DNA of 59,032 bases, the filler included, from Actinomycetota bacterium (GTDB lineage: Bacteria > Actinomycetota > Actinomycetes > JAKEEW01), in the NCBI GenBank assembly GCA_046725875.1. It is 4 parts of 4 records of this genome, joined end to end, with 100 filler letters (N's around TTAATTAATTAA, not from the genome) between each part and the next. Parts side by side here need not be neighbours in the genome. Positions count along the whole stretch, not along the records: positions 13,718 to 35,324 come from JBKOZJ010000173.1; 3 more parts are not named here. The stretch is one strand, 5' to 3'. The translations under genes were made by a program, and so were the position numbers. Under the pieces are notes generated by a model. That model had not been told where the DNA came from. It was given only the letters and a program-made list of their open reading frames with translations, and ran no database searches. Of the stretch, positions 1 through 59,032 are shown one piece after another (position 1 is the first letter of the stretch; every line of letters begins with the position of its first letter).

Positions 1-412
1 TGAGGTCATCCGGCGCCATGACCTTGCCCTGTTGGAAGTACCACGCCCTTTCCACCCCGAACCGTTCCGGGTCGTTGAAGGGTTTGATTGGTGTCCGGGT
101 TGTTTCCAGCGGGGCGCCGTCGAGTGTGAAGGCGATCGTCACGGGGTCAAAGGCGGCCCTGGCTCGCTGGTGGTCGAACGACGCGTCCCCGCCATCGACC
201 CAGCCGACCAGGATGACGTGCCAGTCTGCCGCGCAGTAATGCCGACCGTCCCATGGCGAGCCTTGAAATGGGCGGATCGAGCCATGACTGCCCAAGAAGT
301 CCGCTGGCGCGGCCTCGGCGGTTTCACCCTTCTGTCGCAGGATCACTGCGCCGCCCGTGCCGAATGCATCGAGCACTGCTTGGGCGTCACCACGGGTGAT
401 GCGGCCGGCCAT
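1..412 (-). CDS. Hypothetical protein, 3' end runs off the window (not in ORF track)
   Basis: Manual translation from ATG at 412 (preceded by GAGGAGG SD): MAGRITRGDAQAVLDAFGTGG...HYCAADWHVILVGWVDGG...RAWYFQQGKVMAPDDL, open to base 1. Confidence 0.7.
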   Translation of the reverse strand, partial: MAGRITRGDAQAVLDAFGTGGAVILRQKGETAEAAPADFLGSHGSIRPFQGSPWDGRHYCAADWHVILVGWVDGGDASFDHQRARAAFDPVTIAFTLDGAPLETTRTPIKPFNDPERFGVERAWYFQQGKVMAPDDL

Positions 413-532
413 GGGTGCCTCCTCGGGTTGATCGAAGCAACCTAGTGGAAGCGTCCGTTGTCCGCAGGCAAATGCGCGCGAAATGCCCGTGCGTGCGTGT
501 GTGCGTCGATGCGAGGCGAGGAACTCCAGATC

Positions 533-677
533 CGGGTTGCGGCTGCTAATCGACCCGACATTCAGCCCACCATGGGTGTATGAAAGCGCCCCCGGACGCC
601 GCTTACCAAGACTGAAGGCCCTGCACTTACCGCCGGAGAGAGCGGACCCATCGACGTGGTGCTGCTGTCCCATGACC
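533..677 (+). pseudogene. MBL-fold metallo-hydrolase fragment (copy A)
   Basis: GLRLLIDPTFSPP..YESAPGR, frameshift, LTKTEGPALTAGESGPIDVVLLSHD; homologous to 4584-4732. Confidence 0.7.
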
Positions 678-829
678 GGCGGTCTGGCCGTCCGGCAGCC
701 TCGTGCACGCCTGGAGCTATCCCCTGTGGTACCTATGGCGCCCCTACATCGTCTACCGCAACCTCCCGGTCTCCTAGCGGGTGGCTGTGGTCACGCTCGG
801 GGCTACTTCATGTCCGCCCGCCCAAGCGC

Positions 830-1045
830 TTAATTCGCGGCCTGGACAGCCTCGGCAGCGATCTTGATGAGCTGCACTCCGTCATCGGGGTGGGAGACCA
901 TCGCCACGTGGTTAGTCGCGATTTCGACGGTGGTGGCGTTCATGCGGGCGGTGAGCTTGCGCTCGGCATCGGGCGAGATGGTCTGATCGCCGTCGGCGAC
1001 CAGGAACCAGCACGGGTGTGACTTCCAGGCCGGGACGGCCATCAC
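830..1045 (-). pseudogene. C-terminal fragment of an alpha/beta hydrolase
   Basis: PAWKSHPCWFLVADGDQTISPDAERKLTARMNATTVEIATNHVAMVSHP contains only the acid/His half of the fold; N-terminal half absent. Confidence 0.65.
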
Positions 1046-1074
1046 CTACTCGGGGGCGGATCAGGTCAGCGGCC

Positions 1075-1409
1075 CGGACGCGACACCGTCATTCCAACAG
1101 CAGATGGCCTCCGACCGGGAACCGGCGCGATCCTCGCAGCTATCGAGGCGGCAGGTGGCAAGCCCGCGGTCGTCGTCGGCAAAACCCGAACCGATCATCT
1201 TCAACATCGCTCGCAACGCACTGACGGCGTGTGAACGAATTGGTGTGATCGGCGATCACCTGATCTCCGACGTCGCCGGGGCCAAACGCGCAGGCCTGAG
1301 GGCGATCCTCGTCCTTACCGGAACCACGAGTCGCCGCGACCTCGAGCGCGCTGTGATCCAGCCGGATCTCGTGTTGGAGAGCATCTCTGCCCTGCTGACC
1401 GTCATGTAG
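1075..1409 (+). pseudogene. HAD subfamily IIA (NagD-like) hydrolase, 5'-truncated and frameshifted
   Basis: IPTADGLRPGTGAILAAIEAAGGKPAVVVGK, frameshift in the AAAA run near 1181, then PEP..IGDHLISDVAGAKRAG..LVLTG. Confidence 0.75.
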
Positions 1410-1646
1410 GCGCGACCGTAACACCGGCAGCACGTTTCGATCGCACATGTGAACCATCAGCGCAGTAGTCGATGGTGGTCGCTCAGGCGCGCGACGGGGC
1501 AACATCGAGGCGCGCGGCGGCGCGCCGCGGAATAGCGGTTGCCGGCGGTCAGGGACGCCCGTGGCGCGTCGTAGCCGCTGGTCCCCAATTCCACGCTCCG
1601 ACGGCCCGGCGGCCGATGTCGAACAGATCCTCGGTAGCCTGCTCGC

Positions 1647-2528
1647 ATGCTCGAGTTCGGTGATAGCGCGGCCGGTGCGGGGGACCTCGATGTGAGTTGG
1701 CATGCGGGCTGGCCGTCGGCCAAGCATGATCCAGCGCCCGAGATCCAGGTGCACGCCTACGACCCCCACACGGTGATCCTGCGGCAGAACAAGTCCGTCA
1801 ACCACGAAGCTCCGTTCATGTTTCTGCTGTTCGGCAACTCGCAGGCGCTGCTGCTGGACACCGGCGCCACAGCTGACCCGTCGTACTTCCCGCTGCGCCG
1901 GGCCGTCGACGAGCTGATCGCCGGGTGGCTAGCCGAGAATCTCCGCGACGGCTACGGGCTGACGGTCGCGCACACCCACGGCCATGACGACCATGTCGCC
2001 GGGGACGTGCAGTTCGCCGATCGACCAGACACTGTTGTGGTGGGCAAGTCGGTGGACGACGTGATCGAGTTCTACGGCCTGGACCGGTGGCCCGACGGAG
2101 CGGCGACGCTCGATCTCGGCGGCCGTGTGCTGGACGTGCTGCCCGGGCCTGGACACCACAGATCGGCCACTGTGTTCTATGACCGATACACCCGGCTACC
2201 GTTCACCGGAGACTCGGTGTACCCGGGACGGCTCTACGTCGATGACTGGGCTGCATTCACCGCCACCATCGACCGGCTGCTCAAGTTCTGTGCCACGCGA
2301 TCTATCAGCCACGTCCTCGGCTGCCACATCGAAATGACCGCGAAGCCCGGCAAGGACTACCTCATCGGGTCGACCTACCAACCGGACGAACCGCCGCTGC
2401 AGCTGACCGTCGACCACCTGGGTGCGCTGCAGAAGCTCCTCGCCAAGGCCGACGATAGTCCCGGCGCTCCACCCTTCGGAGAAATCGCGACCTATCCCCA
2501 CGACGACTTCATCGTGTGGCGCCTCTGA
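1647..2528 (+). CDS. MBL-fold metallo-hydrolase
   Basis: HTHGHDDH motif, LLDTG, PGH, FTGD, late His. Confidence 0.9.
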   Translation: MLEFGDSAAGAGDLDVSWHAGWPSAKHDPAPEIQVHAYDPHTVILRQNKSVNHEAPFMFLLFGNSQALLLDTGATADPSYFPLRRAVDELIAGWLAENLRDGYGLTVAHTHGHDDHVAGDVQFADRPDTVVVGKSVDDVIEFYGLDRWPDGAATLDLGGRVLDVLPGPGHHRSATVFYDRYTRLPFTGDSVYPGRLYVDDWAAFTATIDRLLKFCATRSISHVLGCHIEMTAKPGKDYLIGSTYQPDEPPLQLTVDHLGALQKLLAKADDSPGAPPFGEIATYPHDDFIVWRL

Positions 2529-3168
2529 ACAAGCTGCTTGCCAGCAACCTTCGCGACACCGGCTCCGAGACCTGCGGATCAAGTCCTGCGACCTTGTTGA
2601 CGTAAGACATACTCCTCATGTCCGGTTTCGCCTACGTGACTGTGCGCTGCTGATCGATCAGGACGCCGGCGCGCTTGCTGCGGCGGGCGCGCACGATCGT
2701 CTCCAGCTGCTCGGGCCGGAATGCCGCCTCGTCTCATCCCCACGGCTGCGTGAAGACCGACACACGCTACGACGAACAGACCGCCTGGGCACACAACACA
2801 ACAGCCGCCGCGAGACAGTCATGACCGCATACGGCGCGTTTCTCGCGAGCACGCGAGACCTTGCTTCATCGTCCCGCTCGGTCGTGGTAACCGCCCTGAC
2901 CGGGATCCGTCGCCACCGTGCCTACACCACGGTCCGGGACGAGAGCGTCGCGCTCTCACCCCTCACAGTGCACAGGTCGGCGACATCGCTACGTGGGTAG
3001 CACGTTGATCCCTTCGGCGCAATGCTTGTCGCGCTGTGGCAGGCAAGCGAGGCGAGGAAGGTGCGGGCGCGCAGGCGACGGCCTCAACCACCCGCCCGCT
3101 GCGGCGGCTGACGCGTGGGTGGGTCGTAGATACCAAGCGTCCGCAGATCGATGAATGGCGATGATCTC

Positions 3169-3618
3169 CTATCCGCGGTCGAGCACCATGAGACCTGCCT
3201 CTCGAATCGCGGCTTCGAGCGTCACACGCTTCAACCACAACGTCATCGGCTTGTCGAGATCCAGCGCAGGTACGTAAATGTCCGCCGTGCATTTGTTCGC
3301 CAGCACAAAGCCGACTCTGCTAAGCGGGACCGCCCTCAGGTTGACGTCGACTAGCTGATCCAGTCCGTATCTTCGATCCTCCGCTACGCCACCCGAGCAC
3401 CAGCATTCGCATGTGCCGTGCTTACCGGATTCGTCGTCGTAAATCACGAGGCATATGCACGGACTTACGCCGGGACAGAAGAAGTCGCAGTTGCAATCGC
3501 GTGGCAGGTCTGCTTCCCCTCGACCTCCGGTTTGCGCATCAACCGCGCTCCGCTCAGCGACGCGTGGATCCTCGTATCCGAAGCTCCTATTCACCGAGGG
3601 ATGCTGCTCAGCTCCCAT
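3169..3618 (-). CDS. Cys-rich hypothetical protein with possible STN/secretin-N-like C-terminal domain
   Basis: GGAGGGG SD before ATG; 8 clustered Cys; C-terminal VDVNLRAVPL...MTLWLKRVTLEAAI pattern. Confidence 0.6.
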   Translation of the reverse strand: MGAEQHPSVNRSFGYEDPRVAERSAVDAQTGGRGEADLPRDCNCDFFCPGVSPCICLVIYDDESGKHGTCECWCSGGVAEDRRYGLDQLVDVNLRAVPLSRVGFVLANKCTADIYVPALDLDKPMTLWLKRVTLEAAIREAGLMVLDRG

Positions 3619-3914
3619 GGCCCCTCCCCTCTAGCCTTCGGGCTTGAGCGCAACCTACGCTCCGCTCGTTCACGGCTCAAGGCGATCGCTACCCGCACCG
3701 CAGCCGCGACGGGGCCGGCCATACCGAGGGCAGCGAGCGTGTGGGTCGATGGTCCAGGACGCGATCACGGTCCGCCTCGGAACCAGAGGCTGACAACCGC
3801 GCGGAAGGCTTGGGCTACGAGTGGGTCACTCGAGACTGCGGAAGATCTTCCGGAGGTCAACGGTACCGCGCCAGTGCGCGGTGGACGAGTCATTCGCCAC
3901 AGGCAGGCGGCACA

Positions 3915-4005
3915 GGAGTTCACCTCTCGGCGCACCATGCGTTCGAAGCGGGCCAGCCCGAGCCGGCGGGTGCGGGCCACGTCACCGCCGTCCCGATCGC
4001 ACTGC
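3915..4005 (-). pseudogene. Possible IS110-family transposase remnant
   Basis: DRDGGDVARTRRLGLARFERMVRREV resembles an internal segment of actinobacterial IS110 transposases (recalled similarity only). Confidence 0.3.
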
Positions 4006-4130
4006 ATCGACACGCAGAGCGTCTTTCTAAGCCGCCGATCGCGCCGACGACAGTGCGCTCATGTTGCGGTCACGCAGTGACCCCTCTTGCGAGGGTTTGC
4101 TGTGCCTGCCTCGCCTGATGAGAGGGACAG

Positions 4131-4328
4131 CTAGCGCTTTGGATCAGAGTCTTTACTTGGAGTCTGAACCGATTCGCGCCTCGTGCGTTCTGGATGCTCG
4201 GTGCGGTCATCGGAGTCCTCGAGGATGGAGCGAGCCTGTGCTCGTGGATCGTCGCTGCCTGCCGCGACCTCTTCTGGAAGCAGCTCTGCGCGGCTCGCCA
4301 CTCGCTCTTCATCGGGTGCCTCAGTCAC
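4131..4328 (-). CDS. Small acidic hypothetical protein of a type seen in Actinobacteria
   Basis: RAELLPEE..GSDDP.AQA..IL.DSD.RT pattern; GTG start. Confidence 0.6.
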   Translation of the reverse strand: MTEAPDEERVASRAELLPEEVAAGSDDPRAQARSILEDSDDRTEHPERTRRESVQTPSKDSDPKR

Positions 4329-4494
4329 GGGAGTCTCGTACCCCGTCGGGGTTTAACCAGTCCCACACAATTGGCTGCTACGTCCGCCCGGCACGAGTGC
4401 GGTCGCACGCACCTGCCGCTGCTGGTCCGTAGGTGTCGAGGTCGGGCTGGTTTGCCGCGGAATCGGCGGTGTTGAGGCCGGGTTAGACAAGTTC

Positions 4495-4880
4495 ATGGAC
4501 TCAGGGACGTCGGTGCCCGCAGGCCGCCATCCGACTGTGAGCGTCCGGCTGATCGGCGGGCCGACCGCGGTGGTGGAGGTGGCGGGGCTACGGCTGCTAT
4601 CCGATCCGACATTCAGCACGCCAGGCATCCATGAAAGCGCCCCCGGGCGGCCGGCCGCTAACCAAGACCGAAGGCCCAGCCCTGACCGCCGCGGAGATCG
4701 GCCCCGTCGACGTCGTGCTGCTATCCCATGACCAGCACGCGGATAATCTCGACCCGGCGGGCCGAGACGTCGCTGCCGTGGCACCGATCACCCTGACCAC
4801 GGCGAGCGCGGCCGGCCGGCTCGGAAGCACCGCGCGCCCACTGTCGACCTGGCAGCAGGTACGGCTGGCGCGTCCAGCCT
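4495..4880 (+). pseudogene. MBL-fold metallo-hydrolase, frameshifted and 3'-truncated (copy B)
   Basis: IGGPTAVVEVAGLRLLSDPTF, frameshift near 4650, then VLLSHDQHADNLD; homology ends where the opposing isochorismatase gene ends. Confidence 0.8.
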
Positions 4881-4898
4881 GCCGCGATACCCCTCGAG

Positions 4899-5519
4899 TC
4901 AGACTGGCATGTGCGTCGGGGCGGCGAGGGCCAGCAAGTCCTCGTCCCAGTGCCGCCGGTCCTCGGCGAGCCGGCTGGAGCGGGTCACCGAGAACATGAA
5001 GGGGTAGGTGGCCAGCACCTGCTCGTGGTTCGAGGGGTGGTCCGCACAACAGTCGGCGACCACCGCGACCAAGTACCCGAGTTGGGTGGCGGAGGCGGCG
5101 GTCAACAGCACGCAGGTGGAAGTAACCAGGCCAGCGACGAGCAGGAAACGCCGACCGGCACCGCGCAGCAGCGCATCGAGGTCGGTGCCGAGGAAAGCGT
5201 CGAAGCTGTGCTTGAGCACGACGGGTTCCCCCGGGAGCGGCGCAGCGACCGGTAGCGGCTGCGCGCCCTCGGTGCCGCTGATGCACGGGATGCGGCCGCG
5301 CAGCCGGTAGCGGGCGATCCAGTCGCTGCCGTCCGGCGCGAACCGGGCGTGAACATGCACCACCGCGATGCCCAGCCTGCGGCATGAGAACAACAGTCGC
5401 TCGACCGCGGCCGGAAATCCCCGGGCCGTCGCCGCGACCGAGTCCGGCCAGAAGTCGTGCTGGACGTCGATGAGCAGCAGCGCGTACTCGCGCCAGGCCG
5501 ACGACGTCTCCGTTGGCAT
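4899..5519 (-). CDS. Isochorismatase-family cysteine hydrolase
   Basis: ALLLIDVQHDF, K..FDAF, GLVTSTCV (Asp-Lys-Cys triad); start taken at MPTETSS. Confidence 0.9.
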   Translation of the reverse strand: MPTETSSAWREYALLLIDVQHDFWPDSVAATARGFPAAVERLLFSCRRLGIAVVHVHARFAPDGSDWIARYRLRGRIPCISGTEGAQPLPVAAPLPGEPVVLKHSFDAFLGTDLDALLRGAGRRFLLVAGLVTSTCVLLTAASATQLGYLVAVVADCCADHPSNHEQVLATYPFMFSVTRSSRLAEDRRHWDEDLLALAAPTHMPV

Positions 5520-5764
5520 AGCGCTCACGGTACCCGCGCAGGACCTTGCGGAGGGGGCACCGACGCAGGACGCGGTCAGTAGTGTCTTCCGGGGATCCGC
5601 TGTGCACGGGCATCCGGCCTGGGTCGGGGAACCGGCTGGGCTCCGCGCGGGTTGATCTCTCGGCTGGGATACTGTGGCACGCTCACGAAGCCTGCCCATC
5701 GTGCGCGCCGAGGGGTGATCCCTGCGGGGCGCGCGGGAGCATCGAGATGTTTCTTCGCCTGATC

Positions 5765-7060
5765 TTCTCTCGTAAACAGCCTCGATGAGGAGCGCGCTTC
5801 AGATCCTCGCCCAGGGGGTCGGGTGGTGGGATGAGGAACGCCGCGCCGTCGAGGACGCCCGTCAGACGGGGCGCCCGCCGGTCGTGAGGAGGCGAAACCG
5901 CTGCTGGGTGACGTGGCCCGCCTGTGTGCGTGAGCACCCCGACCATTAGATCGCTGGCTGCCTCCTCGACGCTGCGACCTGTGCAGGCCGATTGGTCGGA
6001 GGCGCGATGCTGTTCGTGGGAGATGACTGGGCCGAGGATCATCACGACGTCGAGATCGTGGACGACACCGGCGGGGTGCTGGCACGTCGACGACTGTCCA
6101 ACGGGCTGGCCGCGAAGTCCGACACCGCGGATGCGCCCTGCTGGCCGAGATCATGCGGTTCGACCGCGGGCACCACCGGCCGCTGGCCGCCGACAGCGAC
6201 CAAGGTGAGGCGATCAAGCTCACCGCCCGCACCCACCAGAGCCTGGTCTGGGACCGCACCCGCCACGTGCTGCGGCTGCGGTCAGCGCTGCGGGAGTTCT
6301 TCCCCGTTGCGCTGCAGGCGTTTCCCGACCTGGACGCAACGGACGCGCTCGAGCTTATGCGCCGGGCGCCCCGACCCCGAACAGGCGGCGTAGCTGAGCA
6401 GATCGACGATTAGCGCCGCGCTGCGGCGGGCCAACCGCCGTGACATCCACGACAAGGCCACCGCACTGCAGGCGGTCCTGCGCGCCGAAGCCCTCCGCCA
6501 GCCGACGGTGATCCAGGCTGCCTACGCCACCATCGTGACCAGCCAGATCGCCGTCATCGAGACCCTCAACACCCAGATCGACCGGCTCGGCCAGGTGATG
6601 AGCGCCCATTTTGGCCGTCACCGGGACGCTGACATCTATGCCAGCCAACCCGGGCTCGGCACGATCCTCCCGGCCCGGGTCCTCGGCGAGTTCGGTGACG
6701 ACCCGCACCGCTTCATCGACGCCAAGGCACGCAAGTGCTACGCGGGCACCGCACCAATCACCCGTGCCTCGGGTAAGAAGAAGATCGTGCTCGCGCGGTA
6801 CGTCCGCAACCGACGTCTGGGCGACGCACTGCACCAATGGGTGTTCTGCTCGATGCGCGGTTCCCCCGGAGCCAAGGCGTACTACCAGTAACTACGCGAC
6901 TGCAACATCGGCCACCAGGCGGCACTGGGCCAACTCGGCAACCGACCCGTCGGCATCCTGCACGGCTGCCTCAAAACCAGCACCACCACGTACGACGAAC
7001 ACACAGCCTGGGCCCACCACACCAAAGCCGCTGCTTGACATGTAACAACCTGGGATGTCT
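5765..7060 (+). mobile_element. Degenerate IS110-family element (left boundary approximate)
   Basis: Structured ~240-nt non-coding leader, decayed transposase, right end TTGACA(7035)...GGGATGTCT(7060) with a -35-like box and CT end; no terminal inverted repeats. Confidence 0.75.
6007..7038 (+). pseudogene. IS110-family (DEDD) transposase pseudogene
   Basis: MLFVGDDWAEDHHDV start; internal deletion near 6110; frameshifts; PGLG...GEFGDD...YAGTAPITRASG; premature TAA at 6889-6891. Confidence 0.92.
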
Positions 7061-7129
7061 GCCGCCGACCGTGAACCGTCTCGCTGTCGGCACGGGGGTC
7101 AATTCCGAAGGCTGATTCTTCGAAGTGAG

Positions 7130-7365
7130 TCCTCGCCCGCCAGGTCGGATGATGGGTGGGATGAGGACCGTCGCGGCGTCGATGACGGCTATAGACATCG
7201 GCCCCGCGGGACGGACTCGGCCTGTACTTGATTCCGGCCGGCGGGCGGCAGTGTCGGCGGGGACGGCCGTAAGTGCTTATGTCATCACGGTCGCTGTGGC
7301 TGCGCCCGCTCCGGCGCTCACCGATGTCGTGGGCTGGATGAGCAAGCGCCCGGTCCGCAACAAGT
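7130..7365 (+). other. Orphan IS110 left-end-like structured sequence
   Basis: 28/32 nt match between 7156-7187 and 5826-5857, shared TCCTCGCCC..GGGATGAGGA hairpin, further long-range complementary segments; no transposase follows. Confidence 0.5.
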
Positions 7366-7546
7366 CATGGATGAGTGGTTTTCAGCCGCTGGCGGCCGAG
7401 CGTCGCGCGGCTCTCGTCGACAGGCCGGCCCCGGCACGAACCCGTCGCCCCACCGGCCGTTTACACTCGACGACTGGGTAGACGCTGGCGGCGGGCGCCC
7501 GGAACGAGCGCCCCTGGTCGGGAGACCCTCGCGGGAGGGCAGCACC

Positions 7547-8596
7547 ATGAAGATCGACGTGGGGGCGGAGAACCCGGTCGAACGGCTGGCGCTGAGGCTG
7601 GGCTTGGTGCCCAAGCCGGCATTCCACACGCTCGTGGCGGTGCTGGCCGCCCGGACCGTGATGGTCGCCACCAAGCTCGGGGTCTTCGAGACGTTGGAGC
7701 AGAAGCCGCTGACTGCGACAGAGGTGGCAACGCGACTCGGGACCGAGCGCGGGGCGACCCGGAAGCTTCTGAACGCCCTGACCGGGCTCGGTTACCTACG
7801 ACTGACCGGCGATACGTTCGCGCTGTCCTCCGACGCCCGCCGGTGGCTTGTCTCGGCCAGCCCGCGATCGCTGCGCGACTGGGTCCTGGAGCAGGAGTCG
7901 CTGGAGTGGCGGTGGCTCGAACACCTCGAGGACTTCCTCCGCACGGGCCATAACGTCCAGATTCACAACGACCTCTCCGACGAGATGTGGCGGCTCTACC
8001 AGCGCGGCATGCGCAGCGTCGCCGGCCTTTCCGCCGCCGAGGTGGCTCGCCGCGTGCCGGTACCCAAAGGGGCCCGCCAGATGCTGGACATCGGCGGCTC
8101 GCACGGCTACCACTCGGTGGTCATCTGCCGCCGCCACCCCGGTCTGCGGTCGGTCGTCCTCGACCTTCCCCAGGCGATCCGCCACGCCGCTCCGTTGCTG
8201 GCCAACGAAGGGATGGGCGACCGCGTGGTGCACCGCGCCGGAGACGCCACCACCGACGACTTCGGAACCGCGACGTTCGACCTCGTGTACACCGCCAACG
8301 CCGCTCACCACTTCGATGAACCGACCAACCGCGACCTCGCTCGGCGAGCGGCTCGGGCCCTGCGCCCGGGCGGCTTCTTCGTCATCGTCGATTTCGTCCG
8401 GCCGCGCTCACCGAGGAAGGCCGGGCAGGTCGGCACACTCAACGCCCTGTTCTTCGCGCTGACCAGCGCCGCCGACACGTGGTCCACCGAGGAGATGGCC
8501 CGATGGCAGCGCGACGCCGGATTGCAGCCACGCAAACCGATCCGCCTGCGCACCGCGCCTGACACAGCGATCCAAGCCTCAGTCAAACCAAGTTAA
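7547..8596 (+). CDS. SAM-dependent O-methyltransferase (dimerisation domain plus Methyltransf_2)
   Basis: N-terminal LGVF..L...LTA.EVA winged helix, MLDIGGSHG, DLP, GD, HHF; GGGAGG SD. Confidence 0.9.
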   Translation: MKIDVGAENPVERLALRLGLVPKPAFHTLVAVLAARTVMVATKLGVFETLEQKPLTATEVATRLGTERGATRKLLNALTGLGYLRLTGDTFALSSDARRWLVSASPRSLRDWVLEQESLEWRWLEHLEDFLRTGHNVQIHNDLSDEMWRLYQRGMRSVAGLSAAEVARRVPVPKGARQMLDIGGSHGYHSVVICRRHPGLRSVVLDLPQAIRHAAPLLANEGMGDRVVHRAGDATTDDFGTATFDLVYTANAAHHFDEPTNRDLARRAARALRPGGFFVIVDFVRPRSPRKAGQVGTLNALFFALTSAADTWSTEEMARWQRDAGLQPRKPIRLRTAPDTAIQASVKPS

Positions 8597-8794
8597 GCCT
8601 CGAACACACACCCCGACCCCAGCGTCATCCGTACGCTCGAGCGCTGCGCCGCCTGTTCAACCGCTTCCTCGGTCAGCTCCACCACTGGCTGACCACCGGT
8701 CAGCACTACACGCAGGTCTCAGCCTTCCCCACCGAACAGGTGATCCGTCAACGCCAACGCCGCGCGGTGAACGGCCCGCGTGGGCAGCCGATGT

Positions 8795-8929
8795 GAGAGC
8801 AAGACACGCAGGTCGGATCCGGTGTGTTCCCTTAAACCGACCCAGATAGGTGCCGACCGCTAGTTTCAGCAGGTCCGCAGATGGGACAGCGGAGCCGGTC
8901 GAGCCCGGCGACAACAACGAAGTGGTCAT
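8795..8929 (-). pseudogene. Tyrosine recombinase/integrase N-terminal remnant
   Basis: LKLAVGTYLGRFKG, frameshift, HTGSDLRVLL, typical of the N-terminus of an actinobacterial integrase family; catalytic domain absent. Confidence 0.6.
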
Positions 8930-9075
8930 AACCGCAGCATGCGCGCAGATTGGCACCCTGCTGACCAGCCCGCAGCAGCATGTGAGTGCGCTGTGCAGAG
9001 GAGCGAAGGCGCGCTAAGGATGCCGGGCTAGCGGCGCGCGTTCTAGGTGCGCGTCGTGCCTCCGTCTTTGGATCG

Positions 9076-9933
9076 TTACTCGGCGGCGAGAGCACCGAGT
9101 GCCGGCCACGGTGGACCCTCGTGGAGCATGGTCAGGATGTCTCGGCCATGTTGGTGCCCATTCGGGAATTCATCGCGGACGTCCCATCGCCAGGCGGCGA
9201 CTATCGCAAGAACAAGCCGCCGACACTGCTCGAGTAGAACTTGATCGACATCGGGGTAGTGGGCGCTGACCTCGTCCGGCACGTGCGCAACATCGAATTC
9301 GATCGGCCCACGGCAACACGTTTCGAAGTCGATGAACCGCAGGCCATCCTGGGCGCTAAGAAGGTTGCCTGGATGCGGTTCGCCGTGCAGCAGCTGCTCG
9401 GCAGCTCCACGGCTGTTGATCTGTCGACGCGCGCTGTGCAGCGTGCTGACGAGGAGATGGCGATCGGCCTCAGCGAGCGCGGGGGTTGCGTCTCGGTTCG
9501 TGACCAGCCGCTCAGCCCCTGCGGCGCGTTCCATGAAGTGCGGCGTCGCGATCTCGACCCTTCGCATCCCCGCGTGCAGGCGATGAAGCGTGTCTGCGTA
9601 TTCGGCCGGTGAGTCCTGGCCGGGAGTCACTGCCTCGTAGTAGGTCCACAAGGTCACTGCGAAGCCGTCGCGTTCGTAGACGCGAGGTTCGACCCGGGGG
9701 TCAAGTGCCGCGACGGGACTCTCAAGTGCAGCGAGCCGCTGAGCGAGCTCGACCTCAAGCGCGGCGACCTCTCGCCCCACCAGTGCTACTCGAGCGAAGA
9801 CGTCACAAGGCAATAGACGCAGAGCGAGCTTGTTCGAGTTATGAATCACGACTACGTCGTTGACCCGCAGGTCCAGCGCTCCGGCAAGTGATGTCGCCGC
9901 GGCCATCGCACGCGAAACGAGCTTTGCCTCCAC
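9076..9933 (-). CDS. Aminoglycoside-phosphotransferase-family (APH-like) kinase
   Basis: LLHGEPHPGN Brenner-like motif, IDFE, GPIEFD; start uncertain (GTG 9933). Confidence 0.85.
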   Translation of the reverse strand: MEAKLVSRAMAAATSLAGALDLRVNDVVVIHNSNKLALRLLPCDVFARVALVGREVAALEVELAQRLAALESPVAALDPRVEPRVYERDGFAVTLWTYYEAVTPGQDSPAEYADTLHRLHAGMRRVEIATPHFMERAAGAERLVTNRDATPALAEADRHLLVSTLHSARRQINSRGAAEQLLHGEPHPGNLLSAQDGLRFIDFETCCRGPIEFDVAHVPDEVSAHYPDVDQVLLEQCRRLVLAIVAAWRWDVRDEFPNGHQHGRDILTMLHEGPPWPALGALAAE

Positions 9934-10334
9934 GAGTGGATCCTGACATTCGTAGAGCGTTCGATCGAACACCTCGAACGCTCGCTCATCGGCAGATCCG
10001 GGCGTGTGACACATTGTGCTCCCCCTCGCCTGTCACGGCCTCGAGCACCGACAGTTGCGGGGTCACGCGTAACACCGCCCCCTGTACGCACTGGACCGAT
10101 ACCGGGACCGGCCGGCATCTCGTTGCTGGCCGACCTGACGATCTCCATCCGCGACTCGTGGTGCTTATGCTCACCATTAGCGACTATGCCGCCACCGACG
10201 AAGTCATCGGCGTCGTGGATCTGGAGGCGGTCAACGGCGTGACCCGCGACCTCGGGCTCGCCGACAGCACATCGCGAGCGACTTACGCACCATGCTGGAT
10301 GAGTCGAGCACGCGAACAGGCGCGGGGGTGGTCG

Positions 10335-11810
10335 TCATGCGGCCTCTTCGAGTGCGACCATTTCGCCCTCGGCGGGCACCGCGTCCGCGTTGCCAGGTTG
10401 AGCCGACCTGACGAGCGTGATCGCGATCAGCACGCCGAGCAGGAGCAGTCCGGTGAGCGCGTAGAGGGCGGTTTGGAAGCCGTGGTCGAGCGCCACGGGG
10501 CTCGCCGCGCTGATGGCGGGATGGGAGTCGACGTAGTGGCTGGTCGAGGTGGCGGCGATCGTGCTCGCCGCGGCGAGGCCGATTGCACCGCCGATCTGGC
10601 GGCTGGTGTTGATTAGACCCGAGGCGACACCTGCATCGGAGCGCTCGACACCGGTGAGGCTCGCAATTGTCACCGGGACGAACGAGAGGCCCATGCCGGC
10701 GCCGCCGAGCACGAAGGCAGGGAAGAGATCCCACAAGTAGTGCCCATCTACGGGCAGCCGCGTGAGCAGCGCGACGGACACGGCGGAGACGAGCAGGCCG
10801 GCGGTCAGGGTCAGCCGCACGCCCAGGCGGCCCACGATCACCTGTGCGACGTTCGAGACCACGACGACCGTGAGCGCAAAGGCGGTGAACGCGGCGCCAC
10901 TTTCCAGGGCCGAGTAGCCCAGGACCTCCTGCAGGTAGAGCGTCAGCAGGAAGAACTCGGAGAAGGCGACCGCGCCGACGATGGCCATCGCAGCATTCGC
11001 GGACGCGAGCGTGCGTAGACGGAAGATCCGCAGTGGCAGCAGCGGTGAGGGCGAGCGCAGCTCGACGGCGATGAACACGAGCACGAGAGCTGCCGCGCCG
11101 GCGAGGAGTGCAAGCGTCGTATCGGCACCCCAGCCATCGCTGGTTGCACGGGTCAGCGCGTAGACGAGCAACATCAGACCGGCGGTGATGGAGGCGGCGC
11201 CGGGAAAGTCGAAGTGGCGATGCGCCAGGCTGGCGCGGCTCTCCTGGAGTAGCAGCGGCGCGAGCGCGATTGCGGCGACGCCGACCGGCACGTTGATGAA
11301 GAAGATCCACGACCAGCTCAGGTATGACGTGAGCAACCCACCGAGCAGAACGCCAGCGGCGGCGCCGCTCCCTGATGCGGCGCCGTAGACCCCAAGCGCG
11401 AGATTACGTTCGCGGCCCTCCGCAAACGTCGTCATGAGCAGCGACAGCGCAGCCGGGGCGAGCAACGCGCCGCCGAGCCCCTGCACCGCGCGGAATGCGA
11501 TCAGCGAGCCCTCCGACCAGGCGAGGCCGCACAGGAGTGAGCTCGCGGCGAAGAGGGCAAGCCCGGCCTCAAACAGCCTGCGACGCCCGAGCAGATCGGC
11601 GAGCCGGCCGCCCAGGAGCAGGGCCCCACCAAAGAAGATCGCGTAGGCGGTGATGACCCACTGCAGGTTGGTCTGGGAGAAATCGAGATCTGCCTTGATC
11701 GAGGGCAGTGCCACGTTCACGATCGCAACGTCGAGAATGACCATGAACTGCGCCGTGACGATCAAAGCAAGCGCGCTCCAACGCCGGTCGCCCTTCGTGG
11801 TAAGACTCAC
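10335..11810 (-). CDS. DHA2 (EmrB/QacA-like) 14-TM MFS transporter
   Basis: LDVAIVNVALP, GRLADLLGRRR, WSWIFFINVPVG; AGGGAGG SD before GTG. Confidence 0.93.
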   Translation of the reverse strand: MSLTTKGDRRWSALALIVTAQFMVILDVAIVNVALPSIKADLDFSQTNLQWVITAYAIFFGGALLLGGRLADLLGRRRLFEAGLALFAASSLLCGLAWSEGSLIAFRAVQGLGGALLAPAALSLLMTTFAEGRERNLALGVYGAASGSGAAAGVLLGGLLTSYLSWSWIFFINVPVGVAAIALAPLLLQESRASLAHRHFDFPGAASITAGLMLLVYALTRATSDGWGADTTLALLAGAAALVLVFIAVELRSPSPLLPLRIFRLRTLASANAAMAIVGAVAFSEFFLLTLYLQEVLGYSALESGAAFTAFALTVVVVSNVAQVIVGRLGVRLTLTAGLLVSAVSVALLTRLPVDGHYLWDLFPAFVLGGAGMGLSFVPVTIASLTGVERSDAGVASGLINTSRQIGGAIGLAAASTIAATSTSHYVDSHPAISAASPVALDHGFQTALYALTGLLLLGVLIAITLVRSAQPGNADAVPAEGEMVALEEAA

Positions 11811-11829
11811 GTTGGTGTCCTCCCTAATC

Positions 11830-11844
11830 GTTGATGGCATCAAC
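11830..11844. promoter_or_regulatory. Putative MarR operator
   Basis: Perfect inverted repeat GTTGATG-G-CATCAAC between divergent MFS and MarR genes. Confidence 0.65.
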
Positions 11845-11885
11845 TGTATAGCAGGACAATCCTTGGTTGCGCTACTCTATTCCCG

Positions 11886-12392
11886 ATGACTGTCACCAGC
11901 CCGCCAGCGCCGGCGTCGACGGTTCCTCAGCTGCCTGAGGAGCTCGTCGCGTCCACCATGTTCCTGCTGAAGCGCCTTGGCTTTGCCGCCAGGGAGCGGG
12001 CGATGACAGCGTACGAGGGGACGGGCCTCCACCCCTACCACTACGCCGTCTTGCTCGTACTCGGCGAGGGTTCGCGCGAGACGCAGGGCGCGATCGCCGA
12101 CGCCCTCGGCTACGACCGCGGCCAGTTGGTTGGACTGCTCGACGAGCTCGAGGAGCAGGGACTCGTCGAGCGCCGGCGCGACCCCAACGACCGCCGCCGG
12201 CATCTCGTCCGCCTCACCCCGGACGGCAGGCGAACGCTGCGGCGGCTACGTGCACTCGCGCGTCAGATCGAGGACGACTTCCTAGCTCCCCTCAGCGACA
12301 AAGAGCGCGCGAACCTGCACACACTCCTGCTCCGCCTCGCCGAGAAACACGAGCCACGGTGTGCGGGCCTGACATCGTCCGCGTCCACCTGA
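11886..12392 (+). CDS. MarR-family regulator
   Basis: LEEQGLVERRRDPNDRRRHLVRLTPDG winged-helix signature. Confidence 0.93.
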   Translation: MTVTSPPAPASTVPQLPEELVASTMFLLKRLGFAARERAMTAYEGTGLHPYHYAVLLVLGEGSRETQGAIADALGYDRGQLVGLLDELEEQGLVERRRDPNDRRRHLVRLTPDGRRTLRRLRALARQIEDDFLAPLSDKERANLHTLLLRLAEKHEPRCAGLTSSAST

Positions 12393-12468
12393 GCTTTGCC
12401 TGGCCTAACGAGGTACCGTCTCACTAGTCAGGTGCCGTGCACTGGATTCTTTGGCTGACCGTTGTCAG

Positions 12469-12630
12469 CCGCTGCAGGAGCGGCGCCGCCGGGTGGATCA
12501 GGCGTTGTTCGCGGTGATGATGGAGGCCAACCTGCACGGCGTGGACGACCGGGTGCGGGCGTTGGGCGCCGACTCGGGATCTCCAAGTCGAGGTGTCCCG
12601 GATCTGTGCTGACCTCGACGTCGAGGTGCC
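12469..12630 (+). pseudogene. IS256-family transposase remnant
   Basis: ERRRRVDQALFAVMMEANLHGV..DD.VRALGADSG, ISKS, EVSRICADLDVEV across frameshifts. Confidence 0.8.
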
Positions 12631-12683
12631 ACCGCGTGGACGCAATGCCGGACGGTCGCGGTATGAACCGACCTGGACGGTTG

Positions 12684-13547
12684 TTACGTCGGGACGGGTT
12701 CGGATGTGTTCGTCCGATGGACGAACTCTGTGATCACCGGCCAGAAGCGGTCCGGTGCGTCCAGCCAGGTGAAGTGGCCGGCTGCGGGAACGACCTCGAG
12801 CCGGGCGATGCCGTCCGGCAGGGCGGTGACCGTCTCGTCTGCGGCGGCGATGGGTGTCACCGGGTCGAGCTCGCCGACCGACACCAGCGTAGGGGCGTCG
12901 ACTCGGCTCAGCTGGTCGAGGATGTCGAGACGGCGGATCAGATCCATGCCGTTCGTGTTGAGCTCGAGATTCTTCGGCACCCGCGCGTGGCGCTGTTGGT
13001 CCGGGCGGTGCGGGCCGAAGGCGGCGAAGACGCGAGCCCACTCTCGGTCGGACACCTCCTCGCCGGTGTAGCTGCGGTCGGCGAGCTGCGCGATCTCGTC
13101 ACCCGCGACGCGGCGGAAGGACTCGACCAGGCGCTGGTGGTGCCAGCGCGCGAATCCCGACTGGATGATGAGCCCGGCGGCGTGCCCCGGGTGGCGGGCG
13201 CCGTACAACAGGACCACCGGCCCGCCCATCGAGTGCCCGAACACGATCGGGCGGTCGATCCCGACGGCGTCGCAGAAGTGGCGTACGTCGTCCGCGCAGC
13301 TCTCGAAGCTCCACGCGGCCGGGTCGCCCCAGGCGGACCGGCCGTGCCCGCGCAGATCGAGGTAGACGACCTGCGCGTGTTCGGCGAGCCGGGCGAAGTC
13401 CGGTTTGAGGTACGAGTGGTCGTAGACCCCGGGCCCGCCGTGGACCAGCAGGACCGTCGGGCGCCGCCGCAGCTCGCTTCCGTCCGGCACGAGCGCCGGC
13501 CCGGCCACGTCGAACCACAGTCGTGTCCCGTTCACGTCGATGTGCAT
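12684..13547 (-). CDS. Alpha/beta hydrolase (proline iminopeptidase-like)
   Basis: HGGPG, DLRGHGRS, GHSMGG, D and GH catalytic motifs; GGAGG SD. Confidence 0.9.
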   Translation of the reverse strand: MHIDVNGTRLWFDVAGPALVPDGSELRRRPTVLLVHGGPGVYDHSYLKPDFARLAEHAQVVYLDLRGHGRSAWGDPAAWSFESCADDVRHFCDAVGIDRPIVFGHSMGGPVVLLYGARHPGHAAGLIIQSGFARWHHQRLVESFRRVAGDEIAQLADRSYTGEEVSDREWARVFAAFGPHRPDQQRHARVPKNLELNTNGMDLIRRLDILDQLSRVDAPTLVSVGELDPVTPIAAADETVTALPDGIARLEVVPAAGHFTWLDAPDRFWPVITEFVHRTNTSEPVPT

Positions 13548-13617
13548 CGTGCTGTTCCTCCAGTCATCCCGGCCCTGGCCGCCGACGTACCCGATTCGGC
13601 GGCTGGCGTCTGAACGC

Positions 13618-13717
13618 NNNNNNNNNNNNNNNNNNNNNNNNNNNNNNNNNNNNNNNNNNNNTTAATTAATTAANNNNNNNNNNNNNNNNNNNNNNNNNNN
13701 NNNNNNNNNNNNNNNNN
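13618..13717. other. Artificial contig linker
   Basis: 44 N + TTAATTAATTAA (stops in six frames) + 44 N. Confidence 0.98.
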
Positions 13718-16700
13718 GTCCGTGGCACAGCAGGCGTACTCCGGGATCTCCATCCGGGTGATCGAAACGGCCCGCTCGCAGTCGTACTCACTCCCCGGTC
13801 AGGAAACGCGTGGCGAGCAGGCCGAACTCACTACCTTCGCGATGTACGACGGCATCCAGGATCGCGCCGACCTCACCGTCGGCCGCTGGCCGCAGTCGAC
13901 GCAGCCCGACTCGGCTGCCGTCGAGGCCGCCTTCCCGTCTGCCACGGCCGAGGACGCCCGGCTGACCACCGGGAAGACCTACATGATCGTCAACCGAATC
14001 GACCACAAGCCGCTGCGGGTAACCGTCACGGGCCTTTACCGGCCCAAGGACGCGCAGGATCCGTTCTGGTCGGCCGACCCTCTCGCGGCCGCCGGCGTGC
14101 AGCGGCTGTCGTACACGACCTTCGGTCCGCTGATCGTGGATCGCGCGACGTTCCTCTCCCGATTCGGCGGCGAACTGACCGCGGTCTGGCAAGTCCTCCC
14201 TGATCTGGCCGGCATCTCATCCAGCGAGGTCGGCGCGCTCCGAAGCACCGGCGAGATCCTCGAGTCGGAGCTGGATGCCAACCAGGCAGGCGGCCAGGTG
14301 ACCACCTCGACGGGAGTATCCGAGCTGGCGGCGCAGCTGGACAGCGCGGCACTCGTGGCCCGGTCGACGATGCTCATCCCGGTTCTCCAGCTCGCGGTGC
14401 TCGCCGCGTACGCGCTGCTGCTGACCGCGAGGTTGATCAGTGACCATCGCCGGCCGGAGCTCGCACTCTTGCGTGCGCGCGGCGCCGACGCGGGCCAGCT
14501 CGCCGCGTTGTCGCTGCGCGAAGGGCTGCTGCTCGCCGCGCCTGCGGCGGTCCTCGCGCCGCTGCTTGCCAGCCCGATCCTGCACCTCGTTAATACCAGC
14601 CCGACGGTCCGGGCCGCTGGGCTGACGGTGGACAGCAGCCTGAAGCTGTCCAGCTGGATGGTGGCAGCCACTGCGGCGGGGCTGTGCGCGATCGCACTAA
14701 CCGTGCCGACGTTGCGCGACGTATCGAAGACCTACGTGGAAACCCAGCAGGCGCGCGGCCGCGGCGAGCGTCGCTCTCTCGCCCAGCAAGCCGGCGCGGA
14801 CGTCGCGATCCTTGCGATAGCCGTGCTCGGGTTCTGGCAGCTCCGCCGCTACGGCAGCCCGGTCACCGCGACTGTCACACAAGCGGAGGTCGGGGGCCTG
14901 GGCATCGACCCACTCTTGGTGGCAGGCCCGGCCATCGGCCTTGTGGCCGGCGGCCTTCTTGCGCTGCGCCTCGTCCCGATACTTTCTGGTGGGGCCGAGC
15001 GGCTGACCTCCCGCGGGCCCGGGTTGGCGTCGGCGCTCGGGGCATGGCAGGTCGCCCGCCGGCCGCTTCGTTATGCCGGACCCGCGCTTTTGCTCGTTAT
15101 GGCGATGGCGGTCGGCGTGCTCTCGCTGACGGCTTCGTCGACCTGGCGAAAGTCGCAGAACGACCAGGCCGACCTGGCGGCGGGAGCCGACCTCCGGGTC
15201 ATGGGGAAGACCGGAACGAGCGCGCTCACAGTGCTCGGACAGGGTGGTCGGCTAGCCGTGTTGCCGGGGGTAACGGCCATCACGCCCGCCTACCGCCTCG
15301 CCGGTGCAGTTGGAGCACGGAGTGTCGACATCCTCGCGCTCGACGCGGACAAGCTCGCCGACATCGCAACGCTGCGGGCCGACCTGCAACCCGACGTTGT
15401 CGCCGACTTCGACCGATCGGGGGACGGCCGGGGTGGCCTGGCGGAAGCCGCGAAGGCACTTGGTGGTGCCCGCCCGCCGCTGGTCGCCATTCCACTCCCC
15501 GGCGAGCCCACGGCCGTGGGACTGGAGATGCGCGCCGCGCCCAGCCGGGGATCGTACGACGGGCGCCACGCCGTACTCGTCGACGCTCTTATCACGGACG
15601 CGTTTGGGGTGACGTACTCCGTGCGCGCCGGCAACGTGGACGGCGACGGCACGTCGCACGCGCTGTCTGTCGACCTTCGTGAACTTGCCGGCTCCAACGG
15701 ACGGCTCGCCTATCCGCTCGAGCTGCAGGGTCTGCGACTTACCTACTCAGCGGCGGCCGACGGAAACATAGAGCCGATGAGCGTCACCGTGGACCGGATC
15801 ACCGCCAAGGCGGCGGACGGCGACGAGCAGTCGCTTGGCGATGTTCGGGGGAAGTGGCTTCGGGCGCCTGGACTAGCACCGACGACGGATGGGCGCAGCC
15901 TGGTCAAGGCAGAGATCAGAATGGTGGACCCGACCGCGCGGGTGGCAGCGCCAACCGGCTTCGGGACGAACAGCATGGCAACGTACCTCCTGATCGGAGC
16001 GGCGTCCGGACGTATGGAGGTGACGGCAGGCGGCGTGCAGACCGGCTTCGGACCGAACCGGCCGGAAAATCCCAAGCCCGTCAGGGCGCTGGTCACGCCC
16101 GCACTGCTCGATACCGTCGAGCCCGCCGGAACCGAGGGTTCGAACACTCGATTGGGCGGAAGCATCACACTGACCCTCAATGGAAGGCAGCTGCCGGTGC
16201 AGGTCGCCGGTGTCATAGGAGCCCTACCCGGAACCGCCGCCGGTCGGCAAGGCATCTTGGTTGATACTCGAACGCTGAGTGCAGCGCGCCTTGTCGCCGC
16301 CGGCGAGATATATCCGGTTAGCGATTGGTGGATTGCTACGAATGACCGCGGCGCCGGCCCGGCTGCAACTGCCCTGAAGTCGAACCCGAACCTCGCCGAC
16401 TCGTTCGTCGACTGGCAGGCACTTCGATCCGCAAAGCGCGATGACCCGCTCGGTAGCGGCCTGCAGGGTGCGTTGTTCCTCGGCTTTCTCGCCGCATTCG
16501 CATTCGCCGCGATCGGCTTTGCGGTCAACGCCGCAGTGTCGGCGCGGGAGCGGATGACCGAGTTCGCCTTGATGCGAGCCCTAGGAATCAGCTCTCGGCA
16601 AGTGTTCGGTCTGCTCGGGGTGGAGCAGACATTCCTCGTCACCCTTGGCGTCCTCGGCGGCATCGCGTTGGGCGTCGCAGTTTCGCGGCTCGTGATCCCA

Positions 16701-16886
16701 CACATCGTGCTGACCGCCCAAGCTACGGCGGTCTCGCCGCCGGTGATCTTGTCTACTCCGTGGCTTTGGATCGCGGTTCTGGCGGTCGCGGTCATGGCCG
16801 CACTCGGCGCCATCGTCGGGGTGCTTGCGGCGTCGCTGCGGCGCGGTGGCCTCGGCGCCACCCTCCGAATCGGGGAGGACCGATGA
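13718..16886 (+). CDS. FtsX-like ABC transporter permease, 5'-partial
   Basis: Two RRPELALLRARGA / ERMTEFALMRALG motifs with TM clusters; starts at the contig edge. Confidence 0.88.
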
Positions 16887-19630
16887 GCTTCCTCCCGCTG
16901 GCGGTACGGCAGGTGCGGGCAATCCGCGGAGTCCTGGCAACGCTGGGTCTGCTCGTGCTGGTGACCACGTTCGTTGTCTCAGCCGCCCCAGCGGCGCTAG
17001 CTCGCGTGTACAACTCTGCCGTGCACGATCTGCTCGACCGTACTCCCGCAATCGTCAAGGATGTCCGGGTCATTGCGCGACCGGTTCCCGGGGTTGGACC
17101 GAGCGGCTCGGCGCAGCTTGTCGCACCACAGAGCGTCTCCGGCATCGAGATGGAAGCGCGGTTCCTCACCGTAGAGCAACCCCCGCGGCTGGCCAGTGAG
17201 GTCCAGCCCGCGACCTACATCGTTCGCACGCTCCAGCGTGAGACGTCGGGCAACGTCCTCTTCAACGTGTCACAGTCGCCGTCCAAGACTCCGAACCTCC
17301 ACCTGGCCTCCGAGCTTCGCGACGGCTTCGAAGACAACGTCCGCTACATCAGCGGCGGCGCGCCGACTCCACCGGGTTCGTACGTTCTCCGAGGCGGCGG
17401 CGAGCCACCCAAGGAGCTACCGCGGCTCGACATCGTGCTCTCGGCGCGAACGGCCGAGACCGCACGGCTCTCCGTGGGCGACGTCGCGATCGTCGACGTG
17501 TCTGATGTCCCCGTCGCGGCGTTCCGGGTCAGCGGCCTATTCGAGCCGGTCGATCCGGACTCTTCCTATTGGGCGTTTGACCAGCAGCCGCTTGCGGCGA
17601 GCATCCAGGCGCCGCCCGGCGATCCGGGGGGCGACCCGCTCGTTATCGCTACCGGTGTGATCGGCCCAGACTCGTATCCCCGCTGGTTCAAGGCCATTGG
17701 CAGTGGCGTCGAGTTCGTGTGGCGGTTTCCGCCGGACCAGAACAAGATCCTAGCGAGTGACACCGGACCGGTCGTCGAGGCAATCGACCAGTACACGTTG
17801 CGGGTATCGTCAAGCGGCAGCAGCACGCTGCCGACCAGGCTCGAGACCGGCCTGGGCGACGTGTTGAGCGAGTTCGCCGGGCAGTTGCGAACCGCGAAGG
17901 CTGTTATGGGCATCGCTGTGGTCGGGTTGCTCGCGGTTGCGCTTGTCGTTGTCGCGCTCGCGGCGCGGCTGGTCGCCGAGCGGCGACGGGACAGCTTCGC
18001 CCTGGTGCGGGCCCGCGGCAGCTCGCTGCGGCAGCTCGTCCTGCTTGTGCTCACGGAGACCGCGATGGTCACCGTTCCGGCCGCGGCGCTCGGCTATGCC
18101 GCAGCCATGCTGACGGTAGGTACGACTGACGCGCCCGCGTCGTGGCGGCTGGCGCTCCTGGTGCTGGCCCTCACGCTGGCGTTCGCCGTTGGTAACGCCC
18201 TCTACCAGCATTGGCGGGCCGGTCGGGTCCAGCGCCGCGACATCGTTGCTGTTCGGCCATCCAAGCGCAGGGTCGTACTCGAAGGCCTGACCGTGCTCCT
18301 CGCGGTGCTCGGTGTGGTGCTCCTGAACCGTCGGGGGCTCACCACGCGGGCGGCGGACCAAGGCGCCGATCCCTTCCTGGTCGCGGTACCGGTCCTGCTC
18401 GGCCTCGCGGCCGGACTTCTGGCGTTGCGCCTTTATCCGTACCCCTTGCGCTGGCTCGGCGGGCTGGTCGGACGCTGGCGGTCGGCCGTCCCCTTTCTAG
18501 GCGTGGCCCGAGCCAGCCGGGAGACGCTGGCCTCCACGCTGCCCCTGCTCGCGGTGTTGCTCGGCCTCGGGCTGGGCGTGTTCGGGTCGCTACTCGACCA
18601 GGGTCTGGCCCGGGCCCAGGAAAACCGCGCGTGGCGCGATGCCGGAGCCGACATTCAGGTACGCAAACAAGGCATCGAGCCAGCCCAAATCGAGCGGATT
18701 CGCGAGCTCAGCGGGATCACGGCCGTCGTCCCGGCCGTCATCAACGACGACGGGGTGCTGCGCGGGGCTCGAGAGGAGCCGGTCGTAGCCGTGGCGATCG
18801 ACCTGGACGCCTACCGAACGCTGGTGGCCGGGTCCCCACTCAGCGCGCCGGAAGGCACCCAATCCGGCGGACGAAGTGACGGGAGGCTCCACATCCTCGT
18901 GTCGCCGCGCCTGGAGGAAACGCCTCCTCAGGGTGGCCGCCTGCTGCTGGACTGGCCATCCCTCGGTGTGCGCGAAGAAGTGATAATCGACGGCACGGTC
19001 GACGCATTCCCGACCCTGGAGAATGCCCCCGCGCTTGCCGTCGCTCCGTACCGCACCTTTGTCAACACCTACGACGCGCCTATGACCAACGCCTTGTTCA
19101 TCGGCGGCACGGGCGACCTCGAACAGATCCGGAAGATCGTGGGGAGTGACGCGTTCATCACCGGGCGGGAGCAGCGCTTCAAGGAGATCCACGAGTCACC
19201 GCTGGCAAACGGTGTCCGCAACGTATTCGCGGCCGGAGTGCTTGTGCTTGGTGCCTTCTGTGCGCTTGCAATCCTGCTCGCGCTCGTGGTCGGCGCGGAG
19301 TCCCGCTCCCGGGCGGTTGCCTACCTGCGTACCCTCGGTCTGAGCCGGCGGCAGTCCCGCGGGCTGGTGTTGCTCGAGGTGGGACCGCTGGTGGCGCTCG
19401 CCGTGCTCGGCGGACTGGTGCTGGGGCTGATACTGCCGCATGTCGTCGGACCGGCCGTTGACCTTCGCCCATACACCGGCGGCGAGAGGGTGACCGGCTA
19501 CCCGGTGGCGCCGTTCGAGCTCGGTGTCCTCGTCGGCGGCCTGGTCGGCCTCGCTGCCGTGGCGATACTCGTTGAAGTGGCCGTGAACCGCCGGCGCGGT
19601 CTCGGGGCCACGCTGAGAGTTGGTGAATGA
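16883..19630 (+). CDS. FtsX-like ABC transporter permease
   Basis: RRDSFALVRARGSS and AYLRTLGLS motifs; ATGA overlap with upstream gene. Confidence 0.88.
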   Translation: MSFLPLAVRQVRAIRGVLATLGLLVLVTTFVVSAAPAALARVYNSAVHDLLDRTPAIVKDVRVIARPVPGVGPSGSAQLVAPQSVSGIEMEARFLTVEQPPRLASEVQPATYIVRTLQRETSGNVLFNVSQSPSKTPNLHLASELRDGFEDNVRYISGGAPTPPGSYVLRGGGEPPKELPRLDIVLSARTAETARLSVGDVAIVDVSDVPVAAFRVSGLFEPVDPDSSYWAFDQQPLAASIQAPPGDPGGDPLVIATGVIGPDSYPRWFKAIGSGVEFVWRFPPDQNKILASDTGPVVEAIDQYTLRVSSSGSSTLPTRLETGLGDVLSEFAGQLRTAKAVMGIAVVGLLAVALVVVALAARLVAERRRDSFALVRARGSSLRQLVLLVLTETAMVTVPAAALGYAAAMLTVGTTDAPASWRLALLVLALTLAFAVGNALYQHWRAGRVQRRDIVAVRPSKRRVVLEGLTVLLAVLGVVLLNRRGLTTRAADQGADPFLVAVPVLLGLAAGLLALRLYPYPLRWLGGLVGRWRSAVPFLGVARASRETLASTLPLLAVLLGLGLGVFGSLLDQGLARAQENRAWRDAGADIQVRKQGIEPAQIERIRELSGITAVVPAVINDDGVLRGAREEPVVAVAIDLDAYRTLVAGSPLSAPEGTQSGGRSDGRLHILVSPRLEETPPQGGRLLLDWPSLGVREEVIIDGTVDAFPTLENAPALAVAPYRTFVNTYDAPMTNALFIGGTGDLEQIRKIVGSDAFITGREQRFKEIHESPLANGVRNVFAAGVLVLGAFCALAILLALVVGAESRSRAVAYLRTLGLSRRQSRGLVLLEVGPLVALAVLGGLVLGLILPHVVGPAVDLRPYTGGERVTGYPVAPFELGVLVGGLVGLAAVAILVEVAVNRRRGLGATLRVGE

Positions 19631-19631
19631 G

Positions 19632-20654
19632 ATGGCAGACCAAGCGCTGGACCTAAGCGAGCTCGAGCGGCACGCGACCGCAGCCCGCCAGGTCTTCGGC
19701 GAGCATGCCCACATCGTCTGCGACAACCTGGTGCGGATCTACAAGACCGAGGGCATCGAGGTCGTCGCGCTACAGGGGCTGGACCTGCTGGTCGACCAGG
19801 GCGAGTTCATCGCGCTCGTCGGCGCGTCCGGGTCGGGCAAGTCGACGCTCCTGAACATCCTGTCCGGGCTCGACGTGCCGACCGCGGGCACCGCGCGGGT
19901 GGCCGGCAGCGACCTGCTGACCATGTCGGCGAAGGAGCGCCTGCGCTATCGCCGGGAGGTCGTCGGCTTCGTCTGGCAGCAGACTGCACGCAACCTGCTG
20001 TCCTACCTGACCGCCGTGGAGAACGTCGAGCTGCCCATGCGCTTCACCGGCGTTCCTCGGATCGACCGGCGCGACCGAGCCGAGGAGCTGCTCGAGCTGA
20101 TGGGCGTCGACTACTGCGCGGACCGCCGCCCCGCCGAGATCTCCGGAGGCGAGCAGCAGCGGGTCGCCATCGCCGTCGCGGCCGCCAACGAGCCCGAGGT
20201 CATCCTCGCCGACGAGCCCACCGGCGAGCTGGACACCTCGACCGCGACGGAGGTCTTCGACGCGTTCCGCAAGGCCAACCGGGAGCTCGGCGTCACCGCC
20301 GTCGTCGTCACCCACGACCCGCTCGTCTCCGAGCAGGTCGACCGGACCATCGGGATTCGCGACGGCCGCACGAGCAGCGAAGTGCTCCGCCGAACCGAGC
20401 TCGACGAACACGGCAAGGAGGAGATCATCGCCGAAGAGTACGCCGTGCTCGACCGCGCCGGCCGGGTCCAGCTCCCCCGCGAGTTCACCACTGCCCTGGA
20501 GATGGAGCGCCGGGTCAGGCTGGCGCTCGAACGAGACCATATCAGGGTCTGGCCCGACCACGCCCGCCGATCGGCATGGACCACCGGCTCCGGGCATCAG
20601 GCTGCGGGGTCGGGCCGGGTGAGCTACGACGACGAGGAGCGCGACGGTGAGTAA
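19632..20654 (+). CDS. ABC transporter ATP-binding protein (LolD/MacB-type)
   Basis: GASGSGKS, ISGGEQQR, ADEPTG; C-terminal VLDRAGRVQLP AbrB-like tail. Confidence 0.93.
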   Translation: MADQALDLSELERHATAARQVFGEHAHIVCDNLVRIYKTEGIEVVALQGLDLLVDQGEFIALVGASGSGKSTLLNILSGLDVPTAGTARVAGSDLLTMSAKERLRYRREVVGFVWQQTARNLLSYLTAVENVELPMRFTGVPRIDRRDRAEELLELMGVDYCADRRPAEISGGEQQRVAIAVAAANEPEVILADEPTGELDTSTATEVFDAFRKANRELGVTAVVVTHDPLVSEQVDRTIGIRDGRTSSEVLRRTELDEHGKEEIIAEEYAVLDRAGRVQLPREFTTALEMERRVRLALERDHIRVWPDHARRSAWTTGSGHQAAGSGRVSYDDEERDGE

Positions 20655-21474
20655 GTACGAGCCGGAGCGGGCGCTCCCGGACGCCGAGGTGGACGCGGAG
20701 TACGAGCTGCAGCCCACATCTCGCTCCGCTGAGTCTGAGATGGGTCGGTACCCGCCCGAGCCTGCACCCGGCTTCGACGGCCCCATGGTCGTCGTGGAGT
20801 CGTTGAACAAGACTTACCGGAGCGGCGCAGCCGAGGTGCATGCGCTTCGGGACGCCACCTTCACAGTCCCTCGGGGGCAGCTGCTCGCCGTCCGCGGCCG
20901 GTCAGGCTCGGGCAAGACCACGCTGCTCAACCTGATCGGCGGGCTGGACTCGCCCGACTCCGGCCGGGCCAACGTCGACGGCAAGGAGGTCACCGCGCTC
21001 GACGAGGACGGCCTGCTTGCGTTGCGCCGGAACACAGTCGGCTTCGTCTTTCAGTCCTTCGGACTGATTCCGGTGCTGTCCGCCGCGGAGAACGTGGGTG
21101 TTCCAATGCGGTTGGTTCGCACCCCGCCGGCCGACCGAGAGGCGCGGGTCGACCTGCTGCTCGGCCTGGTCGGACTGCGTGATCACGCGGACCAGCGCCC
21201 GTACGAGCTCTCCGGTGGCCAGCAGCAACGAGTTGCAATCGCTCGGGCGCTCGCCAACCGGCCGCAGCTGCTGATCGCAGACGAGCCGACCGGCCAGCTC
21301 GACTCGCAGACCGGGCGCGCGATCATGCAGCTCATTCAGGCAGTGGTGCGTAGCCAGGAGGTGACCGCGATCGTGGCCACCCACGACCCGATCCTGCTCA
21401 ACCTCGCCGACCGGGTCATCGAGCTCCGCGACGGCGCGATCGTCAGCGATCAGCCGACCACCGTGGCCGCGTGA
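20647..21474 (+). CDS. ABC transporter ATP-binding protein (LolD-type)
   Basis: [22 protein letters not shown]; start uncertain. Confidence 0.92.
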
Positions 21475-21607
21475 ATGCGAACTGGCGTCCTACCTTGCAC
21501 AGGACCGCACTGCGCCATGCCGCGTAAGGTGCTTTGCGCCCGGTCGCGGGGGCGCGAACGGGGCGAATCGGGCAGCTGGAACCGCCTACCGGGCGTAAAG
21601 CCGGTTG

Positions 21608-23272
<1,665 letters not shown>

Positions 23273-23391
23273 GCGTCCAGCTTAGGAGGCGACCCTCACT
23301 ATCTGCACAACGAAGATCGGAGATCGGTCGGTGGTGCGGCGCCGCGCGCTCGGGGAGCTGGGCGGGTGCCGGTCGATGCGAGGATCGGCGG

Positions 23392-24093
23392 ATGAGTGAC
23401 AGGGTCGGTCCGGAGCCGCAGTACGAAGTGTTCGCCGACGAGTTCCTCGACCACGCCCTTGATAGCTTCTACAACGCGCACTACGACCGGCCGGTCTGTT
23501 TGGACCTGCTTGGCGATGTCCTCGGACGCCGGGTGCTGGACGCCGCGTGTGGTCCCGGCCTGTACGCGGAGGTGCTGGTGGCCCGCGGCGCGCAGGTCAT
23601 CGGGTTCGATCACAGCCCCCGCATGATCGACCTCTGCCGTGAGCGGGTCCCGTCGGGTGAGTTCCGCGTTCACGACCTAGCGAACCCCTTGGACTGGCTG
23701 CCCGACTCCTCCGTCGACCTGGTCCTGCTCGCGTTGGCGATCGAGTACGTCGACGACCGGATCGCGGCGCTGCGCGAGCTGCACCGTGTGTTGCGTCCCG
23801 GCGGGGCGCTTGTCCTGTCGCGGCAGCACCCAACTGGTGAGTGGCTGCGGCACGGCGGCAGCTACTTCGACGTCCGCGTCATCAAGGAGGTGTGGAGCAA
23901 GGGCTGGACGGTGCACTACTGGCTGGCACCCCTCGAGCGGACATGCGAAGAACTGTTCTATGCCGGCTTCCTCATCGAAAGGCTGCTCGAACCGCGTCCG
24001 ACGCCAACGGCCGCCGAGATCGACCCCGCGGACTATCAACGCCTGTCTCGCGAGCCGAGAGGCTTCCTGGCCCTGCGGGCCGTGCCACGCTAA
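23392..24093 (+). CDS. Class I SAM-dependent methyltransferase
   Basis: VLDAACGPG, ELHRVLRPGG. Confidence 0.9.
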   Translation: MSDRVGPEPQYEVFADEFLDHALDSFYNAHYDRPVCLDLLGDVLGRRVLDAACGPGLYAEVLVARGAQVIGFDHSPRMIDLCRERVPSGEFRVHDLANPLDWLPDSSVDLVLLALAIEYVDDRIAALRELHRVLRPGGALVLSRQHPTGEWLRHGGSYFDVRVIKEVWSKGWTVHYWLAPLERTCEELFYAGFLIERLLEPRPTPTAAEIDPADYQRLSREPRGFLALRAVPR

Positions 24094-24412
24094 CGGCCTT
24101 TGGGACCCGCCTCCGGAAAGCACCGCGAAGCTCGCCATGCCGTCGTGCGGGCGAGCAACGCCTCATGTGAGGGGCCTCACCAAGCAGTGGGTGAGGCCCC
24201 GCGCCGGCTGGTCCAGGCAGGCGTGGTTCGACGTATCCGAGCCGCGGACATACCCTCCATGCAGCGGACACGGGTTCGCCGGACACCCCTCGTTCGCAAT
24301 CCGCGCCGCGAGTCGTCGCCAGGCCCAGCCGCACCTTGCAGCGTGTTGCTCCCGTCATAGCGCCGCAAGCCGGCCGACTGCCTGCCCTTCCTAAGCTGGG
24401 CAGACTCGTGGC

Positions 24413-25183
24413 ATGACGCGAGGCATTGCCCTGGTCCGCCGACCCAGCGGCCGGCTGGCCGAAGGGCTCGTCACCCACATCGAGCGCAGCGACGTCGACG
24501 TCGCGCACGCCCGGTGCCAGCACGAGGCGTACCGGGCCGCGCTCGCCGAAGCCGGCTGGGACGTGCGCGAGGTAACCCCCGCCGACCACTGCCCCGACTC
24601 AGTGTTCGTCGAAGACACCGTCGTAGTCTGCGACGGCCTAGCGGTGATCACTCGGCCGGGCGCGCCACAGCGCCGTCCGGAGACCATGGGCACGGAGACC
24701 GCTGTACGCGACGTCGGGCTCGAGTTCGTGCGCATCAAGCCTTCCGGGACGCTGGACGGCGGCGACGTACTGCAGGTCGGTAGCACCGTGTACGTAGGCC
24801 TAGGCGGCCGCACCAACGGCGAGGGGGTGTCCCAGCTGCGCGGTCACGTGGCAACCCGCGTGCGCAGTGTAGTCCCGGTCCCGCTGCACAACGTGCTGCA
24901 CCTCAAGTCGGCCGTAACCGCGCTGCCGGACGACACCCTGCTTGCGCGGCCGGAACTGCTCGACGCGACCGCGCTTCAGCAGTCGGTGCGCGTGGTCGAC
25001 GAGGATGCTGGCTGCCACGTCGTACCGCTCGGTGATGACCTCGTGCTACTGGCCGCGTCGGCGCCGCGCACCGCGGCGCTCGTGGCCGACCTCGGCTTCA
25101 CGCCGGTCGCCGTCGACATCGGCGAGTACGAGAAGCTCGAGGGTTGCGTCACCTGCCTAAGCGTGCTGATCCCCGGCCTCTGA
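24413..25183 (+). CDS. ddaH: Dimethylargininase
   Basis: PDSVFVED, LDGGD, LHLKS, EGCVTCLS. Confidence 0.92.
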   Translation: MTRGIALVRRPSGRLAEGLVTHIERSDVDVAHARCQHEAYRAALAEAGWDVREVTPADHCPDSVFVEDTVVVCDGLAVITRPGAPQRRPETMGTETAVRDVGLEFVRIKPSGTLDGGDVLQVGSTVYVGLGGRTNGEGVSQLRGHVATRVRSVVPVPLHNVLHLKSAVTALPDDTLLARPELLDATALQQSVRVVDEDAGCHVVPLGDDLVLLAASAPRTAALVADLGFTPVAVDIGEYEKLEGCVTCLSVLIPGL

Positions 25184-25280
25184 CCCGCGCCCCAGCCGGC
25201 CGGCCGGGCCCGGTCGCGGCACCAGTCGCGGCACGTCCGGATGTTTGTTTGACGAACGGGCATCGGCGCGCCTTGCCGAT

Positions 25281-26081
25281 TCATCGGAACGCTGACCCAC
25301 GGGCGGACGGACTTGGATGGCTCTGGGGAAGGCGCCGGCGGTCGCGTCGCTGGGACTTCTCGAAGACAGCGATCTGGCTGGTGCTATCCGAGGTGAACGG
25401 CTGGCGCTGCCAGCTCGCCCACCGTTCCCGCAGCCGAAAGCCGGCAATCACGCCCATGAGCTCCAGCTCAGACGGCCAGACGTAGCGGTAGGGCGCGGAA
25501 TGCCGAATGAGGCGCCCCCGCACGTGCATCCAGTGGTGCGACCACGCGATCTGCCCGGCCAGGTCGTCGAACGTCTCGATCCCGACATGGTCCGAGTCGA
25601 GCCTGAACACGCGGGCCGGGTCCCCGGGCGGCACGTGCTGCAACTGCGGAACGATCACCTCGACGACGAAGCAGCCGTCGGGGTCCAGGTGAGCAGCCGC
25701 GTTCGCGAAGACCGCCAACTGCTCCTCCTGCGTCGTCACGTTCATGATCGTGTTGGCCACCAGGTACACCAGCGAGAAGGAGCCCGGAACGCGGGTCGTG
25801 GTCATATCGCCGATCGTCACTGGCACAGCCTCCGCGCCGGGTTTCGCCCGCAGTCGCTCCGCCATGTGCGGGGAAAGCTCGATACCGTGCACCGGTACGC
25901 CACGCTCGGCCAGCGGCAAAGCCACGCGACCCGTACCCACCGCGAACTCCACCGCCGGCCCACCCCGTGCCAGGTCGGCCAGAAAATCCACAAGAGGATC
26001 AAGCACGGCCCGGTCGAACCCCGCGGCGTACGTCTCGTCGTACACCCGCGCGATGTCGGGACCCCAGGTGATCGACACCAT
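25281..26081 (-). CDS. Class I SAM-dependent methyltransferase
   Basis: EFAVGTGR, GIELS, GDM, RYVWPSELELM. Confidence 0.88.
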   Translation of the reverse strand: MVSITWGPDIARVYDETYAAGFDRAVLDPLVDFLADLARGGPAVEFAVGTGRVALPLAERGVPVHGIELSPHMAERLRAKPGAEAVPVTIGDMTTTRVPGSFSLVYLVANTIMNVTTQEEQLAVFANAAAHLDPDGCFVVEVIVPQLQHVPPGDPARVFRLDSDHVGIETFDDLAGQIAWSHHWMHVRGRLIRHSAPYRYVWPSELELMGVIAGFRLRERWASWQRQPFTSDSTSQIAVFEKSQRRDRRRLPQSHPSPSARGSAFR

Positions 26082-26278
26082 CGGGGACAGTCTGCGGCGG
26101 GCCCGGCACGTCCGGCCACCACATTTCTCACGTGATAGCCGTCACGGCAACTGCCCTAACCGCCTCGTGAGGGCGCGCCGTCATCGGCATGGTCGCGAGT
26201 GGCGATGTCTGAGGGCGTTGCTGCACGGGACGTCAAGGATGCTGATGGCAGCGCATCGCTCGCATCTCGGCGTGATCG

Positions 26279-28267
26279 CTATGACGATTGAGCCGCGGAC
26301 GCAGGCGCTTCTGCTGGAGTGTCAGTGTGCTGGTGGTTCGCCATGGGCAAGTGACCGACTCCGGCGAGTTCGAGGCGGGACGATGGAGGCTGCACCGTCG
26401 GAGCCTCAGCGGAGCCGTTATGAGCAACCGGTACCAACTCTGGTTTTAGGCCGCTGTCGGTGTAGATGGTCCGGCCCGGCTCCTGAGTGTCGTCGTGCGA
26501 GCGCCAGTGCATGACGTAGGTGAGCCATTCGTCACCGCGCAGCGCTTTAAGAATCAAAGGCAGTCTGTGGCCCTCGTCCGGCAATTGCTGGATCACGAGA
26601 TCTCTGCCATGTGCGGTTCTACTTGCTGCGAGCAGCTCGGTTGCAGTCCTAATGCCCGCACGACGCAGCTGTCGGCGGTCGGCAGTGGTGACGTGCTGGT
26701 AGAGCAGCGCTTGGTCAAGCCAGTCGATCAACCGTGAGGCAGGAATCCGCGAACTCAGCATGAGGTCGACAAGGTCGTGCCTGGCCAGGGCCTGGATGCT
26801 GGTGATCCCTTCCTCAGCTAGCCGGGTCCGCTCGTAGATGCTGATGCCGTCCAGGGCGAGGAGCGGGGAACGGTCCTCGAACTCGTTGAGCGGCTCCGTG
26901 CCTGAGCTGCTCGTCGCTTGACCGCCGGCAGCTTGACGGTTGTCGGCTGACCGCCGAGAGACCCATCGCAGCTTTACCTGCGGGGGGACATCGCGGATAT
27001 ACCGCAGCACGGTGTCCGGAACGATGCCAGCCAGGAAGGATGCAGCCAGAACCCACGTCGGTGCGCCGAACAGTCCCTGCAGCATCCAGGCGAGGATGAC
27101 GGCGACGAGGATACGGACGGTCACGACATTGTAGGTCTTCGGCCGCAGGTCGCCTCGGACGTAGCCGAGCAGTGCCACCTGAGCGGCGAAGAAGTATGCG
27201 CCGAGGAACGCGCAGGTCATTGGCGTGAAGGCAGGCTGAATGAACTGCTGGATGAGCGAAAGCTCCTGGGCCGGACCTGTGTTGCTGACAAGGCTGCCGT
27301 TCCGGACCGAGACGTCAGCGGGGGTGTTGAGCAGGACCGCGATCCAGCCCAGGGCGAGCAAAAAGGTGACGACGTACAAAGGGCTGCGAGTCGTCGTCCG
27401 TTTCTTCTCGGTTGCCACCCCGCTGTCAAAGGACGCTCCGTAGAATTCCTCCACCCGCCGGCCGTACTTTGCATCAACGTCGGACAGGGTGTGCAGAGTT
27501 GGGTCTAGCCGGAACGCGTGGTGCACCCAGCGATCCATGAGCGTGGTGAGCTTCTCGCGATCGAACTGGAAATACATGAGGCCGGGAATCAACGCCAAGA
27601 CGACCACCAGGGCGATCTGAAGGCCGCGAGCCACAATGACCGGATAGCTGCTCTCGTCACCGACGAGATCAACATGCACCCAGCCAGACACCGACAGAAT
27701 CTCAGATAGCTCGCTGCCGTAGTAGATGGCTACCGCCGGGCCGAGGATGCCGACCGCCAGGACGATCAGCAGAGCGAGCTTCTGCAGAGCGCTTAGGGCC
27801 ACATCCTTGGTGAACTGCCAGCCACTGAGGCGCCGACCAACCTCACGGGTCACCGCTGGATCGTCGTCTGTCTCATATACGGGGCGATTCAGCGCGGCGG
27901 CAGTAACGATGCAGAGGACGGCGATGACTCCCGCCGCAGCGGCAAGCCACCACCGCCGCGGATCCGACAGCACCATCGCAACGGCCCCGACCACGGACAC
28001 AACGGCGATCAACGTCAGCCAGGCGGTAGCCCAGACCCTCGTCGACCTGACCGGCTCCTTCTCCCAAGCAACAGCGCGGTCGGTATACGCATGCACGGCC
28101 GCCTGACCAAGGTACTGGTAGGGCCGATAATCGACGCGAACCTGCTGCAGGGGAGCCAGCTTCAGCGTATGCGTCCCAATGATCTCCAGCCTTCTCGGCA
28201 TCTGGTTCCGGATCAGGAAGGTCGACCGCTCTTCAACCTCTGGCAAGAACTTATTGCGGACGGACAT
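26279..28267 (-). CDS. Multi-pass membrane protein with C-terminal helix-hairpin-helix-like region, function unknown
   Basis: 662-aa ORF, about 8 hydrophobic segments, LDGIS..RLAEEGITSIQALA and LRRAGIRTATELL repeats; GGGGGGA SD. Confidence 0.75.
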   Translation of the reverse strand: MSVRNKFLPEVEERSTFLIRNQMPRRLEIIGTHTLKLAPLQQVRVDYRPYQYLGQAAVHAYTDRAVAWEKEPVRSTRVWATAWLTLIAVVSVVGAVAMVLSDPRRWWLAAAAGVIAVLCIVTAAALNRPVYETDDDPAVTREVGRRLSGWQFTKDVALSALQKLALLIVLAVGILGPAVAIYYGSELSEILSVSGWVHVDLVGDESSYPVIVARGLQIALVVVLALIPGLMYFQFDREKLTTLMDRWVHHAFRLDPTLHTLSDVDAKYGRRVEEFYGASFDSGVATEKKRTTTRSPLYVVTFLLALGWIAVLLNTPADVSVRNGSLVSNTGPAQELSLIQQFIQPAFTPMTCAFLGAYFFAAQVALLGYVRGDLRPKTYNVVTVRILVAVILAWMLQGLFGAPTWVLAASFLAGIVPDTVLRYIRDVPPQVKLRWVSRRSADNRQAAGGQATSSSGTEPLNEFEDRSPLLALDGISIYERTRLAEEGITSIQALARHDLVDLMLSSRIPASRLIDWLDQALLYQHVTTADRRQLRRAGIRTATELLAASRTAHGRDLVIQQLPDEGHRLPLILKALRGDEWLTYVMHWRSHDDTQEPGRTIYTDSGLKPELVPVAHNGSAEAPTVQPPSSRLELAGVGHLPMANHQHTDTPAEAPASAAQSS

Positions 28268-28618
28268 GATCCCCCCAGCGATGTATCAACCGACATGAGC
28301 GACATATGGTCCGGTTACGCGATCTACAAGATCGAGCGGCCGCTACGGCATCTAGAGGTTGCAGCGACCCGGCTGATACGAGCTATGGGGCACCGTTCGA
28401 TAACGATTCCGCACACTCGCCGGCTAACGGCCATACGTCGCTCGGGTGAGGACTCCTGGGGTCGGCGCCCCGGCGAGCGCCGCGACACCCGACGACGTGT
28501 TGGTGGCAGCTCGTCGATCAGGCTGTGCCGATGGGGAACTGAAGCAAGTCCCAAATCCAGGAGGCGTGTGTGTCGTGGTCCGCGTGCCGCGAGAGCCCTA
28601 GACACGAACGGGACCGGA

Positions 28619-29422
28619 TCATCGCGCCGGGCCGTCTCGAATCACACCGCGCACCTCGTCCAGCGAGACTCCCGGTTCCAATTCGGTCATCCACCAAGTG
28701 GCACCTGCCTCGACGTATGGGGCGACGTCGCGGCCGGGACGAAGCTCGACGGCGACCTCGTAGGGCGCCGTGGTGTCCCCCCGTAGATCGCGGACTGCTG
28801 CCACGGCTTGCGCGAATTGATCCACACCTTCGAGGTTGACCGGGAAGAAGCCGTCGTAACGGGCCGCTCGGCGCAGTGGCTTGACGTTGCCCGGGAACGC
28901 CGCGGCCCACACCGGTATCCGCGGCCGTTGCACCGGCCGAGGCAGGAACTGCACGTCATCGACGAGGTAATGCCTGCCGCGATGGTTGACCGGCTCGCCG
29001 GACCAGGCGGCCACAAGGATCGCGAGTGCCTCGTCGAGCATCTCGCCCCGCGCTCGATCGTCGACCTGCTCCCCGGTCTTTGAGAACTCGCCGGCGAACT
29101 GGTCCCCGCCCAGACCCACGCCGAGGATGAGGCGGCCACCGCTGAGCCGATCCAGCGTCGCGGTTTCCCGTGCCACCTTGGCCGGGCGGCGGCGCGCCAG
29201 CGGGGTGACCATGGGGCCCAGCATCACCTGCTCGGTCGCGGCCGCGATCGCCGCCAAGGTGATCCACGGATCGGCCACTTGCTTTATCGGCTCACGCCAG
29301 CGGAGCTGATCCCACACGAACACCCCGTGCCAGCCTCGCTCCTCCGCGTCGGCGGCCAGACGCGCCACCACCCGCGGGTCGGCAAGCTCCTCGAACAGGG
29401 GCAGCCACAGACCAGAGCGCAT
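28619..29422 (-). CDS. LLM-class flavin-dependent oxidoreductase
   Basis: DPWITLAAIA, TLDRLSGGRLILGVGLG, PRPVQRPRIPVW. Confidence 0.92.
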   Translation of the reverse strand: MRSGLWLPLFEELADPRVVARLAADAEERGWHGVFVWDQLRWREPIKQVADPWITLAAIAAATEQVMLGPMVTPLARRRPAKVARETATLDRLSGGRLILGVGLGGDQFAGEFSKTGEQVDDRARGEMLDEALAILVAAWSGEPVNHRGRHYLVDDVQFLPRPVQRPRIPVWAAAFPGNVKPLRRAARYDGFFPVNLEGVDQFAQAVAAVRDLRGDTTAPYEVAVELRPGRDVAPYVEAGATWWMTELEPGVSLDEVRGVIRDGPAR

Positions 29423-29426
29423 GTCG

Positions 29427-30107
29427 CTACGAAAGGAAGCCATGGAGTCGATCGGCGAGCTCTTTGGGCCGGCTCAAGGCGACGCAGTGCCCGCTATCGA
29501 TCTCGTCGGGAGTGATTCCCAGCCGTTCTGTGACGACCCGACGCAACCAGTCGACGGGAAACAGGCGGTCGTCGCGACACACCAACACCCTCGTCGGAAC
29601 GTCCGGCCACGCCCTCAGCGGCGAAGGCTCCGTCATGCGCGCTTCGGACTGGTGCCGCCCGCGCCGCACGGCCTCCGCCGCGAGGTCGGCGGGAACGTCG
29701 TGATAGAAGGTGGCGATCGTCCCCGCCTGCTCCTCATCCACGGGGTCACCACGTTCGGCGTCCTCGGATCTCGACGCCGCATAGTGCGTGTTTGCCCAAT
29801 AATCGTTCGGCGCCTCACCCGGAGCGGGGACCATCGCCGCCACCAACACCATCAGATCAACCGGCACCCGTTCGCACACCAGCGGCGCGGTGAACCCACC
29901 GAAGGACTGCGCCACCAGCACGAGATCCCGGCGGTCTCCGATTGCTGTGAGCACCGTATCGGCGTACTCGGGCAATCCGGCGGAGTCCTCGTCGCACGGC
30001 AGATCCATGGCGACGACCTCGTGGCCGCGATCACGAAGCTCGGGCTCCAGAAGATGCCAGTACCAAGCGGTGTCCCCCGCACCGTGGATCAACACGAACG
30101 TGGCCAA
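29427..30107 (-). CDS. Alpha/beta hydrolase (Abhydrolase_6-like)
   Basis: TFVLIHGAG, AQSFGG, DSGH; TTG start after GAGGAGG. Confidence 0.88.
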   Translation of the reverse strand: MATFVLIHGAGDTAWYWHLLEPELRDRGHEVVAMDLPCDEDSAGLPEYADTVLTAIGDRRDLVLVAQSFGGFTAPLVCERVPVDLMVLVAAMVPAPGEAPNDYWANTHYAASRSEDAERGDPVDEEQAGTIATFYHDVPADLAAEAVRRGRHQSEARMTEPSPLRAWPDVPTRVLVCRDDRLFPVDWLRRVVTERLGITPDEIDSGHCVALSRPKELADRLHGFLS

Positions 30108-30182
30108 ACCAGCCTCCTCGACTCGGTCAATAAACAAGGACTCCTCCTCGACCCAAAACTCATCGAAAGCCAGTGCTCTGCC

Positions 30183-30188
30183 TATGAT
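30183..30188 (+). promoter_or_regulatory. -10 box for a leaderless transcript
   Basis: TATGAT lies 7 nt upstream of the uORF GTG at 30196. Confidence 0.6.
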
Positions 30189-30195
30189 TGACAGC

Positions 30196-30279
30196 GTGAG
30201 CATCACGCGTACTCAGCGATTTGGTCGCCCCGGCTGGTGGAGGAACGCCACCCGGGCGACTGCTACGCCCACCAACTGA
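30196..30279 (+). CDS. Putative Trp-containing leader peptide MSITRTQRFGRPGWWRNATRATATPTN
   Basis: Leaderless GTG, tandem TGG TGG at 30235-30240, stop 82 nt before the ligase start, codons embedded in alternative helices. Confidence 0.65.
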   Translation: MSITRTQRFGRPGWWRNATRATATPTN

Positions 30280-30355
30280 CACCCTGTGGCTCACAGCTCC
30301 GCCTCCGCTGGCCGGGGACTTCTGCACCCACCGTCCCCACTCCTGCCTCGGAGGC
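30224..30355 (+). promoter_or_regulatory. Putative ribosome-mediated attenuator / SD sequestrator
   Basis: 30224-30240 pairs with 30248-30260; 30228-30243 pairs with 30302-30317; 30301-30319 pairs with 30333-30338 and the SD 30349-30355. Confidence 0.6.
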
Positions 30356-30361
30356 TTAGTC

Positions 30362-31594
30362 ATGTCCCCCACCCTCTTGCGCCCCGATGCGCTCGGGCGA
30401 GATTTGTCGATCCGGGATCTCACGGATCCCACGCAGGGACCACATGCTGTCCAGTTGCTCCTCGAGGAGATCGTTTCGTCGCTGCAGCGGGGGTGGCCGC
30501 AGACCGAGGTCCAGGTCGTACTCGGCGACCGCGTCGTGACCCTCGCCGACAACTACTGGCATCTCGGGTACGCAGCGGACGCGGTGACCGTCGACTCCCG
30601 CTATACGCGCTACGTCGATGACAGCCGCGTCCTCCGCAGCCACTCCTCGGCGCTAATCCCGCCCGCCTTGCGGGCCCTGGCCAAATCCGCACCTGCTGAA
30701 CCAGCCGGCATGGACGTCCTGCTCGTCTGCCCGGGCCTCTGCTATCGCCGGGATGCGGTGGACCGGTTGCACACCGGCACGCCACATCAAGTCGATTTGT
30801 GGCGGGTCAGCAATCGGCGCCACCTTGCTGAAACCGACCTCGAGGAAATGATCACCAGCGTGGTGACAGGTGCATTGCCCAATGCGTCGTGGCGTACGGT
30901 CGCGACCGGGCATCCGTACACCATCGGTGGTCGTCAGATCGATGCGGCGATCCCGACCGAGAGCGGGCACGCCGGCGGACCGGACGGGATCGACGGGGAA
31001 CAGTGGGTCGAGATCGGCGAATGCGGCCTCGCCGCGCCGGCGGTGCTTTCAGGCTCTGGCCTCCGTTCCGCCGGCTCCCAGCTCGGAGCCGGAAGCGGTT
31101 CCCAGACGCCGCACTCAGACATGCCAAGTCGGACATGGACTGGGCTTGCGATGGGACTCGGCCTGGACCGGCTGCTCATGCTCCGCAAGGGGATTCCGGA
31201 CATCCGGTTGCTTCGCTCGTCCGATCCGCGGATTGCTGCCCAGTTGCTGGATCTCCGGCCCTATCAGGCAGTCTCCACGCTCCCGCCGGTCCATCGCGAC
31301 GTGTCTGTCGCGGTGGACGCTGATGCCGAGATCAGCGCCGAGGCTCTCGGGGATCGGGTGAGGGAGGCGCTAGGCGCCGATGCCGACGCCGTCGAGTCGG
31401 TCGCCCTGCTTGCCGTCGCCAGCTATGCCGACTTGCCTGACGTCGCACGGGGGCGGCTGGAGATGCAACCAGGGCAGCGGAATCTGCTGACGCGCATCGT
31501 GCTGCGGCCTTGGGATCGTACGCTGACCGACGCCGAGGCGAACCAGCTGCGGGACCGAATCTATGTCGCGCTCCATCAAGGGGGTGGTGGGTAG
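30362..31594 (+). CDS. srmL: PheS-related single-chain class II aaRS-like ligase with FDX-ACB domain (SrmL-like family, name recalled)
   Basis: Motif 2 YRRDAVDRLH..HQVD, WVEIGECG, motif 3 GLAMGLGLDRLLML, IPDIRLL, C-terminal RDVS...RTLTDAEAN; GGAGG SD. Confidence 0.85.
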   Translation: MSPTLLRPDALGRDLSIRDLTDPTQGPHAVQLLLEEIVSSLQRGWPQTEVQVVLGDRVVTLADNYWHLGYAADAVTVDSRYTRYVDDSRVLRSHSSALIPPALRALAKSAPAEPAGMDVLLVCPGLCYRRDAVDRLHTGTPHQVDLWRVSNRRHLAETDLEEMITSVVTGALPNASWRTVATGHPYTIGGRQIDAAIPTESGHAGGPDGIDGEQWVEIGECGLAAPAVLSGSGLRSAGSQLGAGSGSQTPHSDMPSRTWTGLAMGLGLDRLLMLRKGIPDIRLLRSSDPRIAAQLLDLRPYQAVSTLPPVHRDVSVAVDADAEISAEALGDRVREALGADADAVESVALLAVASYADLPDVARGRLEMQPGQRNLLTRIVLRPWDRTLTDAEANQLRDRIYVALHQGGGG

Positions 31595-31650
31595 TCGATC
31601 AGCGCGTTCGTGAACGCCATCCCTGCCGCGCCCGCGCCGACCACCAAATC
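31590..31650 (-). pseudogene. Fragment of an FAD/NAD-binding oxidoreductase N-terminus
   Basis: LVVGAGAAGMAFTNALID GxGxxG motif in isolation. Confidence 0.5.
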
Positions 31651-31961
31651 CGGGGCGAGCGGGTCATCGCCGCAGCCGTCGGCGTCGCCGCCAAGCTCGA
31701 CATCGGCCCAACGCCGGATGAGGCCGAGGCACTCTTGCTCACTCGCGGTGGTGCTCCCCTTCTGACTCGGTCCGGTCTGTCGCTGCCATGGCATCTCGGT
31801 GGTCACGTGGATGGATCTCGCGGACCGCGGGAATGGCCGCAGTTGATCTAGTACCGCTTGTGCGACCACGCCAGCGCGGATCGGCCACCCCCGCAGCGAA
31901 CCTGCGCAAACCCGCCGAAAACCCGTTGGTCGCCCCTCCAGACGTGTTCATACTGCTCACC

Positions 31962-32492
31962 ATGGATCCGGTGACCCTCGAGACGACACGCCTTCTGCTG
32001 CGGTCCTTCACGCCTTCCGACGCCGACATGGTGTACGAAGCCTGCCAAGACGCCGACATTCAGTACTACACCCCGGTGCCGTCGCCGTACCGGCGCGAGG
32101 ATGCCGAAAAATACGTCGGAGAGGAAGTGCCCAAGGGCTGGGCCACGGACTACGACTACATCCTGGGCGCCTTCCGCAAGGACAACGGAGCCCTCGTCGG
32201 CTCCTTCTGCTTGACCAGGCGGGGTCAAGGCGTCTACGAACTCGGCTACTGGGCGGCCAAGGAGCAGCGCGGCCATGGGTACTCCACGGAGGCCGCCCGA
32301 GCGCTGTGCTTCTGGGGCTTCACTGCACTGAAGGCACACCGGATCGAGTGGTGGGCGATGGTCGGGAATGCCGCCTCCCGCGCACTCGCGGAGAAGCTCG
32401 GCTTCACCCTCGAAGGGACCCTTCGCAGCCGCGGCGTCGCCAATGATGGCCAACCGCACGACTGGTGGGTGGGCGGACTACTCAAGCCCTGA
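31962..32492 (+). CDS. GNAT N-acetyltransferase (RimJ/RimL-like)
   Basis: LETTRLLLRSF, ELGYW..RGHGY, N.ASRALAEKLGF..EG. Confidence 0.92.
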   Translation: MDPVTLETTRLLLRSFTPSDADMVYEACQDADIQYYTPVPSPYRREDAEKYVGEEVPKGWATDYDYILGAFRKDNGALVGSFCLTRRGQGVYELGYWAAKEQRGHGYSTEAARALCFWGFTALKAHRIEWWAMVGNAASRALAEKLGFTLEGTLRSRGVANDGQPHDWWVGGLLKP

Positions 32493-32661
32493 CTCCGCCC
32501 TCCGGCGCCAGCCGCCCCTGCGTACCCGCGCCCTTCCAGCAGAACGGACGCGAAGCCTCGGGCTCGGGACGTAGGATTTCGGTCAAGATCGCCTGAGATC
32601 GCTCAATGCAACAGAAGCCGGATGTGGCCGACACTCGACCCGACGGTTTTGGGAGAGGGCG

Positions 32662-33627
32662 ATGGATACTGCCGATCGCTATCTTGACTACTCCGGTCGT
32701 GAAGACCGGCTCGGCGGTGGGGCTCGCCGCATTCCCATCGATACGCCTGGCGGCCAGTTCGCCGTGTGGACCAAGCGGATCGGCAACAACCCGGAGCTCA
32801 AGGTCCTGCTGCTCCATGGCGGACCGGGGGCCACGCACGAATACTTGGAGGCCTGCGACAGCTACCTTCCAGCCGCAGGGATCGAGTACTACTACTACGA
32901 TCAGCTCGGCTCGGGTTTCAGTGACCAACCCGACGACCCGTTGCTGTGGGAGCTGGACCGGTTTGTCGACGAGGTCGAGCAGGTCCGCAGCGCTCTTGGC
33001 CTGGGCCGTGAGAACTTCGTCCTCTACGGCCAGTCGTGGGGCGGGATGCTCGCCATCGAGTACGCCTTGGCACACCAGGAGCGGCTACGCGGGCTGGTGA
33101 TCTCGAACATGATGGCGAGCGCACCTGCATACCAGGCGTACGCCGAGCAAGTGCTCATGCCAGCGATGGACCAAGATGCGCTGGCCGAGATCAAGGCCCT
33201 GGAGGCGACCGGCGACACCGACAACCCGCGCTACATGCAGCTGCTGATTCCGCATTACTACGAACGCCACTTGCTGCGACTGCCTGCAGACACCTGGCCG
33301 GAGCCAACGCAGCGTGGATTGGCGCACATCAACCGGAAGATCTACGTGCCAATGCAGGGACCAAGCGAACTCGGGATGAGCCAAGACGCCAAGCTAGCCA
33401 ACTGGGACCGGGTCGCCGACCTGCACCAGGTCGACGTTCCGACGCTGATCATCGGCGCCCGTTACGACACCATGGATCCGGCACACCTGGAGATGATGGC
33501 CAGACTCTTGCCACGCGGTCGCTATCTCTACTGTCCCGAGGGAAGCCATCTGGCCATGTACGACGATCAGCAGACCTACTTCGCTGGCCTGATCGACTTC
33601 CTTCGGGGGCTGCCGACCCGCTCCTGA
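32662..33627 (+). CDS. Proline iminopeptidase-family hydrolase
   Basis: HGGPG, YDQLGSG, GQSWGG, YDTM, GSH. Confidence 0.92.
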   Translation: MDTADRYLDYSGREDRLGGGARRIPIDTPGGQFAVWTKRIGNNPELKVLLLHGGPGATHEYLEACDSYLPAAGIEYYYYDQLGSGFSDQPDDPLLWELDRFVDEVEQVRSALGLGRENFVLYGQSWGGMLAIEYALAHQERLRGLVISNMMASAPAYQAYAEQVLMPAMDQDALAEIKALEATGDTDNPRYMQLLIPHYYERHLLRLPADTWPEPTQRGLAHINRKIYVPMQGPSELGMSQDAKLANWDRVADLHQVDVPTLIIGARYDTMDPAHLEMMARLLPRGRYLYCPEGSHLAMYDDQQTYFAGLIDFLRGLPTRS

Positions 33628-33982
33628 GCCTTCCCGACCCGGAAGGTCCGATCGACAGCAGCTCAAGCGACGTGATGCCCGGCCTATCGACCCAGGGGAC
33701 AGGCATCCGACAACTCACAGATCATGGGCGTGACCGCGAATCGGCACCTCACAGGTTACTGGGGCGAAGAAATTCTCTGTTGGGCGAACGCAGATCCGAT
33801 TCGGGCCCACGTCGCACCACGCCGGGATCCGCATGACTTCATCACGGGCCACCCAAGCCCATGCCATGACCTGCACGGCATATCCGCCGCGGCCGGTGCC
33901 CCAAACGACCGTCGCCGACGACGGCCTCCTCGCCTAGGAACGGGTTCCAGCCAGAACGTGACTGGGCCGCACCGAGCGACGA

Positions 33983-34567
33983 TCAGGAGGCGTCGGCGTC
34001 CTGCGCTTTCAGCGCTTGGACTACACGATCAAGGTTGTCCTCCCAGGTGTTCCGTGGCGTCGGTGGTAGGACCTCATCCCAGATCTCGGCGAATGAGCTG
34101 CGCAGCTGGCCGAAGCCTTCGGGTCGGCCGAAGAACCACCAATGCAGGTGCTCGGCACCTTCCCCCCAGCGGCCGATGTGTACCCTCGCGATGCCGGCCA
34201 CGGCCAGCACGGCCCGCTCGACGCGGCCCAGCATCACGCCCTGCTCGTGGGCGAGGTCCTCGGGGAGGTCTGCGGGCCCGGGGAAATGCTGACGCGGTTC
34301 GAGGATCACGACGACCGGCAGGCCGCTCGGCTTGCCGGGGATGGTGACCCGCCATCGCCCCGTCGTCCACAGGTACTCGGAGTCCGGCGTCGCGCAGGCC
34401 CGACAGTCCCTGCCGCCCTGGCCGCTGATCGTCGGCTCCGGTGTCAGCGGCGCCAGGCGTCTGGGCCGAACCTCGCCCTCGAACGGCCAGGTGTCCCACT
34501 CCTGGACCGGTGGCGCCCGGAGGGCTTCGACGGCGCGGGCGTGCAGCTGCTCGGGCGTCTCAGGCAT
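33983..34567 (-). CDS. HIT-like protein
   Basis: CRAC, RVHIGRWGEGAEHLHWWF variant HIT motif. Confidence 0.75.
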   Translation of the reverse strand: MPETPEQLHARAVEALRAPPVQEWDTWPFEGEVRPRRLAPLTPEPTISGQGGRDCRACATPDSEYLWTTGRWRVTIPGKPSGLPVVVILEPRQHFPGPADLPEDLAHEQGVMLGRVERAVLAVAGIARVHIGRWGEGAEHLHWWFFGRPEGFGQLRSSFAEIWDEVLPPTPRNTWEDNLDRVVQALKAQDADAS

Positions 34568-34592
34568 CCGCCAAGGATACGGTTGACCCCCG

Positions 34593-35087
34593 ATGGAGTG
34601 GTCGAAACAGTTCTACGCCTGGCGGGCAGGGCGTGGCTGCCCGTCGTGCGCCGACGGCCGGCCCGACCGGACTGACTTTGGCGTGCGGTATTTCGCCGGC
34701 GACCGGTGCGACGCCTACCTCGTCCGGGCCGACATCCAGCGCGGCCTGACGGTCGCCGTCTTCCGCGGCCGCCATGTTGTCGAGCCAACCGAGCTCACCG
34801 ACGACGAAGCGGCGACCTATGGTCGCGATGTGCTGCGCGTCGGCCGGGCAATCGAGGCCGCCTTCGCTCCCGTCAAGCTCAACTACAACCTGCTGGGCAA
34901 CTCCGTGCCCCACCTTCACACCCACATCGTTCCCCGCTACGCTGACGACCCCCGTCCTGGATGGCCCTTTCCGTTCCCCGATCCGGATCCGCCGCCGATC
35001 TCGGACAACCGACTCAATGCGGACCTCGCCGTGCTGCGCCTGGCGCTGAACAGCCGCACTCGCGGCGACGACCCCGGCGAGGCGTAG
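34593..35087 (+). CDS. HIT-family protein
   Basis: CPSC, LNYNLLGNSVPHLHTHIVPRY. Confidence 0.9.
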   Translation: MEWSKQFYAWRAGRGCPSCADGRPDRTDFGVRYFAGDRCDAYLVRADIQRGLTVAVFRGRHVVEPTELTDDEAATYGRDVLRVGRAIEAAFAPVKLNYNLLGNSVPHLHTHIVPRYADDPRPGWPFPFPDPDPPPISDNRLNADLAVLRLALNSRTRGDDPGEA

Positions 35088-35324
35088 GCGTTTCCCACCG
35101 CAGACGCTCGCGTCCTTCGTTCACAACAGTTCTGCGAGGAGGGCGGCCGCGCGGGCAGCGCCGGCCATTCCACCGTGGGTAGTCGACCGGGCGGGCAGAT
35201 CTCGGTCGCGATCTTTGACACCGCCTTGAACGACGGCCGATTCGCACCCAGCAAGGTGGCGGCACAGCTCGTGCACGTACGCCCCAACGCAGGCTCGGGT
35301 GCGCACAGCCGAGGGGCGGTGCGT

Positions 35325-35424
35325 NNNNNNNNNNNNNNNNNNNNNNNNNNNNNNNNNNNNNNNNNNNNTTAATTAATTAANNNNNNNNNNNNNNNNNNNN
35401 NNNNNNNNNNNNNNNNNNNNNNNN
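35325..35424. other. Artificial contig linker
   Basis: N-run with TTAATTAATTAA. Confidence 0.98.
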
Positions 35425-35565
35425 ACAGCTCCTCCGCGAGCTCGTCCTCGACCCATCCAGGCGCTACCACGGCACCGGACGACCACCCGGCCCCACCCGC
35501 TGACAACAGACGGCCGAACCCACGACTATTGGGTTCGGCCGTCCAGGATCTCCTGAGACATCACA
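35425..35565 (+). mobile_element. Right end of an IS481-family element
   Basis: Transposase tail QLLRELVLDPSRRYHGTGRPPGPTR*, hairpin GGCCGAACCC..GGGTTCGGCC, terminus ...CCTGAGACATCACA (TGT..ACA ends). Confidence 0.75.
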
Positions 35566-35641
35566 TGGAGCCGACGGTGGGATTCGAACCCACACCCTCC
35601 CGATTACAAGTCGGGTGCGCTGCCAGTTGCGCCACGCCGGC
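35566..35641 (-). tRNA. tRNA-Thr (anticodon TGT)
   Basis: 76-nt cloverleaf GCCGGCG...CCCGA-CTTGTAA-TCGGG...GGTTCGAATCC...CGTCGGC-T-CCA. Confidence 0.96.
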
Positions 35642-35767
35642 CAGTGACGACGCTGAACACGAGTGCTGCGTCCCCCGCATGGTAGTCGGTCTGCTGCCCC
35701 CGACCGGCACCGACATTGATCAAGCAGGCTACCGATGGCTCTCGTCAGAGATCCGAGTGCGAACGAG

Positions 35768-35996
35768 ATATCTGTCAGCAGCCGGGGTCGTCCATAGCGA
35801 CCTGGCGCGCTGACAGGACGCAGATATCCACACCTGAAATGAGACTTGTCAGTCGCTGGCCGCGCTTCCCCATGCGGGGCCGAGTCTGACAAGTGCCGCC
35901 TGCAGCATGATCGGCGACGACTTGTCCGGCAGTCGGGTCGCCATCGTAACCGGAGCGGCGGACAAGTTTGTGATCTTGGAAGAAGCTCTGACAAGT
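35768..35996. repeat. Degenerate short inverted repeats (ACTTGTCAG / CTGACAAGT)
   Basis: Half-sites at 35844, 35886, 35920, 35959 and 35988, plus related TCTGTCAGC / GCTGACAG upstream. Confidence 0.5.
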
Positions 35997-36365
35997 AGAG
36001 GATCGTGGATCCCAACTAAGGAGCCACGACATGCCGCGGTTGGCCCGAGAGGTGGCATGGTCATAGGCCACCAGTTACTGACGATCAACAGCGGCATCTT
36101 GGGTCGGAAATATGCCGCGAGGTTGCGTCCGCCCGCCAGTGGACAGGCCGCTTCGTCTCTCTGCGCACCGAGGGCCACGGGCTGTTTCGTCTCTATTCAA
36201 CGTGGGCCATGGATCGGGCGCGTAGCACCATTTGGCCGACGAGATCAGCAAGCTTCGGACATTTCCGGCGCGTGACATCGGTGCGAAGGCCATGTACGGT
36301 CTGGCCACCGACCTTTCACTACGGATCGTCCGGCACGTACCTGCCGGTGAAGGGACAGGCTCGTC

Positions 36366-37457
<1,092 letters not shown>

Positions 37458-37469
37458 GCGACGGCCAAG

Positions 37470-37984
37470 ACTGCAGCTTTACGCGCGGCAATTCAACTTC
37501 CCGCGCGAAGTTGCCGGACAGAGGCCGCAAACCACCCGCCTGAGCAGCCACATCGCGCAGGAAGCCGTCGCCCCGCGCGTAAAGAGTGCACGCCGCCAGC
37601 GCCGCCAGCGCCGGGAGCGCAGGCTCCCTGCCCCCGAGCCGTGCGCACATGGTCTGGATGCGGTTCGTGGCGTGTTCATGCGGCCGTTCGTGGGACTCCG
37701 GCGGTACCGGCCATTCCCCGTGCCCGCGGACGGGAGATCGACCGCGCGCTGGCGCCTCAGCTCGACCTGGACCTGCCGGGTGCCGAAGAGGGCTGCGCGG
37801 AGCCCGGCTTGCGTTCCTATCGTCGTGGGTGCATCTGTACGGCTTCGTAACGATGGATATGTTCGGACACCTGCGCTGGGCGCTGACACACCGACCCGCT
37901 CTTCGAGTACGAGCTGGCGCAGTTCTGCACCAAGCTCGGCATTCCGTACTCGCCACCGGCCTGAGGCGTCGGACGGCACAATGA
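37470..37984 (+). pseudogene. Probable TetR C-terminal (WHG-type) domain remnant
   Basis: AFLSSWVHLYGFVTMDMFGHLRWAL segment; multiple frameshifts; no HTH found. Confidence 0.5.
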
Positions 37985-38005
37985 AACGCTGGCCAGGGAG
38001 CGGCG

Positions 38006-38311
38006 CTAGGGAAGGATCTGGTGGATCCAGCCGCTCTGTTCGAGTACCGGGCGGACGGCAGGCCCGATGGCGGCGAGATCCACATCCCAACCCTCGACCT
38101 GTCCGCGACGGCGGAGGGCATCGAGGAACTGCACGCCGGCGGTCCCGAAGCTTGTGCACTCGTGGGTATCGACGAGAACCCGGGACGGTTCGAGCGGGGA
38201 GACTTCGTCGACGGCCCCATCGAGCTCCTGCCGCATCACGTCCTCAATGTCTCCGGACAGGAAGACGACGATCTCTTCACTCCCCCGGTCGACGACCTCG
38301 ACACTTCCCAT
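38006..38311 (-). CDS. STAS-domain protein (anti-sigma factor antagonist-like)
   Basis: LSGDIE, VLVD...TSFGTAGVQFL, VRPVLEQSG; GGAGG SD. Confidence 0.8.
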   Translation of the reverse strand: MGSVEVVDRGSEEIVVFLSGDIEDVMRQELDGAVDEVSPLEPSRVLVDTHECTSFGTAGVQFLDALRRRGQVEGWDVDLAAIGPAVRPVLEQSGWIHQILP

Positions 38312-38380
38312 GCCGCGTCACCTCCACTCTGACTGTCCCAGGTAACAGCCAGAATCGGAATGCCCAGGCAGCCTCCGGAG

Positions 38381-38584
38381 ATGAATGTGCCGTTGACTCG
38401 ATAGGTTCGAGCCAACGGCACATTCATGTGCCGAGTTTTCGCAGCAACGTCCCGTTGGCTCGAACCGCGCACGTTTTCAGCCATCAGCCGACCCCATGGT
38501 TCGAGCGGACGGCACATTATTACGAACCGACCAGCGATGAATGTGCCGTTGGCTCGAACCTATCGAGCCAACGGCACATTCATC
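38381..38584. repeat. REP/BIME-like palindromic cluster
   Basis: Near-perfect hairpins at 38381-38427 and 38536-38584 in opposite orientation, with a degenerate pair between; unit ATGTGCCGTTGGCTCGA. Confidence 0.85.
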
Positions 38585-38627
38585 CGCAGGCAGGCGGGCG
38601 GGTGGGCGCGGAGAGTGTCGGCGGGTG

Positions 38628-39419
38628 TCAGGGGGAGACGCTGATGTTGCGCTCGTAGACGATGCGCAGGCCGATAAGGGTGAGCCACGGCTCGTGTATG
38701 TCGACAGCGGTCGCTTCGTCGATCACGATCGGCGCGAGGCCCCCGGTAGCGACGACCGTTACCTCGTCCGGGTCTTCGGACAGCTCGGCGATCATCCGTT
38801 CGACCATGCCGTCGACTTGGCCCGCGAAGCCGTACAGGATGCCCGACTGCAGCGACTCGACGGTATTCTTTCCGATCACTGCGCGGGGTCGGGCGACCTC
38901 GACCTTCCGCAACTGTGCCCCGCGGGCGCCCAGCGCGTCGACGGAGATCTCGATGCCGGGCGCGATCGCGGTGCCGAGCAGCTCGCCCCGCGCGGAGATC
39001 GCGTCGAAGGTCGTCGCCGTGCCGAAGTCGACCACCACGCACGGCCCGCCATAGAGCTCGACCGCGGCGACCGCGTTGACAACCCGGTCGCTGCCGACCT
39101 CCTTCGGATTGTCGGTCAGGACCGGCACTCCGGTCTTGACCCCGGGCTCCACGACAACCGCCGGCACGTCGCCGTAGTAACGCCGGAACATCTCCCGCAT
39201 CTCGTGCAGCACCGAAGGGACCGTCGAGCAGAGTGAGATGCCGCTCACGTCAACACCGCCGGCACCCGGATATTGCGAAAGCAATCCCTGCAGCACGACG
39301 GCGAGCTCGTCCGCGGTCCGGCGAGCGTCGGTGGAAACCCGCCAATGCTCCACGATGTCGTCACCGTCGAAGAGCCCAAGCACCGTGTGGGTGTTGCCCA
39401 CATCGATCGTCAGCAGCAT
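38628..39419 (-). CDS. coaX: Type III pantothenate kinase
   Basis: IDVGNT, VGSDR, VDFGTATT, ATGG, LTLIGL. Confidence 0.95.
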   Translation of the reverse strand: MLLTIDVGNTHTVLGLFDGDDIVEHWRVSTDARRTADELAVVLQGLLSQYPGAGGVDVSGISLCSTVPSVLHEMREMFRRYYGDVPAVVVEPGVKTGVPVLTDNPKEVGSDRVVNAVAAVELYGGPCVVVDFGTATTFDAISARGELLGTAIAPGIEISVDALGARGAQLRKVEVARPRAVIGKNTVESLQSGILYGFAGQVDGMVERMIAELSEDPDEVTVVATGGLAPIVIDEATAVDIHEPWLTLIGLRIVYERNISVSP

Positions 39420-39472
39420 CTCGTACACCTCGCCACAGAATTCGGCACCAAAGTTCTGGATCGGGACACCGC

Positions 39473-42013
39473 TCACCGTCGCAGGTCGAGCGCGATATCG
39501 AGCGTTGGGGCCGAGTGGGTGAGGGCGCCAACCGCAAGGTAATCGATGCCCGTTGCCGCGACCTTGCCGGCAGACGCGAGGCTTAGCCCCCCGCTGGCTT
39601 CGAGCTTGGCGCGCCCACCGACCTGCGACACTGCTTCACGCATCGCGTCGACTGACATGTTGTCGAGGAGCACCAGGTCGGCACCGGCGTCCACCGCGGC
39701 CATCGCTTCGGCCACCGAGTCCGCCTCCACCTCGACGGGAACATCGGGAAACTGCTCGCGCACCGCCTTGAACGCCTCGACGATCCCGCCGGCGGCGAGA
39801 ATGTGGTTGTCCTTGACCAGCGCCGCGTCGGACAGTGCCATCCGGTGGTTCTCACCACCGCCACAGCGCACCGCGTACTTCTCGAGAAGACGGAGACCTG
39901 GCGTGGTCTTGCGAGTGTCCCGAACGACCGCACCCGTCCCGGCGACTGCATCAACCCAGCGCCGAGTCAGAGTCGCGATGCCGGACAGCCGGCAGAGCAG
40001 GTTCAGGGCGGTACGCTCACCGAGCAACAGGTCACGAGTACGACCATTCACGGTCATGACCACGTCACCGCGTTCGACCCGGCTACCGTCGGCGAGCGCG
40101 TAATCGACCCTGAGAGCACCCTGACTGGCGTACTCGAGGACCGCGCGGGCCACCGGTAGGCCGGCCACCACCCCGTCGGCGCGCGCTACGAAGTCCGCGG
40201 TGGAGACGTGGCCGGCCGGGATTGTTGCTTGGCTGGTCAGGTCGATGCCGCCCCCGAGATCCTCGGCGATGGCGGCGGCAACGAGGTCTAGGACGTGAGC
40301 CGGCTCCAGCCCGCTCGCGGCAAGCTCGGCGGAGAGGTCGGCCGACGGGACCTGTCGCATCGGGAGCTTTGGAACGTAGGTTGTGGTGACCATGCCGTCG
40401 ACGAGTCTGATGTCGAGATGACCCAGCCAGCGTGCATCGTCCCGCTCGGGCCAGTCCTCCCGCCAGTGGGAACCTCGGGTCTCCGCTCGCCTAAGCGCGC
40501 CGGCGACCAGTGCCTGCGCGACGGTGACGAGGTTCGTCGCCTCCCAGGTCTCGGTGCAAGCGTCGAACGTTTGGGACCGGCCAAGGTCGGTTAGGGTTTG
40601 CTGTGTATTGCGCAAGCCGCGCTCGTCTCTGAGTACGCCAGCGTTCATCGTCATCGCACGCTGCAGCCGGCTCCGTGCCCCCGCGGCGAACAGTCCGGCC
40701 CGCCTGGTGTCTTCGACCGGTGGACGAGCCGGGAACAGGCCGCCGATGATGTCCATGGCGATCCGCTCGGCGAACACAAGACCCTCGAGCAGCGAATTCG
40801 ACGCTAGACGGTTCGCGCCATGTACTCCGGTGCACGCCACCTCGCCACAGGCGTAGAGGCCGGGTACGGAGGTACGGCCGCGAAGGTCGGTGCGCACCCC
40901 ACCGCTCGCGTAGTGGCACGCCGGGGCAACCGGTATCAGCTCGCTCGCCGGGTCGATGCCGTGCTCGCGGCAGCTCGCGAAGATGGTCGGAAAACGAACC
41001 CGCCACTTCTCCTCGCCGAAGTGACGTGCGTCCAGCCACACGTGGTCGGTGCCGGACTCCCGCATCATCCGCATGATTGCCTTGGCGACGACATCGCGCG
41101 GCGCGAGGTCGGCGAGCTCGTGTATGTCCTGCATGAAGCGGTTACCGGAGTCGTCGACCAGGAACGCCCCCTCGCCGCGCACCGCTTCGGATACCAGCGG
41201 CTGCTGGCCGCGGGCCAACCCGCCCAGCCATAGCACGGTCGGGTGAAACTGGACGAACTCGAGGTCGCGCACCACGGCGCCGGCGCGCAGCGCGAGGGCG
41301 ACGCCGTCGCCCGTCGACACCACCGGGTTGGTGGTCGCCGAATAGATCTGGCCCATTCCGCCGGTGGCGAGCACCACCGCCCGGGCCTGGATCGCGCCGA
41401 CCCCGTCGCGAGCGCCTTCGCCCATCACATGCAGTGTCACGCCGGCCGCTCGGCCGGTGCTGTCGAGCAGCAGGTCCAGGGCAAGCGCATGCTCGATGAT
41501 CTCGATCTCCGGGTGGAGACGGACCGCCTCCGCGAGCGCCCGCTCGATCTCCGCCCCGGTCGCGTCGCCGCCCGCATGGGCGATGCGGTCGCGGTGATGG
41601 CCGCCCTCCCGGCCGAGCGCGATGCTGCCGTCGCTTGCGCGGTCGAAGCGCGTGCCGAGCGCGATGAGGCGGCGCACGGCCTCTGGCCCCTCGGTGGTGA
41701 GCAGCCGCACGGCTGCCTCGTCGCACAGGCCAACCCCGGCAGTGAGTGTGTCCGCCTCGTGATCGGCCGCCGAGTCTCCCGGTCCGAGCGCCGCCGCGAT
41801 CCCGCCCTGGGCCCATCGCGTTGATCCGGCAGAGAGGACATCCTTGGTGACGACCAGCACCCGGCCGGACGGTGTCGCGCGCAGCGCGGCGGTCAGGCCG
41901 GCGATGCCGGAGCCGATGACGACGACGTCGGCGGACACGACCCAGCCCGGCGGCGGCGCGAGGAGCCGGTGCGGCAGCCCTGGATTCGACGTGATTGGGG
42001 TCTTGCCGTTCAT
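39473..42013 (-). CDS. nadB-nadC: Fused L-aspartate oxidase / quinolinate phosphoribosyltransferase (NadB-NadC)
   Basis: GSGIAG, AQGGIA, QFHPT, GVHGANRLASNSLLE followed in frame by ERTALN, DTRKTTPG, VKDNH, LLDN, EASGG. Confidence 0.9.
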   Translation of the reverse strand: MNGKTPITSNPGLPHRLLAPPPGWVVSADVVVIGSGIAGLTAALRATPSGRVLVVTKDVLSAGSTRWAQGGIAAALGPGDSAADHEADTLTAGVGLCDEAAVRLLTTEGPEAVRRLIALGTRFDRASDGSIALGREGGHHRDRIAHAGGDATGAEIERALAEAVRLHPEIEIIEHALALDLLLDSTGRAAGVTLHVMGEGARDGVGAIQARAVVLATGGMGQIYSATTNPVVSTGDGVALALRAGAVVRDLEFVQFHPTVLWLGGLARGQQPLVSEAVRGEGAFLVDDSGNRFMQDIHELADLAPRDVVAKAIMRMMRESGTDHVWLDARHFGEEKWRVRFPTIFASCREHGIDPASELIPVAPACHYASGGVRTDLRGRTSVPGLYACGEVACTGVHGANRLASNSLLEGLVFAERIAMDIIGGLFPARPPVEDTRRAGLFAAGARSRLQRAMTMNAGVLRDERGLRNTQQTLTDLGRSQTFDACTETWEATNLVTVAQALVAGALRRAETRGSHWREDWPERDDARWLGHLDIRLVDGMVTTTYVPKLPMRQVPSADLSAELAASGLEPAHVLDLVAAAIAEDLGGGIDLTSQATIPAGHVSTADFVARADGVVAGLPVARAVLEYASQGALRVDYALADGSRVERGDVVMTVNGRTRDLLLGERTALNLLCRLSGIATLTRRWVDAVAGTGAVVRDTRKTTPGLRLLEKYAVRCGGGENHRMALSDAALVKDNHILAAGGIVEAFKAVREQFPDVPVEVEADSVAEAMAAVDAGADLVLLDNMSVDAMREAVSQVGGRAKLEASGGLSLASAGKVAATGIDYLAVGALTHSAPTLDIALDLRR

Positions 42014-42921
42014 TGACCACCGTCCGCGCCGAGCGTGAGCGGCACGTTGTCGATGAGCCTCGTGGTGCCAACGTAGGCGGCGACCGCCAGCGTCGCCTCA
42101 CCGCGGTAACCGGAACCGACCTCGGTGAACGTCGCCGGATCGACGAGGGCGACATAGTCCAGCCGTAGCGGCGGATCGGCGCGGCTCGCCGCGTCGAGCA
42201 CGCGCCGCGCCTGCTCTCGTACGACATCTGGACCCGCACCCGCCCGCGCTGCACCCGCCTGCAGCGCCCGGGAGAGCGCCAGGGCGGTCTGCCGCTCCGG
42301 ATCGGACAGGTAGCGGTTGCGGCTGGACAGCGCGAGACCGTCCGGCTCGCGCACCGTTGGGAGCGCCTCGACCCGTACGGGAAAATCCAGATCGGCCACC
42401 ATCCGACGGATCAACGCCAGCTGCTGAGCGTCCTTCTGGCCGAAGACTGCAACGTCCGGGCGCACCAGATGGAAAAGCTTGGCCACGACGGTCAACACGC
42501 CATCGAAATGACCTGGACGGGTAGCACCCTCCAGCGTCGTACCCATCGAGCCCGGGTCGACGGTCACCAACGGGCTCGTTGGATACATCACCCCCTGCGC
42601 TGGAGCGAAGACCACGCGGACCTGCTCGTCCGTACACAGTGCGAGGTCGGCGTCGAACCGGCGGGGATATCGCTCGAAGTCCTCGTTCGGGCCGAACTGC
42701 AGCGGGTTGACGAAAATGCTCACGACCACGACATGAGCCAGCTCCCTGGCACCCGCAATGAGTGCGCGGTGACCCTCGTGCAGCGCTCCCATCGTCGGGA
42801 CGAGCGCGATGCGGCGCTGGGCGCCGCGCACTGCCGCCATGGACAGCGCCAGCTCCTCCCGGGTCGTAGCCACGACCGGCTGAGGGCGCTCCGGCGCCGG
42901 TTGTTGCGCGGCGGCTGTCAT
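42010..42921 (-). CDS. panC: Pantoate--beta-alanine ligase
   Basis: PTMGALHEGH, SIFVNPLQF, RPGHF, FGQKDAQQ, LSSRN, RLIDN. Confidence 0.96.
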   Translation of the reverse strand: MTAAAQQPAPERPQPVVATTREELALSMAAVRGAQRRIALVPTMGALHEGHRALIAGARELAHVVVVSIFVNPLQFGPNEDFERYPRRFDADLALCTDEQVRVVFAPAQGVMYPTSPLVTVDPGSMGTTLEGATRPGHFDGVLTVVAKLFHLVRPDVAVFGQKDAQQLALIRRMVADLDFPVRVEALPTVREPDGLALSSRNRYLSDPERQTALALSRALQAGAARAGAGPDVVREQARRVLDAASRADPPLRLDYVALVDPATFTEVGSGYRGEATLAVAAYVGTTRLIDNVPLTLGADGGQ

Positions 42922-43832
42922 GCGCGCGCTCCGTTCGAGCGGTCGGCGAGTACGCCGAGCAGCGCCTCGGCGTCCGCCGGGTCGAGGATGCCGGCCGCCA
43001 TCGCCCGGTCGGCCGTCAGCCTGGACATCGCCACGTATGCTGCTCGGGCCTCCGTGGAGACCTTGCCTAGCTCGCGCAGGTGCGCGGCGACAGTACCGGC
43101 GTCGCCGCGAGCGACCGGCCCGGTCAGCCCGTGGTCGCCGTAGCGCAGCGCATTGTCAAGTGCGGCCCCCAGCAATGGGCCCAACATCCGGTTCGGATGT
43201 TCAACACCGGCTCGGCTGAGAAGGTCGGCGCCCTGCGCGACGAGTGTGACGAGGTGGTTCGCACCGATGGCGAGCGCTGCATGGTAGAGCGGCCGCCGCT
43301 CTTCCTCGATCCACTCCGGCTCGCCGCCACACTCCAGGACGAGTGCCTCGGCCATCGGGCGCAGCCGCGGTGGAGCGGTCACCCCGAAGGAGCAGCCCGC
43401 GAGCCGCTGCAGGTCGACGGGCGTCCCGGTGAAGGTCATCACCGGGTGGAGGGCGAGCGGCAACGACCCGCGCCCGGTCGCCGGTTCCAGTACGGCTATG
43501 CCATAGCGGCCGCTGGTGTGGATCAGGATCTGTCCGGCCCTGACGACGCCGGTCCCTGCCAACCCATCCACGAGCTGCGGGAGGACATCGTCAGGGACGG
43601 TCAGCAGCACAAGATCAGCCGCCTTCACGACGTCGGGCGGGTCGGCGAGCGGCACGCCGGGCAGCAACTCCTCAGCGCGGCGGCGGCTCGCGTCCGACAC
43701 CGCGGACGCGGCCACCACCGAGTGGCCGGCTCGGGCGAGCGCGGCGCCGAGGACCGCGCCAACGCGACCGGCGCCGACAACCCCGACCGCCAGCCGGGCC
43801 GGCCGCGCGCTCACCTCAGCCTGATCATCCAC
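42918..43832 (-). CDS. Rossmann-like + DUF2520 oxidoreductase (probable ketopantoate reductase)
   Basis: GAGRVG, HTSG, HPVMTF, LYHAAL, LTGPVARGD; directly upstream of panC. Confidence 0.88.
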   Translation of the reverse strand: MDDQAEVSARPARLAVGVVGAGRVGAVLGAALARAGHSVVAASAVSDASRRRAEELLPGVPLADPPDVVKAADLVLLTVPDDVLPQLVDGLAGTGVVRAGQILIHTSGRYGIAVLEPATGRGSLPLALHPVMTFTGTPVDLQRLAGCSFGVTAPPRLRPMAEALVLECGGEPEWIEEERRPLYHAALAIGANHLVTLVAQGADLLSRAGVEHPNRMLGPLLGAALDNALRYGDHGLTGPVARGDAGTVAAHLRELGKVSTEARAAYVAMSRLTADRAMAAGILDPADAEALLGVLADRSNGARA

Positions 43833-43962
43833 GAGTCGTTCCCTGTTCCAGTCCTTTGCTTGGTACCGGACGCATTCGAGCGTATCGGGCGATGTCGGAG
43901 CCTGACCGTCCCGAGACGGACGGCCGTCGCACAGAGAGCGGACAGAGTGGGACGATCCACTC

Positions 43963-46704
43963 GTGGGCACACCGTCCGACCGTCCCCGGGAGCCGGACCG
44001 GCCAGTCACGGCCGGCACCGCGGATCACAGCCGGTTCGGTGACGAGCACGCCGATGGCCGGCCCGCGAACCTGGAGCGGGACAGGCAAGCCAAGGAGGTG
44101 GACCTCCCGGAGACGGCCACTCCCGGACTCGGCGACGGCGCGGGCGAGCCCGACACCAAAGGAGCCGGCGACCGCCATGCGACTGATCATGGCGAGGCTG
44201 CTACCCGCGCGGACGGGGTCCAGCCCGCTGCGCCAGGGGTGATCGTGGACGAGCCGCCACCGCCCCGCCGGATCAGGCAGCCGGTCGATTTGGCGCGCAT
44301 CGTCCTCTGCGTTGCGGGACTTGTCATCGTCGCCCTAATCGCCGAGTTCGCCGTTCGCACTGCGGGTGGCCTGGAGAGCGACGTCGGCGCTCGACGATCC
44401 GATGTGCCCGCTTGGATCACCAACACATTGACCCTGCTGGTCGCGATCGCGCTCCTCGCCCTGCCGATCGTCGTGCTCCTGGACCAACTGCTCAGGGGCC
44501 GGCTGGCGTGGATCACGGACCTGGTCACCGCCGGGCTGCTCGGCTGCGGCGTGGCCATCGGCTTGAACTGGTTGCTGCGTCACTACGGGTCGATCGACAT
44601 CTACCAGAGCCTGACGGTGGGCCGGCCGACGGGCGGCCGGACCGCGCCGATACCCGTCCTCCTGTGCGCGCTTGCCGCGTTCACCTCCGCCGCGGTTTAC
44701 GGCGGCCGCCGCTGGGTGCGCCTGGCTATCTGGGTCACCATTGGCGGCCTGGCGGCGGTATCACTGCTCGACCGGGAGGCCGGGGTCCTTGGGGTGATCG
44801 CCACCCTCCTCCTTGGGCGGACCATCGGGTTGGCGGTCCGTTATGCGTTTGGGACGCCCAACACCCACCCGCACGGTGCTGACCTCGTCCGCGCGCTCCG
44901 TGAGGCCGGCCTGGATCCCGTACATATAAAGGCGGAGCCGTCACGCGACCAGAGCCGGCGGTATCTGGTCACCTCCCGTCCGACCCCTGAGCTCGACGAC
45001 GCATCCGTACCCTCGAGAGCGCGTCGTGAAGGTGCTGCCGACCCGGTCGTGGAGGCTCGTGACACTGCTGGTGCCGAATCGACCTTGGGCCTCGAGGTAC
45101 GAATACTCGATCGGGATCAGCGGGCTGCCGGCCTGCTGAGCTGGCTATACCGGCAGCTGCGAGTGCGCAGCCCGGTCACCAGGCGGGCGACGGTGACCTT
45201 TCGGGCCTCGGTCGAACGGGATGTGCTGATGTCGCAGGCCGCATTCGCCGCTGGCGTCCGTACTCCCAAGCTCGTAGTGGCGGCCTCGGCGGGTCCGGAT
45301 ACGGCAATCCTCGCCTACCAACATATTGCGGGCCGGGTGCTCGGCACACTCGCCACACCCGAGATCGACGACGTCCTGCTCCGGGACGTCTGTGCGCAGC
45401 TGGCCGCAGCGCGCACCCGTCACGTCATGGTGCGCGGCTTCGGCGCTGGCGAGATCCTCGTCGACGACCAGCGGCGCTCGTGGCTGCTCGGCGTTGGCTC
45501 CGGCGAGGTCGCCGCGTCCCGGCTGCAGCTCCGTTACGACGTGGCGCGGCTCCTCACCACGCTGGCGTTGCTGGTCGGCTCACAGCGAGCAGCGGCCGCC
45601 GCCATTGACACACTAGGAGCAGAGGCAGTCACGGCGGCGGTGCCGCTGCTGCAACCAATCGCGATGAACCGCGACACTCGGCAGGCATTGCGATCGCACC
45701 GGACGCTGCTCGCCGAGTTGCGCGATGCCATCACCCGCAAGGTGCCGACCGCGAAGCTCGAACCAGTCCAGATCGAGCGGCTGCGCCCGCGGACGATCGT
45801 CAGCATCGTCGGCGCCGCATTCGCGGCGTACTACCTGCTCTCGGCGCTCGGGCGGGTCAATCTGGGGCAGCTGGCTGGGTCGGCGCAACCGGGCTGGATC
45901 ACCGTTACCTTGGCGTTCACCCTGCTCTCCTACGTCGGGGCGACCATGAGCATCATTGGGTTCGCGCCAATCCGGCTGCCCGTGATTCGCACATTCCTTG
46001 CGCAACTAGCCTCGTCGTTCGTCAAGGTAATCACCCCGGCCGGCGTAGGACTGGTGGCGTTGAACGCACGCTTCGTGCAGCGGGCCGGCGTGGAACCAGC
46101 GTTGGCGGTGGCGAGCGTCGGCCTCTCCCAGGTGGCCGGCTTTGGGATCCATTTCAGCCTCCTGGTGCTGTTCGGCTTCATCACTGGTACGTCGACCAAC
46201 GCCGAATCACGGCTGATTCCGTCCCAAGCGGTGTTCATCGGCGCCGCTGCCGCGGCGCTTGTCATCCTCGCTGCTTTCAGCATCCCGTCGGTGCGCCGCT
46301 CGGCATGGAGACGTATCCAGCCGTTGCTGCGCCGGATCGGCCCGCGCCTGCTCGACATGCTGCAGAGCCCGGTGAAGCTCATGCTTGGGCTCGGCGGCAA
46401 CCTCGTGATCACCCTGTCTCTCACCGCCGCTCTCTATGCGTCTGTGCGCGCGCTCGACGGCTCGATCACGTTCACATCGCTCGCGGTCGTCTATTTGGCC
46501 GGAGCGGCGATCGGCCAGGTGGCGCCCACGCCAGGCGGGCTCGGGGCCATCGAGGCGGCGTTGGCGGCCGGGCTAACCGCCGCCGGACTGCCCGGTGGGA
46601 CAGCTGTGTCGGCCGTCCTGCTCTTCCGGGCTATGACGTTCTGGCTACCCATCATTCCGGGCTGGTTCGCCTTCCACCTCCTCCAACGGGCGAGGGCGAT
46701 CTAG
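43963..46704 (+). CDS. Lysylphosphatidylglycerol-synthase-TM (flippase-like) membrane protein with kinase-like middle domain
   Basis: N-terminal TM cluster, soluble middle, C-terminal PTPGGLGAIEAAL..LFR..TFW. Confidence 0.85.
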   Translation: MGTPSDRPREPDRPVTAGTADHSRFGDEHADGRPANLERDRQAKEVDLPETATPGLGDGAGEPDTKGAGDRHATDHGEAATRADGVQPAAPGVIVDEPPPPRRIRQPVDLARIVLCVAGLVIVALIAEFAVRTAGGLESDVGARRSDVPAWITNTLTLLVAIALLALPIVVLLDQLLRGRLAWITDLVTAGLLGCGVAIGLNWLLRHYGSIDIYQSLTVGRPTGGRTAPIPVLLCALAAFTSAAVYGGRRWVRLAIWVTIGGLAAVSLLDREAGVLGVIATLLLGRTIGLAVRYAFGTPNTHPHGADLVRALREAGLDPVHIKAEPSRDQSRRYLVTSRPTPELDDASVPSRARREGAADPVVEARDTAGAESTLGLEVRILDRDQRAAGLLSWLYRQLRVRSPVTRRATVTFRASVERDVLMSQAAFAAGVRTPKLVVAASAGPDTAILAYQHIAGRVLGTLATPEIDDVLLRDVCAQLAAARTRHVMVRGFGAGEILVDDQRRSWLLGVGSGEVAASRLQLRYDVARLLTTLALLVGSQRAAAAAIDTLGAEAVTAAVPLLQPIAMNRDTRQALRSHRTLLAELRDAITRKVPTAKLEPVQIERLRPRTIVSIVGAAFAAYYLLSALGRVNLGQLAGSAQPGWITVTLAFTLLSYVGATMSIIGFAPIRLPVIRTFLAQLASSFVKVITPAGVGLVALNARFVQRAGVEPALAVASVGLSQVAGFGIHFSLLVLFGFITGTSTNAESRLIPSQAVFIGAAAAALVILAAFSIPSVRRSAWRRIQPLLRRIGPRLLDMLQSPVKLMLGLGGNLVITLSLTAALYASVRALDGSITFTSLAVVYLAGAAIGQVAPTPGGLGAIEAALAAGLTAAGLPGGTAVSAVLLFRAMTFWLPIIPGWFAFHLLQRARAI

Positions 46705-47829
46705 CTGGAATACCGGCTTGAGACCGAAGAAGCGACCAATGTCACGGGCTTCGGTCTCTAGCTCCATAACCGAAGCGTCGTCCACGTCCCAAAACAGCTC
46801 GACTTTGATCGCAAGCATTCCCCTGGTGCGCTTCAGTCGCCAGGTGCCGGCGACCCGTCCGTCGACCAACACCGCCGGCAGGATGAACCCGCCACCGCCC
46901 TGGATCCTGCGGCCGAACGCGGGATCCAGGGCGAACTCCCGGGTCCGATAGCCGAGCAGGTAAGGGTCGAAATGACCGATGAGCCGGCTCGGCGCGGGTT
47001 CCGCTGATGTACCTGCGCGTACCCAAGCGGGGCCGCGGCCCGTGGCCAACTGGTCGAACTCCCCGGCCACCGACTCGATCCCCACTCTCGCCTGCCCTAC
47101 CGGCAGCCCGGACCACGCCGCGAAGTCGGCGACGCCGGCCGGGCCGTAAGCGGTCAGATAACGCCGGGCGAAGATTGTGACGCCGTCGTTGGGGTCTACC
47201 GCGTCGCCGTCGCCGATCCACTCAGCCGTGAGGACGTACCGCGGCTGGTTATCCGTCAGGTCCCGACCGCGGCAGATGACGCCTCGCAACGCGGCGTACG
47301 CGACCAGATGGGCCGGCGCCTGCCCACCAGGGACCTCGACACCACGGGCGCGGATCTCCCGGATGAGAGCGTCGCGCGTGAGCTGCCGGCCGGCCAGCAC
47401 ATCGGGGAGAACTACAGCGGCCCGCTCGCAGGTCTCGTCGTCGAGACCAAGTTGGTGACGCCTGCGTCGACCGCGATCGATGAAGACCGGGCCGAGCAGG
47501 TCTATCAGCCAGTGCAGGTCCTCCGCAGCCACCATGTGCAGGGTGCCGCGCATCGCCCACGTTCGGACGACCGTGCGATCGACGGCGGATGCCTGGTCGA
47601 CTCGGGTTGCGTCTACGCCGGCGCCTCGCGGGCGAACCAGCAGCCGGGCCATCCTCGTGTCCTGCGCTTGCAGCCCGACCATGTGACGTACGACGTCTAC
47701 CACCGACCTACCGAGCGGTTGTGCAAGGCCCTGTGAGCGGAGCCGCATATGCCGCAGCTGCGCATCGACTGCATCTGCAGTCTCGCCGTGAGCTGAGGGC
47801 CCGGGGAGGATCATGTCTCGGTGGCACAT
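46645..47829 (-). CDS. AlkZ-like (HTH_42) winged-helix DNA glycosylase
   Basis: GLQAQD, RTWAMRGTLH, FDPYLLGY, VLVDGRVAGTW; AAGGAGG SD. Confidence 0.88.
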   Translation of the reverse strand: MCHRDMILPGPSAHGETADAVDAQLRHMRLRSQGLAQPLGRSVVDVVRHMVGLQAQDTRMARLLVRPRGAGVDATRVDQASAVDRTVVRTWAMRGTLHMVAAEDLHWLIDLLGPVFIDRGRRRRHQLGLDDETCERAAVVLPDVLAGRQLTRDALIREIRARGVEVPGGQAPAHLVAYAALRGVICRGRDLTDNQPRYVLTAEWIGDGDAVDPNDGVTIFARRYLTAYGPAGVADFAAWSGLPVGQARVGIESVAGEFDQLATGRGPAWVRAGTSAEPAPSRLIGHFDPYLLGYRTREFALDPAFGRRIQGGGGFILPAVLVDGRVAGTWRLKRTRGMLAIKVELFWDVDDASVMELETEARDIGRFFGLKPVFQLDRPRPLEEVEGEPARNDG

Positions 47830-47923
47830 ATTGACCTCCTTTACGGTGCCACAAGGGGTGACCGTCCGGGCTCGCGAAGAGGTCCACAGTGAGCCCGCCG
47901 GCCATCTGCGACACTTTGCGGGG

Positions 47924-49243
47924 ATGACCAACGAGCCGCCCGGTGCGATCGTCGCGGTGTACGGGACCCTCCGTCGGGGCGAGCGCAACCATGGGCTACT
48001 GAATGGTGCGGTGTTTCTGGGCACCGCATTCGTTCACGGCACCTTGCATGAGGTACCGACCGCGCCCTACCGGCCGTACGCCTATCCGGCGCTAACACTG
48101 GGCCCGACGGGGCGGGTGACTGTCGAGCTCTACCTGCTCGCTCACGGCGGTGGACTGGAGACCCTGGACGCTCTCGAGCTTTACGACCCCGACCGGGAGA
48201 GCGACTCCCAATACCTGCGCCGGACGGCACCCGTCGTAGGGCACGCGCCGGAGCCGGGCGCGACGCTCGTCGAAGAGGCGTTCGTCTATGTCTACAACGG
48301 CCCGCCCGAGGACCTCGGCGCCCCGATCCACTCCGGCGACTGGATAGATCGAAACCGCCGCACGGGCACCGGCTCGCGCGGGCAAGTCCCTAGCGACCGG
48401 CACACCGAGCCACCCAGATTCGACGAAGGAAGTACGCCACATTCGCTCGGGCCGGTCGTCTCGAGGCTTCGAGCCGCGGGATCCGTGTTCGCCGAGGAGG
48501 AGGCCGGCCTGCTGGCGGCCGCGGCACACACCCCTGCTGAGCTGGCCGAATGGGTGCAGCGGCGAGCCACGGGCGTTCCGATCGAGCAGATTTTGGGCTG
48601 GGCGGAGTTCTATCACCTACGGATTGCTGTGGAGCCCGGCGTGTTCGTGCCGCGCCGCCGTACCGAATTTCTGGTTGATCAAGCCCTTGATGTGGGGCGA
48701 ACGGCCCCCGCCGCCGGCCGCACCGGTGCCGAAGCGCGAATGGTGATCGTCGACCTGTGCTGTGGCTCGGGCGCCATCGGTGCGGCACTAGTGGCAAACC
48801 TTCCGAGGGCCGAGCTGTACGCCGTGGACATCGACCCCCGAGCGGTCCGTTGCGCTCGTCGCAACCTTGCCGCCGCAGCTGCCCACGTGTTCGAGGGAGA
48901 CCTCTATGCGCCGCTGCCCGCAGCGTTGCGCGGCAAGGTCGATCTCCTGGTGGTCAATGCGCCGTACGTCCCGACTGACGAAGTCTCGCTGCTGCCGACC
49001 GAGGCGCGACTCCACGAGTCGCAGATCGCGCTCGATGGCGGTCCAGGGGGACTAGACGTCTACCGGGGGGTCATTTCGGCGGCACCGGAATGGCTCACGC
49101 CACGGGGAAGCCTTCTGATCGAAATCAGCGATCGCCAGCTCCACGCAGCGGCGGAGATCGCGACCACCCAAGGTCTGACAAGCCGCGTGGCTAAGTCCCC
49201 GGACCTCGATGCCACGGTCATTGTCGCCACACGTGCTCAGTAG
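47924..49243 (+). CDS. Gamma-glutamylcyclotransferase-like domain fused to PrmC-related N5-glutamine methyltransferase
   Basis: AVYGTLRRGERNH..LDALE..SGDW, then RLRAAGSVFAEEEA, VFVPRRRTE, DLCCGSG, NAPY, ALDGG in one frame. Confidence 0.8.
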   Translation: MTNEPPGAIVAVYGTLRRGERNHGLLNGAVFLGTAFVHGTLHEVPTAPYRPYAYPALTLGPTGRVTVELYLLAHGGGLETLDALELYDPDRESDSQYLRRTAPVVGHAPEPGATLVEEAFVYVYNGPPEDLGAPIHSGDWIDRNRRTGTGSRGQVPSDRHTEPPRFDEGSTPHSLGPVVSRLRAAGSVFAEEEAGLLAAAAHTPAELAEWVQRRATGVPIEQILGWAEFYHLRIAVEPGVFVPRRRTEFLVDQALDVGRTAPAAGRTGAEARMVIVDLCCGSGAIGAALVANLPRAELYAVDIDPRAVRCARRNLAAAAAHVFEGDLYAPLPAALRGKVDLLVVNAPYVPTDEVSLLPTEARLHESQIALDGGPGGLDVYRGVISAAPEWLTPRGSLLIEISDRQLHAAAEIATTQGLTSRVAKSPDLDATVIVATRAQ

Positions 49244-49270
49244 CCCAGCAAGGATGTCGGAGCCGATGAG

Positions 49271-50482
49271 ATGACCGCTCGGCAGTTCCCGCGCTGGTCG
49301 GAGCTGCGGCAGTTGCTGCGCCCGCGACCACTCGAGCTAGATCCGACGACCCGGCGACTGCGGAACGCGCTGACCATCTCGGATCTGCGTGCCGCCGCCA
49401 AGCGCCGTACCCCACGGTCCGTGTTCGACTACACCGACGGCGCCGCCGAGGACGAGATCAGCCTGGGCAGGGCCCGCCGGCTCTTCCGTGAGCTGGAGTT
49501 CCGGCCCTCCGTCCTGCAGGGTGTATCCGATATCGACACCACGACGCGGATGCTTGGCCAGCCGGCGCGGCTGCCCTTCGCGTTCGCGCCGACCGGATTC
49601 ACCCGGCTCATGCATCACGAGGGCGAGCGCGCCGTCGTGCGGGTGGCCGAGCGGTACGGCGTCCCGTACGCCCTGTCCACCCTCGGGACGACCTCGATCG
49701 AAGATGTCGCCGCCGCTGCCCCCGGCGCTCGGAAGTGGTTCCAGCTGTACGTGTGGAGGGACCGCGCGGCCGGCGAGGATCTGATGAGCCGGGCCAAGGC
49801 CGCAGGATTCGAAGCGCTCGTCCTCACCGTGGATGTGCCGGTTGCGGGGGCGAGGCTGCGAGACACCCGAAACGGGCTCTCCATTCCGCCAGCACTGACC
49901 GCCCGGACGGTGCTCGACGCCAGCGTGCACCCGGCCTGGTGGCTCAACCTCCTCACCACGCCACCACTGACCTTCGCGTCGATGTCGTCGTGGCGAGGGA
50001 CGGTTGCCGAGCTCATCGACACGCTGTTCGATCCGAGCATGACCCTGGCCGATCTCGAGTGGCTGCGCGGCCGCTGGGACGGGCCACTAGTCATCAAGGG
50101 TGTGCAGACAGTCGAAGACGCCATCCGTCTGGTCGACGCCGGTGCCGACGCCATCGTGCTGTCCAACCACGGCGGACGGCAGCTGGATCGGGCGCCCGTT
50201 CCCCTGCGCCTGCTCCCCCAGGTGGTTGACAGGGTCGGCGACCAGGCCGAGGTGTGGGTCGATACCGGCATCATGAGCGGAGCCGATGTTGTCGCCGCGC
50301 TGGCGCTCGGCGCCCGGGCGGTCCTCGTCGGGCGGGCCTACCTCTACGGGCTCATGGCGGGCGGTGAGCGGGGGGTGGACCGCGCCGCTGAGATCCTCGC
50401 CGCGGAGGTGGCGAGGACGATGGCACTACTCGGCGTCAGCCGGATCGTCCACCTCGCCCCGCATCACGTCCGCCTGCCGTGA
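49271..50482 (+). CDS. FMN-dependent alpha-hydroxy acid oxidase / L-lactate dehydrogenase (LldD-like)
   Basis: [27 protein letters not shown]. Confidence 0.93.
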
Positions 50483-50652
50483 GGAGCGTTCCTGCCCCGT
50501 GCAAACGGTTGCGGGCCGCGGAGCAAAGCGGTGCGTTCGCTCGGCCGTCACTGCCACGGGGTATTGATGGCACTATCGAAGAGGTCCTAATGACCCCGCC
50601 ATTCATCATCGAGGAGGGGTGGGATGTCGCGCAGAGAAGTTGATCAAGTGGG

Positions 50653-50752
50653 NNNNNNNNNNNNNNNNNNNNNNNNNNNNNNNNNNNNNNNNNNNNTTAA
50701 TTAATTAANNNNNNNNNNNNNNNNNNNNNNNNNNNNNNNNNNNNNNNNNNNN
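50653..50752. other. Artificial contig linker
   Basis: N-run with TTAATTAATTAA. Confidence 0.98.
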
Positions 50753-50840
50753 GGACGAGCTTCGGTGCTCCGGGTTCACCGGCCTCACGGTAGAACACCT
50801 GGGTTCCGGCCACGTCGAGGGTGTGGAAGCTGACAGTCAT
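50753..50840 (-). CDS. Alpha/beta hydrolase N-terminus, cut by the contig end
   Basis: AGGAG SD; MTVSFHTLDVAGTQVFYREAGEPGAPKLV. Confidence 0.75.
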
Positions 50841-50926
50841 GACAGTTCACTCCTAGCGGTGTCGTGCTGGCTGGGCCGGGAACCGGCCCGGGATGTGGTG
50901 GTGGTTCAGTCGCGGGCGCGCTTCGG

Positions 50927-51892
50927 TCATGGCAGGGCTGTCCTTAACGGTGCGGAGGGCTGGTCGGTCAGTGGCGGGTTGTCGGGGGCGGCCGTGACGG
51001 AGTCGGCCTGCAGGGGCAGCAGGCGGCCGGCCACGAGCTGCTCGGGGGTGAAGTGGATGCGGCGGCCGGTGCGGTCGTCGTCGCCGGGGATGCCTGTGCC
51101 GGTCCATTCCAGGGTGGCCTGGCCGGAAAGGTGCAGGGTGTGGCCGGTGGTGAAGTCGCAGAAGAGCAGTGCGGCGGTGGGGTCGGCCTGAAGGTTGCCG
51201 AGCGTGTTGAACATGTTGTTGCCCCAGTAGTCGGGCCACCACAGCTGCCCGTCCTTGACCCGGACGAATCCCGGCGGCCCGCCGCGGTGCGAGGCGTCGT
51301 TGCCGCGGGTGGGATGAGTGGTGCCGATCAGGAAGGTGTCGGACCGGCGAACCAGGTCGATGTCGTCCTGCGTGAGGGTGTGTCCGTGGCGTACCGGCTC
51401 CGCGCTGCGGGCTGAGGCGGGTGCGGTGTGAAGATGCCGGTTCTGGATGTACTGGGGGCAGTTTCCGTACGCCTGCTCCACGTCGATGCGCAGCCCGTCG
51501 CTGCCGGTGTGGGACAGGGTGCCGTTGATCCGCAGTCGTCTGCGGGTGGCGAACTCGACGATGATCAGCCCGACCGGCTGGTGCACTGACAGATGCTGGA
51601 GCGGGTCGCCCTCGGCGGGCAGGGCCCGCACATCGAGGTCGGTCGGCGAGGCGACGTGGAGGAATCCTGGCGGGCCGGCGAGTGGGGATGTCCACAGTGT
51701 GCCGTCGGCGTCGCGTGCGGTGATCGCCGCGAAGGTCCGCTCCGCCAGGAACCGGGTCACTCCGCCGCGCAGCTGGGCAGGAGCCAGCATGCCCGTGAGT
51801 CGGGCTGCGTCCCTGGCCACGCCCGCCTCGCGCTGCACGGCCAGCTCGCCCTCGTGGAAGCCCGTAGTGATGTTGCGTACCCGGTTCGTCAT
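50927..51892 (-). CDS. Pyridoxamine 5'-phosphate oxidase-family protein (two split barrels)
   Basis: FHEGELAVQ, RRRLRING, YGNCPQYI, DASHRGGPPGFV, PDYWGN. Confidence 0.9.
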   Translation of the reverse strand: MTNRVRNITTGFHEGELAVQREAGVARDAARLTGMLAPAQLRGGVTRFLAERTFAAITARDADGTLWTSPLAGPPGFLHVASPTDLDVRALPAEGDPLQHLSVHQPVGLIIVEFATRRRLRINGTLSHTGSDGLRIDVEQAYGNCPQYIQNRHLHTAPASARSAEPVRHGHTLTQDDIDLVRRSDTFLIGTTHPTRGNDASHRGGPPGFVRVKDGQLWWPDYWGNNMFNTLGNLQADPTAALLFCDFTTGHTLHLSGQATLEWTGTGIPGDDDRTGRRIHFTPEQLVAGRLLPLQADSVTAAPDNPPLTDQPSAPLRTALP

Positions 51893-52008
51893 CGTTCTTC
51901 CTTCCACGTGCTGCCGGCGATGCCGTCGGCGAGGTGGGCAACGGGTGTGGCCGCCGGCCTGGCCCCGGTCGGGGGGTGGTGGGGCCGGGCCGGCGGGGCG
52001 GGTGCGGG

Positions 52009-52557
52009 TCAGGCCGCGGTGCGCGGCGTGACCACGGCCCAGTCGTTGCCGACCTTGGCGAGGATGTTGAAGTAGTTGGTCAGGACGTTGCGGGCCAGGT
52101 GACCGACGACCTCGCCGATCTCGCCGTTGGTGGCGCCTGCGTCCCGGGCGGCCTGCACAGGGGCGTCATCGACCCGACCGTGACCGCCCGCGATCGCGTC
52201 GGACAGGGTCAGCTGCGCCTGGGTGTGCGGGTCGGACGCCTTGGCGTCGCGGGCCGCCTCCAGCTCGCCGGCCTCGATCTTGGCGATGTTCGCACCGATG
52301 TAGGTGTGGGCCGACAGGCAGTACTCGCGCCCGTTGTACTCGGCAGTGGCCAGCGCGAGCCGCTCACGGACCGGGGCGGGCCGGACGCCGCCGGCCAGCG
52401 CGCCGTTCAGCGCCAGATAGCCCTTGAGCAGTGCCGGGCTGTTCGCCATCACCTTGGTCATGTTCGGGGTCAAGGCGAGGGTCTTCTGCACGTCGGCAAG
52501 CAGCTCGGCGGCGTTGCCGGTCGCGGTGGCGGGCTCGGCGGGGGCGAAACCGGTCAT
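52009..52557 (-). CDS. AhpD / carboxymuconolactone decarboxylase-family protein
   Basis: RERLALA..YNGREYCLSAH, NVLTNYFN; AAGGAG SD. Confidence 0.85.
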   Translation of the reverse strand: MTGFAPAEPATATGNAAELLADVQKTLALTPNMTKVMANSPALLKGYLALNGALAGGVRPAPVRERLALATAEYNGREYCLSAHTYIGANIAKIEAGELEAARDAKASDPHTQAQLTLSDAIAGGHGRVDDAPVQAARDAGATNGEIGEVVGHLARNVLTNYFNILAKVGNDWAVVTPRTAA

Positions 52558-52604
52558 GAGAGCAACGCTCCTTCGATCTCCGGTTCTGACGCATGTATGC
52601 GTCC

Positions 52605-52676
52605 GCAACCGTTGGAAAAACCATGGCACGGGTTGCCTGCCATGTCAAACGGTTGGTTCGGCCTGCAACCGTTAGA
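52605..52676. promoter_or_regulatory. Putative CGNR-regulator operator boxes
   Basis: GCAACCGTT (52605, 52665), GGGTTGC (52630) and AACGGTTG (52648) in the divergent intergenic region. Confidence 0.5.
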
Positions 52677-52696
52677 AGTGCGGTAGCCTCGACAGC

Positions 52697-53320
52697 ATGG
52701 ACACGAAGGCACCGCTGCTGGGCGAGCCCCTGCCCGTGGAGCTGATGAACACCATCTGGGCGGATCGGGACGGCGTGCACGACGCGCTGCGCGATCCTGA
52801 CGGCACCCGGGCCTGGCTGGACGCCGTCGCTTCCCGGGTAGCTCTGATGACGCCGGGCGATCTCGACGCAATGACCACGTCCGACCTCGGCGAACTTGGC
52901 GACCGGCTGATTGGCCTGCGCGACGCTCTGCGCCGGCTGGCCGCCGAGAGTACCGAGGATCCACGTCCGACGGCCGCGTCCGACACCCGCGAGTTGCAGG
53001 CAGCCGTCACCGTGCTCAACCAGGCCGCAGGCGACACACCCCACTGGTCGGCTTTGTCATGGACGCCCGGCCAGGAACCCTCGCGGCACACCCGCACCAG
53101 CGGGCAAACGGCCTCCGCCGCCGTCTCTGCGATCGCCGAGGAGGCAATCACTCTCTTCAGTCGGGACGCCCGCCACCAGTTGCGTGCCTGCCTCGCGCCG
53201 GGATGCGTCCTGTATTTCCTCAAGAACCACTCCCGCAGGGAGTGGTGTTCCGCAGGCTGCGGCAACCGCGCCCGCTCCGCCCGTCACTATCAGCGCCACC
53301 GCCAGTCCACCGCCGGATAG
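52697..53320 (+). CDS. ABATE / CGNR zinc-finger regulator
   Basis: GEPLPVELMNT, C..PGC..F, REWCSAGCGNRAR; TAGCCT -10 box 7 nt before ATG (leaderless). Confidence 0.92.
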   Translation: MDTKAPLLGEPLPVELMNTIWADRDGVHDALRDPDGTRAWLDAVASRVALMTPGDLDAMTTSDLGELGDRLIGLRDALRRLAAESTEDPRPTAASDTRELQAAVTVLNQAAGDTPHWSALSWTPGQEPSRHTRTSGQTASAAVSAIAEEAITLFSRDARHQLRACLAPGCVLYFLKNHSRREWCSAGCGNRARSARHYQRHRQSTAG

Positions 53321-53343
53321 TAGCGCCCCGCCCGGATGTGACC

Positions 53344-55023
53344 TCAGCCACCGGGCATCGGAAGGCCAAGACCGATCTCCCATGGTTTCTTGACCGGCCG
53401 CCAGTGCTGGTACACCACGACGCAGCCCACTTCGGTGCGCTGGCTTCGGATGCCCTGCGCCAGCAGTGCGGCATCGACCTGAGCCACGTGGTCCGGCTCC
53501 TCGTCCATCGGATCTCGGACGTGTCCCGCCACGTAGACCGGGTCGGGATCCGCGTCCACGATGTGCCGGGCCTCGGGGAATTTCGTCCGGCCGCCGCCGA
53601 CCGGCCCGACGAGCAGCCGGTCTCCCGCGTAGAACTGCAATGGCATCCCGGTCCAATAGTCCGAGTAGACGTGAGCGACTCCGTGCGCCCTCAGCCACGC
53701 GGTGGCGGCGGTCAGGCATTCTGGCAGGTCGCGTGGGCCGTCGTCGTGGTGGCGGGCGAGGAACGTGGCCGACGCGCCGGCCCAGACGGCCAGGACCGCC
53801 ACGGCAAAGGATCGCCCGACTAGCCCGCCGCGCCGGGATAGTCCATCGAGATCCCTTCCGGGCAGTCGCGGCATCAACGCCGCGATGCCGAGCGCGAGGG
53901 CCGGGTACGCCACGAAGAGGTAGCGTGGCTCACCGGTCCACCACGCGTATTTCGACGCCGCGTACAGCAGCGCGACGGCTGGCGGTGTGAGCAGCAGCAT
54001 GTCCGTCGGCGCAGACTTCCCGCTGCGCAGCCGACGGACGACGGCGATGACATAGCCAACGCCCAGCATGGCGAGCAGCGCATATTGCAGCACGATCGGC
54101 CAGCCAGGATGACCATAGCGGTAGCCCACCCCGACGAACTCCCGCAGAACCGGACTCACCAGTGCGGCCAACCGCTCCCACGGCGTCCGTTCCGGCTGTG
54201 GGCCGCCGAGCAACGGCAGCGTGCCGTGCGTGATCGCCCAGCCCAGCGCGGGCGCACAACCGGCGACCAGCGCCGGGAGCCCAGCGATGGCGGCCTCTCG
54301 CCTCCGCCGCCACAACGTGGGGGCGGCGTAAACCAAGGCGGGCAGGATCAGATAGCCAGCCGACCAGGACGCCCACAAGGCCAGGCCGGTGCTCAGTCCG
54401 AGGAGCGCGAACCACCGGCGCCCGGCGCGCACGTCGGCATCGTCGAGCTCTGTCCGGTGCACCTCGCGGCCGCAGGCTACGTTCCGCACCCGAAGGGCCG
54501 CATACATCGCAATGAGACCGAGGATCTGTCCAGTGCCGTACGCCCCGTGGCTGCGTACTCCCTTCCAGATGTTGAAGAACGGACCGGTTGCGAAGAGAGC
54601 GGCAGCGAGCGCCGCCTGCCAACGGGTCGCGAGCATGCGGGCACCAACCGTGTAGATGAGCCAGCACGCGACGGAAGCGATACCGACCTGGGTGAGCCGC
54701 AGCGTGAGGGCGGTATCGGGCAGGACAGCCAGCACCGCAGCTTGCAGGTACTGCTCGATCGCACCGTTGTAGTGCTGCCCGGCGAGGTAGGTGTAGAGGT
54801 GACCGTCGAGGATGCGCCGGGCCATTACCCCTGTCGTCGCCTCGTCGCCGTCAAGGGTTGCCTGCGGGGTCGTGAGATACCACCCTCGGATCGCAGCGCA
54901 TCCCACGATCGCGGATGCTGCCGCGATCGGCGGCGAGACCACCGCCGCGAACCGCGCCCCCCGCGCGCCTTTCCGCTGGGCTATGGATGGCAGCCCCTGA
55001 CGGGCGTCGATCTGGAGGGGCAT
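53344..55023 (-). CDS. GT-C-like integral membrane glycosyltransferase (putative)
   Basis: DGDEA motif after TM1, GQHYNG, many TM segments, PRY, SDYW. Confidence 0.65.
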   Translation of the reverse strand: MPLQIDARQGLPSIAQRKGARGARFAAVVSPPIAAASAIVGCAAIRGWYLTTPQATLDGDEATTGVMARRILDGHLYTYLAGQHYNGAIEQYLQAAVLAVLPDTALTLRLTQVGIASVACWLIYTVGARMLATRWQAALAAALFATGPFFNIWKGVRSHGAYGTGQILGLIAMYAALRVRNVACGREVHRTELDDADVRAGRRWFALLGLSTGLALWASWSAGYLILPALVYAAPTLWRRRREAAIAGLPALVAGCAPALGWAITHGTLPLLGGPQPERTPWERLAALVSPVLREFVGVGYRYGHPGWPIVLQYALLAMLGVGYVIAVVRRLRSGKSAPTDMLLLTPPAVALLYAASKYAWWTGEPRYLFVAYPALALGIAALMPRLPGRDLDGLSRRGGLVGRSFAVAVLAVWAGASATFLARHHDDGPRDLPECLTAATAWLRAHGVAHVYSDYWTGMPLQFYAGDRLLVGPVGGGRTKFPEARHIVDADPDPVYVAGHVRDPMDEEPDHVAQVDAALLAQGIRSQRTEVGCVVVYQHWRPVKKPWEIGLGLPMPGG

Positions 55024-55204
55024 CAGCGGGCCTGGCGGCGGGTCCGACGTGCTGGTGAGCGCACCCGTTCAGCGGCGGTGTGGACGCCCGCAGCCGTCAC
55101 CATGGGCAGCGGCATTCGTGCACGGGGCCGACGTCCGCGGTGGCCGCGATTCCCGTACGGCCGGGAACGGCCTAGGCGGTCCGCCCAGTTGGATCGGATC
55201 TCTC

Positions 55205-55556
55205 TCATAGCCTTCGAGGCTGCCCGGCGGGTCCTTCAAACATCCAGCCTCAGTTCGAAGTCCCATCCGATAACCGCCGGCTGGCCGGCCTTGGCGGCGT
55301 TGGCGGCCTCCGGCGCCCACGGATGCAGCTCCCAGATATCGGGGGGGCGGGGGTCAGCGGTGTGGGCAGTTCATCGGGTTCGACCCTGGTAGCGTCGCCG
55401 TAGGTTTCTTTGCACGCGCGGACGAGATACCCATGCGGCAATGCGTCCCGTAGGTAGTCGCCCAGGCCGAGGACCACCCCGTCAAGCCTCAGCAGATACG
55501 CCAACGGGTGTTGGTGAATGATCTGCTCAGCCTGCTGGTCGGCGTTCTCCTGCATG
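55205..55556 (-). pseudogene. Internally deleted class I methyltransferase-like remnant
   Basis: N-terminal HQHPLAYLL.LDGV joined directly to C-terminal GDYLRDALPHG, then frameshift to DIWELHPWAPEAANAA (recalled similarity). Confidence 0.5.
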
Positions 55557-55821
55557 GTCACATCCTGCGACGACCGGTGTGCCTGCCACCAATTCGACTC
55601 GCTCCGGGCTGAGCTCTTCGGCCGCACAGCGGGCGTGGCCGCGGTCGGCCGCAACCGGCTCTAGCGCACACCGAGCCGGAGCGCCGCTTCCTGCGGCGGC
55701 GCCTCGCCGAACTGAGCGCGTAGTCGCCGCCGCTCGTCCCACAGGTGTCCCCTTCGGCTCCTCCCGTTCGTCGTCCAGTCGACACGAACGGAGGTCGAGA
55801 ACCAAGAACGGAGGAACGACC

Positions 55822-56205
55822 ATGCTGAAAAAGGTGGCGTACGTGGCGGTGCTGGTGAGCGATCAAGACAAGGCACTCGACTTCTACACGAATGTCATCG
55901 GCCTGGAGAAGCGGGCTGACTTCCCCACACCTAACGGACCGCGATTCCTGACCGTCGGCGTCGAGGGGCAGGACTTCGACCTCGTGCTGTGGCCCGGCAC
56001 ACCCGCCAGGGGCGAGGGGGGCTCAGCGGTTTATACGATCGAGGTGGAAGATTGCCGAGTGGCGTTCGAGACGCTCAAGTCGCGCGGCGTGAGCTTCGAC
56101 CCAGCCGAGATCCTCGAGTTCCCCTGGGGGTACGCCGCGAGGTTCCAGGATCCGGACGGCAATCGGCTTCAGGTGCGCGAGGGTCGCGGCGAGTTTCGGC
56201 GCTGA
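55822..56205 (+). CDS. VOC/glyoxalase-family protein
   Basis: VSDQDKALDFY, PWG..ARFQDPDGN; GGAGG SD. Confidence 0.92.
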   Translation: MLKKVAYVAVLVSDQDKALDFYTNVIGLEKRADFPTPNGPRFLTVGVEGQDFDLVLWPGTPARGEGGSAVYTIEVEDCRVAFETLKSRGVSFDPAEILEFPWGYAARFQDPDGNRLQVREGRGEFRR

Positions 56206-56390
56206 ACGAGCGCCAATCCTCACCAACTTCCGGCTGGTGCTTCCGCCGGCGCGCCCGTCCCGCCCGATCGGGGGGGTAGAAGACCGTTTACGGACACGGC
56301 CCACGACGCAGACTGACGCGGAGGCCGGATCCGCGCCGACGTCTGAGGCCCTGGATTGCGCCACCTCGCGCGCCACAGCACCATGGAACC

Positions 56391-59024
56391 GTGGGGGTAT
56401 GGTCGGGGGTCGCGGTTGGATCGGGTGTCCTGCTCGAGCGCGAGCAGCAGCTCGCCGCGCTGGAACGGCATCTCGCGGCGGTTACGGCAAGCCATGTCGG
56501 CCGATTCGTGTTCGTTGGTGGCGAGGCTGGCGTGGGCAAGACCTCTCTGGTACGGCGTTTCTGCTCGGAGCAGGTCGTCCGCGTCCTGTCCGGCGCCTGC
56601 GACGCCCTCGCCACACCTCACCCACTCGGCCCATTCCTCGACATCGCCGCCCTAAGCGGAAGCCTTAACGATTTGATCGGCGGCGGCGCTCAGCCCTACG
56701 AGGTTGCGGCCAGCCTGCTCGACGAGCTGCGCGCGCGCCGCCCGTCGATTCTGATCTTGGAGGACCTGCACTGGGCCGACGACGCGACATTGGACGTCGT
56801 CCGACTGCTGGCGCGCCGCCTGGAGACCGTCCCGGTGCTGGCCGTCGGCACCTACCGCGACGACCAGGTCGATCGGACACACAGGCTTCGGATACTCATC
56901 GGTGAACTGGCGACCTGGCCGGGCGTTGCCCGGCTGACCCTCGCCCCCTTGTCGGCTCGCGCCGTGGCCCAGCTCGCTGCGCCGCACGGCGTTGACGCGA
57001 TGGAGCTGTATCGCAACACCGGTGGCAACCCGTTCTTCGTCAGCGAGGTCCTCGCGGCGGTCGGCAGTCGGCTGCCGCAGACTGTCCAGGATGCTGTCCT
57101 CGCGAGGCTGGCTCGGCTCGCGCCCACTGCCCGACGCGTGCTCGAGGCGGTCGCGATCGTCCCGGCGGGGACGGACTTCGGCCTGTTGGAGGCGCTCGAA
57201 CCTCGGGCCATGGACAGCATCGAGGAATGCCTCGCCTCTGGTGTACTGACCTCGACGACGGCCGGTGTGACCTTCCGGCATGAGCTCGCCCGGATGGCCG
57301 TGGAGATCTCGCTGCCACCGAACCGTCGCATCGCCCTCCATCGCGCCGTGCTGGCGGCGCTCTCCGTTCCAGGGCGCGGGTCCGCTGATCCGGCTCGGCT
57401 GTCACATCACGCCGAAGCGGCGGGCGATGCCGACTCGGTGCTGCGCTTCGCTCCCGCGGCCGCGGCAGACGCGGCTCGGGTTGGCGCGCACAGTGAGGCG
57501 GCGGCGCAGTACGCACGGGCTTTGCGCTTCAGCCAGAACCTCGCGGCGGAGCGGCGGGCGGAGCTGCTATCCCAGCGGTCGACGGAGTGTCACCTCATCG
57601 GCGACTACCGGGAGGCCATCGAGACCCGGAAGGCAGCGGTGGAGGCTTACCGCCATCTCGGCGATCGGCTGCGCGAGGGGGACGCGCTCCGGGCGGTGTC
57701 GGCGAACCTGCGCTGCTTCGGCCTGGTCCCGGAAGCCTCCGAGGCCGGACAGGCAGCGCTTGAAGTCCTCGAGCAGTTGGGTCCGGGTCCTGAGCTCGCT
57801 CTTGCCTATGCCAACAGCGCGATGCTCGCACTGAACGTCGAGGACGCCACAGCGACGCATGCGTGGGGCGCCAAGGCACATGAGCTTGCAGAGCAGATCG
57901 GTGATCGCGCAAGCTTCGTCCACGCCGTGAACTCCGTCGGCACAGCGGGGTATCTCCTCGGCGACGAGGACGGCAGGCTGGCCCTCGAACGCAGCCTTGA
58001 TCTGTGCAAGCGTTGGGGCTTCCGCGAGCAGGCCGGCCGCGCGTACATCCATCTCGCCTGGGCCTCTGTCCGGAGGCATGACTACGTGCGCGCCGCGGCC
58101 TACTGCCAGGAGGGCATCGAGTATTGCCTGGAGCACGGCCTGGACGCCTGGCGATTCGAGATCCTCGGCCATCAGGCTCGGCGCCTGCTCGACCAGGGCA
58201 GCTGGGAGAAGGCGACCGAGGCCACCGCGACGATACTGGGGTCACCTAACACCAATGCCGTCGCTCGTGTCCTAGCCCTGGCCGTCGTCGCGCTGCTGCG
58301 CTCGCGGCGGGGCGATCCCGACCACCACGAGCCGATGCAAGAAGCGCAGGCGATCGCGGCGCCAACCGGCGAGATTCAGTTGCTCCTCCCGGTCGCTACA
58401 GCGTCGGCTGAAATCGCGTGGCTGAAAGGTGATCCCACGGCCATCGCAGCGGCGGAGTCCGCCACGGGAGAGGTCCTCGAGGTGGCCGGACGTCACGGAG
58501 CGGCGTCGGCGCTCAGCGAGGTGGCCGCCTGGCGGCGGCGCTGTGGGCTTCCGACGCCGGCGGTCGCGGGGGCCGTCGGGCCGTACGAGCTCGAGTTGGC
58601 CGGCGATCCGGCTGCGGCGGCCGCGGCGTGGCTCGATCTCGACTGTGAGTACGACGCAGCGATCGCACTCTGTGCCGGCGAGGCGGAGCACCATCGTCAG
58701 GCGCTCGCGATCTTCCAGCGCCTCGAGGCACGTCCCGCGGCCGCGATTGCAGCGCGCCTGCTTCGCGAACGGGGGGTCCGAGGGGTTCCCCGGGGCCCGC
58801 GGCCATCGACCACGCGAAACCCAGCCGGGCTTACGAACCGGGAGCTTGAGGTGCTGGGACTCATCGGCCAGGAGTTGCGTAACAAAGAGATCGCCCGGCA
58901 GCTTCATGTCGCCGAGAAGACGATCGACCACCATGTCGGCGCCATCCTCGCCAAGCTCGGCGTGAGTAGCCGCGGGCAGGCGGCGAGTGCTGCTGCTCGC
59001 CTGGGTATCGGCTCTTCCCGATAG
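56391..59024 (+). CDS. LuxR-family regulator with N-terminal AAA ATPase (MalT/LAL-like)
   Basis: GEAGVGKT, LEDLHWAD, GGNPFF, TPR-like region, LTNRELEVL..RNKEIA..HHVGAILAKLG. Confidence 0.93.
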   Translation: MGVWSGVAVGSGVLLEREQQLAALERHLAAVTASHVGRFVFVGGEAGVGKTSLVRRFCSEQVVRVLSGACDALATPHPLGPFLDIAALSGSLNDLIGGGAQPYEVAASLLDELRARRPSILILEDLHWADDATLDVVRLLARRLETVPVLAVGTYRDDQVDRTHRLRILIGELATWPGVARLTLAPLSARAVAQLAAPHGVDAMELYRNTGGNPFFVSEVLAAVGSRLPQTVQDAVLARLARLAPTARRVLEAVAIVPAGTDFGLLEALEPRAMDSIEECLASGVLTSTTAGVTFRHELARMAVEISLPPNRRIALHRAVLAALSVPGRGSADPARLSHHAEAAGDADSVLRFAPAAAADAARVGAHSEAAAQYARALRFSQNLAAERRAELLSQRSTECHLIGDYREAIETRKAAVEAYRHLGDRLREGDALRAVSANLRCFGLVPEASEAGQAALEVLEQLGPGPELALAYANSAMLALNVEDATATHAWGAKAHELAEQIGDRASFVHAVNSVGTAGYLLGDEDGRLALERSLDLCKRWGFREQAGRAYIHLAWASVRRHDYVRAAAYCQEGIEYCLEHGLDAWRFEILGHQARRLLDQGSWEKATEATATILGSPNTNAVARVLALAVVALLRSRRGDPDHHEPMQEAQAIAAPTGEIQLLLPVATASAEIAWLKGDPTAIAAAESATGEVLEVAGRHGAASALSEVAAWRRRCGLPTPAVAGAVGPYELELAGDPAAAAAAWLDLDCEYDAAIALCAGEAEHHRQALAIFQRLEARPAAAIAARLLRERGVRGVPRGPRPSTTRNPAGLTNRELEVLGLIGQELRNKEIARQLHVAEKTIDHHVGAILAKLGVSSRGQAASAAARLGIGSSR

Positions 59025-59032
59025 CGGTGGGC

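Follow-up and report, generated by a model that had tools for sequence, protein, structure and literature searches.

SrmL, a PheS-related and predicted accessory ligase of Actinomycetota with a remodelled amino-acid pocket and anticodon-binding domain

Results

From its sequence, the SrmL protein of an Actinomycetota bacterium (GenBank assembly GCA_046725875.1) is predicted to be probably an active accessory ligase. In one chain, as in the monomeric PheRS of mitochondria, it joins a class II catalytic core of the PheS type to an FDX-ACB domain at the C terminus, and both sites that would recognize amino acid and RNA are remodelled.

The srmL gene and its family

The analysed stretch of DNA (the window, 59,032 nucleotides) consists of four parts of four records of this genome, joined end to end with filler letters between them. 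The srmL gene is located at positions 30362–31594 (+), on the part derived from JBKOZJ010000173.1, and codes for 410 amino acids plus stop. Direct reading reveals a ribosome-binding site, GGAGG (30350..30354, +), 7 nt 5' of the ATG at 30362. The start given by the ORF finder, TTG at 30221, was rejected, and the amino terminus from ATG 30362 agrees with that of the homologues.

The coding sequence (30362..31594, +) is that of a PheS-related ligase and matches NCBIfam NF051887, 'PheS-related mystery ligase SrmL', over its full length (459.1 bits, E = 9e-138, curated cut-off 300). The family is not new: it is named and catalogued under this accession, and is uncharacterised. We found about 120 close homologues, several of which carry the NCBI name SrmL. 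A literature search found no functional study of the family, the listed matches to 'SRML' being unrelated uses. The initial annotation of this DNA, made from the sequence alone, neither gave the NF051887 assignment nor remarked on the proline that replaces Phe of the FHQ pattern (see below).

The build expected of a family member, a PheS-type core and an FDX-ACB-like carboxy-terminal domain in one chain of about 350–430 residues, is also that of the 410-residue protein. All signature residues derived in the present comparison (H184-P-Y186-T, W147, E220, K276 and LP..A..RL of an insert) are present in it, and their frequencies in the family range from 112/140 to 140/140. The family-wide comparison covers 140 SrmL and 17 PheS proteins; the counts for the catalytic core come from a MAFFT alignment of 168 sequences. 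The closest clade (our protein, P0005 and P0018) differs from other NF051887 members by V352, where many have Glu, and by two extra low-complexity loops. The loop at residues 196–213 (30947..31000, +) is restricted to the closest relatives and is modelled with low confidence (mean pLDDT 48 for residues 201–210); that at residues 235–258 (31064..31135, +; pLDDT 58–72) occurs, among the homologues compared, only in P0002, P0005 and P0018.

Domain architecture

The AlphaFold2 model (pLDDT 92.2, pTM 0.90) has human mitochondrial PheRS as its best Foldseek match (3cmq, E = 3.6e-26, TM 0.69/0.70), covering both domains. The same protein is the best match of the SrmL family profile (4e-45, again spanning both domains), which bears out the mitochondrial-type architecture proposed initially. 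Bacterial PheS alpha chains are matched by the profile at 1.9e-41 to 1.3e-25. Compared with PheRS, the class IIc enzymes SepRS (2.6e-9) and PylRS (2.4e-7) give much weaker matches, from which the FDX-ACB domain is absent.

The class II (PheS-type) catalytic core comprises residues 83–294 (30608..31243, +; PF01409, 1.7e-23, 83.8 bits). A divergent FDX-ACB domain follows at residues 305–405 (31274..31576, +; PF03147, 6.2e-6); as its 27.0 bits are below the Pfam gathering threshold of 31.1, RNA binding is assumed here from the modelled fold only. Most SrmL relatives carry a precomputed PF03147 label, and the family profile also matches the carboxy-terminal domain of PheT beta (5.1e-8).

With the monomeric mitochondrial PheRS (human FARS2; 3cmq, 3tup; TIGR00469), SrmL shares the single chain of PheS-type module and B8-type FDX-ACB domain as well as YRRD, HxS, Q and motif 3. 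However, its TIGR00469 score is 82 at a cut-off of 258.35; FPF has become HPY, FHQ.E has become PHQ.D, GWAFG has become GLAMG and a PheS-invariant Gly has become E220; a 10-residue insert is present in the anticodon-binding domain; and the protein is bacterial and occurs alongside complete PheS/PheT. Bacterial PheS alpha (TIGR00468) has the class IIc core and the motif 2 and motif 3 arginines in common with SrmL, but the TIGR00468 score is only 72.1 at a cut-off of 237.45. Only TIGR00468 positions from 146 onwards match (best stretch 146–292), so that the PheS amino-terminal arm is not detected. Further, SrmL carries its own anticodon-binding domain, whereas PheS relies on PheT.

Active site

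The strings quoted in the initial annotation are all found in the translation of 30362–31594 (+): Y128–H137, P141–D145 (PHQVD), H94–I99 (HSSALI), G265–R270 (GLGLDR), V347–Y355 and D357–L366 (DLPDVARGRL). The annotation had called the ATP-binding motifs intact, and this holds for the class II arginines. R129 of motif 2 (YRRDAVDRLH, Y128–H137; 30743..30772, +) is present in 140/140 SrmL and 17/17 PheS sequences, and R270 of motif 3 (GLAMGLGLDR, G261–R270; 31142..31171, +) likewise in 140/140 SrmL sequences. In motif 3, A263 (128/140) and G265 (135/140) are conserved, while L262 (123/140) and M264 replace both Phe residues of GFAFG. D131, H137, Q143, E217, G222, A263, G265, G267 and D269 are strongly conserved in SrmL sequences down to 28% identity. 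Such broad conservation is the pattern expected of a working active site.

The positions that bind the alpha-amino acid are kept (H/Q94, S/T96 and Q143), with D145 instead of Glu. H94-S95-S96 (30641..30649, +) is the equivalent of PheS HTS; position 94 is H/Q and position 96 S/T in both SrmL and PheS. The claim of intact motifs fails at the aromatic residue that ends motif 2. In TPHQVDLW (T140–W147; 30779..30802, +), P141 replaces Phe (123/140), D145 Glu (134/140), L146 Gly and W147 Leu (137/140), the four PheS residues being found in 17/17 sequences. In PheRS, the replaced Phe presumably stacks on the adenine ring. Because of this change, and of that from a PheS-invariant Gly to Glu, ATP binding could be altered or lost.

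Amino-acid pocket

The segment HPYTIGGRQID (H184–D194; 30911..30943, +) is the counterpart of the PheS loop and strand FPFTEPSAEVD. HPY had been placed at 30911–30919 and equated with the FPF of PheRS; the codon of H184 indeed starts at 30362 + 183 × 3 = 30911, and the equivalence, as judged by alignment, is supported by three independent comparisons. A phmmer alignment with a PheS alpha structure (related entries are titled M. tuberculosis) has 'hpyt' opposite 'fpft', the family profile has 'tehpYtee' opposite 'CYFPFTHP' of human mitochondrial PheRS, and HPY again occupies the FPF columns in the 168-sequence alignment. The motif is not a chance feature of one protein, as H184 (128/140), P185 (127/140), Y186 (136/140) and T187 (125/140) are conserved across the family.

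In EIGECG (E217–G222; 31010..31027, +), E220 (135/140) occupies a position that is Gly in 17/17 PheS. The family-wide changes relative to PheS thus comprise F to H184, F to Y186, G to E220, L to W147, G to L146, GFAFG to GLAMG, and K276 (140/140). Altogether there are ten family-specific replacements in or near the pocket. Two PheS-invariant glycines are among the residues replaced, one by Glu and the other by Leu, Ile or Val. The pocket-floor residues T187, A263 and G265 are identical to those of PheS at the same columns. The remodelling, both here and in the anticodon-binding domain, is wider than initially listed.

Use of a different amino acid by SrmL is plausible. HPY alone is not diagnostic of it, because human cytosolic PheRS lacks FPF and still binds Phe. 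According to a review of PheRS structures (PMC3275996), ttPheRS Phe258 and Phe260 correspond in that enzyme to Asn410 and Tyr412, and Phe is recognized via a relocated aromatic residue, Phe438 at the position of Val286. The eukaryotic/archaeal cytosolic PheRS alpha is thus like SrmL in lacking the FPF pair, and offers a precedent for a Tyr at the second position that is compatible with Phe recognition (PMC3275996). It differs in being part of a heterotetramer which, as described there, is without a B8 domain. The Val286/Phe438 site would correspond to SrmL residue 224, as located by counting along the G-x-G-M-V motif only; this residue is Ala, Ile or Val in SrmL.

Anticodon-binding domain

A column comparison with mito-like proteins showed that the strand VALLAVASY (V347–Y355; 31400..31426, +) replaces the LFDxY strand. 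All six mito-like proteins have Asp in column 351 and Tyr in column 353; in SrmL, the former column is Ala, Gly or Ser and the latter mostly Thr. The genome's own PheT has SLFDVY. Directly following is a family-specific insert, A356–Q372 (LP..A..RL....Q; 31427..31477, +), with a helix at residues 360–366 in the AlphaFold2 model. Columns 359–368 are gaps in all six monomeric PheRS-like (mito-like) proteins with a canonical domain. Within SrmL, the insert is conserved at P359 (117/140), A362 (114/140), R365 (118/140), L366 (120/140) and Q372 (112/140). The missing strand and the helical insert described at first reading are thereby substantiated. SrmL retains the ferredoxin fold, along with RTLT..EAN, a motif typical of FDX-ACB domains.

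Genome complement and distribution

SrmL has an accessory rather than a housekeeping function, as the same genome keeps pheS, pheT and tRNA-Phe(GAA). The canonical pheS (329.7 bits on PF01409) and pheT (556.7 bits, cut-off 402.65) form a pair on a separate contig (C37:4650–8314), and there is one tRNA-Phe(GAA). No pheT is found beside srmL in the window, so that the pairing with PheT which characterizes PheS alpha is lacking there. PheT scored above the cut-off in all five SrmL-bearing genomes checked.

In a sample of 401 genomes of the phylum, SrmL exceeds its cut-off in only five; in two further genomes of this sample the copy is split between reading frames. Relatives form 168 clusters at 50% identity with E ≤ 1e-30, from Actinomycetota and from Patescibacteria-type metagenome lineages, the taxa of distant members being read from source names. 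In a tree with PheS and mito-like proteins, all 140 SrmL sequences are separate (support 1.0) on a long branch. Among seven order-level genomes, one alone (G404) has another copy, which is 56% identical and lies on a 2.6-kb contig, too short for its neighbourhood to be read.

Gene neighbourhood

No conserved gene neighbour of srmL was found in Actinomycetota. When the 11 neighbours in the window were compared by tblastn with 80 SrmL loci (±8 kb), nine were found at 0/80 and two gave weak matches, a methyltransferase in locus L095 and an LLM gene in L091. Clustering of 1071 ORFs around SrmL loci revealed only synteny internal to Kribbella. Pfam analysis indicated no recurrent partner within two genes at 17 diverse loci, where a GNAT gene occurred in 2/17, nor among 25 neighbouring ORFs and one SrmL ORF at six further genome loci. 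The GNAT gene at 31788–32492 was dropped as a candidate partner, since these scans gave no recurrent partner.

Neither a consistent tRNA neighbour nor an odd tRNA was detected across 34 scanned loci. The window's only tRNA gene, tRNA-Thr at 35566–35641, is outside the srmL contig, which ends at 35324. A 97-nt 'tRNA' with a four-base anticodon on contig C25 was rejected as a candidate partner for its poor D-arm.

Among the Patescibacteria-type relatives, which are only about 42% identical, 28 of 80 loci show a radical SAM/SPASM gene at a distance of about 2 kb, and 10/80 each a GNAT and an amidohydrolase gene. A conserved ORF of 81–89 amino acids is adjacent upstream in 16/80; of 15 listed pairs, nine have this ORF overlapping the SrmL start by at least 4 nt. 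These loci partly resemble housekeeping synteny (lysS-like, dcd-like, lysA-like, ldcA-like, pheS/pheT), and some (±10 kb) contain pheS/pheT-like genes or a mito-like PheRS. None of these neighbour genes was found beside actinobacterial SrmL genes.

Discussion

Our leading interpretation, to which we give about even weight, is that SrmL is an ATP-dependent amino-acid-activating ligase, probably for an amino acid other than Phe, with an RNA acceptor and rebuilt recognition sites, accessory to PheS/PheT. SrmL would bind an alpha-amino acid and form the aminoacyl-adenylate from ATP; the aminoacyl group would then go to an RNA that the carboxy-terminal domain holds as acceptor. The pocket is rebuilt, with His and Tyr as its two former Phe walls and with Trp and Lys newly invariant, and therefore plain Phe is probably not the substrate; the best guess is an amino acid with an aromatic or polar-aromatic side-chain. 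In the anticodon-binding domain, the LFDxY strand is exchanged and a conserved 10-residue helical insert placed after it, and the acceptor is therefore probably not recognized in the canonical way by a GAA anticodon. The initial proposal of an active enzyme with altered specificity is upheld as to the retained arginines and the family-wide remodelling of pocket and FDX-ACB domain; a different amino acid does not follow from HPY alone. A narrower version is distinctly unlikely in its full detail: here SrmL would be an aminoacyl-RNA synthetase of a type not recognized so far, a bacterial monomeric class IIc enzyme whose amino acid, polar aromatic or non-proteinogenic but not Phe, is loaded onto its own dedicated RNA, either a tRNA or a tRNA-like molecule, for purposes outside ordinary translation. 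One such purpose could be the feeding of peptide or natural-product tailoring, as hinted at by the genes for radical SAM/SPASM, GNAT and amidohydrolase proteins that neighbour the Patescibacteria-type relatives.

SrmL might instead be a second, monomeric PheRS in which the charging of tRNA-Phe with Phe is preserved, for instance a stress, back-up or inhibitor-resistant isoform. The mitochondrial PheRS architecture is fully active as a monomer, and Tyr at the second FPF position occurs in genuine eukaryotic PheRS (both from PMC3275996). The pocket-floor residues are those of PheS, and the conserved W147 could rebuild an aromatic triad. Nevertheless, we hold a second PheRS to be quite improbable, given the ten pocket replacements with loss of two PheS-invariant glycines, the loss of the LFDxY Asp and Tyr together with the added insert, scores far under the cut-offs of TIGR00469 (82 versus 258) and TIGR00468 (72 versus 237), the separate lineage on a long branch and the sporadic distribution.

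Synthetase paralogues with non-tRNA acceptors exist, such as EpmA/PoxA, which acts on EF-P, and the amino-acid:carrier-protein ligases. Transfer of the activated amino acid by SrmL to a protein, a carrier protein or a small molecule, with the carboxy-terminal domain as a protein- or ligand-binding module, would be in line with the replaced anticodon-recognition strand, the sub-threshold FDX-ACB match, the lack of a dedicated tRNA nearby (34 loci and the window), and the radical SAM/SPASM, GNAT, amidohydrolase and overlapping small ORFs of the Patescibacteria-type loci. However, the ferredoxin fold and RTLT..EAN motif are retained, and the neighbourhoods in question belong to distant relatives, are partly housekeeping-like and do not recur beside actinobacterial genes; we regard such an acceptor as somewhat unlikely. 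A role as a non-catalytic pseudo-synthetase in regulation or scaffolding, of the kind exemplified by HisZ, is very improbable in our estimate. The loss of the FHQ Phe to Pro in 123/140 and the change of an invariant Gly to Glu would fit it, as would the frame-split copies in two genomes of the phylum sample, which indicate that srmL is dispensable. Against it stand the invariance of R129 and R270 and the strong conservation of the nine other active-site positions, from D131 to D269, down to 28% identity.

According to PMC3275996, no class II synthetase catalytic module other than that of mitochondrial PheRS is known to work as a monomer. SrmL represents a widespread bacterial sister family of this build, with both recognition sites rebuilt and the catalytic arginines invariant. 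H184, Y186, W147, E220, L146 and K276, together with the insert 356–372, give mutagenesis and substrate screens definite sites to aim at. If SrmL still makes Phe-tRNA-Phe, it would represent a third solution to Phe recognition. If it uses a different amino acid or RNA, it would be a further orthogonal enzyme of the synthetase type found in nature, and might also stand for a new way of transferring aminoacyl groups.

A single-chain PheRS-like protein

The ORF finder called srmL from a TTG codon (30221–31594, +). The true start is the ATG at 30362, since GGAGG lies 7 nt upstream (30350–30354, +) and the homologues share the amino-terminal sequence MSPT.... Pfam assigns residues 83–294 of the 410-residue product (P0002) to the PheS core (tRNA-synt_2d, 1.7e-23) and residues 305–405 to FDX-ACB (27.0 bits, slightly below the gathering score of 31.1). 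The protein reaches 459.1 bits with NCBIfam NF051887, ‘PheS-related mystery ligase SrmL’ (cut-off 300), and stays well under the cut-offs of the true PheRS models TIGR00469 (82 versus 258) and TIGR00468 (72 versus 237).

The initial annotation had proposed the architecture of monomeric mitochondrial PheRS. The AlphaFold2 model (pLDDT 92.2, pTM 0.90) agrees: its top Foldseek matches are human mitochondrial PheRS entries, both domains being aligned with 3cmq (E 3.6e-26, TM 0.69/0.70). With bacterial PheS alpha chains the match is confined to the SrmL core (query-normalised TM 0.46–0.51). Of the family-profile matches, human mitochondrial PheRS is the strongest (4e-45), followed by PheS alpha (1.9e-41 to 1.3e-25); the C-terminal domain of PheT beta (5.1e-8), SepRS (2.6e-9) and PylRS (2.4e-7) are weaker. 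According to the sections of PMC3275996 used here, mitochondrial PheRS is a chimera that joins the catalytic module of the alpha subunit to the B8 domain of the beta subunit, and no other monomeric class II catalytic module is known.

SrmL is an addition to PheS/PheT

SrmL is an extra protein beside PheS/PheT and no replacement. The source genome (3.76 Mb, 197 contigs, 89% complete) carries pheS at 4650–5759 of contig C37, reading YFPFTEPS and GFAFGMGLER, overlapped by pheT (5759–8314); a single tRNA-Phe(GAA) is among its 41 predicted tRNAs. In four other SrmL genomes (Kribbella, Nocardia, Kitasatospora, Actinopolymorpha) PheT is also above cut-off, and each carries two or more class Ib synthetase genes. 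A tRNA-SeC is present on contig C62 of the source genome. The 97-nt ‘tRNA-?(Ser|Pyl)’ reported by ARAGORN (C25:22526–22622, outside the window; four-base anticodon gcta, poor D-arm, 74% GC sequence) is probably a false call.

SrmL is above cut-off in 5 of 401 genomes sampled evenly from the phylum; none of the 15 flagged unpublished in this sample is positive. Two further genomes contain copies split into two reading frames (G095:C9:83119–84184 and G080:C318:11812–12848; loci L199 and L200), which are either pseudogenes or assembly errors. About 120 close homologues (54–80% identity) come from Kribbella, Actinopolymorpha, Kitasatospora and related taxa or MAGs. Clustering at 50% identity gives 1145 clusters with E ≤ 0.001, 168 of them with E ≤ 1e-30. 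The few named members of a clade approximately 42% identical to the window's SrmL are Patescibacteria (Nealsonbacteria, Harrisonbacteria).

Conserved and changed residues

We aligned 140 SrmL sequences: 41 of the 120 full-length actinobacterial matches (P0002 and 40 random), all 59 full-length cluster representatives (340–500 aa) among 150 listed, and 40 picked at random from the 113 full-length members of the Patescibacteria-type clade. For comparison, 17 actinobacterial PheS were added, with six mito-like (single-chain, resembling mitochondrial PheRS) and five PheS-like proteins from metagenome loci. The PheS ORFs were chosen from 24 loci by the strings FPF and G.G.[ED]R; 18 passed and one 542-aa ORF was dropped. 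Because FPF was required, Phe in 17/17 PheS at columns 184 and 186 (P0002 numbering) is true by construction; other columns are unaffected. A FastTree phylogeny of the core (198 columns), effectively unrooted, placed 140/140 SrmL sequences apart from PheS and mito-like proteins (support 1.0).

Every motif string quoted in the initial annotation was found in its place in the translation. HPY (residues 184–186, 30911–30919), said to occupy the place of FPF, stands opposite it when phmmer compares the protein with a PheS alpha-subunit structure (whose related entries carry M. tuberculosis titles), when a family profile built from 47 sequences is set against human mitochondrial PheRS, and in a MAFFT alignment of 168 sequences. 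It is conserved across the family (H184 128/140, Y186 136/140).

Arg-129 of motif 2 and Arg-270 of motif 3 are kept in 140/140 sequences, Q143 in 130, T187 in 125, A263 in 128, G265 in 135 and G222 in 139. The PheRS positions holding the alpha-amino and carboxyl groups are conserved, and strong purifying conservation reaches down to 28% identity. Taken together, the invariant arginines, these positions and the purifying conservation point to a working amino-acid-activating enzyme. Changes from residues found in 17/17 PheS are P141 (123/140; PheS F), D145 (134; E), L/I/V146 (most of the 140; G), W147 (137; L), E220 (135; G), L262 (123; F) and M/L264 (124; F), while K276 (140/140) stands where PheS has H (12), Y (3), L (1) or W (1). 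The Phe of FHQ in motif 2 has a stacking role in PheRS; as Pro replaces it, ATP binding by SrmL is open to doubt.

The side-chain pocket is rebuilt: both Phe walls are changed, two PheS-invariant glycines are replaced by Glu and an aliphatic residue, and a near-invariant Trp is new. Since walls, glycines and Trp all differ, unchanged Phe specificity seems unlikely.

The C-terminal domain differs as well. Columns 359–368 are gaps in 6/6 mito-like proteins, and the helical insert noticed initially is a predicted helix at 360–366. Across SrmL the insert is conserved (P359 117/140, A362 114, R365 118, L366 120, Q372 112, N374 119). The LFDxY strand, described as missing, is indeed absent: Asp and Tyr (each 6/6 in mito-like proteins; SLFDVY in PheT of the source genome) are replaced by S/A/G and mostly Thr. 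These Asp and Tyr residues contact anticodon G34 in the T. thermophilus complex. Such rebuilding suggests an acceptor other than the canonically read GAA anticodon, RNA binding by the domain being putative.

Gene neighbourhoods

The srmL contig (C173, 21,607 bp) comprises window positions 13718–35324 only; positions 1–13717 and 35325–59032 are other contigs or N, so the window is composite. The tRNA-Thr (35566–35641), coaX and a nadB-nadC ORF are thereby ruled out as physical neighbours. The last, an apparent fusion of 846 aa (39473–42013, −), matches the NadB (L-aspartate oxidase) profile at residues 13–544 and NadC (quinolinate phosphoribosyltransferase) at 578–843. Two other window ORFs, of 662 aa (26279–28267, −) and 596 aa (21605–23395, +), match nothing in Pfam or NCBIfam at E ≤ 0.001; the former has hydrophobic stretches and by eye resembles a membrane protein.

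Next to srmL are a divergent alpha/beta hydrolase gene (29427–30206, −), an Acetyltransf_3 GNAT gene 194 bp downstream (31788–32492, +) and a proline-iminopeptidase-family hydrolase gene (32662–33627, +); none is common to other actinobacterial SrmL loci. Among the Actinomycetota loci we found no conserved neighbour, and no consistent tRNA in those scanned. No GNAT–SrmL link is claimed, because GNAT lies within two genes in only 2/17 actinobacterial loci.

Recurrent neighbours in the Patescibacteria-type clade (80 metagenome loci) are a radical SAM/SPASM protein (28), an 81–89-aa ORF adjacent upstream (16), class II LysRS-like (14), GNAT (cluster 4, 10; an Acetyltransf_3 cluster occurs in 3), Amidohydrolase_2 (10), LD-carboxypeptidase-like (10), dCTP-deaminase-like (9), methyltransferase (9) and DAP-decarboxylase-like (8) genes, and pheT with a pheS-like gene (5). 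In clusters whose loci entries exceed 80, a second SrmL paralogue is found close by in 8 loci, and in 9/15 pairs listed the end of the small ORF and the beginning of SrmL overlap by at least 4 nt. This ORF (consensus SSSP.AA..M.F...D...AKAGRWLAVLRRDY..EY; L155:1416–1679(+) and 15 other loci) occurs in two distinct gene contexts, has no Pfam or NCBIfam match and is not present in the window. The genes lysS, dcd, lysA, ldcA and pheST look like housekeeping synteny, and rSAM–GNAT–amidohydrolase like a tailoring cassette. None of these neighbours recurs beside actinobacterial srmL; coming from distant relatives, they are a lead only.

Six Patescibacteria-type loci encode a 380-aa single-chain PheRS-like protein (L115:8183–9325, L124:14805–15947, L125:1590–2732, L127:1953–3095, L136:11050–12192, L154:14252–15394; all −) with FPYT, FHQ.DG, GWAFG and a canonical FDX-ACB that lacks the insert. 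At 244.8 bits it is slightly below the TIGR00469 cut-off (258) and may represent a monomeric PheRS of mitochondrial type in bacteria. The pheS-like genes beside pheT and SrmL (L119, L122, L190, L191, L179) read YYPEVEPG in place of YFPFTEPS; those at L119:19308–20351 (−) and L122:8476–9525 (−) have a Cys-rich insert. The L191 pair is slightly below curated cut-offs (pheS 234.2 versus 237.45, pheT 363 versus 402.65).

Implications for the family

The initial observation is thus confirmed, and its interpretation, an active enzyme with altered specificity, is partly supported. The kept arginines and the rebuilt pocket and FDX-ACB domain speak for it, but a rebuilt pocket is no proof: in human cytosolic PheRS, according to the sections of PMC3275996 used, Asn410 and Tyr412 take the place of Phe258 and Phe260, and Phe is recognised by Tyr412 and Phe438. 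The same paper states that invariant glycines form the PheRS pocket floor, with room for Phe and ATP; the two changed in SrmL are candidates for such floor positions.

As judged by profile match, srmL belongs to a named, functionally uncharacterised family; we found no published study of it in the literature. The practical output for this family is a residue map of the changed and kept SrmL positions.
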